A DNA stretch of 64,000 bases from Phyllobates terribilis. Lineage: Eukaryota. This document shows positions 1 through 64,000 of this stretch, one piece after another. The DNA lies in assembly GCF_046119375.1 (NCBI RefSeq), contig NW_027362769.1:397854001-397918000 (forward strand). Reading direction: 5' to 3'. The translations under genes were made by a program, and so were the position numbers. The notes below the pieces were generated by a model. It searched no databases. It had not been told where the DNA came from and saw only the letters and a list, made by a program, of their open reading frames with translations. Positions within the stretch are counted from its first letter, which is position 1, and each line of letters begins with the position of its first letter.

Positions 1-640
1 CTGGTATAATTATTGGGCAACTCAGGGGCTTCTGGATGTTGTGACACTGGTTGGTTTTTCCCAGGTAGTGTGAGACCTTCTGTGGATGATGTACTTGGTG
101 GTTGTTATCCAGCATCACATAGCAGACTGGTATAATTATTGGGCAACTCAGGGGCTTCTGGATGTTGTGACACTGGTTGGTTTTTCCCAGGTAGTGTGAG
201 ACCTTCTGTGGATGATGTACTTGGTGGTTGTTTTCCAGAATCACACAGCAGACCAGTATAACTCAAGGAAGATTCTGGGGCTTCTGGATATTGGTGACAC
301 TGGTTTATCCCAGGAAAGGTGAGGCCCTCTGCGGGTGATGTACTTGGTGGTTGTTATCCAGCATCACATAGCAGACCAGTATCACTCATGGACAACTCAG
401 GGACTGTTTTGACATTGGTTTGCCCCCTCTATGGGCGGTGTACTTGATGATTGTTTTCTAACATCAAATAGAACACCAGTATAACTCATGGGCGACTCAG
501 ACTGTTTTGACATTGGTTTGTCCCCTCTGTGGGAGATGTACTTGATGACTGTTTTCTACCATCACATAGCACACCAGTATAACTCACGCACAACACAGGG
601 GCTGCTGGATGTTGTGACTATGGTTTGTCCCAGGTTGGGT
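1..640 (-). repeat. Degenerate tandem repeat with 99-126 bp units, possibly a decayed repeat-coding exon
   Basis: Units 1-126 and 127-252 are near identical; further units of about 123, 99 and 98 bp share the cores gtacttg(g/a)tg and accagtataactc. The array runs off the window start. Confidence 0.75.
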
Positions 641-2195
641 AGTTGCAGCACCTGCTGATGCATGTTCTCAGGTCCCCTCCCATGTCATTGTAGAAGTATC
701 ACCATCATCCAAGTATAACTTTTCCATGTCATTTCAACAGTCAGAGTTGTCAGGCCAGAAACCGCCACACCTAGGTTACACAACACCTGGCAGCTAAAGT
801 GGATTCCTGAGATCTGAGAACTTCTGGGAAAGGAGGTGACCTGATGACTTCACTGATCCAGAATCCCGTCCTCTGCATCCATCGCCAGCAGAGTCATAGA
901 CATTTCTGTAGGATGTGTATAAGAGGTGACATAATTACTGGTACATGACATATTTTGCCTTCAATGGATATGAACTTGATTTCTTATCACAGCAGCTATA
1001 CCCAAAATTGGTCCCCAAAGAGCCAACAGGGGCAAACAGAAGTGATACAAGGCTTCCCCTGTTCCTTATGATCGAAGATGCAAGGAAGTCATGCGCCCAT
1101 TGCAACCTCCCAAGTTATTGGCCACATGGCAGTCTAGTTTTTATGGCAGCGTCATTAGTGAAGAGCATTGATGTCAATGTGTCAGATCCCGTGGAATCTT
1201 CTTGCCAGTACCAACCATTTTCTGGTGACTTGTCGTTAGGATTAGTGTTTTTGAAGATGATGCCATGAGTTAAAATGACAAATTGCAGATTGATCCTTCT
1301 ACATTTTGACCTGCAGCCTGGTTTGAGCTTCTATTGATGGGGATTCAGATATTTGCACTCGACAAAGGCATGAAAATCCAACACGATGGATGGACTTTTG
1401 GACAGATATTTACTGTTAACAGCTATCACACTTGCTGGTGGTAAAATGTTTTGGTATTCCATGGCGTCGTATTGCAACGCAGAACGAGAAAAATTTCCAA
1501 ATTTGTTCAGTCTTCCGTCGCTGGCCTCATGTGACTTGTCTAAAATAGTTGCGTGTCAGCAGTTTGCACCAATTTTTCTGGTTGTGCAAGTAGTCTGATG
1601 ATCGCTGTCACCACGTGACAGGTGTAGACCAAGCCTTAACGTCGAGAACATGAAGTCCTGGTTCTTGGTGGATACAAATGTGTAATATGGAAACAGCTGA
1701 ATGTCCCCTTATCCACCACGAGCAGGGGTCGGGATCACCATAAAAAGTGTTGACATGGACAACCGACCAGTATGCGATATGTGGGTTTAGTCTATTGAGC
1801 AGAAGAAGACCCACAAGTTTATCCACTCTTTGGAATGGGGACGGAAATGTCCGAAAATTTTTGTGTCTTTTTCAGCTGCAATCCATTAGCTCGATCAAAA
1901 AAAAAAACACAGTCTGCAAATCTTTTCTGTCCGGTTCAGAAAACGAATAGTGACCGGATCATAACGGATGGTCATCTGATAATGTCATCTATTAATGGAT
2001 CCGTTTTTTAAGCGCTGCGCAAGCCCAGAACGATAGAGGTGACAGAAACCAAACAAAACCGTTACAGACCGAACAAAAATGTTTGTATTTTTTGTTTTCT
2101 GTCCTGTGTGGACTTGTACAGATAATGGTTTGCTTAGCCGGATGGTTTATTCTATGCGTTTGTTTTATTTTTGCTGCACTTAAACTTTTACTTTA

Positions 2196-4073
2196 ACTTT
2201 TTTTTTTTTTTTAAAACTTTAATTTTTATTAAAGTATAAAATATAACAGACAACATTAGCAAATCAAATGATTCAAAAAGATGGGGTAAAAACATTTACC
2301 GTATTTTTTCGGACTATAAGACGCACCGGATCATAAGACACACCCCAAATTCTGGGCTGGAATATAGAAAAAAAAATATTTTTATAAGATGGGGTCCGTC
2401 TTATAGTCTTAATAGGTACAGTATCTTACCTGGGGGTCTGTGGAGCGAGGGTTACAGGAGGCAGGGTCCTTCCGGAATCCGGTGCTGCAGCAGCGGGGAG
2501 TTGCGATGGAGCAAGATTGTAGGGCCCTCCGTTCCCTCCCTCAGGAACCTGGCGGCTGCAGCAGAAGAGATGACTGGGGCCCGATGCCAGATTTGGGGCC
2601 GGGGCCTGGCTGAGGCCCAGTGTATGGCTGGGGGCCTGGCTGAGGGCCGGGGCAAGTGTTTGGCGATAGGGGCCTGCCTGCCTGAGGGCAGGGATCAGGG
2701 TCTGGCTGCATGCCGCCGAGGCCTGCCTGGGGACCGGGACCGATGGTGGTGGTGGCGGCAGCGGCAACAGCAAAGGAGGAGGAGGTGAGGTGCTGCAGGT
2801 GACTGGCTGGGGGCCGCGGGTGTCTGGCTGGGGGCCTGGCTGAGGGCAGGGGCAAGTGTTTGGCGATAGGGGCCTGCCTGAGGGCAGGGACCGGGGTCTG
2901 GCTACGTGCCGCCGAGGCCTGCCTGGGGACCAGGACCGATGGTGGTGGTGGTGGCGGCAGCAAAGAGGAGGAGGTGAGATGCTGCGGGTGGTAGAGCGGG
3001 AGGGAGATCCCGCTCTACCACCACCACAGGTACGCAACGTTCGGGCCATAAGACGCACCCCCCATTTTCCTCCCAAATTTGGGGGGGAAAAAGTGCGTCT
3101 TATGGTCCGAAAAATACGGTATATAACTAAGAAGACCTTCTTCGTCTTAATACCATCATACTTAATCTAATCAAAAGGGTCGGGATAGAACGAACCCATA
3201 AACAACCTCACCACTCCCCACCCTTAGGTCCTCCGGCATTCACAAAAATCCTTCCAAACCGTCCGAATCTTTAATATTTTACATCTTATAACAATACAGA
3301 CTATTTGACATAAGACAAAAGAGTCAAAGACAGAGGGGAAGGGCATTATAAACCAATCAGATATTATGTTGTGCCCAGTAATAGTCCCAAGGGGCCCAAA
3401 TTGTATGAAATAGAGCCACGCTATCGTTTAGAATGGCTGTCATGTATTCCATCCTCCTAATATCAGAAATCCTACTCCGTAATTCCCTACGAGGGGGGGG
3501 GGGGCACTCTTCTTCCAATGAAGAGCAATAAAACATCTGGCCGCTGTCAGCAAATGAAGTAGAAGTTTAGAGGAGTTTTTACCCATTCTCTTGGGGGTAA
3601 CATTCAGCAGATACAGAAGTGGGTTCCAGGGGAATATCAGTGAATAATATCTTCTGAAGAAGCAACCAAAAGATATGAAACTGAGAACCTCCCGGGGAAC
3701 CACAGCGCCAACAGATGTCCGGAAGCCGGGGATTAAGTTTCTGCAGAAGTTTCGAGGTGTGATACCAGAACATTAATATTTTGTACAATGTACATATGGA
3801 GGTTTTAGCCGCCTTATTCCAGATAGTCTGCCAACATTGAGGTGAAATATCCCTATTCAACAGCCTTTCCCATCTAGCCAAGTAGGAATGCTTGGAGAAA
3901 GAATTTTTATTAGGGGCACTAAGGATGCTATAGATATTAGATATCAAACCTTTAGTTGAGGGGCTTCTTCTACACATTATTTCAAATTCAGTTGGGCTGG
4001 AAACTTTAGTCGATCCGTAAAGGGTTGAGGCCAGATGTTTGATTTGTAGATATTGAAAAAATTCCTGATTGGT

Positions 4074-4075
<2 letters not shown>
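2196..4075 (-). mobile_element. L1/Tx1-type LINE 3' fragment (ORF2 C-terminus, 3' UTR, poly-A), interrupted by a MITE
   Basis: Minus ORFs 3579-4112 (...WERLL...CWRCGSPGGSQFHIFW) and 3440-3703 (LLTAARCFIALHWK) match the L1 ORF2 C-terminal cysteine-rich region. AATAAA (plus-strand tttatt near 2225) precedes a poly-A tail (plus-strand poly-T near 2196-2212). Confidence 0.85.
2299..3119. mobile_element. Non-autonomous Tc1/mariner (Tigger/pogo-like) MITE nested in the L1 3' UTR
   Basis: Terminal inverted repeats CCGTATTTTTTCGGACTATAAGACGCAC / GTGCGTCTTATGGTCCGAAAAATACGG with TA at 2297-2298 and 3120-3121. The GC-rich interior has a ~200 bp direct duplication (about 2630-2800 vs 2830-2990). Confidence 0.85.
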
Positions 4076-5104
<1,029 letters not shown>

Positions 5105-6769
5105 TACATGTACTGTGTGTGGGATACTATGTATACTATGTGCACAGACATCCGATGTTATATACAGGATAATATGTGACTGGTATATCATATACAATGA
5201 CCTTTTTTATTGTTGTGGGGTTCGAGTACATTGGTGACTTGATTGAGCAAATAAGTTTGAAAAAAAAAACCACACAAAAAGTATTTGGAGGTCCAGCGAC
5301 TATGTAGTGCCCTCTACTTATTTGTGTCCAGCTTTACTCCAGGTATTTGCTTTTTTTTTTTAGGAATGTGGAAATGCACAGCGCACCCTGCTTTACTGCA
5401 CATCTAAAAAACGTATCCCTGGATTAAAGCTAGTAATCCAGAAGCATAATGTGTACTGCGTCTGACCACGGCAATCTGTGGCTCTGCGGACTGGAACCTT
5501 TCAATTCCTTTTTTCGTGTGTTTTTTTTTTTTACACATGTACTCAATGGAGCGATTGCTGTGACTGTAAAGTGAACAACCTCTAGGCCGGGGTCTGAGGG
5601 CCGAATGTTCTCTCATCCGAGAGAATCAGGACGGTTATGGTAACGACACTCGGCTCAAACTGTCAGTCTGATCAGAGCGCCATCTTACTGTGATCCGACT
5701 GTCTGACATAAGGGAATCACAGGACAGGTGCACAGGAGACGGAGAACGTAATTTCTCCATCGTCTGTGTTCGCGGTAAACCGGTCTGCACTCAGATGACA
5801 TCCGAGTGCAGACCGATGTTTCACACGCACCCATAGATTAGTATATGTGTGGGTGATCCGAATATCGGAGCCACTTGTCTCCCACTCCTGAGAACAAATA
5901 CTGACCGAATACTGATAGTGGGGCCGTGTCCTAAATGTGTATATAGGGTAGCGTCAGTGTGTTAATATAGTCACCTTCCACCGTCTTCTCCAGTTTCCAG
6001 CGTCTTCTCCAGTTTCCAGCGTTGTCCCGCTCCTCGTCTGTATACGCACGCTGTCATGATTTGTGTTTTTAATGCAAATTAAATGCTTTTCTTTTTCAGT
6101 TTTTTTTTTCCAGTAACAGCAAAAGCTACAAGATTTCTGAAATCTCAGGCACGCACAGCTTGTCTTTATTCCTGACTGAATTTGAAACCTACAGCATGTC
6201 AATTCTTAATTTTTGCAGCATTTTTCACCCACAAGGAAGCGACGAAAAAGTGAAAAAATGCTGCAAGAGAATGCAACAGCTGAGTTTTTGAGAAGTTTTG
6301 GTGAATAAAACTCATTTTATTAATCATGCACTGTAGACAAAGCACACGTGTAATCTGCACCTAAAAAAAGCCACTAAAATGCTGAAAAATTGGTGTTTTT
6401 ACTGCTGAGAGAGCAGATTTTGGCTACAGGAAAAAAAAAACACTGCATGAGAACATGGCCTAAGCATTGTTTTGGTACCATATCTGTGTAGTAGTCTTGG
6501 TGCTATTACTGCTTCTATGTAGTTAGTTTGGTTCTAGTACCATTTCTGTGTAAGGACCATCAGATCTTTGGTGAGGTTGTTTCTGTCCAGAGTATGATAT
6601 ATTAAGCCCGCCTTAATGGTGAATTTCATATTGTAAAGGCAATAGGGATGGGCCTCTGCTCATTGGCCTCTGCTCATGGGCCACTGCTCATTGGCCTCTG
6701 CTCATGGGCCGCTGCTGTGTGCTTGGCCCCAGGCCAAAATTTGCCAGCCTGCCCCTGGAGGGGAGTCTG

Positions 6770-7250
6770 TTAATGCATGCCTATCAAAAGTTTCAGAGAA
6801 TGGTATATTAAAGTCCCCGTCCATTATCAAAGGTGCTGAACTCAGACCCCGAAGGAGGGAGAATACTCTTTTTAGGAGGCGGATCTGATCCGCATTTGGA
6901 ACATATATGTTGCATAAGATGATGGGCTTACCCCCAAGAAAGGCCTCTAAAATGATGTACCGGGTCCAAGTGGGAACCAGTCACCTGAATTGGGCATGTC
7001 GAGTGTCAGGAATTCCAACCCACACTGAAGTAAGACACCGGGGAGATCACGCAATATCTCACCGTTGCAGTCTGTCTTTCGTCCGGAGTCGCGAGCACGT
7101 GATCCAGACTACTCGATACGTGGATATCGGCAAGCAACCAGTGAGCGTATGGCGCCACACCTCGGGGATTCCAAAGCCTGGAATCCGTGTTTAACGCCTT
7201 CCATACGGTCACTGTCAGCTTCACGATAGCCCAATTATTATTAATATTCG
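6770..7250 (-). mobile_element. L1 ORF2 endonuclease relic
   Basis: The minus frame over 6780-6965 reads RYIILEAFLGGKPIILCNIYVPNADQIRLLKRVFSLLRGLSSAPLIMDGDFNIPFSETFDR, matching the APE-like NIYAPN and GGDFN motifs. Upstream part is degraded. Confidence 0.75.
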
Positions 7251-8899
7251 CTGCCACCACCGGCCGAGTTTGAAATATAATACAAGCCTGGCCGGATGCC
7301 TGCGTTTTGGTAGCATATATGGCTTCGGGGAAGGGAACGATTACAGAACAAAAGAAACAGGACTATTAAATTTTGTATTTAATCCAAAAGGGAGGCAGTG
7401 TTTAGGAAAAATATATACAAGGATGTTACAAAGGAGACATTAAAATACATAGGCAGTTACATAAAATAAACAGGGTAAAAAGAAGATAACTCACACTATA
7501 CGATCACGGAGACGATTCAATATAGGTGGAGGAGGGGCTCTCCAGATGGATTATGCTGTTATTGAACAGGACCCGTTGCTTATAATTCTTATTCCCCCTG
7601 GCAATGAGTGCTCCTGTCTTCTCCATGGATTCTCTTATACCTAAGGGGAGATCTGCCCACACACCCCTGTGGTGACATCATGTGGGCCGGTCTCCAGCCT
7701 GTACATTTTTATTAAAAACGCTAACTTCTGCAATAACTCACCACTCGTTGATCGCAGAAGCGTGCAAACGACGCCATTTTTTCCCTTAGGATTTTATCTT
7801 TATTTAGAGATCACACATCGCATAGCAGCAGTCTGCTATTCTGGTGTTTTTGCGCTATAGCTCCCTGATTTTGCTTACAGCCCTGGAAAACTACCTATAC
7901 ATTCCTGGGCTGATTTGGTCACTAAACATATGGGTCCCGTTACTGTCGGACCTATGGAACTCACAAGATTTCATATTTCATATCTGAGTCAGTGCGTCTG
8001 CAAATTTCCCTTTGAGGCTCGGGAAGCAGCCTCACGGTTACACGCAAATTAGTGCAAGCCAGCGTTTTAATTACCTCCTGCGTCTTTCAGAGACAAGATG
8101 CTTGCTTCCTAACAAAGTTATAACACTCCTTGGTTGGCATTGTTTGCATAAGCTATTTCCCAGGCGTGTGCTAATTTGGGCTATTGTGCTGAGGAAAATG
8201 GGACAGCTGTGCTGACAAGTGGTGATAATTTGCAGTAAGACACTGTATAATTGTCATCTCTGGACAAACACTACAGCAGAGGGCATAGGAGAAGGGGCTA
8301 ATATTCTGTTAATATGTCCCTGACATTAATATTTTCCTGACATCGGGGGGTATTAAGACAAAGACAACAATTAACATATATGATTAACATGTAAAACTGT
8401 ACAATAAGCTCAAGATTCCCAGAAAACCTCCTGGTAAGGACATTTCCCGTGGCATCTAATGAGCTCACAGGATATCAATCAGTAAGGTCGCGAGTAGCTC
8501 GAGCGGCCTCACTAATAATAATTCCGTTGAAAAAAGAAGAGACAAAAAGGGGTCCCTTCTAAAAAAATTGGGGGAGGAAAGTCCCCGGAGCCACCGAGAA
8601 GGAAGCGTCAACACCTTTCCTCGGAGCCCCTTACTGAACACCGAAAGCTGATGAAAATGAGGGTGTCCCGCAGAACTAATTTACGGCAAAACTATCATTT
8701 AAGCAAGTAAAAGTACCGGCCAGTACTAATAGAAATAAAATAACACTCATCCCATCTAGTGGGCTGAGGGAACATCAGCGTCCTTAGGAAAAAGTCAACA
8801 CAGTTGAGGGGACTTAGGGACCGCAGTCATCCCGTCCTCTTCTACTTATTCCTTTTTTCTTCTTCCAAAGTGGCAGGGGCGCCTCAGAAGGCCACAGGG

Positions 8900-9235
8900 C
8901 ACCCAATCCACAATCTTGGGCAGGGGAATGCTCAAAGATTGACAAAAGATCACCTACAGTCACCTCAAAGATCACCTACAGTTCTCAGGATGGACGAAAC
9001 TCCTTCGCGTCGTGCGATCAAGGCAAATGGAAAGCCCCACCTATAGGTAATTCTATGGTCCAACAAAATCTGCAACAGGGGCTTTAGAGGTCTTCTGTTT
9101 TGGAGAGTTAGGCGAGAGAAATCTGGAAATAGTTGTATATCAGAGTCCTTGTCCTTTATGACCTTCAAGAGTCTGTCTTTTTTCATTATCATTTTTGTTT
9201 CAAAGTTGTGCAAATAAAAAATAATGTCTTTTGGA
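8900..9235 (-). mobile_element. L1 ORF1 C-terminal fragment
   Basis: ORF 8965-9213 IQLFPDFSRLTLQNRRPLKPLLQILLDHRITYRWGFPFALIA is typical of the L1 ORF1p C-terminal domain. Confidence 0.85.
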
Positions 9236-10592
9236 TGTGTGCCGCCCCGGCCGCTGCATTCATGATACTGCTGTATGGCGGTCCGAGTGCTGGTATGGTT
9301 CGACCGGGGGCACGGTCTTTATCAATTGTGGGGGCTAATAATAAAATAATAAAAAAGTTTGTGATGCCAGTTGGGATGTTCGGCCGGGTATGGCTGGGCA
9401 CTGATGAAGGCCCCTGGGAGTTAGGTGGTGATGAGCAGTGCCAGGTGGTTAACCCTTCCCAACCAGGCATGGCTCCCAGGGGAGTTGGAGCAGGTATGGC
9501 ACAGCAGAAAATAATCAGCTTTGGACTGAGTAATAACCAGTTTGTACCTTTTACTGGAGTTCTGCAAACAGTTCCAGAAGTTTCTATACAGTTCACATAC
9601 AGGATTTTGGTCAGACCTGCATGGTGAGGGTTTAGGTTCTCGGCTGTGAGGTGGTGTAGCCATCCTGCTGCTTATTATACCTCTGGTAGATAATTCCTTG
9701 TGTGACATGCAGAAGTAGTGCTGTTGCTTGAAAAGCATCCAGCAACTATTACAAATAACACAAGCACAGGAGACAGGAAGTGTTGTGCTTCAGAAGCATC
9801 CAGCAACTAGAAGGGTTAACACAGTCACAGGAGACAGGGAGTGTTTTAGCAGAGACCTAGGGGGATTGTGGGGAACTTGTTATTGCAATCTGGCTGAAGC
9901 CGAAGAGAAAGGTGGTAGTGTGTTATCTGGATCTGACAGAAGGCAACTGAACAGGATTGAGATCAGATGAGAAACTAAACACAGGTCAGATAAACTCCCT
10001 GAACTAACAGTGCAGAGTATTATTGGGCAGGAAGATAAGGACTGTAAAGAATTGTGTCACAGGGAACATCTGTCCCATCAAACCCCCCTCCCCAATCTCC
10101 ATGCAGGATAAAGAATGCTGTGTACTATTGGGTCCTTGTGAAGAAAAAGCCTGTGGTTGTGTATGCATAGTAGTGTGGTACTAAGAGATCTAATCTATGC
10201 TGAATTATGCTACTGAAGAGACTGTAATACTGTGCTTTGTGAAGAAACTACTGTATTGTTACTGTAGCGGGTTGCTCAAGAAACTCAGACTGTACTGTAA
10301 TGAAAGATTGTTGCTGTAATATCCCTGAATTGCACTGGCCGTGCTTCAGATTAAATTCCACTGTTAAAAAAGACTCGTCAGATGTGTCTGGTCAGCAACT
10401 GACTCTATCGTGTGCCTGAGAAAAGCTGCAGCCTATGTTCGCCCTGAGTAACGGATCCCCCAGGATTCCAAAGAATTCACGAAACCGTCTCGCCCTATCT
10501 GAACCTAGCGGCGTGCGTGTAACACTTGGATCCCCAGGGGTCCAAGGTAAACAGTTACCGGATCTGTGATCCCTTCCAGCGAGCAGGCAACA
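9236..10592. mobile_element. Probable solo LTR, boundaries approximate
   Basis: Begins TGTGTGCCGCCCC and ends ...GGCAACA; flanks TGGA/TGAA resemble a degenerate 4-bp TSD; ATTAAA near 10350; no coding capacity. It truncates the L1 ORF1. Confidence 0.45.
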
Positions 10593-11704
10593 TGAATCCT
10601 GTCAGAACATTCACTTTCTCTGGCAGCAGTGTCATTGACTCCATGCAGTTTCTGAGCTCCCAGGTAAAACACTTTCCTGCTCGTTATATGAAAACCGAGC
10701 AGACTCACAGTTTAGCACAGATTCTGAAAGTCTCTGTGCTCTAGGGACTGGACCCTGCCTCATGCAGCTTGTCCTTGCAGAGAGCACGGAGGACCTCCAT
10801 AATGCTGCTTTCTTCCTCACACTACAACTACTCAAGCGCCTCCTGCCCTCTCTGAGGGATCGTGCACAACTTCCTGGTTTGGACAAAAGTGCACAATCCT
10901 CCAGTAAGGGTTCTGGTAATAATGTGTGGATGCAATGAAAACAGCAGAGAACTTACCCTCACCATAACTGGCAATACATATGAATTATATTACACATGCA
11001 GGCATTTTGTGGCGCTATAGACACGGATGTATTGTAGAGCTTTTTGGCTGCAGGGCTCTGTGTGCTCTATCCATCTTAATAGGGGTAGTAAGAGGGTCTC
11101 CTAGTATAGTATTAAAGATTGTGCCAACCCTGGACAGGGACCCCCCTTCTGATCCAGCAGGACCCCCACATCCAGATCCAGTCTCATCTGCTGAGTATGA
11201 CTGAGTCCATGGGCTCTTATGCGATGAGTCCACATGGGCCTAGTAAGTGGCCTCCTTATGTCCCTGCTCAGTCCATCCCACACTGACATTAGGGTCCTAT
11301 GGCTCCTTTTCTTTCCTCACAACAAGAGGCTGTGCCTCCGGAGACCCCCGCTCCTCTCCCTCAGTCACCGCCGGAGAGGCCTCTCCCGCTCCTACCTCTC
11401 CTTCACTCACATGCAGGACGGGATCCTCCTGCGCACGGCAAAGAAGCATGGGACAAGATGGCGCCGGAACTCCCACGCCCGCCGAGTCTTCAGGCCATCG
11501 CCGATGCTGCCGCAGCTGCACCCGCGAGCGCCACAGACCAGGCTCTGCGGGGCCCATGTTATGAAGGTAGGTGGCCGATATTGCAAAGGTTTTGCCGGTA
11601 TTTAGGCAGTGTTCAGCGGGAGCTCCTCTGCCACACGTCCTCCTAGGTCAACATCCGGCCACGTCCCCTCCACTTAAACACTTTTACGTTTTGCTCTCCT
11701 GTAG

Positions 11705-14452
<2,748 letters not shown>

Positions 14453-14606
14453 GGCGACGATGGATAGAGAAGATTGGATGAGGTCGTGTGTATTGGGGCG
14501 TCCTACCCGGTGCCCAGTAATTCACACCAGTAGGATGTGGGACCCGGGGTCGTCCGACCCGTGGTCGCGCTGCGTATAGCGTCTCCAGATGTTCATTTCT
14601 GTTCTG

Positions 14607-14625
14607 TTTATTTTTATATAATAAA
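14607..14625. terminator. Convergent polyadenylation signals of KAT8 (+) and probably the PRSS8-like gene (-)
   Basis: Plus-strand AATAAA at 14620-14625, 168 nt after the KAT8 stop; plus-strand TTTATT (minus AATAAA) at 14607-14612. Confidence 0.55.
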
Positions 14626-15299
14626 TTGTCTTTTTTGTACAATGGGTTCGAAATTCGAAAGTTTTCTAGAGAGGATATCTGTGACGGCATGAGCAGGTCT
14701 TCATCTGGACGGCCATTGCCAGAACTGATGTGTTATTTACATAGGAAAGTCAACAGCATTTAGTATTGATGTCAACAAGTCCTTCGTGTCAATGACCAGG
14801 ATGAATATTGCCACCCATGGTGAATCCCATCCTCTTTGCTGGAGATTGGCGTTTTCTTTACATCAGTTCGGATTTTTTTTTACAACCTGTAGCCGAGGTT
14901 ACAAGACGAGAGAAAATACAGACGCACAGCAGGAGTGCTGGCATCCCCCACCTCCAATCAGATTCTCAGAGGAGCCAGATAGCCCCTCCCCCGAGGAGGC
15001 GACCTCCAGGCCTCATGAATAGAGACGTAATAGAACATGTTTCCCAAGGCGTTGGTTCTGTATTCCAAGATGTTTACAAGATGGTAACAAAAGAGCCAGA
15101 CATTGTCTTCTGTGGAGTGGGGGGAAGGTATCAGACGGGGGACATAACAAGGAAATGGACATTCATCAACCGCCGGAAGAGATTTAGTTATTGATGACAG
15201 AGCCAATCATCCAGCGCATCGTCTGAATTATGGCGATAAAGGGAAAGGAGCGTATGATACATTTGGGAGAGTTATAGGAGTAACATGATGACAGCAAGT

Positions 15300-15629
15300 C
15301 TACAGGTCGGTCAGGAAGTAGGCGGTCAGCCAGTACAGCGGCAGCATGGCCAGTATGACCAGGACCGCTGACGCACTGTTAGGATAGGGGTAGACCTGGC
15401 CATCTGCTGCTGTACAGCCGTCCGCATTGTCGGCTTCTGGGGTCTGGTCCACGGTGAAGTCATCAACCTGAGCGTCCTCCACGATGCTCCTAATTCAGTC
15501 GATGTAGGCGGTGGTTGCAATGTAGACACCAGGCCTGTTTGGCGCTCCGCACTCCTCGCCCCAGCTGACCACTCCAGCCTGGTACCAGTTACCATTTGTG
15601 TAACAGCAAAGGGGTCCGCCAGAGTCGCC
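15300..15629 (-). pseudogene. PRSS8: Last coding exon of a GPI-anchored trypsin-like serine protease (prostasin/PRSS8-like) with a premature stop
   Basis: Acceptor ttttcag, then [47 protein letters not shown]... and a hydrophobic tail SASAVLVILAMLPLYWLTAYFLTDL*. TGA at 15497-15495 replaces the conserved Trp. No upstream exons were found. The symbol rests on the GPI-like tail and adjacency to KAT8. Confidence 0.8.
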
Positions 15630-15739
15630 CTGAAAAAAAAAAGACGAAAGAAATGATGAGCAGGCAGGAAATAACAGATGAACGCTATGGTTATGACAGT
15701 GGAGAGTGACTTTTCTGTTTTTTTTTCAGTCAAGACGGG

Positions 15740-15853
15740 GTGCAGAGTGGACTTTAATGAGAAAAAAATTAACTTTTTAGAATTTACCAAATGGCTGCAA
15801 TGAAACAAAGAGTGAAAAATTTAAAGGGGTCTGAATACTTTCCGTACCCACTG
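15740..15853 (+). mobile_element. Tc1 terminal fragment
   Basis: Ends GGGGTCTGAATACTTTCCGTACCCACTG followed by TA, a Tc1-type TIR end. Confidence 0.65.
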
Positions 15854-16859
15854 TATATATATATATATTCCATGTGTTGGAATTGGAGGTGTATATACCA
15901 TATGCTCACTGTGAGTTCCCCAATAACCGGCCTAGTAGTGGAAGCAGCCGTGGCCTCGTCCATCACTAGTCAGTCAATTGCAGAATTGTCCTGATGATTG
16001 GAGGCAGCAGTTGCCTTTCCCTGACAAACTGGTGGCAATGGTGGGATCTGCATGATTCCCATAGGGTGTTTTCCCTGACACTTTCTAACATGCATATAGC
16101 AGGTTTCGGCGACACTGGGTCAGGAGGAAGGAACAACCTCCATATTAAAGCACTTAACCTAAGGATTATGTTATACCCCTGCCTGACAGCTACGAATATC
16201 TAAGTGCCAAGACTGTCACCCTCATAAACGTGCTGATAAATCTTTGGATATCTTCTACCAAGAGAGCTGGACCGTTGCCAGGAGAAAATTCCATCATTAT
16301 TTCTTCTGGGGATTTAAGAATTTGGGGAATCTCCAGTGTGACGAAACAGCGTAAAATCTTAATTATGCCAGACATACTTTCTGATGGCAAGAGCAGTATA
16401 CCTTTATTTTTATGTTGACTCTTTAATCTTTGTTCTTCTTTAGTTGATTAACACAACATATTATTTGTATAACCCTGAATGTTATCTGCTCTTTGACTCT
16501 GAAACAGTGATGTGTATTTACAAGAGTCCCTGTGATACAAACTATGTAAATAGATTAGCTAAACCAATGATAGGTGAGCCGTGCACATTTACCTCTGACA
16601 TGTGATATGCACACTAAGCTTTGGGGGAGGAGGGTGAGAGCAGTTCTGCCATTCAGGGGGCTGAGCCCAGAGAAGCAGAAGGGACATGTGTTTCTGACAC
16701 AGAGTGAGTCTTGGGACAGAAAATCAAGGAACATCAGACAGACTTTAGAAGGAGAATGAGAGACATTCTCAAGGACAGCAGATGGATTGCATGGCATTAC
16801 CCAAAGAGACACAGATTTATATTCTACATGATTCTAGTCTAAGCGTATCGGTCCTGACT

Positions 16860-17410
16860 GGGAAGATTCGGATCTGCTCCATTAACCATCAGGAAGACCA
16901 TGGATACATTTTGGGGAGTCCAGGAGAGGACGAAGAAGTCAAATGGCCCCATGGATATGTTGTTTTGGGGTTGCTAGGAGGGACCCACCGGTCGCCTAGA
17001 ACCCATGGAGACCTTTGGAGTTGCCAGGAGGGACCCACCGGTTGCCTGGCCCCATGGAGAATCTCAGAGAGGCCAGATTTGGACCCTCGGGTCCCCTGGT
17101 CTTCTACCTCGATAAACTGCTAGCTTCCTTAGCTCGCCGCTACCTTCTCTGTGGGGGCCCGCCAGAATCGGGGGGCCACTGGTTGAGGTAGTCGGCCCTG
17201 GAAGTCTCCAAAGTCGCAGTTGTTCTATCCCAGGCGGGTCAGCGGAAGGGTGAGGACTGTGTAATGTTGTACCATCTTGGGTACTTGCTGGGACTGTTCT
17301 AAGTGTTTATTGTCCGCTTTGTGGTTCAATAAAGTATTGCCACGCTGTTTTACCCTCACCCTGCGTTGTCTGAGTAGCGTTACGCCCACGGAAGACCCCG
17401 GGTCTTCACA
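16860..17410 (+). mobile_element. Truncated solo LTR (3' part)
   Basis: AATAAA near 17327 followed by a U5-like tract ending ...GACCCCGGGTCTTCACA. The 5' TG end was not identified. Confidence 0.45.
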
Positions 17411-18714
17411 TCCAGTCATAAGATCGTGATTGTAACGCAGTGCAACACCCACAAGCCAAACATTGATTGCACCATGGCTGCAGATGTTATCATGTTCTAT
17501 TCTTCCACATCCAGAATCAAGATACAAGGAAGAGAATGCAAGATTTCATAACTCTGCATATGCTTCATTAGCTAATTGATATCATTAACCCCTTGCTGAC
17601 ATATTTGCAACACAATGAGAAGGAGTCTCGTCAGCAGTCCATCTTTACTTCTGGCCTAGATGGTAGTTGTGTCCTCCTTGCATCTGTGTTGGTTAGTCAA
17701 TTCTCTGTAAAATCTAAACATTTTGTCACAGGTCACACCAAAATCACCAAGGAGCCCCAACGGGTAGATTATGGAGGTCCCACCTCTGCAATACACTAAT
17801 CTGTTCCATACATGGTTGCACTGTGGCTGGTCTCTCCTCTCCCCAGCAGTGCGTTTCCTACATCCGTGCAGGGGTCACCCTGGTATCCGGTGCACAATGC
17901 TGGTGTCACCAATAGATAGTTTGACCCTGGAGCTTTTCGTTCTTAATCTTATGCTATTCAGACCTCCTCGGATTTGGAAACAGACCATTCGGCACCTTCT
18001 GCTGATTAACTCCTTCTGTGCTGCTCTGCAGCAATGCCTTGTATTGGCCACTTCTAGTGATGAGGTCTTCAGGGGTCCAACATATAGTCCTGCTAGTGCA
18101 CTGACGTGTCCGTCTGTTCCTCTAGTTATACTCCCGTTTGCCTGTGTATGAGCGAGCTCCATTCCTGGACTCTGCCTATCTACTTGCGCCTTGGATTTGT
18201 CTGTGACCTACAATTCTACATCTTCGCAAACTCCACAAAGTCCGGGGGACCAGTGCTTTAAATAGAGGAAGCTCTTGCCTTGGAAGTGTCTCCACCTCTG
18301 AGTAAAAAGAAACCCGAGTCTTGGTGGCTTCTTCTCAGACCAGATCTCTACTGTAATTACCTGTTCAAAGCAGGAAGTACCTAATTCAATGTAGGTTGAA
18401 GTGTCAGCTCTTTCTCACTCCTCCAGTTATAATTAATCCCGTATTTTCCGGAGGTGTCTGTATGGATTTTATAATTTTTCCTTTACGACAGATTGTTAAG
18501 TTTCACTCAGGTACAGACGTTCTGCTCTTTTATTGCGGTTTGTTGAGGACCAAAAAAAACTTTTATAGTTTTATTGGTGTAAAGTTCATTCAGTAAATGT
18601 TATATACTGTAATTGCAGTGGGATTTATTACAGGACATAGTGCAGTACATTTATTTTATTCCTTTTTTTTTCTCCCTTTGTAGGCATTATGAGGATACTT
18701 TGTACTATAGCTTG

Positions 18715-18800
18715 ATTATTGTAGCATGGCCATGACTTGGGACAAGTTTTGAAGCAGTTCTGAAGTTTTTCCACATCAATAATGCAGAAAATCACCAGTA
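18715..18800 (+). mobile_element. piggyBac transposase relic
   Basis: With one frameshift it reads SMAMTWDKF/EAVLKFFHINNAEN, resembling the piggyBac M(S/T)RxRFExILxFLH motif. Confidence 0.4.
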
Positions 18801-19561
18801 AGCCGCAAGGAGTAGATGACGGAGGTCCCTTCTGTTCACTGCTTCTTGTTATGACGTTTTTAGGGATCGTCTCTTTGGCTCAGCCAGTTCATGATGTCCG
18901 AGTCTTGGACGCTTTGTTCTTTTATTACTGAGGTTTGTTCAATGAAAACATAAACTTTCTAGTTTTATTGGTGTAAAAGTTTGTTCAGTAAATTTTATAG
19001 AGAATTTTTTTGCAGTTTGATTACAGCATAGTATGATAGGTTAGGGGTGTCAATATACTGACCACAACATGGTAACCCCGCCATCTGTACAAGGTGCCAG
19101 TACAGGGACCCCCATCCCACGTACAGGGAGGATCTGCTCTTTCGGATCCAGGGCTGAAGGATGTACCGGACCGTGCAGAAAATATATCATGTGGCCGGCG
19201 CTGAACGCTGCCAGACGGGAACAGTCCTTCATTTGTAAGAGGTGGAGACCAAGAGACCTTTCACCTCTCTTACAGATATTACAGCTCTCGCTCTTCTGGG
19301 ATTTCTACAAGATTTCGTAGGAATTTTTGCCCCTTCATGTGGGCAGCAGAGCGGTAGTGACTTTTCTGCCCTCTGCTTCTCAGCACTCGGACCCCCGCTC
19401 TGTAACGTTACGGGGTCTCCATCTCGTGGCCGAGTTGCTGCGGTTCCTTCCACTTCTCAATAATATCACTCACAGGTGATGGGGGAAGATTCAGGAGTGA
19501 CAAATATCACGGACAGACTATTACAGGATGGTGCTGGTATCAGTGAGCTCTGGGGGGGACG

Positions 19562-22125
19562 GATGTTACACACCGGGAAAGGGGGCGAGTGGCTGGATGT
19601 TAGATGCCGGGGAAGCGGGCCAGTGGATGGATGTTAGACGCCGGGGAAGGGGGCCAGTGGATGGATATTAGACGCCGGGGAAGGGGGCCAGTGGCTGGAT
19701 GTTAGACGCCGGGGAAGGGGGCCAGTGGCTGGATGTTAGACGCCGGGGAAGGGGGCCAGTGGCTGGATGTTAGACGCCGGGGAAGGGGGCCAGTGGCTGG
19801 ATGTTAGACGCCGGGGAAGGGGGCCAGTGGCTGGATGTTAGACGCCGGGGAAGGGGGCCAGTGGCTGGATGTTAGACGCCGGGGAAGGGGGCCAGTGGCT
19901 GGATGTTAGACGCCGGGGAAGGGGGCCAGTGGCTGGATGTTAGACGCCGGGGAAGGGGGCCAGTGGCTGGATGTTAGACGCCGGGGAAGGGGGCCAGTGG
20001 CTGGATGTTAGACGCCGGGGAAGGGGGCCAGTGGCTGGATGTTACACGCCGGGGAAGGGGGCCAGTGGCTGGATGTTACACGCCGGGGAAGGGGGCCAGT
20101 GGCTGGATGTTACACGCCAGGGAAGGGGGCCAGTGGCTGGATGTTACACGCCGGGGAAGGGGGCCAGTGGCTGGATGTTACACGCCGGGGAAGGGGGCGA
20201 GTGGCTGGATGTTATACACCGGGGAAGGGGGCGTGTGGCTGGATGTTATACACCGGGGAAGGGGGCGTGTGGCTGGATGTTATACGCCGGGGAAGGGGGC
20301 GTGTGGCTGGATGTTATACGCCGGGGAAGGGGGCGTGTGGCTGGATGTTATACGCCGGGGAAGGGGGCGTGTGGCTGGATGTTATACGCCGGGGAAGGGG
20401 GCGTGTGGCTGGATGTTACACGCCGGGGAAGGGGACCAGTGGCTGGATGTTACACGCCGGGGAAGGGGGCCAGTGGATGGATGTTAGACGCCGGGGAAGC
20501 GGGCCAGTGGATGGATGTTAGACGCCGGGGAAGGGGGCCAGTGGCTGGATGTTAGACGCCGGGGAAGGGGGCCAGTGGCTGGATGTTAGACGCCGGGGAA
20601 GGGGGCCAGTGGCTGGATGTTAGACGCCGGGGAAGGGGGCCAGTGGCTGGATGTTAGACGCCGGGGAAGGGGGCCAGTGGCTGGATGTTAGACGCCGGGG
20701 AAGGGGGCCAGTGGCTGGATGTTAGACGCCGGGGAAGGGGGCCAGTGGCTGGATGTTAGACGCCGGGGAAGGGGGCCAGTGGCTGGATGTTAGACGCCGG
20801 GGAAGGGGGCCAGTGGCTGGATGTTAGACGCCGGGGAAGGGGGCCAGTGGCTGGATGTTAGACGCCGGGGAAGGGGGCCAGTGGCTGGATGTTAGACGCC
20901 GGGGAAGGGGGCCAGTGGCTGGATGTTACACGCCGGGGAAGGGGGCCAGTGGCTGGATGTTACACGCCGGGGAAGGGGGCCAGTGGCTGGATGTTACACG
21001 CCGGGGAAGGGGGCCAGTGGCTGGATGTTACACGCCGGGGAAGGGGGCCAGTGGCTGGATGTTACACGCCGGGGAAGGGGGCCAGTGGCTGGATGTTACA
21101 CGCCGGGGAAGGGGGCCAGTGGCTGGATGTTACACGCCAGGGAAGGGGGCCAGTGGCTGGATGTTACACGCCAGGGAAGGGGGCGAGTGGCTGGATGTTA
21201 CACGCCAGGGAAGGGGGCGAGTGGCTGGATGTTACACGCCGGGGAAGGGGGCGAGTGGCTGGATGTTATACACTGGGGAAGGGGGCGTGTGGCTGGATGT
21301 TATACACCGGGGAAGGGGGCGTGTGGCTGGATGTTATACACCGGGGAAGGGGGCGTGTGGCTGGATGTTACACGCCGGGGAAGGGGACCAGTGGCTGGAT
21401 GTTACACGCCGGGGAAGGGGGCGAGTGGCTGGATGTTACACGCCGGGGAAGGGGACCAGTGGCTGGATGTTACACGCCGGGGAAGGGGGCCAGTGGCTGG
21501 ATGTTACACGCCGGGGAAGGAGGCCAGTGGCTGGATGTTACACGCCAGGGAAGGGGGCGAGTGGCTGGATGTTACACGCCGGGGAAGGAGGCCAGTGGCT
21601 GGATGTTACACGCCGGGGAAGGGGGCCAGTGGCTGGATGTTACACGCCAGGGAAGGGGGCGAGTGGCTGGATGTTACACGCCGGGGAAGGAGGCCAGTGG
21701 CTGGATGTTACACGCCAGGGAAGGGGGCCAGTGGCTGGATGTTACACGCCGGGGAAGGAGGCCAGTGGCTGGATGTTACACGCCGGGGAAGGGGGCCAGT
21801 GGCTGGATGTTACACGCCGGGGAAGGGGGCCAGTGGCTGGATGTTACACGCCGGGGAAGGGGGCCAGTGGCTGGATGTTACACGCCAGGGAAGGGGGCCA
21901 GTGGCTGGATGTTACACGCCGGGGAAGGGGGCCAGTGGCTGGATGTTACACGCCAGGGAAGGGGGCGAGTGGCTGGATGTTACACGCCGGGGAAGGGGGC
22001 GAGTGGCTGAATGTTATACACCGGGCAAGGGGGCGTGTGGCTGGATGTTACACACCAGGTAAGGGGGCGAGTGGCTGGATGTTACATACCGGGCAAGGGG
22101 GCGAGTGGCTGGATGTTACACACCA
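19562..22125. repeat. 34-bp G-rich minisatellite, about 75 copies
   Basis: Unit GGCTGGATGTTA(G/C)ACGCCGGGGAAGGGGGCCAGT with interspersed variants. Confidence 0.97.
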
Positions 22126-22412
22126 AGGGCAATGGAGGGGCAGATTTTATACACCGGGGCCAGAGGTTATACAGCAATGGGAGAGGTCAATGGAGCTGAA
22201 AATTATACATTGCCTCAAATATGGAACATTTAAACCGAAATAAATTAATAAATAATTCTTAATGACAAAATTGCCCACACCAGTTTCTCATTTTTACATA
22301 GTTGCTATAAAATGGTGTTGATAAATTTGGTGTAAAACAAGGCAATGTCGGCATAGAAGCAATGATACGTTCCACACTTTTTTTCCTGCAATCTCCACCC
22401 AACTATGTAAAC

Positions 22413-22788
22413 CAGGGCTGTGGAGTCAGTGTCCATGTTGGTGGAGTCAGTCTAAAATGGACAGACTCTGAAAACATATAATAAATTGGGTGCAGTAGTA
22501 AAATGCAGGATGTGCTGTAAATGTTTTCGGGAAAGTTATGAAATGTGCTATAAATGTCTGTTCTGTTCCTGAACTCAGGATCTTGGCTTTTAGTGGAGAT
22601 GAATCTGCTGCACTTTATGCACACGCTCAGTAGTGACCGGGGCAGCACTTTATGCACATGCTCAGTAGTGACCGGGGCTGCACTTTATGCACACGCTCAG
22701 TAGTGACCGGGGCTGCAGCTTATGCACACGCTCAGTAGTGACCAGTGCTGAGGAGCCGGGGGTTTGGCTTACAGACTCCACAGCCCTG
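22413..22788. mobile_element. hAT-type MITE
   Basis: TIRs CAGGGCTGTGGAGTC / GACTCCACAGCCCTG; 8-bp flanks ATGTAAAC/GTGTGAGC differ only by transitions; three internal ~38-bp repeats. Confidence 0.75.
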
Positions 22789-22904
22789 GTGTGAGCATCA
22801 GGGTCTAGATCTCTAACATCACATTCATGCACTTTGTTTTGTACTCTTCTTCCTTTACCAAATCAGATCATTTGTCGCAGTCTAACCCTCTGAATTTCTT
22901 GATA

Positions 22905-25900
22905 CACCAAGGTTACTTACCGGTAGCCGGTTTTTCCAGAACCCATGACAGCACACCTGAGAGAGAGGATCCGCCCTTCGAGGACAGGAAACCATCTGAA
23001 ATAAAAGGGTTAAATACAAAATCCAACACCACATCAAACAACACCCAACAAACGTGCACACCCATATGGTGAGAAAGAAGAGGGGGAATATAGGGGTGCT
23101 GTCATGGTTTCTGGAAAAACCGGCTACCGGTAAGTAACCTTGGTGTTTTCCCTTCACCCATGACAGCACACCTGAGAGAATTTTGAGGGACCAACGCTTG
23201 CAGCACCCTTCTACCAAAGGTTAAGTCAGATAGGCAGGATAGATCCAAACGGTAGTGTTTGAAAAAGGTAGATGGTGATGACCATGTAGCGGCCTTACAG
23301 ATCTGATCTATCAATACCTCTGCCTTCTTTGCCCAGGAGGTAGCCACGGCTCTGGTGGAGTGAGCCTTGATGCCGTCAGGGATCGGGGTGTTACTAGTCG
23401 AGTAGGCTAAGCAAATGGCCTCCCTAATCCATCTGGTTATAGTTGCTTTTGTCACCCGATAGCCAATCCCTGTTCGTAGCCTTCCAGGGGAGTAGGAAGG
23501 GTTATGTCTCCACTGGCTAGTTACTTTTATGTATTGTAATAGAGCTCTTCTAACGTCAAGATTATGAAACTTTTGTTCCCCTGGGGTCTTTGGGCTGTTA
23601 CAAAAGGAGGGCAGAACAATTTCCTGAGATCTATGAAACTTGAGCGCAACCTTAGGAAGGTAGGCTGGATCAGGCCTCAATACCTCAATATATTTCTGTA
23701 TTTGGAGGATTTATGGATAGGGTCTGCAAATCACTTACTCTACGGGACGATGTTAAAGCTACCAAAATAATTGTTTTGAGAGTTATGTATTTTGCAGACA
23801 ACTCCTGAACTGGTTCAAAGGGTTCCATAGTTAGGGCGTCAAGTGCTAAATTTAGGTTCCATGGAGGAACTCTGGGTATTGAGACTGGCCTAGATCTACA
23901 AGATTTAATTAAAATTGTAATCCATTTATTGGCTGCGAGATTACGGTTGTATAGCGCACCCAAGGCAGAAACCTGGACCTTAAGTGTACTGGCAGCCAGA
24001 CCTAACTCAAACCCCTTCTGTAAGAACTCCAGAATGGAATTAATTGAAGGTTTTTGGCTTAATGGCTTTCCTAGGAAATCTAAAAATTTTCTCCATGTTC
24101 TACCATAGATTTTGGTGGTTATGGACTTTCTACTTCTTAATAGAGTAGACACTAAACCTGATGAAAAAACCTTTGCCCCTCAATATTGCCCTCTCAAATT
24201 CTACGCTGCTGGGTGGAAACCCTTCGCTTGAGAGTGGAATATTGGTCCCTGAGCTAGAAGGTCCGGGGTCTCTGGTAGGATCCATGGGACTGATCGTGAC
24301 ATCATCCTCAAAACGGAGAACCATGGTCTCTTTGGCCAGAAGGGGGCTATGAGAATCACTCTCGCTTGATCCTTCTTGATCTTCCTCACTACCAGAGGTA
24401 TCATAGCTATTGGAGGGAAGGCATAGGCCAACCTGAAGCTCCAAGGAATCTGGAGAGCATCTATTGCCAATGGGTTTCCCCTTGGGTCTAGTGAGCAGAA
24501 CTTCTCCACGTTCTTGTTTTTGTCTGTGAACAAATCTATCTCTGGTAGACCCCACAGCTGTACTATCTGATGGGATATACTGCGATTCAGGGCCCATTCT
24601 CCTTGTCTCAACTTGTTGCGGCTTAGGAAGTCTGCTCTCGTGTTTTCTATGCCTCGAATATGTAGCGCCGTAAGAGATAGGAGATTTTGCTTCGCTATTT
24701 GAAAAAGCCTGCCTACTGCTTCCAGAAGAGAATAAGATCTTGTTCCCCCCTGGTGGTTTATGTAAGCCACAGTGGTTCTGTTGTCAGACATAACCCAAAC
24801 ATGACGACCCTGGAGTAAAGGGAGGAAGCCTTCTAAAGCGTTCCTCACTGTCCATAGCTCTTTTAGATTTGACAACCCCTTTTCCTCTAGGAATGACCAA
24901 GGGCCTTGAATCATGTGATTTTCTAGGTGTGCGCCCCACCCTGAGTTGCTTGCATCGGTCGTGATGATGTTTTGTAATGGTGTGTCCCACTGGACCCCAA
25001 AGATAAACTTGACCTGTCTATCCACCACAAGAGGGCGTTCCTGGTTCGCAAGGAGAGATGCACCTTTCCTTCTAAATACCCTTTTAACAATCTTTGCGCT
25101 GACAAGATTTCCCACTGAAGGTTTCTTGTGTGAAATTGGGCCCACTTGACTGCCGAAATGCATGATGTTAGAGTACCTAGCAGGGACATAGCCTTCCTTA
25201 AGGACATGTCTGGGGTGTGTATGGCTGCTGAGACCAATTTTGTGACTGTCTATTTTGCTGTCGGCTAGAAGACAAGTCTGACACTCGGAGTTTAGAGTAA
25301 ACCCCAGAAAGGCCTGGACCCTTGCGGGTTCTAGCCTTGATTTTTAGGTATTGACCATCCAGCCTAAGTTCTGCAACACAGCCATGACTTGTTCAGTTTT
25401 GAAATGCAGTGGCTCTCTGAATTCCCCACTATAAGGAAGTTGTCCAGATATGGTATTATAACTGTATTTTGAATGCAAAAAAAAGCTGTCACCTCGGCTA
25501 TCAGCTTGGTGAATACCTTTGGCGCAATCGACAACCCGAAGGGAAGAGCTTGGAACTGGAAGTGTCTGCAACTTCCTTGAATGTAAAGAGCAAAGCTTAG
25601 ATACTTTTGATGATCTGGGTGAATTGGGACGTGATAATACGCATCTTTGAGATCTATCACTGCCATAAAGCAATTGTGAAAAAGCAGTTTTATTGTTGAA
25701 TTTATCGATTCCATTTTGAATGTATGGTTGTCTACAAATCGGTTGCGGCCTTTTAGATTTATAATAGTTCTGAATGAACCGTCCGTTTTTTTTTATTAGA
25801 AAGAGAGGGGATTAAAATCCCCTTCCTTTTTGACTGACTGGAAATTCCATAGCACTCGTTTGTTCAACAGGCTCAAGATCTCTGATTCTAGGGCCAGCTG

Positions 25901-28178
25901 TTCATCTGGGGATTTTCTTACAGGAGTTATCACAAGCGAGCGGCGTGGCTGCTGAAGGAATTGAATCCTTAGTCCATCTGTCACTATGTTGAAGACCCAG
26001 GGACTGGAGGAAATGTTTTCCCAGGCCTGAACAAAATGAGAAAGTCTTCCTCCAACTTGTGGCCTGGCATCATTGTGGAGCTTTTAGGAGGCGGCAGAGG
26101 GACCTCCGAACATATATCCGGACTCTTTCTTGTTCTTGAAATCCCACTTTCTTTTTTCTCCCGGGGGCGACCGCTACTAAATTTCCCCCTCCGAAAATAG
26201 GTCTACCTGGCGTCCGCCGAAAACCCAGGGAACCTTCCTTATTTGTCGCTCACTTTCTCAAGGACATCGTCCAATTTTTTGCCAAAGAGAAATTGGCCGT
26301 CACAGGGGATAGAACACAATCTAGACTTTGATTGTATGTCCCCATGGCATCCCTTGAGCCACAGAGCTCGTCTAGCCGCGTTTGATAGACCAGCCGACCT
26401 AGCTGCCAGTTTTACTGAGTCAGCACAGGTATCTGCTAGGAAGGCAGCCGCACCATGTAATAGGGGGAGGTTGGCTAGAATTTTTTCCCTTGAGGTCTTT
26501 CTATCTTTCAGCTGATCTTCCAACTGCTGTAACCATATCATAAGGGAACGAGCGGTACATGTTCCTGCAATGTCCGGCTTTAGACCTCCTGCTGCGGATT
26601 CCCAAGTATGCTTTAAAAAGGTTTCCGCCTTCTTGTCTAAGGGGTCTCTAAGTACCCCTGAGTCTTCAAGAGGGAGTGCCGATCTTTTTGATGATCTAGA
26701 CACCGCAGCGTCAATTTTTGACACCTTATTCCAGTTTTCAGAGTCCTTTAGGTCAAAGGGATACTTCCTCTTTGAGGATGAAGGCAAGGCTCCTACTTTC
26801 TCAGGCTTCCTCCATTCTCTATTGATAAGTGCCTGGACCTTCGTGTTCACCGGGAAGGTGCGTTTTTTCTTTTTTTTTTAACCCTGCAAACATGATGTCT
26901 TCGAGGGACTTAACGGATTTATCTTCCTTTAACCCCATAGTGGTTCTGACAGCCTTTACCAATCTATATGTGTCTTCTATAGGGAAGCATGGTCTCCCCC
27001 CTCTATCACTGTCTGAAGAGGATGAGGCCCCACTACGACACTGTCCATCCGATAACACAGAGGAGTCAGAAGAAGGATCAGATAGGATTTTTCTTCTTTT
27101 CCTCAAAATTGTTGTAAGGGAACCCTCTACCTCTGATCTGATCTGATGACAGACCTGAGGCTAGCTGCAAAATCCGGGGTACCCTCACAGATAGTTTTCT
27201 GAATGCAGTCCGAGCAGAGCTCCTTCTGCCAGTCTATCGCTAGAGGGCATTTGGACATCGCACATTCCCTGTTCCGCTTCGTGGCGGTAACTTTCCTGGG
27301 CTCCTCCTGGTAATTTAAACACACAATAGGAGTCCCATTAGCAAATATATCTAGTGACATTCACGAAGATCACTCACCCTGCCACTGCGGATATCGGAAT
27401 TGAAGACTGTTTCAGGATAAGCGACGCATCCCTCCTGGAGACTGTGGAGTCCTGAGAAGCTTTACCCTTCTGACTGGGACGACTGCTCCTCCTTCTGCTG
27501 GACCCTCTAGATCGGTCAGCAGACGGAGGTGGTGATGAAGGTGGTAGCGACTGTGGCCGTAGCGACAGCTGCTCCATGTCAGACATTATGTCAGGACTTT
27601 GAGCAGCGTTCTGACCCCAGGTGCTCCTTTATATAGGGAGATGGGCGGGGTCAGCCACCTCCAGGTCCCTGCGGTCTCCTACTGGTGATTAGCCCCCCCC
27701 CCCACCCCACTTCCGCAGCCGCCGCCAGCATTTTGCCATGCTGGCCGGCATTATACAGGGCGCCGCATCTTTTCTCCGGCGCCGCCCCCTGACATCACCG
27801 AGGCACGCCCCTACCCAGCGTGCCCCGCGCCATGACGTCAGAGGCGGCAGGGGGAGGGCGGCGCGGCGGTGTACGGAAGCCCAGGACTCCTGCACCGCCT
27901 GCGCCCACACGTGCAACAGGTCCCTGGGGAACATGCGGACGGCGCTACCAGCACCTGAAGGCCGGCGCCACGGACAAGAGCCCGCTCTTCCAGCGTCGGG
28001 ACAGGGCTGGGTAAGTTTCTTCAGCATGACAGCCGCCTGATTACTTCATGAGGATTCCCATCAAGGACAGGAAACCAACTGAAGCGAGGGAGAGGTGCCG
28101 CCCTTTTATTTCAGATGGTTTCCTGTCCTAAAAGGGCGGATCCTCTCTCTCAGGTGTGCTATCATGGGTGAAGGGAAA
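22905..28178 (-). mobile_element. Full-length but degenerate DIRS1-type retrotransposon (DIRS-A)
   Basis: gag 27586-26239; RT 25984-25344 (DLKDAYYH, YLDNFL); RNase H/methyltransferase-like 25163-24201 (TDASNSGWG, AYAFPP); tyrosine recombinase 24152-23102 (HSTRAVATSW). ITRs of about 68 bp near 22945-23010 and 28100-28168; internal complementary region about 23095-23180. Confidence 0.95.
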
Positions 28179-31100
28179 AAGCCTTAGTTACTTACCGGTA
28201 ACGGGATTTTTCGGAGCCCATGACGGCACCACGAGAGAGAGGATCCGCCCATCAAGGACAGGAAACCTACAGGTTAAAAAGGGCGGCACCTCTCTCCCGC
28301 CTCAGTTTAAGTTAACAGAGCATGAGAGGACCGCCAAGGTTAATTACAAGACAAAAAACACAATATTCATTTTAAGCCAATGACTTTAACTAACTTTCCC
28401 AGAGGGTGCAAAAAAGGAAAATAACCTTACGGGGGTGCAAAACACCAGTGCAGTGAGGGAATATAAGGGTGCTGTCATGGGCTCTGAAAAATCCTGTTAC
28501 CGGTAAGTAACTAAGGCTTTATTCGTACTCCCATGACAGCACCACGAGAGAATTACAGAGACGAAGGAGATTAGGGAGGGACCACAGCCTGAAGCACCCT
28601 TCTCCCAAAGGTGAGATCAGAGGAATCACCCAAATCTAACCTATAATGCCTATAGAAGGTGGAGGGAGAAGACCAGGTGGCAGCCTTACATATGTCTTAG
28701 GGGTTTCCATCGGTCTTCTCGGCCCAGGAAGTTGCTACTGCTCTGGTGGATTGTGCCCTCAACCCCTCCGATACTTCCTTATCTCCCGAAGAGTAGGCGA
28801 GGGTGATGGCCTCTCTAATCCACCTCGAAATTGTAGATTTTGAAGCTTTACAACCTTTCCTAGCCCCCTGATGGCATATAAATAGGGAACTATCTTTCCT
28901 AAAACTCTGAGACTTCCAGATATTTAAGTACGCACCTCCTAACATCTAATGTGTGTAGTTTCTCCTCTTTCTGATTTTTAGGGGGAAAACAAAAAGTTGG
29001 AAGATTTACCTCTCGAGTCCTATGAAATCGTGAGACTACTTTTGGAAGAAAGGCCGGGTCAGACCTTAGTACAATTCTATCATCCAGAATTCGAGTAAAC
29101 AGTGGGGATACAGAAAGAGCCTGTATGTCACTTACTCTTCTTGCCAAAGTTAGGGCTGTTTTAATAAGAATAATTTTATGGGAGGCTGAATGTAGGGGCT
29201 CGAAGGGAGGGTTAGTCAAGGCATTTAAGACCAGGTTTAAATCCCAGGGAGAGGGTCTGGATTTAATAATAGGTCTACACCTGAAAGAGGCTTTTATAAA
29301 CCGTGCTACCCAATAATTAGCCGCTATATCAAAAGAAAATAAGGCTCCTAAAGCCGAAACTTGTACTTTCAATGTACTAGTGGTTAGGCCCTGTTTTAAA
29401 CCCCGCTGTAGAAATTCTAGTATCTTCCCAATAGGGGGCTCATCCTCTGGTTTGAATTATGAAAAGGACAGGAACTTCCTCCAAGTTCTAGCGTAGATGC
29501 GGGTAGTAACGGGCTTTCTGCTACATAGGAGAGTGTTTACTAAATTTGTGGAAAACCCCTTTGCTGGTTAACAGCGCCCTTTCAAATTCCATGCCGTTAA
29601 ATGGAGATTTGAGGCTGGAGAATGGGAAACCGGACCCCGAGTGAGAAGGTCCGGAATGACCCAGGGGTCTGATATTAACATTCTCCGGAGACAAGAGAAC
29701 CATGGTCTCTTGGGCCAAAAGGGGCATATGAGGATCATTCTGGCCTTGTCCGCCCTGATCTTCCTTAGGACTGACGGAAGCAGGACCATAGGAGAGAATG
29801 CATACGCCAAAGGAAACTCCCAGGGAATCATGAAGGCATCCACTGCCAGGGGCCTTTCTCTGGGGTTTAGAGAACAAAACATTGCCACCTTTCGATTGTA
29901 TTTTGTCGCAAACAAGTCCACTGTTGGAAGACCCCACATTGCCACAATCTTGGAGAATATCTGAGGGTTCAAGGACCATTCTCCTTCTTTTAGGGAATTG
30001 CGGCTGAGAAAATCTGCTCTGACGTTTTCTTTTCCTCTTAGATGAACAGCAGAAAGGGAGAGAAAATGATCTTCTGCTTTCTGAAGAAGTCTGTCTGCTA
30101 CTCTCATTAAGTCTTTTGAACGGGTTCCCCCTTGATGATTTATATAGGCTACTGAGACTTGATTGTCTGAGAGTATACGGACATCCTGGTCCTGTAAATA
30201 TACAAGGAACCCATTGAGCGCATGAAGAACCGCCAAAAGTTCCTTAACATTCGAGGAAAACTGTACCTCATTGGTTGACCAGGTCCCCTGAATTAAGTTA
30301 CCTTCAAAATGAGCTCCTCAACCTGTAGAACTTGCATCCGTAGTCAAGACTGCAGTAGGTTTACTTTCCCAAGGGACTCCCCTAGAAAGATTAGTGTATA
30401 CCAACCACCAACGAAGGGATTGTAAGGAGCGAGGGGCCAAGGTAAACTCCTGGTCTAGATACCCATCTGGAATTGAGTCGTTATATAATATATCCCATTG
30501 AAGAGCCCTTGAGTGAAAGTAAGACCAACGCACCACGGAAAAGCTCGAGGTCAGGGTCCCCAATAATGACATGGCTCTACGGAGTGACAGATGGATTTTT
30601 GCAATCTTTTCCTCTGACAAATGGCAGAACTGTCTTTCTGAATCTAAAATGACCCCCAGGAACTGTTCAGCCTTTTGTGGTGTCAACCTAGATTTTTCCA
30701 GATTTAGAAACCAACCTAGGCCTTCTAGGACAGAAATTGTCACTTGAAGGTGGGCTTCGCATTGTACAAAGGAGTCCCCCACTATCAGGAAATCATCGAG
30801 GTAAGGGATTATCAAGATGTCTTTTTCTCTTATATGGGCCATAACCTCTGCCACTAGTTTGGTAAAAACTCTCGGGAATATTGTCAACCCAAAGGGAAGG
30901 GCGGTATACTGGAAGTGTTTAACTACCCCTTTTATTTTAATGGCCACCCTCAAATACTTTTGATAATCCCTGTGAATGGGAACATGGTAATATGCGTCTT
31001 TAAGATCCAAGACCACCATATAACAGTGGGGAAAAAGTAATTTTATTGCCGTTTTTAATGATCCCATTTTAAGAAAACTATTTAAGGATCTTAAATTTAT

Positions 31101-32950
31101 GATTGTCCTGAAGTACCCATCTGGTTTGGGGACCAAGAAGAGCGAGGAGAAGAATCCGTGTCCCTCTTCTGTTTTCGGAACCTCAATCAGGACGTTTTTG
31201 TCTGTTAGGTCTTGAATTTCCGATACGAGGGCAGTCTGCCGCTCTGGGGAGGAACTAGAGGGAATAATCATGAATCTTCTGTAAGGAAGGGCTTGAAATT
31301 GAAATTTAAGACCAATTAGGCTCAAAATCCAACTGCTATGTGTAATACGTTCCCAAGCCGGGAAAAACAAAGACAATCTCCCTCCCACCTGGACAGATTG
31401 TGATTCCCCTGGCTTCTGCTCATCTTTGGAAGAACCACCAAAGAGTAGGCCTCTACCTTTGCGACCTCTTTCTTCAAATTTTTCCTGTTCTCTAAAAAAT
31501 CTTCTTCGGACAAATTTCTTTCTCCGAAATGATTTCTTAAGAGAGGGTAGAGATACAGACGGAAACCCCTTCTTAGGATCTCCAGCTTTTTCCAAAAGTT
31601 CATCCATGGTTTGGCCGAAAAGATATTCCCCCTCACAAGAAATTGTACAAAGTCTAGATTTCGTTTTTACATCTCCAGGCCAGCACTTAAGCCATAGGGC
31701 TCATCCTCAAACGCGTCAGCAAGAAAGGCCGCTGCACCCTGGACTAGGGGAAGGGAAGAAATAATCTCCTTCCTGGAGACACCCTTCTTCAGTTGGTTGT
31801 CTAGCTGTTCCAGCCAGACCATCAGGGCTCTGGATGTGCAGGTGGCAGCTACTGCTGGTTTCAGGGCTCCTGCAGTAGTCTCCCATGCACCTTTCAAAAA
31901 GGTATCTTGTTTTCTGTCCAGGGGGTCTCTTAAAGCTCCCATGTCATCGAAGGGGAGAGAAGACTTCTTTGATGCCTTAGCAATGGCAACATCAAGCCTT
32001 GCAGCCTTTGACCAAGAGGAACTTGTGGCATCAGATACCTCCTTTTGAAGGAGGGAGGAATGCTGCCCTTCCTCTCTGGCTTTTGCCACTCTCTATCAAT
32101 AAGATCTTTTAGTATTCATGGGGAAGCATCTCTTCTTTTTCTGACCTAATCCCCCAAACATTACATCCTCCAAAGATTTTTCTGGTCTAGTGTCCACAAC
32201 GCCCACGGTAGTTCGGACAGCTTTTACCAAGGCATCAACCTCATGCAGAGGAAAACATTGTCTATCAGATTCGCTATTAGAGGAAGAGAGAAAGTAGGAA
32301 GAAATGTCTGAGATATCGGGAGTCTGAGCCTGGTCGACAGTCCTGAGGAGAATGCCTGGCCTCAGAATTCCCTCGCAAAGCCTTGCCTATTTCTTCTTTA
32401 ATTAAAGTCTTTAGACCTAAGGAAAACCCTAGGGTTTCTTCCGTCATCACCCTGTCAATACAAGCTTGGCACAATTTAACATATGCATCAGGGAGCGGAT
32501 GGCTGCATAGGGCACATTCCTTATGTTTTGATTTAAATGAACATTTTTGGTCTGAAAAAATTATAGACAGAAGGAGAAGAATTAGTAGAACTTTCACAAA
32601 GATTCCACTTACCCCCTGGAATATGTGGTACCGTAGAAACAGAGGAATCCTTCTTAACCGGCGGAGAATCACGCCAAACAAAAGGACCTTCCTTCCTACT
32701 TTTTGCATTGAACTTCCTAGTTGAAGGACTGGACCCAGACCGGGAACGACGTTGCACCGCCTGTTGTGAGGGCTCCCCAGAGGGCTGCTCCACCAGCAGT
32801 TGTTCTTGCTGAGGTGATAGCTGCTCTTGTGAATCTCCCATATTGAAAAAACAATGGGCTGGGAAGCACCTCTGTATGCTGCCAGGTCCTTTTTATACTG
32901 GCCATACCTGGTACCTGTATTTCAAGTAGTCACCAGATACAACGCAAACC
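28179..32950 (-). mobile_element. Second, divergent DIRS1-type retrotransposon (DIRS-B), lacking its 5' ITR
   Basis: gag 32841-31667; RT 31607-30318 (LDLKDAYYH, YLDDFL); RNase H/methyltransferase-like 30236-29568; tyrosine recombinase 29372-28697. 3' ITR and extension about 28180-28310; internal complementary region about 28465-28550. Confidence 0.93.
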
Positions 32951-33719
32951 TCTAGGACGGGGTGATTGCTCCAAAGTTAACTTTGGGGACCTTCAATAAA
33001 AGAGAAGCCTATTGTCCACATATACAGGAAGAGCTCACCCGCCTGTGCGCCAGAAGAAAATGGGAGCAACGCAAAAAAAAAAGGGCTACATATCGGCCCA
33101 GAAGTAGGATATAGATTTCTCTAGACTAAAGCCAGACAAAGCATCAGAGTCCGGCTGCTGCACCTGCACGTTGGCCAACAAGTTTACAGTCTGTATTAAT
33201 CAAGGATATAGTATGGTTAAGACTCGGGCATGTGAGGACAAGGTCATTACGTGAGCAGACGAAGCAATAGATCCCAGTTCTGGGCGTAAAGCCTGAATGG
33301 CACTCGTTTTATGTCTGGCAGAGGGCCATCTCTGGTTCACATTCAGATTTGCCCTTACATGTAATTTTTTTGTAGCTATCGATCAGTATCTTGAAAGATG
33401 CAGTTCCCAAAATGGGGGTCACTTAAATATGCATCTTTCCTCCTTCTGCCGTTCCCAGTATCAGGTTGCAGACACTGCAGAAAGCTTTCACTTTGCATTG
33501 GTTCCTCCGCTTATTCGTTTCTTGCCCCCTACCCTCACGGATGAGGGGTGCAGTTGTGACCGCTGGGTTGGGAGAATATTTTAACACCTTAAAAAGCTTT
33601 TGCAAACCTGAAACCTCCTCAAAAGATTCCCCCTAAAGTCCACACTTGTTCCTTCATTTCTGAGGCTGTTGCAGTCGGGACAACATGGTTTTCCTACTCG
33701 CCGGGTTACAGACATTTAA

Positions 33720-34051
33720 AGGGGTATTCCAATCTCATAGATCCCCTCCCAATATGTAGTAGGTGTAATATTAGCAAATTCATCCGATTAGAAATGTAGT
33801 ATAGTTTTTCTGATTCACTATGTCTTCTTCCTCACGTGTGCGCATTGCAGGACCTTTAGGTATCCACTAGCAACTAGCTGTCACTATATCAGTGGACGTA
33901 ACCATGGATACCTAAGGTCCTGCAATGCCAGCACATGAGGAAAGACATAGCGAATCAGAAAAACTATACTACATTTTTAATTGTAGGTATTTGCTAATAT
34001 TACTACACCTACTACATATTGGGATGGGATCTTGGAGATGGGAATACCCCT
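33720..34051. mobile_element. Kolobok/T2-type foldback MITE
   Basis: TIRs AGGGGTATTCC / GGAATACCCCT with TTAA TSD at 33716-33719 and 34052-34055. The two halves are largely reverse complements. Confidence 0.85.
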
Positions 34052-34649
34052 TTAATAACCAAGGTGAGGTGAGATATTAGAAGAGAAATTCATATTTTCA
34101 AAAATACTAATGTATTTTATTTTTTTTTAAACTGATTAATGGGCGACAATTTACAACAAATACAATGTCAGGAAAACGTGTGAATCAGTTGGATGAGTAA
34201 TTTCATTACTGAAGTTCTTCCCACGTAATGGGACGCGTCACATTCTCACTACCGCACCTGAATGCTTCATATTTCTGCACGTCGTCATCTGGTGCCATCA
34301 TGGGGCCCGGAGCCGATGCCTGACCCTGCCCGACTGGCAACTCCGGCTGAGCAATCCTTCCTGCCACTGCTCATCTACCAGCTGAAAATGGGATTAATTC
34401 ACAAACGTCACAAAGACAGAAGGGCAGCGGGGGGGGGGGGGGGGGGGGGGCAGTACGACCAAGGGGCAGCGGGGGGGGGGGGCAGTACGACCAAAGGGCA
34501 GCGGGGGGGCCAACTACGACCAAAGGGTCATCGCTCGACCAGTTCTATCCTCAGCACTCACAGCTCCAGGTTCATTGCTCATCTGCATGGTTAACAGACA
34601 AAACTGATGTGGAACCGCTACAAACCCCACAGCCAACTGCATGATCCAG

Positions 34650-34950
34650 GACACACCCCTCAGCTGTTCACGGGCCCCTGAGACGCACCCCTCGGCTGTT
34701 CACGGGCCCGAGACGCACCCCTCGGCTGTTCACGGGCCCCTGAGACGCACCCCTTGGCTGTTCACGGGCCCCTGAGACGCACCCCTCGGCTGTTCACGGC
34801 CCCCCCCCCCCCCCCCGAGACGCACCCCTCGGCTGATCACAGGCCCCCGGACGCACACCCCCCCTCGGCTGATCACGGGCCCCCGGACGCACCCCCCTTC
34901 GGCTGATCACGGGCCCCCGGACGCACCCCCCCTTGGCTGATCACAGGCCC
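34650..34950. repeat. About 33-bp tandem repeat downstream of FUS
   Basis: Unit GAGACGCACCCCTCGGCTGTTCACGGGCCCCT, about 9 copies. Confidence 0.85.
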
Positions 34951-35139
34951 AAAGCTGATCACTGGTCCCTGTACACACCCACAGCAGGCCACGGGCCCCT
35001 GTACACACGTTGCATTAGGTGGGCCCCGGTAACCCCCCTACAGACAGGTCTCGATGTCTACCTGGTCCCTCTACAGCGGTTACACACCGCTGAATACAAC
35101 TTCTCCAGGAGTGACGAGATGCTTACACACAAGTTTCAG

Positions 35140-35145
35140 TTTAAT
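35140..35145 (-). terminator. Proximal FUS polyadenylation signal (ATTAAA)
   Basis: Minus-strand CCCATTAAAC, 155 nt after the stop. A distal AATAAA lies at 34116-34121. Confidence 0.55.
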
Positions 35146-35300
35146 GGGTGAGGACTTTACAAATACTGATAAAATACACAGCGCACTGCGGGGAGGTCAT
35201 ACAAAGTATACATAAATTTAGAACAGTTCAGCAAGAATCCATAGGATACATCATATGTATAAAATAAAAACAGTATAACAGTAGAAATGGAGCATCAGGG

Positions 35301-45213
<9,913 letters not shown>

Positions 45214-45763
45214 GATCGCTGTCCCGGCCTGTTACACGCTCCTTCTCCTCTGTCTCTCCGCGCCGCAGTGACGGGGGCGGGGTCTGTGCAGCCTCTTATA
45301 TACACTCGGACCGAACCATCTGGCTGTGCCTGCGAGGGGGGGGGAGGCGGGTGCAGGACTGGTATCGTCCTGTGACGATATATAAAGGCTTCAGTCATAG
45401 TTCTGTGTGATAATTCCACGGCACTGAGTGAGGTAATAGTTTATAATGACGGCAGCTTTCACTTTAGGTGATAAATATGTTGAAATTTAACTTTTTTCTC
45501 TTAAATTGTGTAAAACATCGTATTACGGACGCACACAGTCGTGTCCGCTATCGTTGTATAAGTTTCTGCCTCAGTTTCCTCGGCGCAGAGCTGTCTGACA
45601 CCGCCATTTGTGCCGTGAGAGACCGTCGGGGTCGGCGCCATGTTTTGACAGAAAAATTGCGCCACGTGCTTCCGGCAATGGTTATAGAGGGCCCTAGTCT
45701 CATTGCCGGGCGGCTGTGGTGCAGTTGGCGGCCATGTTTGCCCCCTCTACTCCTCTCCTTTTT

Positions 45764-46300
45764 CTCAGGGCGGCGGTTTTCCTTCATTTTCCTGTCAGTG
45801 AGGGACGTCCCGAAGCCCACGATGGCCGCCGGTGGGGCGTGAAGCCGCCATTGTGTGCAGAGACCACAGGAATTGACCGCTTTCATCCAGAACACGGTGA
45901 CCAAACTCCCAATAGGGACAAATATGGCAGCCGGCCGCGAATATGCCGGACGACATGGCGCAGTCGCCTAGCAACAGGCGGGTGAGGTGATGACAAGATG
46001 GCCGACGCCCAGCGTTTCCACAGAGTTTCTCTCAGGGCGGCGGGTTTCCTTCATTTTCCTGTCAGTGAGGGACATCCTGAGCCCACGATGGCCGCCGGTG
46101 GGGCGTGAAGCCGCCATTGTCTGCAGAGACCACAGGAGAAGCCGCCGTCGTCCAGAACACGGTGAGAAATCTACCGACCAAAGTCCCAATAGCAACAAAT
46201 ATGGCAGCTGGGCTCAAAGATACCGGACGACATGGCGCAGTCGCCTAGCAACAGGCGGGTGAGGTGATGACAAGATGGCGGACACCCAGCGTTTCCTCAC
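45764..46300. repeat. 267-bp tandem duplication inside the CpG island
   Basis: 45764-46030 and 46031-46300 align throughout (ctcagggcggcgg ... cctagcaacaggcgggtgaggtgatgacaagatggc). Confidence 0.85.
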
Positions 46301-48215
46301 AGGGTTCACCGGTTTACTCGTACCCCAGCTTTCTCTGACCTCTTGGGTCGTCGCGGCACGGAGGAATTTACGAGCCGCCATTTTTACGACATGGATCCTC
46401 TGAGGGAAAAACGTCCTGCGTCCTGTCAGATAAGTTTGCGCAGTGATGGCGGAGTCTCTGTTTCCTTCACATCTGGTCAGAAAAAGGTCCACACGACTGT
46501 ATTGCGGTACAGGTCCCTGTGTGACCGGGACTAACAGCGTCGTAGGGGGTCGGAGCGGACGGTACGGTCCTGAAAACCTTCCCTGGGTTATTCTCAGCCG
46601 TGAAGTGACGGCACAAGCTCTGTGTGTCACGCAGCTGCCCCCCCCCTGTTCACTGAAGATGGTTTCTCCCATTACTAGCAGAGACCAGTCTGGTCCCAAC
46701 TAAAGGACAAAGAATGGGGGGGGGGGGGAGGGGTGCGATGGCTCAGGCGGTACATGGAGGACAGATGGTCAGAAATGTCAGCACAGGCAGAGCAGTGATG
46801 TTAACGTCTGTGGGGAAAAAGTTTATTTGGTCGCCTCATCTGACTCATTGTCCGCAGATGCGACACATGATAGTGGCCTTCCCTCTAATGCCACTGGGTG
46901 GTGCCAAACTTTTGCACATTACAGGTGTAAAGATCCCCATATAATTGGAGACCGGTTACAGCCACACCTAGTATATAGGCTCCACCCACAGTCACCCTGT
47001 CTATAGGCTCCACCCACAGTCACATCACGTATAGGCTCCACCCACCATCAAGCCATCTATAGGCTGCACCCACAGTCACCCCATCTATAGGTTCTACACA
47101 GTCACACAGCTTTAGGCTCCACCCACAGTCACCCTGTCTATAGGCTCTACCCACAGTCACATCACGTATAGGCTCCACCCACCATCAAGCCATCTATAGG
47201 CTGCACCCACAGTCACCCATCTATAGGTTCTACACAGTCACACAGCTTTAGGCTCCACCCACAGTCATTCCATCTATAGGCTCCACCCACAGTCAACACC
47301 ATATATAGACTCCATCCACAGTCACCCTGTCTATAGGCTCTACCCACAGTCTCCTCACGAATAGGCTCCACCCACCATCAGGCCATCTATAGGCTCTACA
47401 CAGTCACATAGCTTTAGGCTCCACCCACAGTCATTCCATCTATTGGCTCCACCCAGTCAACCCCCTCTATAGGCTCCACCCACAGTCAACCCCCTCTATA
47501 GGCTCCACCCACAGTCAACCCCCTCTATAGGCTCCACCCACAGTCAACCCCCTCTATAGGCTCCACCCACAGTCAACCCCCTCTATAGGCTCCACCCACA
47601 GTCAACCCCCTCTATAGGCTCCACCCACAGTCAACCCCTCTATAGGCTCCACCCACAGCCACTCATCTATAGGCTCCACCCACAGCCTTCCCCATCTATA
47701 GGCTCCACCCACAGTCTTCCCCATCTACAGGCTCCACCCACAGTCTTCCCCATCTACAGGCTCCACCCACAGTCTTCCCCATCTACAGGCTCCACCCACA
47801 GTCTTCCCCATCTACAGGCTCCACCCACAGTCTTCCCCATCTACAGGCTCCACAGTCAACCCCCTCTATAGGCTCCACCCACAGTCAACCCCCTCTATAG
47901 GCTCCACCCACAGTCAACCCCCTCTATAGGCTCCACCCACAGTCACACTCATCTATAGGCTCCACCCACAGCCACTCATCTACAGGCTCCACCCACAGTC
48001 TTCCCCATCTACAGGCTCCACCCACAGTCTTCCCCATCTACAGGCTCCACCCACAGTCTTCCCCATCTACAGGCTCCACCCACAGTCTTCCCCATCTATA
48101 GGCTCCACATACAGTCTACCCCTGTCTATAGGCTCCACATACAGTCACCCCTGTCTATAGGCTCCACATACAGTCACCCCTGTCTATAGGCTCCATCTGC
48201 AGTCACACCCATGTA

Positions 48216-50361
48216 CAGTTGTGCTCAAAAGTTTACATACCCCAGCAGAATTTTTCCTTTCTTGGCCTTGTTTCAGAGAATATGAATGATAACAAAAAAT
48301 TTTTTTTTGTCTCCACTCATGGTTATTGGTTGGGTGAAGCCATTTATTGTCAGTCTACTGTGTTTTCTCTTATTAAATCTTAATGACAACCAAAAACATC
48401 CAAATGACCCTGATCAAAAGTTCACAGACCCCAGTTCTTAATACCGTGTATTGCCCCCTCTAACATCAATGACAGCCTGAAGTCTTTTGTGGTAGTTGTG
48501 GATGAGGTTCTTTATTTTCTCAGATGGTAAAGCTGCCCATTCTTCTTGGCAAAAAGCCTCCAGTTCCTGTAAATTCCTGGGCTGTCTAGCATGAACTGCG
48601 CGCTTGAGATCTTCCCAGAATGGCTCAATGATATTGAGGTCAGGAGACTGAGATGGCCACTCCAGGACCTTCACTTTGTTCTGCTGTAGCTAATGTACTA
48701 GCGTTAATTCATCGCACTCTCTGTAGGGATAGACTCTTAGTAGTGGTGAGTAGCGGCGCGGGCTGCGCCTTGCTTATGGCAGCCCGCGCCGCTACTCCCC
48801 ACTACCAGCTCAGCCCTGCCGTCGGCCAGTCACTGACTTCTACTAAACTACTGAAACCAGCATTACCTGGATCACTAAGAGTCTATCCCTACAGAGATCT
48901 GACTCCTGGTCTTAAGAATAGCCTAAATCCTCAACCCCTACATCAGCCAGCAGCAATAGCGACTGAATTGAATAAGGCCAATTTAGGCCGAAACGTCCCA
49001 ATATATTGTCGCCACCCATCACTGGTCTGATTAATCTAATTTATGCTCTATCAATGAATTACACTTTATCACAACTAAGAGAATGCGATGAATTAATGCT
49101 AGTACATTGTCTTGGGCTCACCAGTCCATTGCATCTGCACCTCGCCTAATGACAGAGTGCACGCCAATTTATCTACTTATCTGTTGTAGCTAATGACAGG
49201 TCGACTTGGCTTTGTGTTTTGGATCGTTGTCATGTTGGAACGTCCAAGTACGTCCCATGCGCAGCTTCCGAGCTGATGAGTGCAAATTTGCCTCCAGTAT
49301 TTGCTGATAACGTGCTGCATTCATCTTTCCTTCAGCTTTTACAAAGTTTCCTGTGCCTTTGTAGCTAACACATCCCCAAAACATCAGCGATTCACCTCCG
49401 TGCTTTACTGTAGGAATGGTGTTCCTTTCATCATAGGCCTTGTTGACCTCTCTCCAAATGTAACTTTTATGGTTGCGGCCAAAAAGTTCAATTTTGGTCT
49501 CATCACTCCAAATTACCTTGTTTCAGAGGTTTTGAGGCTTGTCTCTGTGCTGTTTGGCGTATTGTAGGCGAGATACTTTGTGGCATTTGCGCAGTAATGG
49601 CTTTCTTCTGGCGACTCGACCATGTAGCCCATTTTTCTTCAAGTGCCTCCTTATTGTGCATCTTGAAACAGCCACACCGCTAGTTTTCAGACAGTCCTGA
49701 ATTTCAGCTGATTTTATTTGTGGGTTTTTCTTTGCATCCCGAACAATTTTCCTGGCAGTTGTGGCCGAAATGTTGTTGGTCTACCTGACCGTGGTTTGGT
49801 TTTTACAGAGCCCCTGGTTTTCCATTTGTTAATTACAGTTTGAACGCTGCTGACTGGCATTATCAATTCCTTGGATATCTTTTTGTATCCCTTTCCTGTG
49901 TTATACAGTTCAACTACCTTTTCCCGTAGATCCTTTTTACAATTCTTTTGCTTTCCCCATGAGTCACAATCCAGAAACATCAGTGGCTGGATGAAAGATG
50001 CAAGAGTCTGTCTGGATCCCAGAAACTCACTCAGCTTTTATGCACACCCACTGATTACAAACAAACAGGTTACAGGTGAGGATGTTACCTTTAGTAGCCA
50101 TTCAACCCCATTTGTGTCAAATTCTGTGCATATTATCAGGCCAAAATCACCAGGGTATGTGAACTTTTGATCAGGGTCATTTGTATGTTTTTGGTTGTCA
50201 TTATGAGTTCAAAAAAGAAAACACAGTAGTTTGACAATAAATGGCTTCACCCAACCGATAACCATGAGCAGAGAAAAAGTTTTTTTGTTATCCATATTCT
50301 CTGAAACAAGGCCAAGAAAGGAAAAATTCTGCCGGGGTATGTAAACTTTTGAGCACAACTG
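48216..50361 (-). mobile_element. Full-length inactive Tc1 transposon with an internal insertion
   Basis: TIRs CAGTTGTGCTCAAAAGTTTACATACCCC at both ends; TA on the left (48214-48215), mutated to AA on the right. Transposase pieces 49980-49714, 49384-49190 (FQHDNDPKH) and 48674-48438 (WPSQSPDLNIIE). Confidence 0.95.
48694..49185. mobile_element. About 490-bp structured non-coding insertion, possibly Penelope-related
   Basis: Flanked by a ~15-bp duplication CTG(C/T)TGTAGCTAATG; contains three inverted-repeat pairs and a GGCC-loop-GGCC-GAAACGTC motif. Confidence 0.6.
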
Positions 50362-50939
50362 AATAGGCTCCACCCACAGTCACCCCATCTATAGGCTCCA
50401 CCCACAGTCAATCACATCTATAGGCTCCATCCAGTGTCATACCAGTCTATAGGCTCCACCCACAGTCTCATCCCCACCTATAGGCTCTACCCACAGTCAC
50501 CCGCCATCTCTGCCCCTATAGGGGTCAGTACGTAAATTACTGTCCTGTAGATAATGAAATAATGAGATGGAAATAATGATTTTGACTGAACCATAGATCT
50601 GTATCATCACTGGTAATGAACCATAAGACTGTTTCCCGATGTCCCATCTTCGCCCTCTTTTTCATGTTTTCTTCTTGGTCGACCTCTTGGTTTTTGCATT
50701 CTTTAAAATTTGTTTCTTGATAGGCAGCGTGACTGCCACAGAAATAGGACGGTGTTTTTTTGGGGAGGAGTCACCACAGAATATTATGACTTTTCCTTCT
50801 CTTTATTTTGGACATCGCCCCTTATATAGAGGAATGGACTTTTTTTTTCTGGGGGTATTATGATGTCTGCAGGGGGGTCTGATTGGTTTCTTAGGTGTTA
50901 CCCTACAAAGGGGTCAGATTCATTATCCTTGCCCAGTCA

Positions 50940-51385
50940 TTATGGACTTCCTTACCTCTTTCCGGGCATTTTAGACTTTTTTATCTCATCATTATGGACC
51001 TTCTTATCCCTTCCCTGGTCATTACGGACCTCTTTACCACTTGTCCAATAGTAATGGACTTCCTTACCCATTGCACAGTCGTAATGGACCTTTTCACCCC
51101 TTGCTCAGACGTTATGGGCCTGTTCACCCCTTGCTCAGACGTTATGGGCCTGTTCACCCCTTGCTCAGACGTTATGGGCCTGCTCAGACGTTATGGGCCT
51201 GTTCACCCCTTGCTCAGACGTTATGGGCCTTTTCACCCCTTGCTCAGACGTTATGGGCCTTTTCACCCCTTGCTCAGACGTTATGGGCCTTTTCACCCCT
51301 TGCTCAGACGTTATGGGCCTTTTCACCCCTTGCGCAGACGTTATGGACCTTTTCGCCTTTTGCCCGGACATTATGGACCTTCTCG
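50940..51385. repeat. 30-bp tandem repeat, divergent at the edges and homogeneous in the centre
   Basis: Core unit TTATGGGCCT(G/T)TTCACCCCTTGCTCAGACG. Confidence 0.85.
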
Positions 51386-51493
51386 GCATCAGAAGTGATA
51401 TCCTGCCACACATGAGGACGGTGAGACCTTCCATTGTCCCTCCGCGGACCTGGCATAAAGGGATGACAGGTATATTAAACCCGGGCCTGGAGC

Positions 51494-52931
51494 ATGGTGT
51501 ATGAGATGGTTCTGGAGATCGCAGGAGGTAAGGGTAATAACGCACCAAGTAGGCGGGGGTCTGTGCAGCATCTAGGGGGGCAAATAGGGTGCACCACTGA
51601 GAAGGAAAATGTGGGCTCCACTAGACGGAAAGAACATTTAAAAGTCACTTTGGTTTATGGTAATCCAGGGATGATCACGCCATGGAGAAAGCTACATGAG
51701 GACATCATAATATAATGATGACCTCATAATTCATCTGTAACAAGAGCATGGCGACACACCCAATGACACGCCCCATGATGATGTCATCCCCACATCACAG
51801 TATTCCGCCGTGAGGTCATAATATATTGTGACGTCATCACCCAGTGTATAAAACGTGGTGAGTGAGTCACTGGCGTCACATTGTCCTAGCGCGTTATACA
51901 GACGAAGAAGAGGATCATTCCCGCGTTTCACCGGTTTCTGTCTCTTCTGAGATGGATCATCGTATGACTGACGTCAGACAATACGGTAGCAGCGCTCAGA
52001 CACCGGCCGCCACCAGACGGCGTACGCCTCCCACAGGCCTGTACATGCCGCTAATGAGTCCCTGCGTGGTCGTAGCGGAGCCACAGGGTAAGATGATATA
52101 TTTTTTTACTATGAGGCCCCCTAGTGGTGGAGATGAGTAGACCAATCACTGAGGACTGTGATGTAATATACAGGTAGCAGATGATAGCCCGCCATGCGGT
52201 GCTTATGGAATGCTGTGACATCATAAAGGCAGCAGACGCATCACGGTTCCGTGGTCCGGACCCCATAGTGGTGGCCCCTCAGCTGCCGGATTGTATAAGT
52301 TGGTGTAAAGACTGAACATTACCCAATGTGACGACCTCCATGTTCTCTCTCTCTAGGTGGTGTCTATAATATTGCTTGGATCCCACTTTTTCCTGCTCAG
52401 TGGTGCCCCCTGCCTCCCGCCATCTTTCCCCCATACACCTTGCTCCAGACTCAGGATGTATACAACCCTCACCTTCTCACATCCGGTTCCGGGAGGGTCA
52501 ATGACCAAGCCTCACCGCTCTCAGCCAAAGTCAATAACACCCCCCAGGGCAATATACACAACCCCTCTGCAGGGGTAAGACCCCACAACCCTCCAGACCA
52601 CAGAGCGGACATCATAGTTCTCCCACAGCAAGCTCCATACCCCGGTGCGGTGGGTGATGTTCAAAAAGAGCAGAAGGAAAAGCTAAAATCTCCTGAAGTG
52701 CCACCAGCCCGACCACCAGAGGGTCAGAAAAGCGGCCCGACTACGGGGCTCACGCTGCCGATAAAGAAACAAATCTTACAAAAAGTCCGAAAGAATCACC
52801 AAATCCAAGACAGCGACCGAGAAGACAAAGAATACAGAACCTGCAAGACGGTGAAATTCAACCCTTCAGCAGACCCGAAGACCTTGTCAAGTCTCCTGAA
52901 GGAGCATGAGAAGAAGGCGAAACGTCGTTAG
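51494..52931 (+). CDS. Uncharacterised 268-aa protein (three-exon gene model)
   Basis: Exons 51494-51527, 51890-52087 and 52357-52931. Strong Kozak context AGCATGG with an in-frame stop at 51476; donors GAG|GTAAGG and AGG|GTAAGA; acceptors ...tcctag and ...ctctctctag; both introns phase 1; 807 nt open frame; AATAAA at 52961-52966. Confidence 0.7.
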
Positions 52932-53004
52932 GGTCACTGATCAGATTTATACAGCATCAGAATAAAAATATCTCATCCTGACAGTGCGTATGTAATGTAT
53001 CTAA

Positions 53005-56000
53005 GGGGCTGAGCGGACAGTATCACAAAGGAGAGGATTAGATACACGGCTCAGCAGACAGTATCACACAGGAGAGGATTAGATACACGGCTCAGCAGAC
53101 AGTATCACACAGGATAGGATTAGATACATGGCTCAGCAGACAGTATCACACAGGATAGCATTAGATACACGGCTCAGCAGACAGTATCACACAGGAGAGG
53201 ATTAGATACACGGCTCAGCAGACAGTATCACAGGATAGGATTAGATACACGGCTCAGCAGACAGTATCACACTGGATAGGATTAGATACACTACTCAGCA
53301 GACGGTATCACACAGGAGACGATTAGATACATGGCTCAGCAGACAGTATCACACAGGATAGGATTAGATACACAGCTCAGCAGACTATCACACAGGAGAG
53401 GATTAGATACACAGCTCAGCAGACTATCACACAGGAGAGGATTAGATACACAGCTCAGCAGACAGTATCACACAGGAGAGGATTAGATACACGGCTCAGC
53501 AGACGGTATCACACAGGAGAGGATTAGATACACGGCTCAGCAGACGGTATCACACAGGAGAGGATTAGATACACGGCTCAGCAGACAGTATCACACAGGA
53601 GAGGATTAGATACACGGCTCAGCAGACAGTATCACACAGGAGAGGATTAGATACACGGCTCAGCAGACAGTATCACACAGGAGAGGATTAGATACACGGC
53701 TCAGCAGACAGTATCACAGGAGAGGATTAGATACATGGCTCAGCAGACAGTATCACACAGGATAGGATTAGATACACGGCTCAGCAGACAGTATCACACA
53801 GGAGAGGATTAGATACACGGCTCAGAAGACAGTATCACACAGGAGAGGATTAGATACACGGCTCAGCAGACAGTATCACACAGGAGAGGATTAGATACAC
53901 GGCTCAGCAGACAGTATCACACAGGAGAGGATTAGATACACAGCTCAGCAGACAGTATCACACAGGATAGCATTAGATACACAGCTCAGCAGACAGTATC
54001 ACACAGGATAGCATTAGATACACGGCTCAGCAGACAGTATCACACAGGATAGCATTAGATACACGGCTCAGCAGACAGTATCACACAGGAGAGGATTAGA
54101 TACACGGCTCAGCAGACAGTATCACACAGGATAGGATTAGATACACGGCTCAGCAGACAGTATCACACAGGATAGGATTAGATTCACGGCTCAGCAGACA
54201 GTATCACACAGGATAGGATTAGATACACGGTTCAGCAGACAGTATCACACTGGATAGGATTAGATACACTACTCAGCAGACGGTATCACACAGGAGACGA
54301 TTAGATACATGGCTCAGCAGACAGTATCACACAGGATAGGATTAGATACACAGCTCCGCAGACTATCACACAGGAGAGGATTAGATACACGGCTCAGCAG
54401 ACAGTATCACACAGGATAGGATTAGATACACGGCTCAGCAGACAGTATCACACAGGATAGGATTAGATACACGGCTCAGCAGACAGTATCACACAGGAGA
54501 GGATTAGATACACGGCTCAGCAGACAGTATCACACAGGAGAGGATTAGATACACGGCTCAGCAGACAGTATCACACAGGAGAGGATTAGATACACGGCTC
54601 AGCAGACTGTATCACACAGGAGAGGATTAGATACATGGCTCAGCAGACAGTATCACAGGAGAGGATTAGATACATGGCTCAGCAGACAATATCACACAGG
54701 AGAGGATTAGATACATGGCTCAAAAGACAGTATCACACAGGATAGGATTAGATACATAGCTCAGCAGACAGTATCACACAGGACAGGATTAGATACACGG
54801 CTCAGCAGACAGTATCACACAGGAGAGGATTAGATACACGGCTCAGCAGACAGTATCACACAGGAGAGGATTAGATACATAGCTCAGCAGACAGTATCAC
54901 ACAGGATAGGATTAGATACACGGCTGAGCAGACAGTATCACACAGGATAGGATTAGATACACGGCTCAGCAGACAGTATCACACAGGAGAGGATTAGATA
55001 CACGGCTCAGCAGACAGTATCACACAGGATAGGATTAGATACACGGCTCAGCAGACAGTATCACACAGGATAGGATTAGATACATAGCTCAGCAGACAGT
55101 ATCACACAGGAGAGGATTAGATACACGGCTCAGCAGACAGTATCACACAGGAGAGGATTAGATACACGGCTCAGCAGACTGTATCACACAGGAGAGGATT
55201 AGATACACAGCTCAGCAGACAGTATTACACAGGAGAGGATTAGATACACGGCTCAGCAGACAGTATCACACAGGATAGGATTAGATACACAGCCCAGCAG
55301 ACAGTATCACACAGGAGAGGATTAGATACACGGCTCAGCAGACAGTATCACACAGGAGAGGATTAGATACACGGCTCAGCAAACAGTATCACACAGGATA
55401 GGATTAGATACACGGCTCAGCAGACAGTATCACACAGGATAGGATTAGATACACGGCTCAGCAGACAGTATCACACAGGAGAGGATTAGATACACGGCTC
55501 ATCAGACAGCATCACACAGGAGAGGATTAGATACACGGCTCAGCAGACAGCATCACACAGGAGAGGATTAGATACACGGCTCAGCACACAGTATCACACA
55601 GGATAGGATTAGATACACGGCTCAGCAGACAGTATCACACAGGATAGGATTAGATACACTGCTCAGCAGACAGTATCACACAGGATAGGATTAGATATAC
55701 GGCTCAGCAAACAGTATCACACAGGATAGGATTAGATACACGGCTCAGCAGACGGTATCACACAGGATAGGATTAGATACACGACTCAGCAGACAGTATC
55801 ACACAGGAGAGGATTAGATACATGGCTCAGCAGACGGTATCACACAGGATAGGATTAGATATACGGCTCAGCAAACAGTATCACACAGGACAGGATTAGA
55901 TACATGGCTCAGCAGACAGTATCACACAGGAGAGGATTAGATACACGGCTCAGCAGACAGTATCACACAGGAGAGGATTAGATACACGGCTCAACAGACA

Positions 56001-56626
56001 GTATCACACAGGAGAGGATTAGATACACGGCTCAGCAGACAGTATCACACAGGATAGGATTAGATACACGGCTCAGCAGACAGTATCACACAGGAGAGGA
56101 TTAGATACACGGCTCAACAGACAGTATCACACAGGAGAGGATTAGATACACAGCTCAGCAGACAGTATCACACAGGAGAGGATTAGATACACGGCTCAGC
56201 AGACAGTATCACACAGGAGAGGATTAGATACACGGCTCAGCAGACGGTATCACACAGGAGAGGATTAGATACACAGCTCAGCAGACAGTATCACACAGGA
56301 GAGGATTAGATACACGGCTCAGCAGACGGTATCACACAGGAGAGGATTAGATACACAGCTCAGCAGACAGTATCACACAGGAGAGGATTAGATACACGGC
56401 TCAGCAGACAGTATCACACAGGATAGGGTTAGATACACGGCTCAGCAGACAGTATCACACAGGAGAGGATTAGATACACAGCTCAGCAGACAGTATCACA
56501 CAGGAGAGGATTAGATACACGGCTCAGCAGACAGTATCACACAGGAGAGGATTAGATACACAGCTCAGCAGACAGTATCACACAGGATAGGATTAGATAC
56601 ACGGCTCAGCAGACAGTATCACACAG
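53005..56626. repeat. 41-bp satellite, about 88 copies
   Basis: Unit GCAGACAGTATCACACAGGA(G/T)AGGATTAGATACACGGCTCA. Confidence 0.97.
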
Positions 56627-56663
56627 TATGCAGGCCGTAGTGTCTGGAGGATATAACACATCA

Positions 56664-56678
56664 CCAGTAGAGGGCGCT
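56664..56678 (+). promoter_or_regulatory. CTCF consensus motif
   Basis: CCAGTAGAGGGCGCT; motif only. Confidence 0.5.
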
Positions 56679-57749
56679 CTCCTCCAGAGAGAACAGAAAG
56701 TGAAACTACCTTGTGTTCCTCCTCAGGAGTCCGGAGACGTCGCCCGGTGTTGTGTGCGGGGCAGCCGGGACCTCACTGTTCGCAGTCCCCGAGGAATCGT
56801 CTATTCTGAGGGTCCCGGTAAGAGAATAACGTACAATGTGATCATGTGCTGAACCTATAACTCAGCAATGTGTAGACGTCAGGAACCACAAGTCCCAGCA
56901 CTGATAGGAAAAGGCACCAGGTGCTCATGAGATCTGAGCAGCACTCCCATCATCCGTCCCTGTAGTTACAGAGGTGTGAATCACAAAGCAGGAAAGGAAC
57001 CTGACCTTACAGGAGCCTGAACCCTGAGCAGTGTGAACAGGAGGCTGCAGCCCGGTGTGATTGATGCTGCTGGCAGTATAGGGGACTACCTGTCAATCAC
57101 CTGGAGAGGGGCAAGGAGAAGCCGCCGGGACCCAGTCTGGGCAGCATGACTCTGATGACAGGTTCCTTTGGGCTACGGCCCCACTATCAGTATTTTTTCT
57201 CAGAAGTGGGCGCTCCCTGTATATAGAGATACATGATAAGATACTGTCTGCAGCCACCACTATATGGGTATATGGGGTAACGGTAGCAGAGCCTGTCTGG
57301 TGGCCTTACCCAGGTACATAGCTATTTTAGCTTATTTATGACCAATTGGTTGTATTACTTCCATCTGTATAAGGGTTTTAACCCTTTTGTTTCTGGGTAT
57401 TTTGATTGTGATGGGATATTATTGCTTTGGGGGTACTATTTGTAAAAGGTATTCATGATGGGTGGTATATATTTATTAATACATGTGACCCTGTCGCTCC
57501 CCCCCCCCTTATATTTCCACTTGCTATATAGGCTGACCTTTCGGGCGCTGTGTCACAGTTTTTAACATTGTTTTATTCATGTGGATCCAGCACTCTGTGT
57601 CTACTCTGTCGTCCGCATTTATCTTTGTAATTTGTGTTTACTACATGTGTTAATAAAGGAATTTTCTTACTTCTTTACAATTTTGAACTTGTGTGGCCAT
57701 CTTTTTGTTTCTCTGCTTCACAGAGGAACAATCCCCCCTTATCTTTATT

Positions 57750-60500
57750 ATGATAAGATCCTGTCTGCAGCCACCACTAGGGGAAGCTCCCTGTATACAG
57801 AGATACATCATAAGATCCTGTCTGCAGCCACCACTAGGGGAAGCTCCCTGTATACAGAGATACATGATAAGATTCTGTCTACAGCCACCACTAAGGGGAG
57901 CTCCCTGTATAAAGAGATACATGATAAGATCCTGTCTGCAGCCACCACTAGGGGAAGCTCCCTGTATACAGAGATACATGATAAGATCCTGTCTGCAGCC
58001 ACCACTAGGGGGAGCTCCCTGTATACAGAGATACATGATAAGATTCTGTCTGCAGCCACCACTAGGGGGAGCTCCCTGTGTACAGAGATACATGATAAGA
58101 TCCTGTCTGCAGCTACCACTAGGGGGAGCTCCCTGTATGCAGAGAAACATAAGATTCTGTCTGCAGCCACCACTAGGGGGAGCTCCCTGTATACAGAGAT
58201 ACATGATAAGATTGTGTCTGCAGCCACCACTAGGGGGAGCTCCCTGCATACAGAGATACATGATAAGATCCTGTCTGCAGTCATCACTAGGGGGAGCTCC
58301 CTGTATACAGAGATACATGATAAGATTCTGTCTGCATCCACCACTAGGGGGAGCTCCCTGTATACAGAGATACATGATAAGATCCTATCTACAGCCACCA
58401 CTAGGGGGAGCTCCCTGTATACTGAGATACATGATAAGATCCTGTCTGCAGTCATCACTAGGGGGAGCTCCCTGTATACAGAAATACATGATAAGATTCT
58501 GTCTGCATCCACCACTAGGGGGAGCTCCCTGTATACAGAGATACATGATAAGATCCTGTCTACAGCCACCACTAGGGGGAGCTCCCTGTATACAGAGATA
58601 CAGTACAGACCAAAAGTTTGGACACACCTTCTGATTTAGAGATTTTTCTGTATTTTCCTGACTATGAAAATTGTACATTCACACTGAAGGCATCAAAACT
58701 ATGAATTACCACATGTGGAATTATATACTTAACAAAAAAGTGTGAAACAACTGAAAATATGTCTTATATTCTAGGCTCTTCACAGTAGCCACCTTTTGCT
58801 TTGATGACTGCTTTGCACACTCTTGGCATTCTCTTGATGAGCTTCAAGAGGTAGTCACCGGAAATGGTCTTCCTACAATCTTGAAGGAGTTCCCAGAGAT
58901 GCTTAGCACTTGTTGGCCCTTTTGCCTTCACGCTGCGGTCCAGCTCACCCCAAACCATCTCGATTGGGTTCAGGTCTGGTGACTGTGGAGGCCAGGTCAT
59001 CTGGCGTAGCCCCCCATCACTCTCCTTCTTGGTCACATAGCCCTTACACAGCCTGGAGGTGAGTTTGGGGTCATTGTTCTGTTGAAAAATAAATGAAGGT
59101 CCAACTAAACGCAAACCGGATGGAATAGCATGCCGCTGCAAGATGCTGTGGTTGCCATGCTGGTTCAGTATGCCTTCAATTTTGAATAAAACCCCAACAG
59201 TGTCACCAGCAAAGCCCCCCCACACCATCACACCTCCTCCTCCATGCTTCACTGTGGGAACCAGGCATGTAGAGTCCATCCGTTCACCTTTTCTGCGTCG
59301 CACAAAGACACGGTGGTTGGAACCAAAGATCTCAAATTTGGACTCATCAGACCAAAGCACAGATTTCCACTGGTCTAATGTCCATTCCTTGTGTTCTTTA
59401 GCCCAAACAAGTCTCCTCTGCTTGTTGCCTGTCCTTAGCAGTGGTTTCCTAGCAGCTATTTTACCATGAAGGCCTGCTGCACAAAGTCTCCTCTTAACAG
59501 TTGTTGTAGAGATGTGTCTGCTGCTAGAACTCTGTGTGGCATTGACCTGGTCTCTAATCTGAGCTGCTGTTAACCTGCGATTTCTGAGGCTGGTGACTCA
59601 GATAAACTTATCCTCAGAAGCAGAGGTGACTCTTGGTCTTCCTTTCCTGGGGCGGTCCTCATGTGAGCCAGTTTCTTTGTAGCGCTTGATGATTTTTGCA
59701 ACTGTACTTGGGGACACTTTCAAAGTTTGCCCAATTTTTCGCACTGACTGACCTTCATTTCTTAAAATAATGATGGCCACTCGTTTTTCTTTACTTAGCT
59801 GCTTTTTTCTTGCCATAATACGAATTCTAACGGTCTATTCAGTAGGACTATCAGCTGTGTATCCACCTGACTTCTGCACAACACAACTGATGGTCCCAAC
59901 CCCATTTATAAGGCAAGAAATCCCACTTATTAAACCTGACAGGGCACACCTGTGAAGTGAAGACCATTTCCGGTGACTACCTCTTGAAGCTCATCAAGAG
60001 AATGCCAAGAGTGTGCAAAGCCGTCATCAAAGCAAAAGGTGGCTACTGTGAAGAAACTAGAATATAAGACATATTTTCAGTTGTTTCACACTTTTTTGTT
60101 AAGTATATAATTCCACATGTGATAATTCATAGTTTTGATGCCTTCAGTGTGAATGTACAATTTTCATAGTCATGAAAATACAGAAAAATCTTTAAATGAG
60201 AAGGTGTGTCCAAACTTTTGGTCTGTACTGTACATGATAAGATTCTGTCTGCAGTCACCACTAGGGGGAGCTCCCTGTATACAGAGATACATGATAAGAT
60301 TCTGTCTGCAGCCACCACTAGGGGGAGCTCCCTGTATACAGAGATACATGATAAGATCCTGTCTGCAGCCACCACTAGGGGGAGCTCCCTGTATACAGAG
60401 ATACATGATAAGATTCTGTCTGCAGCCACCACTAGGGGGAGCTCCCTGTATACAGAGATACATGATAAAATTCTCTCCGCATCCACCACTAGGTGGAGCT
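57750..60500. repeat. 57-bp minisatellite, about 20 copies, split by a Tc1 (57750-58600 and 60231-60500)
   Basis: Unit ATGATAAGATCCTGTCTGCAGCCACCACTAGGGGGAGCTCCCTGTATACAGAGATAC. Confidence 0.95.
58601..60230 (-). mobile_element. Full-length Tc1 transposon (1630 bp) with inactivated transposase
   Basis: TIRs start CAGTACAGACCAAAAGTTTGGACACACC and run about 270 bp, overlapping the ORF end; TA TSD at 58599-58600 and 60231-60232. Transposase 59816-58764 has an in-frame TGA at 59600-59598 and QQNND in place of the catalytic QQDND. Confidence 0.96.
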
Positions 60501-60934
60501 TCCTGCTCGTCAGTACTGCGGGACCTTACACAATCTGACATTGTTTAGACCAGGGGTCCTCAAACTACGGCCCGCGGGCCACATGTTGCCCGCGGAGGAC
60601 TTTCATCCGGCCCGCCGGGCTATGGGCGGAGGGGAGCTGTACCATTGCCCGCCCTACCCCTCGCTTGATCAGGGCCCCGGCAGGCGGATACTTACCTCTC
60701 CCCGTGCCTCCTCAGATCCGCTGTCTTCCGTGCTCTGCGCTTCCTGTGACGTCTCAGGTCAGAGGGCGCGGTGACGTCTTTACACCGCGCCCTCCCGAGT
60801 GCCGTCACAGTCAGCGCAGAGCGGGACGCCGCCGCCGCGACGCTGGAGTCCAGACCAGAGTAGAGCAGCGGCAGCAAGTGAGAAGTGAGGTGAGTATTGG
60901 ATTTTTTTTTTTTTTTAATGTATGGAGGCATAGG

Positions 60935-62630
60935 TCATTATATGGGGGGGTGACATCCTGCAAGGGGTATAATATGGGGGGCTGACATCCTGCATGTGGC
61001 ATTATATGGGGGGGTGACATGCTGCATGTGGCATTATATGGGGGGGTGACATGCTGCATGGGACATTATATGGGGGGGAGGGACATCCTGCATGGGGCCT
61101 AATATGGGGGGGGGTGACATGCTGCATGGGGCATTATATGGGGGGGAGGTGACATGCTGCATGTGGCATTATATGGGGAGGAAGGTGACATGCTGCATGT
61201 GGCATTATATGGGGGGGGAGGGTGACATGCTGCATGTGGCATTATATGGGGGGGAGGGTGACATGCTGCATGGGGCATTATATGGGGGGGAGGGTGACAT
61301 ACAGCATGCGGCATTATATGGGGGAGAGGGTGACATGCTGCATGGGGCATTATATGGGGGGAGGGTAACATGCTGCATGGGGCATTATATGGGGGGGAGG
61401 GTGACATGCTGCATGGGGCATTATATGGGGGGGAGGGTGACATGCTGCATGGGGCATTATATGGGGGGAAGGGTGACATGCTGCATGGGGCATTATATGG
61501 GGGGGAGGGTGACATGCTGCATGGGGCATTATATGAGGGGGTGACATCCTGCATGGGGCATTATATGGCGGGGGTGACATCCTGCATGGGGCATTATATG
61601 GGGGGGAGGGTGACATGCTGCATGGGGCATTATATGGGGGGAAGAGGTGACATCCTGCATGGGGCATTATATGGGGGGGTGACATGCTGCATGTGGCATT
61701 ATATGGGGGGTGACATGCTGCATGGGACATTATATGGGGGGGAAGGGACATGCTGCATGGGGCATTATATGGGGGGAAAGGGACATCCTGCATGGGGCCT
61801 AATATGGGGGGGTGACATGCTGCATGGGGCATTATATGGGGGGGGAGGTGACATGCTGCATGTGGCATTATATGGGGAGGAAGGTGACATGCTGCATGTG
61901 GCATTATATGGGGGGGGAGGGTGACATGCTGCATGGGGCATTATATGGGGGGGAGGGTGACATGCTGCATGGGGCATTATATGGGGGGGAGGGTGACATG
62001 CTGCATGCGGCATTATATGGGGGAGAGGGTGACATGCTGCATGCGGCATTATATGGGGGAGAGGGTGACATGCTGCATGGGGCATTATATGGGGGGGAGG
62101 GTAACATGCTGCATGGGGCATTATATGGGGGGGAGGGTGACATGCTGCATGGGGCATTATATGGGGGGGAGGGTGACATGCTGCATGGGGCATTATATGG
62201 GGGGAGGGTGACATGCTGCATGGGGCATTATATGGGGGGAAGAGGTGACATCCTGCATGAGGCATTATATGAGGGGGTGACATCCTGCATGGGGCATTAT
62301 ATGGCGGGGGTGACATCCTGCATGGGGCATTATATGGGGGGGTGACATCTTGCATGGTGCATTATATGGGGGAGTGATATCCTGCATGGGGCATTATATG
62401 GGGGGGTGACATCCTGCATGGGGCATTAGATGGGGGGTGACATCCTGCATGGGGCATTAGATGGGGGGTGACATCCTGCATGGGGCATGATATGGGGGGT
62501 GACATCCTGCATGGGGCATTATATGGGGGGGGAGGGACATTCTGCATGGGGCATTATAAAGACAGGGGAGTGATATCCTGCATGGGGCATTATATGGGGG
62601 GTGGCATCCAGCATGGGGCATTATAAGGGG
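60935..62630. repeat. About 36-bp G-rich minisatellite
   Basis: Unit GACATGCTGCATGGGGCATTATATGGGGGGGAGGGT with variable G-runs. Confidence 0.95.
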
Positions 62631-62664
62631 GGGGAACATCCTGCATATGGCATTATAAGGGGGA

Positions 62665-64000
62665 ACAGCCTGCCTATTGGGAACATTTACCTGCCTATTG
62701 GAAACATTTACCTGCCTATTGAGGACCTATGCTGTCTATTGGGAACATTTACCTGCCTATTGGGAACATTTACCTGCCTATTGGGGACCTATGCTGCCTA
62801 TTGGGGACATTTACCTGCCTATTGAGGACCTATGCTGCCTATTGGGGACATTTACCTGCCTATTAGGGACCTATGCTGCCTATTGGGGACCTATGCTGCC
62901 TATTGGGGACATTTACCTGCCTATTGGGGACCTATGCTGCCTATTGGGGACATTTACCTGCCTATTGGGGACCTATGCTGCCTATTGGGGACATTTACCT
63001 GTCTATTGGGTACATTTACCTGCCTATTGGGGACCTATGCTGCGTATTGGGTACATTTACCTGCCTATTGGGTACAGTTACCTGCCTATTGGGTACATTT
63101 ACCTGCCTATTGGGGACCTATGCTGCGTATTGGGTACATTTACCTGCCTATTGGGGACCTATGCTGCCTATTGGGTACATTTACCTGCCTATTGGGTACA
63201 TTTACCTGCCTATTGGGGACCTATGCTGCCTATTGGGTACAGTTACCTGCCTATTGGGGACCTATGCTGCATACTGGGGACATTTACCTGCCTATTGGGG
63301 ACCTATGCTGCCTATTGGGGACAATGACCTGCCTATTGGGGACATTTACCTGCCTATTGAGGACCTATGCTGCCTATTGGGGACATTTACCTGCCTATTG
63401 AGGACCTATGCTGCCTATTGGGGACATTTACCTGCCTATTAGGGACCTATGCTGCCTATTGGGGACCTATGCTGCCTATTGGGGACATTTACCTGCCTAT
63501 TGGGGACCTATGCTGCCTATTGGGGACATTTACCTGCCTATTGGGGACCTATGCTGCCTATTGGGGACATTTACCTGCCTATTGGGGACAGTTACCTGCC
63601 TATTGGGTACATTTACCTGCCTATTGGGGACCTATGCTGCGTATTGGGTACATTTACCTGCCTATTGGGGACCTATGCTGCCTATTGGGTACATTTACCT
63701 GCCTATTGGGGACATTTACCTGCCTATTGGGGACATTTACCTGCCTATTGGGTACATTTACCTGCCTATTGGGTACATTTACCTGCCTATTGGGGACCTA
63801 TGCTGCCTATTGGGTACAGTTACCTGCCTATTGGGGACCTATGCTGCCTATTGGGTACATTTACCTGCCTATTGGGGACCTATGCTGCCTACTGGGGACA
63901 TTTACCTGCCTATTGGGGACCTATGCTGCCTATTGGGGACAATGACCTGCCTATTGGGGACATTTACCTGCCTATTGGGGACATTTACCTGCCTATTGGG
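62665..64000. repeat. 20/21-bp two-variant minisatellite
   Basis: Interleaved ACATTTACCTGCCTATTGGGG and ACCTATGCTGCCTATTGGGG; runs off the window end. Confidence 0.95.

What the first reader, a model, noticed from the sequence alone, without database searches (positions are those of the whole stretch)
22905..28550. Two different DIRS retrotransposons fused head-to-tail with zero spacer: possible recombinase targeting of DIRS ends
Seen: at 28176-28180 the 5' end of DIRS-A (minus TTTTCCCTTCAC) abuts the 3' end of DIRS-B (minus ...GTAACTAAGGCTT) through a shared T-run. Each element's own internal complementary region confirms these are the true termini (A: CCTTGGTG-TTTT-CCCTTCAC; B: TAAGGC-TTT-ATTCG). 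The two families are divergent, yet both 3' extensions carry TACCGGTAAGTAAC (with the palindrome TACCGGTA) 6-7 nt before the T-run. Established: DIRS elements integrate as circles using a tyrosine recombinase and make no TSD. Inference: the end of a resident DIRS mimics an attachment half-site, so unrelated DIRS families may stack in tandem, integron-like.
Basis: partly seen in the sequence, partly recalled or inferred. Interest (0 to 1): 0.7.

Follow-up and report, generated by a model that had tools for sequence, protein, structure and literature searches.

The report
DIRS retrotransposons reusing each other's sites
Two related jumping genes sit end to end with no gap, most likely because the younger one landed on the short run of Ts left at the front of the older one; six such joins were found in this genome, where these elements also land close to each other's ends and face the same way far more often than chance, a clue to how their little-studied insertion enzyme may pick its sites.

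Summary
The junction is real: the 3' end of DIRS-B meets the 5' end of DIRS-A in a shared T5 (28176-28180), and each element's ICR confirms its ends. It recurs: six zero-spacer tail-to-head joins between different families were found genome-wide (about 0.5% of A-type heads; about 300-fold over random). The tail motif is common to nearly all DIRS families here (7451 copies). B is younger than A, so the target was A's head, not B's tail. All six joins use heads that fit the general target rule T-(T/A)-T-pyrimidine (158 of 160 tails); none uses a TTT-A head. Best reading: conservative recombinase insertion rebuilds a good T-run at a site that was already hot, and later DIRS reuse it. Different families share the same T-runs in host repeats, neighbours crowd within about 400 nt of DIRS ends, and they are co-oriented out to about 30-100 kb. 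Active recruitment to ends is not excluded (heads about 8-fold over internal controls, P 0.01-0.07). DIRS-into-DIRS insertion is known from Dictyostelium, and this scan noted tandems and hotspots on other DNA before. No integron-like arrays.

The parts
22905..28180 (-). DIRS-A, both ends present, ORFs broken by stops and frameshifts; the older element (resident)
   Evidence: ITR/ICR self-matches; Pfam LAP2alpha, RVT_1, RT_RNaseH; nearest copy 92%
22902..22904 (-). A right junction trinucleotide, reads TAT
   Evidence: TAT in 7 of 160 tails
22905..23009 (-). A 3' ITR and tail; TACCGGTAAGTAAC at 22912-22925
23092..23179 (+). A internal complementary region (tail-TTTT-head; T-run 23146-23149)
23102..24179 (-). 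A tyrosine recombinase region in two frames (HSTR motif and downstream Tyr in the C-terminal piece)
   Evidence: translation; 58% to the open YR frame of L135; no Pfam hit for the window pieces
24201..25811 (-). A reverse transcriptase / RNase H, broken
   Evidence: PF00078 E 3e-12, PF17917 E 1.5e-4
26239..26877 (-). A gag piece (LAP2alpha domain)
   Evidence: PF11560 E 1e-16
28101..28175 (-). A 5' head and ITR (head TCCCTTCAC after TTT, a pyrimidine-rich right arm)
   Evidence: head scores 12.5 average target positions
28176..28180 (-). Shared T5 run: the zero-spacer junction
28181..28313 (-). B tail and 3' ITR; TACCGGTAAGTAAC at 28187-28200
28468..28551 (+). B internal complementary region (tail-TTT-head; T-run 28518-28520)
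28177..32922 (-). DIRS-B, 5'-truncated by about 600 nt, ORFs broken; the younger element (newcomer). YR piece 28899-29456, RNase H 29568-30317, RT 30318-31700
   Evidence: 87.8% to copy L142 positions 607-5418; break near 32922; Pfam; nearest copy 96%

Best explanation
The window holds two ordinary DIRS1-like retrotransposons joined at one shared T-run, and the younger (B) most likely inserted, through its tyrosine recombinase, into the T-run that the older (A) had rebuilt at its own 5' end. Shown: the join, the target rule T-(T/A)-T-pyrimidine, the absence of TSD, the crowding and co-orientation of DIRS neighbours, and the sharing of the same T-runs in host repeats by different families. Inferred: because insertion is conservative, every DIRS leaves a T-run at each end. 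At the head the original left arm of an already favoured site is kept, and in families A and C the right arm becomes pyrimidine-rich, so the site stays a top-grade target inside a small region (about 400 nt outward) that DIRS of all families favour in one orientation. A zero-spacer join would then be the limiting case of site reuse, not docking on a tail half-site.
For: Target rule in 158 of 160 tails. All 6 joins are on TTT-T heads (5 A, 1 C); 0 on TTT-A heads. A small matrix trained on other families' flanks scores A heads 12.5, A tails 2.8, B heads 0.6. Order: B 96% against A 92%; upstream equal or younger in 5 of 5. At join J2 both outer flanks run straight into each other in 13 of 14 empty copies of the host repeat, and the T count balances (6+4+3 = 5+4+4). 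Cross-family flank pairs in the same repeat share the site within 6 nt in 14 of 40 cases. Tail-to-head neighbours lie at about 0, 14, 57, 125, 247, 330, 348 and 397 nt and none at 410-2000 nt among 307 ends; newcomers fall on both sides of the resident. The join rate matches the rate per T-run in that outward zone (expected 2.5, range 0.8-5.9, observed 4). Legal T-runs just inside the ends are cold (0 at ~5900 ITR sites, 1 at ~1800 lICR sites), which fits a property of the host site better than attraction to the element.
Against: Heads are hit about 8-10 times more than matrix-matched internal sites (CI about 1.1-116; P 0.008-0.02, or 0.03-0.07 without the discovery locus), which active recruitment also predicts. 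Why neighbours are co-oriented out to 30-100 kb is unexplained; there is no strand skew in flanks at 500-1500 nt. Counts are small. Most sampled ends come from one chromosome arm, and 42 ends from other chromosomes showed no neighbour. Ages rest on nearest-copy identity and are close for two joins; the sixth join could not be dated. J2's T count fits either order of insertion. The 400-nt boundary was chosen after seeing the data.
Confidence: 0.6

Rival explanations
1. Resident DIRS ends actively recruit incoming circles of any family, for example through recombinase bound to the ITR motifs shared by all families, and the newcomer is delivered to the nearest legal T-run in the same orientation.
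For: Neighbours concentrate within about 400 nt of ends, all tail-to-head (8 pairs against 0 farther out). Heads exceed internal controls about 8-fold. The ITR core is shared across families. An unchecked scan note reports 6-17-fold self-targeting of end signals in another genome (e1-10275645).
Against: Legal T-runs 90-450 nt inside the ends are cold. Co-orientation extends to tens of kb, beyond the reach of an end. Shared hot T-runs exist in host repeats with no DIRS nearby.
Confidence: 0.25
2. One reading: the resident's tail motif TACCGGTAAGTAAC mimics an attachment half-site and unrelated families stack like integron cassettes.
For: Natural left flanks resemble the tail motif slightly more than background T-runs (mean 4.37 against 4.11 matches of 10, n = 91; weak AA at -7 to -9). 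Joins are far above random.
Against: The newcomer is upstream. No joins on B, D or F heads. No foreign B, C, D or F head after an A tail among the hits. ICRs were partners in none of the heterologous hits examined. Only 1 of 307 ends is a join.
Confidence: 0.05
3. Two circles of different families fused by recombination and integrated together as a dimer.
For: The T count at J2 also fits a dimer; three joins have the T4 that a dimer would give.
Against: The window join, J3 and the L274 join have T5, one more than circle-circle fusion gives. Partners differ in age in J1-J3.
Confidence: 0.05
4. The join arose by deletion between two nearby co-oriented elements, or is an assembly artefact.
For: Co-oriented neighbours are common. 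No read or contig bridging the window join was available.
Against: J2's outer flanks are contiguous in 13 of 14 empty repeat copies, so nothing was deleted there. Six joins on five chromosome-scale contigs involve five family pairs.
Confidence: 0.05

Closest known systems
DIRS1-like retrotransposons (PMC3266345, passages; Xenopus DIRS, 10.1101/2021.08.05.455354, passages)
   Same: ITRs, ICR matching both ends, gag-RT/RH-YR order, insertion by recombination at a 3-bp junction with no TSD, TTT at both ends as in Xenopus.
   Different: Here the target rule is longer (pyrimidine at +4, TAT tolerated on the target side), and zero-spacer joins between families are counted. The passages read do not mention tandems (0 hits for 'tandem' in PMC3266345; one unrelated hit in the Xenopus preprint).
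Dictyostelium DIRS-1 self-insertion (Cappello, Cohen and Lodish 1984; seen only as a title in a reference list, and as cited in PMC7192593 and PMC3950715, passages)
   Same: DIRS elements land in or beside other DIRS far more often than their genome share predicts.
   Different: Here most copies are dispersed (only 7 of 267 sampled ends ran straight into a DIRS body), the partners are different families, and neighbours are co-oriented and crowd just outside the ends.
DIRS1 insertion hot spots in nototheniid fish (PMC6387122, passages)
   Same: Vertebrate DIRS1 elements accumulate in local hot spots.
   Different: That work is at FISH resolution; here the pattern is at base level with orientation.
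Integron cassette arrays (recalled, not tested)
   Same: Tyrosine recombinase inserts a unit at a site next to an earlier unit, in one orientation.
   Different: No fixed platform site, joins are rare (about 0.5% of A heads), no multi-unit fused arrays seen, and each element carries its own recombinase.

Membership tests
DIRS1-like retrotransposon | Inverted terminal repeats with a 3' extension | tested here: met
   A: 22941-23009 against 28101-28169, 95.7%. B: 3' ITR present, 5' ITR lost.
DIRS1-like retrotransposon | ICR complementary to both ends with a circular junction | tested here: met
   23092-23179 and 28468-28551
DIRS1-like retrotransposon | gag, RT and RNase H | tested here: met
   PF11560, PF00078, PF17917 in A; PF00078, PF17917 in B; all three in relatives L135/L140
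DIRS1-like retrotransposon | Tyrosine recombinase instead of integrase | tested here: inconclusive
   No Pfam hit in window pieces; PF00589 only at E 0.02 in the open frame of L135, which is 58% identical to A's piece; HSTR motif (named in PMC3266345) visible; no PDB hit
DIRS1-like retrotransposon | Methyltransferase domain after RNase H | tested here: inconclusive
   PF05869 Dam at E 0.013 in relative L140 only
DIRS1-like retrotransposon | Insertion at a trinucleotide without TSD | tested here: met
   J2 empty site against filled site, T count conserved; T-(T/A)-T-Y in 158 of 160 tails
Integron-like cassette array | Fixed attachment platform that receives most insertions | tested here: not met
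   1 of 307 sampled ends is a join; targets are dispersed T-runs
Integron-like cassette array | Arrays of three or more fused units | tested here: not met
   None in the window or in the 3 join loci read 10 kb each side; 2 joins were read only 1.5-2 kb each side
Integron-like cassette array | Recombinase recognises the resident site | not testable with these tools
   Needs binding or recombination assays

The most novel reading that the evidence does not exclude
Vertebrate DIRS recombinases recognise the conserved ITR arms of resident elements of any family and deliver new copies, co-oriented, to or within a few hundred bases of those ends, so DIRS build polarised multi-family clusters by cross-family end recognition.
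Probability: 0.25. Interest if true: 0.7.

Novelty: new variant of a known kind. Interest (0 to 1): 0.45.

Why it matters
The target specificity of DIRS tyrosine recombinases has not been studied experimentally (PMC7192593, passage). This genome gives a base-level rule (T-W-T-Y with favoured arms), shows that different families share hot sites, and shows strong co-orientation and end-proximal crowding. These are direct predictions for the Dictyostelium retrotransposition assay or an in vitro recombination assay. If ends actively recruit other families, DIRS would have a self-targeting route that builds polarised clusters, relevant to how hosts trap and silence them. If it is site reuse, DIRS pairs mark germline insertion hot spots. 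The single join in the window is, by itself, a rare by-product.

Tried and rejected
Reads: 22 runs listed, none RNA on record ('no RNA holder listed'); four laid runs were contigs and none bridged the join, so no evidence either way. Cappello 1984 could not be read. Pfam and PDB gave no clear YR call. Strand skew of flanks as the cause of co-orientation: none at 500-1500 nt. Right-arm mimicry of the head motif in natural targets: none. L125, L048, L331 and the 12 identical hits L359-L370 first looked like joins or insertions and were dropped as rearrangements of one element's own ends; L134 is a local duplication. My first pass mis-called L274 as an opposite-strand neighbour and missed L028's divergent partner; both were corrected. 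A null based on nested insertions in the sample (expected 1.0, or 3.1 with the matrix) first seemed to explain all joins, but genome-wide control sites gave a lower internal rate, so I do not rely on it. Same-family tandems could not be counted, because short patterns cannot tell them from ICRs. 15 of the 45 hits were not fetched and were judged own-family ICRs from the matched text only. Nine literature searches listed no paper on zero-spacer tandems or co-orientation of DIRS; the Goodwin and Poulter papers were not among the listings and may describe this; no supplements were opened.
Full report
OBSERVATION. The window lies at G000:C9:397854001-397918000 in a 10.6-Gb genome. On the minus strand, B's 3' ITR and tail run through five Ts (28180-28176) straight into A's 5' head and ITR. 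Each element's ICR spells its own tail-T-run-head, so these are true ends. Both carry RT and RNase H domains, A also a LAP2alpha gag domain. The YR region is broken but 58% identical to an open frame in a relative, which has a weak PF00589 hit. A is complete at both ends and ends in TAT; B lacks its first ~600 nt. The tail 14-mer has 7451 exact copies and was seen in all common families, so sharing it says nothing special about this pair.

IT RECURS. A DNA search with the join found two more full-length matches among 40 scored candidates. Patterns for a foreign tail before a given head gave: A head, 4 joins in 12 hits and 1 in 9 for tails with a changed motif; C head, 1 in 30 examined of 45; B head, 0 in 4 and 0 in 11; D head, 0 in 10; F head, 0 in 4. 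The other hits were ICRs, apart from L331 (see noticed). The six joins are B-A (window), C-A' (C2:192647402), C-A (C5:450749892), D-A' (C11:389041678), D-C (C7:17750421) and G-A (C1:253810703). There are about 890 A heads (1915 hits, 46 of 99 checked were heads), so 5 joins is about 0.56%. C and B head motifs have 1131 and 988 hits, about half of them heads by inference; zero joins on about 490 B heads is not significant alone. Random use of legal T-runs predicts 0.013 for the 4 joins, or 0.05 with a target matrix.

TARGET RULE. Of 160 tails of the common families, 158 are followed by T-(T/A)-T-pyrimidine. Positions +5 to +7 lean to pyrimidine, and left flanks carry extra A at -7 to -9. Heads of A and C begin TTT-T and fit; heads of B and D begin TTT-A and do not. 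A matrix from 79 non-A right flanks and 38 B/D left flanks scores A heads 12.5 average positions, A tails 2.8 and B heads 0.6; it is small and rough. Site choice goes beyond this rule: among 204 tails, 14 of 40 cross-family pairs that lie on the same strand of the same host repeat share the site within 6 nt; 24 further pairs lie on opposite strands.

ORDER AND CHEMISTRY. B's nearest copy is 96% identical, A's 92% (40 candidates scored each). Against the loci in hand, the upstream element had equal or higher nearest-copy identity in 5 of 5 joins, clearly in three; the sixth could not be dated. So the newcomer entered at the resident's head (inference). At J2 both outer ends survive, and the left and right flanks run into each other across a T-run (T5 in most copies) in 13 of 14 empty copies of the host repeat. 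The three junctions hold 6+4+3 Ts, equal to the site's 5 plus 4 from each circle junction. That is conservative insertion of both elements at one site, with no TSD and no deletion. It does not fix the order. T5 at three joins is one more than fusion of two circles would give.

NEIGHBOURHOOD. I sampled 307 ends (204 tails, 103 heads), mostly from C1; 27 loci were picked by likeness to the join's tail, and a few ends are segmental duplicates. One is a zero-spacer join (L274). Tail-to-head neighbours lie at about 0, 14, 57, 125, 247, 330 (a divergent candidate), 348 and 397 nt. None lies at 410-2000 nt although 275 kb of flank was read there against 122 kb nearer (P about 1e-4, boundary chosen afterwards). 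No head-head or tail-tail neighbour was accepted; one weak opposite-strand match at 590 nt was dropped. By nearest-copy identity the newcomer was upstream in about four of these pairs and downstream in three. Seven of 7 tails that run straight into a DIRS body do so in the host's orientation. Adjacent elements on C1 are co-oriented 13:1 below 30 kb and 8:2 at 30-100 kb after removing two duplicate pairs (pairs within a cluster are not independent), and 33:35 beyond 100 kb. Twenty random 10-kb stretches held no DIRS. Against this, 42 ends from the later family searches, spread over many chromosomes, had no nested or near neighbour.

IS THE END SPECIAL? I counted tails in front of four conserved T-runs inside elements. 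ITR site: 0 (about 8900 sites, two thirds sense by inference from the library). lICR T5: 1 true insertion (L358; 3595 sites, half sense). A leader: 0 (268 sites). B gag: 1 (L371; 380 sites). A heads are hit 7.5-10.5 times more often than these controls (CI about 1.1-116; P 0.008-0.02; 0.03-0.07 without the discovery locus). The controls themselves are about 10-fold over random (2 against 0.19). The join rate is, however, what the outward 400 nt predicts per legal position (2.5 expected from the five pairs known then, 4 observed). So the head T-run behaves like part of the hot outward zone, while sites just inside the ends are cold.

MECHANISM. Established model (PMC3266345, PMC7192593, passages): ends are restored on the ICR, and the recombinase exchanges a 3-bp junction with a matching target. 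Inferred here: A used a favoured site, left T5 at its head and TAT at its tail, and supplied a pyrimidine-rich right arm; B later used the rebuilt run; B's 5' part was lost afterwards. I put site reuse in a shared, polarised hot region at 0.6 and active recruitment to ends at 0.25. The cause of the long-range co-orientation is open.

PRIOR WORK. DIRS-1 insertion into DIRS-1 is known from Dictyostelium (cited; original not held). TTT ends are described for Xenopus DIRS, and hot spots for fish DIRS1. Nine searches listed no paper on inter-family zero-spacer joins or co-orientation; older subscription papers are not covered and no supplements were read. This scan has noted a similar tandem, ICR insertions and a repeat hotspot in other genomes; these are unchecked notes, not support.

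VERDICT. Real, recurrent and above chance, but rare and best read as reuse of a rebuilt target by a known class of element. The added value is the measured target rule, the shared hot sites, and the end-proximal, co-oriented crowding. Interest 0.45.

Noticed in passing
L331/L332 (G000:C9:333627717-333628047): A DIRS 3' end runs on past the T-run as a copy of its own right ICR and about 30 nt beyond, sharing a private variant with that ICR; looks like over-extension on the ICR template.
   Followed up: partly
L048 (L157/L158) and L125: Rearranged 3' ends: L125 looks like a duplication of the ICR-spacer-ITR block through the direct repeat between rICR and 3' ITR; L048 has an ITR piece joined to the lICR side and could be a same-family ICR insertion followed by deletion.
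   Followed up: partly
L359-L370 (unplaced contigs): One small palindrome built from A-family end sequences occurs with the same surrounding text 12 times on unplaced contigs; one B tail with the same flank is likewise repeated in L049-L057.
   Followed up: no
G000:C1:18.25-18.62 Mb: Eleven DIRS end markers of several families, all on the minus strand; one pair is a duplicate.
   Followed up: partly
L115, L128, L214, L304: Four insertions from two DIRS families in the same T-run of one host repeat; five more such shared sites are clear. The host repeats were not identified.
   Followed up: partly
window 28057-28083 and 28110-28136: A second, inverted copy of the ITR motif about 105 nt into the element forms a small hairpin with the 5' ITR; present in most A-type and some other copies.
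   Followed up: no
window 19425-22243 and from 52859: Long tandem arrays with 34-nt and 41-nt units.
   Followed up: no
window 33716-34055, 48216-50361, 58599-60232: A 340-nt palindromic element and two elements with long inverted arms, probably DNA transposons.
   Followed up: no
L274 and L028: Two divergent DIRS families (called G and H here) with changed tail or head motifs, missed by the common patterns.
   Followed up: partly

What the first reader, a model, noticed from the sequence alone, without database searches (positions are those of the whole stretch)
51494..52966. Orphan three-exon gene (268 aa) head-to-head with FUS, with a PP1-docking-like motif
Seen: the ORF track shows only fragments here, but three exons splice into one open frame (MVYEMVLEIAG/ARYTDEEEDH...AEPQ/GGVYNIAWIPLFPAQW...RTCKTVKFNPSADPKTLSSLLKEHEKKAKRR*). 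The model has a strong Kozak start, an upstream in-frame stop, near-consensus GTAAG donors, matching phase-1 introns (362 and 269 nt) and AATAAA 30 nt after the stop. Established: [RK]-x-[VI]-{P}-[FW] is the RVxF PP1-docking consensus, and KTVKF fits it. Inference: a lineage-restricted, mostly disordered Pro-rich protein with a basic NLS-like tail, possibly a PP1 regulator transcribed from the FUS CpG island. I recognise no domain or orthologue.
Basis: partly seen in the sequence, partly recalled or inferred. Interest (0 to 1): 0.75.

Follow-up and report, generated by a model that had tools for sequence, protein, structure and literature searches.

The report
Poison-frog orphan ORF beside FUS
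The open reading frame is real and its last exon is transcribed, but the 5' end was mis-modelled, the PP1 motif is not conserved, and it is a fast-evolving poison-frog-only gene candidate already annotated as "uncharacterized" in a related frog.

Summary
The three-exon ORF is in the sequence exactly as described. Only exon 2 (from ATG 51952), intron 2 and exon 3 are shared with the one relative found, Ranitomeya variabilis LOC143784255 (247 aa), in a collinear FUS-flanking locus.

- **Exon 1 and intron 1 are not conserved.** In R. variabilis the ATG is GTG, the donor is deleted and the acceptor AG is CG.
- **RNA evidence.** Contigs from four runs confirm the exon 3 acceptor at 52357. Where the upstream letters are shown, exon 3 is joined to a different exon ending at 45060 in the FUS CpG promoter. 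In R. variabilis that exon starts a GVIN1/URGCP-like GTPase gene, so the ORF is nested in that gene's first intron. This isoform has no AUG for the long frame.
- **PP1 motif.** KTVKF is KTEKC in the relative, and 11% of shuffled exon 3 sequences show such a motif by chance.
- **No other relative.** An exhaustive search of 1.84 billion proteins found none. AlphaFold predicts disorder.
- **Coding status is mixed.** The frame stays open across about 19% divergence (roughly p 0.005). However, dN/dS is 0.84 in exon 3 and 0.30 in exon 2.

Verdict: a probable (about 55%) young two-exon coding gene with its own CpG/TATA promoter; otherwise a non-coding alternative terminal exon. Modest interest.

The parts
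44931..45060 (+). Upstream exon that RNA contigs join to exon 3. It is the first exon of the FUS-divergent transcription unit and lies antisense within FUS intron 1. The 5' limit is uncertain; only 45029-45060 was verified letter by letter.
   Evidence: The X5 contig carries 130 loose letters before 52355. The last 30 match 45029-45058 uniquely, followed by AG|gtaatg. L001:1831, the CDS start of the R. variabilis GVIN1/URGCP-like model, maps to window 44972.
45203..45213 (-). Coding start of FUS exon 1 (ATGGCGACCAACG|gtaag).
   Evidence: Read from the sequence. L001:2082, the CDS start of the 559-aa minus-strand gene, maps here. A downstream minus-strand exon matches PDB FUS RRM chains at E 4e-20.
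50667..51620 (-). Degenerate inverted copy of exon 3 (52377-52828), interrupted by the 30-bp minisatellite.
   Evidence: Three collinear inverted matches at 62-89% identity. Also seen against R. variabilis.
51494..51527 (+).
   Evidence: No RNA depth. In R. variabilis the ATG is GTG and a 58-nt deletion removes the donor.
51829..51853 (+). Putative internal promoter core (inferred): a perfect CRE, TGACGTCA, at 51829-51836 and TATAAAA at 51847-51853, inside a roughly 300-bp CpG islet (51800-52100).
   Evidence: Two of the three perfect CREs in the 64-kb window lie at 51829 and 51969. CpG o/e is 1.1-1.3 here against 0.3-0.5 in the flanks, with the same peak in R. variabilis. In R. variabilis the motifs are weaker: TGATGTCA and CATAAAA.
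51890..51951 (+).
   Evidence: The acceptor AG is CG in R. variabilis. dN/dS is 1.43. The RefSeq orthologue starts downstream of this stretch.
51952..52087 (+). First coding exon: conserved ATG (GAGATGG), 45 codons plus 1 nt.
   Evidence: 82% amino-acid identity to P0001 residues 1-44. dN/dS is 0.30, Fisher p 0.017.
52088..52356 (+). Intron 2, with conserved GTAAGA donor and TAG acceptor. Holds one 55-bp unit with a CTCF-like core (52116-52127, minus strand); the unit is repeated about 5 times in R. variabilis.
52357..52931 (+).
   Evidence: RNA contigs start at 52355 in four runs. 59% amino-acid identity to P0001 residues 47-247. dN/dS is 0.84.
52932..52984 (+). 3' UTR with AATAAA at 52962-52967.
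   Evidence: The X1 contig ends at 52984. 91% identity to R. variabilis.

Best explanation
I read this as a young, taxonomically restricted protein-coding gene of poison frogs with two coding exons, not three.

- **Coding region.** It runs from ATG 51952 to 52087 and from 52357 to 52931, about 236 aa.
- **Position.** It sits on the plus strand inside the first intron of a GVIN1/URGCP-like GTPase gene. That gene, not this ORF, is the one that shares the FUS CpG promoter head-to-head.
- **Promoter (inferred).** It is transcribed from its own small CpG/TATA/CRE promoter at about 51.83-51.89 kb.
- **Product.** A Pro-rich, largely disordered, basic protein with a conserved HEKKAKRR tail, so probably nuclear. 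Amino-acid sequence evolves almost neutrally while the frame is kept open.
- **Terminal exon (shown).** Its last exon and poly(A) signal also serve as an alternative terminal exon for transcripts that start at the FUS-divergent first exon (45060 spliced to 52357). That isoform cannot encode the long frame.

Shown: the exon 3 acceptor, the 45060-52357 splice, orthology and synteny, and frame conservation. Inferred: the internal promoter, translation, and nuclear location. A PP1-regulator role is not supported.
For: - **Orthologue.** XP_077128394 (LOC143784255, R. variabilis) covers exon 2 from the conserved ATG and all of exon 3, with the same junction.
- **Synteny.** The two loci are collinear from window 44820 to 60505, including FUS exon 1 and the same satellites.
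- **Frame kept open.** It is open in both species across 107 substitutions in exon 3. The neutral simulation gives P(no stop) of 0.05-0.07. Both CDS indels are in frame (3 and 30 nt), against 3 of 10 in the introns. Combined, roughly p 0.005.
- **Constraint in exon 2.** dN/dS is 0.30, p 0.017.
- **Own promoter.** A CpG o/e peak of about 1.0-1.3 sits over TATAAAA and exon 2 in both species, as high as the FUS island.
- **Expression.** Exon 3 is covered at depth 15-36 with zero mismatches in contigs from two studies.
- **Annotation practice (my own knowledge, not tested).** NCBI does not normally release purely ab initio models, so the R. variabilis exon 2-exon 3 junction probably has RNA support.
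Against: - **No exon 2-exon 3 junction seen.** Three runs have depth 0 on exon 2. In X5, depth-2 pieces run unspliced 40 nt past the exon 2 donor.
- **Different upstream partner.** The one upstream sequence shown for exon 3 is the exon ending at 45060.
- **Little residue-level constraint.** Exon 3 dN/dS of 0.84 is not different from 1 (p 0.45). Differences by codon position are 37/45/44, with no third-position excess.
- **No extra conservation.** Exon 3 is 81% identical between species, no better than the introns at 86-88%.
- **No protein-like signal.** AlphaFold mean pLDDT is 46 and the ESM recognition score is low.
- **Thin comparison.** Only two species could be compared.
- **Weak promoter motifs in the relative.** The CRE and TATA motifs are degraded in R. 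variabilis.
Confidence: 0.55

Rival explanations
1. Exon 3 is a non-coding alternative terminal exon. On this reading it is only a poly(A)-terminated last exon of short transcripts from the FUS-divergent promoter, the first exon of the GVIN1/URGCP-like gene. The product is a promoter-associated lncRNA or a premature-termination isoform. The long frame is incidental, and the RefSeq protein in R. variabilis is simply the longest ORF that the pipeline picked.
For: - All four contigs start at 52355. That fits an upstream exon ending in AG (45059-45060) and does not fit exon 2, which ends in GG. For X5 the join to 45029-45060 is shown directly.
- That isoform has AUG-initiated ORFs of no more than about 41 aa.
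- Exon 3 dN/dS is about 0.84, with no codon-position bias.
- Exon 3 is no better conserved than its flanks.
- No homologue, domain or fold was found.
Against: - An open frame with in-frame indels in both species is unlikely under neutrality, about 0.5%.
- The exon 2 ATG and its Kozak context are conserved, and exon 2 has dN/dS 0.30.
- A separate CpG islet sits over exon 2 in both species.
- NCBI models the ORF as a separate gene from its host.
Confidence: 0.35
2. The ORF is a relic of a repeat or transposon. On this reading the frame is a leftover of a foldback or inverted-repeat element or a local inverted duplication, with no present function. Exon 3 would be one arm and 50667-51620 the other.
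For: - Exon 3 (52377-52828) has a degenerate inverted copy 0.8-1.7 kb upstream.
- The locus is embedded in minisatellites.
- R. variabilis carries a 2.9-kb insertion, and the window a 2.1-kb insertion, close by.
Against: - There is no transposon-type Pfam domain.
- No other copy exists in the 64-kb window or in the 21-kb relative locus.
- The position is orthologous and single-copy in two species.
- It is spliced and polyadenylated as an exon.
Confidence: 0.07
3. The protein is a PP1 regulatory subunit that docks through KTVKF.
For: KTVKF fits [RK]-x(0,1)-[VI]-{P}-[FW].
Against: - The motif is KTEKC in the orthologue, and no RVxF-type match exists anywhere in P0001.
- 11% of shuffled exon 3 sequences carry such a motif.
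- There is no SILK-type partner motif, and no similarity to any known PP1 regulator in Pfam or in the exhaustive search.
Confidence: 0.03

Closest known systems
LOC143784255, uncharacterized protein XP_077128394.1 of Ranitomeya variabilis (RefSeq)
   Same: It lies in an orthologous position between FUS exon 1 and the same 41-bp and 57-bp satellites. It has the same start codon, the same exon 2/exon 3 junction and the same C-terminal HEKKAKRR and stop. Amino-acid identity is 82% in exon 2 and 59% in exon 3.
   Different: It is 247 aa against about 236 aa, because of a 10-codon and a 1-codon indel. It lacks the KTVKF motif. Its intron 2 carries about 5 copies of a 55-bp unit, against one here.
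Taxonomically restricted (orphan or de novo) genes arising within lncRNA or intronic transcription units
   Same: The features match the general picture of young genes (my own knowledge). There are no homologues outside a narrow clade. The product is short and disordered, dN/dS is near 1 and the frame is kept open. The ORF is nested in a host intron, and its exon is shared with a non-coding isoform.
   Different: De novo origin is not shown. No outgroup syntenic sequence could be examined, and translation is untested.
RVxF-type PP1-interacting proteins (for example PPP1R2, NIPP1, PNUTS)
   Same: One match to the degenerate RVxF consensus, inside a disordered region.
   Different: The motif is not conserved in the only orthologue. 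There are no accessory PP1 motifs and no sequence similarity to any PP1 regulator family.
Promoter-associated divergent or antisense transcripts of CpG-island genes
   Same: The observed isoform starts in the FUS CpG island on the opposite strand. It overlaps FUS intron 1 antisense, is spliced and polyadenylated, and has only short AUG ORFs.
   Different: In R. variabilis that first exon is annotated as the coding first exon of a 1653-aa GVIN1/URGCP-like GTPase. It is therefore a bidirectional gene pair rather than a free-standing lncRNA.

Membership tests
PP1 regulatory subunits with an RVxF docking motif | An RVxF motif [RK]-x(0,1)-[VI]-{P}-[FW] that is conserved among orthologues | tested here: not met
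   KTVKF is present in the window but is KTEKC in P0001, and no match exists anywhere in P0001. The chance rate in shuffles of exon 3 is 11%.
PP1 regulatory subunits with an RVxF docking motif | Sequence similarity to a described PP1-regulator family, or accessory motifs such as SILK | tested here: not met
   No Pfam family at E up to 1. The exhaustive HMMER search found only P0001 and a spurious satellite translation. By eye, the nearest thing to a [GS]IL[RK] motif is QILQ.
PP1 regulatory subunits with an RVxF docking motif | Physical binding to the PP1 catalytic subunit | not testable with these tools
   Needs a pull-down or co-immunoprecipitation.
Orthologue group of R. variabilis LOC143784255 | Significant full-length protein similarity | tested here: met
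   E 2e-58 in the database search. BLASTP gives 5e-65 for exon 3 and 2e-23 for exon 2.
Orthologue group of R. variabilis LOC143784255 | Conserved synteny and exon structure | tested here: met
   Collinear from 44820 to 60505. The ATG, intron 2 donor and acceptor, and the stop all map base for base.
Functional protein-coding gene | Frame kept open between species beyond the neutral expectation | tested here: met
   P(no stop) is 0.05-0.07, and 2 of 2 CDS indels are in frame.
Functional protein-coding gene | Purifying selection on residues (dN/dS clearly below 1) | tested here: inconclusive
   Exon 2 gives 0.30 (p 0.017), exon 3 gives 0.84 (p 0.45) and the pooled value is 0.71. Only one species pair was available.
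Functional protein-coding gene | An mRNA that joins the start codon to the rest of the frame | tested here: not met
   No 52087-52357 junction appears in the four runs laid, and the only junction shown is 45060-52357. This is limited to contigs of four runs from unknown tissues, so absence is weak.
Functional protein-coding gene | Evidence of translation (ribosome profiling or peptides) | not testable with these tools
   No such data within reach.
Alternative terminal exon or short isoform of the FUS-divergent GVIN1/URGCP-like gene | A spliced molecule joining that gene's first exon to this exon | tested here: met
   The loose end of the X5 contig matches window 45029-45058 and is followed by exon 3 from 52355. 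L001:1831, the CDS start of the URGCP/GVIN1 model, maps to window 44972.

The most novel reading that the evidence does not exclude
The most novel reading not excluded is a gene born within poison frogs. It would have arisen de novo or through a local inverted duplication inside intron 1 of a GVIN1/URGCP-like GTPase gene. Its frame would have been kept open since the two frogs diverged while its residues drift almost neutrally. Its terminal exon would also serve as a premature terminator for the host gene next to the FUS bidirectional promoter.
Probability: 0.3. Interest if true: 0.5.

Novelty: new member of a known kind. Interest (0 to 1): 0.3.

Why it matters
If it is translated, it would be a datable example of a clade-restricted vertebrate gene. 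It has an identifiable host locus, an ancestral inverted duplicate and a non-coding sister isoform, which makes it useful for studying how new genes arise in very large, repeat-rich amphibian genomes. It has no bearing on PP1 biology as far as the evidence goes. For annotation, this frog's genome should carry a two-coding-exon model orthologous to LOC143784255, and exon 3 should also be recorded as an alternative terminal exon of the FUS-divergent gene.

Tried and rejected
- **Pfam scan** of exon 2 and exon 3 peptides: no family at E up to 1.
- **Word-indexed protein search** with exon 3: one hit only, P0001.
- **Exhaustive HMMER profile search** (P0001 plus the two window exons as separate rows): P0001 and P0002 only. 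P0002 is a 1593-aa translation of a tandem repeat with 15 weak stretches, rejected as spurious.
- **ESM Atlas:** no usable hit, and recognition 991, which is low.
- **AlphaFold2:** mean pLDDT 46 with only two short helices. No fold search was run because the model is too poor.
- **Scan notes by sequence:** nothing.
- **Literature search** on the R. variabilis genome: nothing bearing on this locus.
- **CRE/TATA promoter idea:** perfect CREs are enriched here but degraded in R. variabilis, so it is kept only as an inference.
- **"Exon 3 evolves faster than neutral" (positive selection):** rejected as unproven. Neutral identity in nearby unique DNA ranges from 66% to 88%.
- **Joined spliced model left out.** Under the operators' rule I did not search, fold or look up the joined protein (268 or 236 aa). 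Searches were made exon by exon by reference, with P0001 as the full-length proxy.

Full report
**1. The observation**

- ATG at 51494 has A at -3 and G at +4, with an in-frame TAA 18 nt upstream.
- The donors are G|GTAAG at 51527/8 and 52087/8. The acceptors are TAG| at 51889 and 52356.
- Both introns (362 and 269 nt) are phase 1.
- The exons are 34+198+575 nt, giving 268 codons and a stop at 52929-52931.
- AATAAA lies at 52962-52967.

The locus sits between minisatellites: a 30-bp array at 51051-51381 and a 41-bp array from 53007. By my estimate a stop-free run of 190 codons could occur by chance about once per 64-kb window at this G+C content. The single-genome ORF alone therefore proves little.

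**2. A relative exists**

The exon 3 peptide finds one protein, P0001. It is XP_077128394.1, 'uncharacterized protein LOC143784255' of Ranitomeya variabilis, 247 aa.
- Exon 3 aligns end to end at 59% identity (E 5e-65).
- Exon 2 aligns from its internal Met at 82% identity (E 2e-23).
- The exon 2/exon 3 junction is the same.

The R. variabilis locus (L001) is collinear with window 44820-60505. It includes the same 29-, 30-, 41- and 57-bp satellites and a minus-strand 559-aa gene. That gene's start maps to window 45213, where the sequence reads ATGGCGACCAACG|gtaag.

The minus-strand gene is FUS. One of its exons matches PDB FUS RRM chains at E 4e-20. The two loci are therefore orthologous and the ORF is single-copy in both.

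**3. What is and is not conserved**

| Feature | In R. variabilis |
|---|---|
| ATG 51952 with GAGATGG context | conserved |
| Intron 2 donor (GGGTAAGA) | conserved |
| Intron 2 acceptor (TAG\|GTGGTG) | conserved |
| Stop codon and HEKKAKRR tail | conserved |
| Intron 1 donor | removed by a 58-nt deletion |
| Intron 1 acceptor AG | CG |
| 20 codons upstream of ATG 51952 | dN/dS 1.43 |

The conserved unit is thus a two-coding-exon ORF of about 236 aa starting at 51952. The KTVKF motif reads KTEKC in the orthologue. P0001 has no RVxF-type match anywhere, and 11% of shuffles of exon 3 contain one.

**4. RNA evidence**

Eight runs from two studies of one organism hold 35-45% of the words of 51440-52990. 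I laid four of them.
- **Exon 3.** In all four, a contig covers 52355 to 52953-53073 at depth 15-36 with 0-2 mismatches.
- **These are spliced RNA molecules.** The X5 contig carries 130 further letters upstream of 52355. The last 30 match window 45029-45058 uniquely. They are followed by AG and a gtaatg donor at 45061.
- **Same partner in the other runs (inferred).** Every contig starts at 52355 rather than 52356 or 52357. That fits an upstream exon ending in AG, and does not fit exon 2, which ends in GG.
- **Exon 2.** It has depth 0 in three runs. In X5 two depth-2 pieces (51852-51995 and 51980-52127) run unspliced 40 nt past its donor.
- **Poly(A) site.** The X1 contig ends at 52984, about 17 nt after AATAAA, which fits the predicted poly(A) site.

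The exon 3 acceptor and the terminal-exon status are therefore shown. No exon 1-2 or exon 2-3 junction was seen.

**5. What the upstream exon is**

It lies in the FUS CpG island and is antisense to FUS intron 1. In R. variabilis the CDS of a 1653-aa GVIN1/URGCP-like GTPase model starts at L001:1831, which maps to window 44972. That model runs past the end of the locus, so LOC143784255 is nested in its first intron.

The gene that is head-to-head with FUS is therefore this GTPase gene. In the window the corresponding frame is closed before the exon ends, because of a 4-nt difference (TGA at 45047). The observed isoform therefore cannot encode the long ORF, and its AUG-initiated ORFs are at most about 41 aa.

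The donor is GC instead of GT in R. variabilis.

**6. Coding or not**

For coding:
- In a neutral simulation with the observed substitution spectrum, only 5-7% of runs kept exon 3 free of stops after 107 substitutions.
- The two CDS indels are 3 and 30 nt, while only 3 of 10 intron indels are multiples of three. Jointly this is roughly p 0.005.
- Exon 2 has dN/dS 0.30 (p 0.017).
- A CpG o/e peak of 1.1-1.3 in the window and 0.9-1.05 in R. variabilis sits over TATAAAA (51847) and exon 2. It is as high as the FUS island and is flanked by values of 0.3-0.5.
- Two of the window's three perfect CREs lie at 51829 and 51969. This suggests an internal promoter, though the motifs are degraded in R. variabilis.

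Against coding:
- Exon 3 dN/dS is 0.84 (p 0.45).
- Differences by codon position are 37/45/44.
- Exon 3 is 81% identical between species, against 86-88% for the introns and 91% for the 3' UTR. Nearby unique DNA ranges from 66% to 87%.
- No domain, homologue or fold was found.

My weighting is about 55% a real, fast-evolving coding gene and about 35% a non-coding terminal exon. The remainder goes to a repeat relic (7%) and the PP1 reading (3%).

**7. Origin**

Exon 3 (52377-52828) has a degenerate inverted copy at 50667-51620, 62-89% identical and split by the 30-bp minisatellite. The copy is also visible against R. variabilis, so it predates the split of the two frogs.

This points to a local inverted duplication around a roughly 750-bp centre that holds exon 2 and the CpG islet. 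I found no transposon signature.

**8. Comparison with known things, and verdict**

It is an orthologue of an already annotated but uncharacterized RefSeq gene. It behaves like a taxonomically restricted young gene. It fails the testable criteria for a PP1 regulator.

Limits of this work:
- Only one species pair could be compared.
- The RNA evidence comes from contigs of four runs of unknown tissue.
- The joined spliced protein was deliberately not searched or folded. Searches were exon by exon, by reference.

Noticed in passing
window 53007-56626 and 57750-58602, 60231-60505; L001 11357-16993 and 17427-21262: The 41-bp and 57-bp satellites hold the same positions in both frogs and are 92-95% identical between species. 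Unique DNA around them is only 66-88% identical. The 41-bp array also shows very high contig depth (1e5 to 8e5) in the RNA-like runs.
   Followed up: partly
window 52116-52127 (minus strand); L001 about 10214-10490: A CTCF-like core (CCACTAGGGGGC) lies in intron 2 inside a 55-bp unit. The unit is single here and repeated about 5 times in R. variabilis. The 57-bp satellite unit carries a near-identical core (CCACTAGGGGGAG). Earlier notes on this genome report CTCF-like arrays near divergent promoters.
   Followed up: partly
window 48219-50362: About 2.1 kb splits the 29-bp satellite (46974-48212 and 50363-50499) and has no counterpart in the R. variabilis locus. It is therefore an insertion specific to this lineage. 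It contains the hairpin-rich stretch noted earlier at 48694-49185.
   Followed up: no
   Followed up: no
window 44972-45060 versus L001 1831-1923: The ATG that starts the R. variabilis GVIN1/URGCP-like CDS is conserved here. A 4-nt difference puts it out of frame, with TGA at 45047. Either this frog's GTPase gene starts elsewhere or one of the assemblies or models is wrong. The R. variabilis donor at this exon is GC, not GT.
   Followed up: partly
window 44820-44940: A block in the shared FUS promoter is about 90% conserved. It holds ETS-like (ACTTCCGG), E-box (CACGTG), CCAAT and GC-box motifs, and two AAATGGCG (YY1-like) motifs.
   Followed up: no
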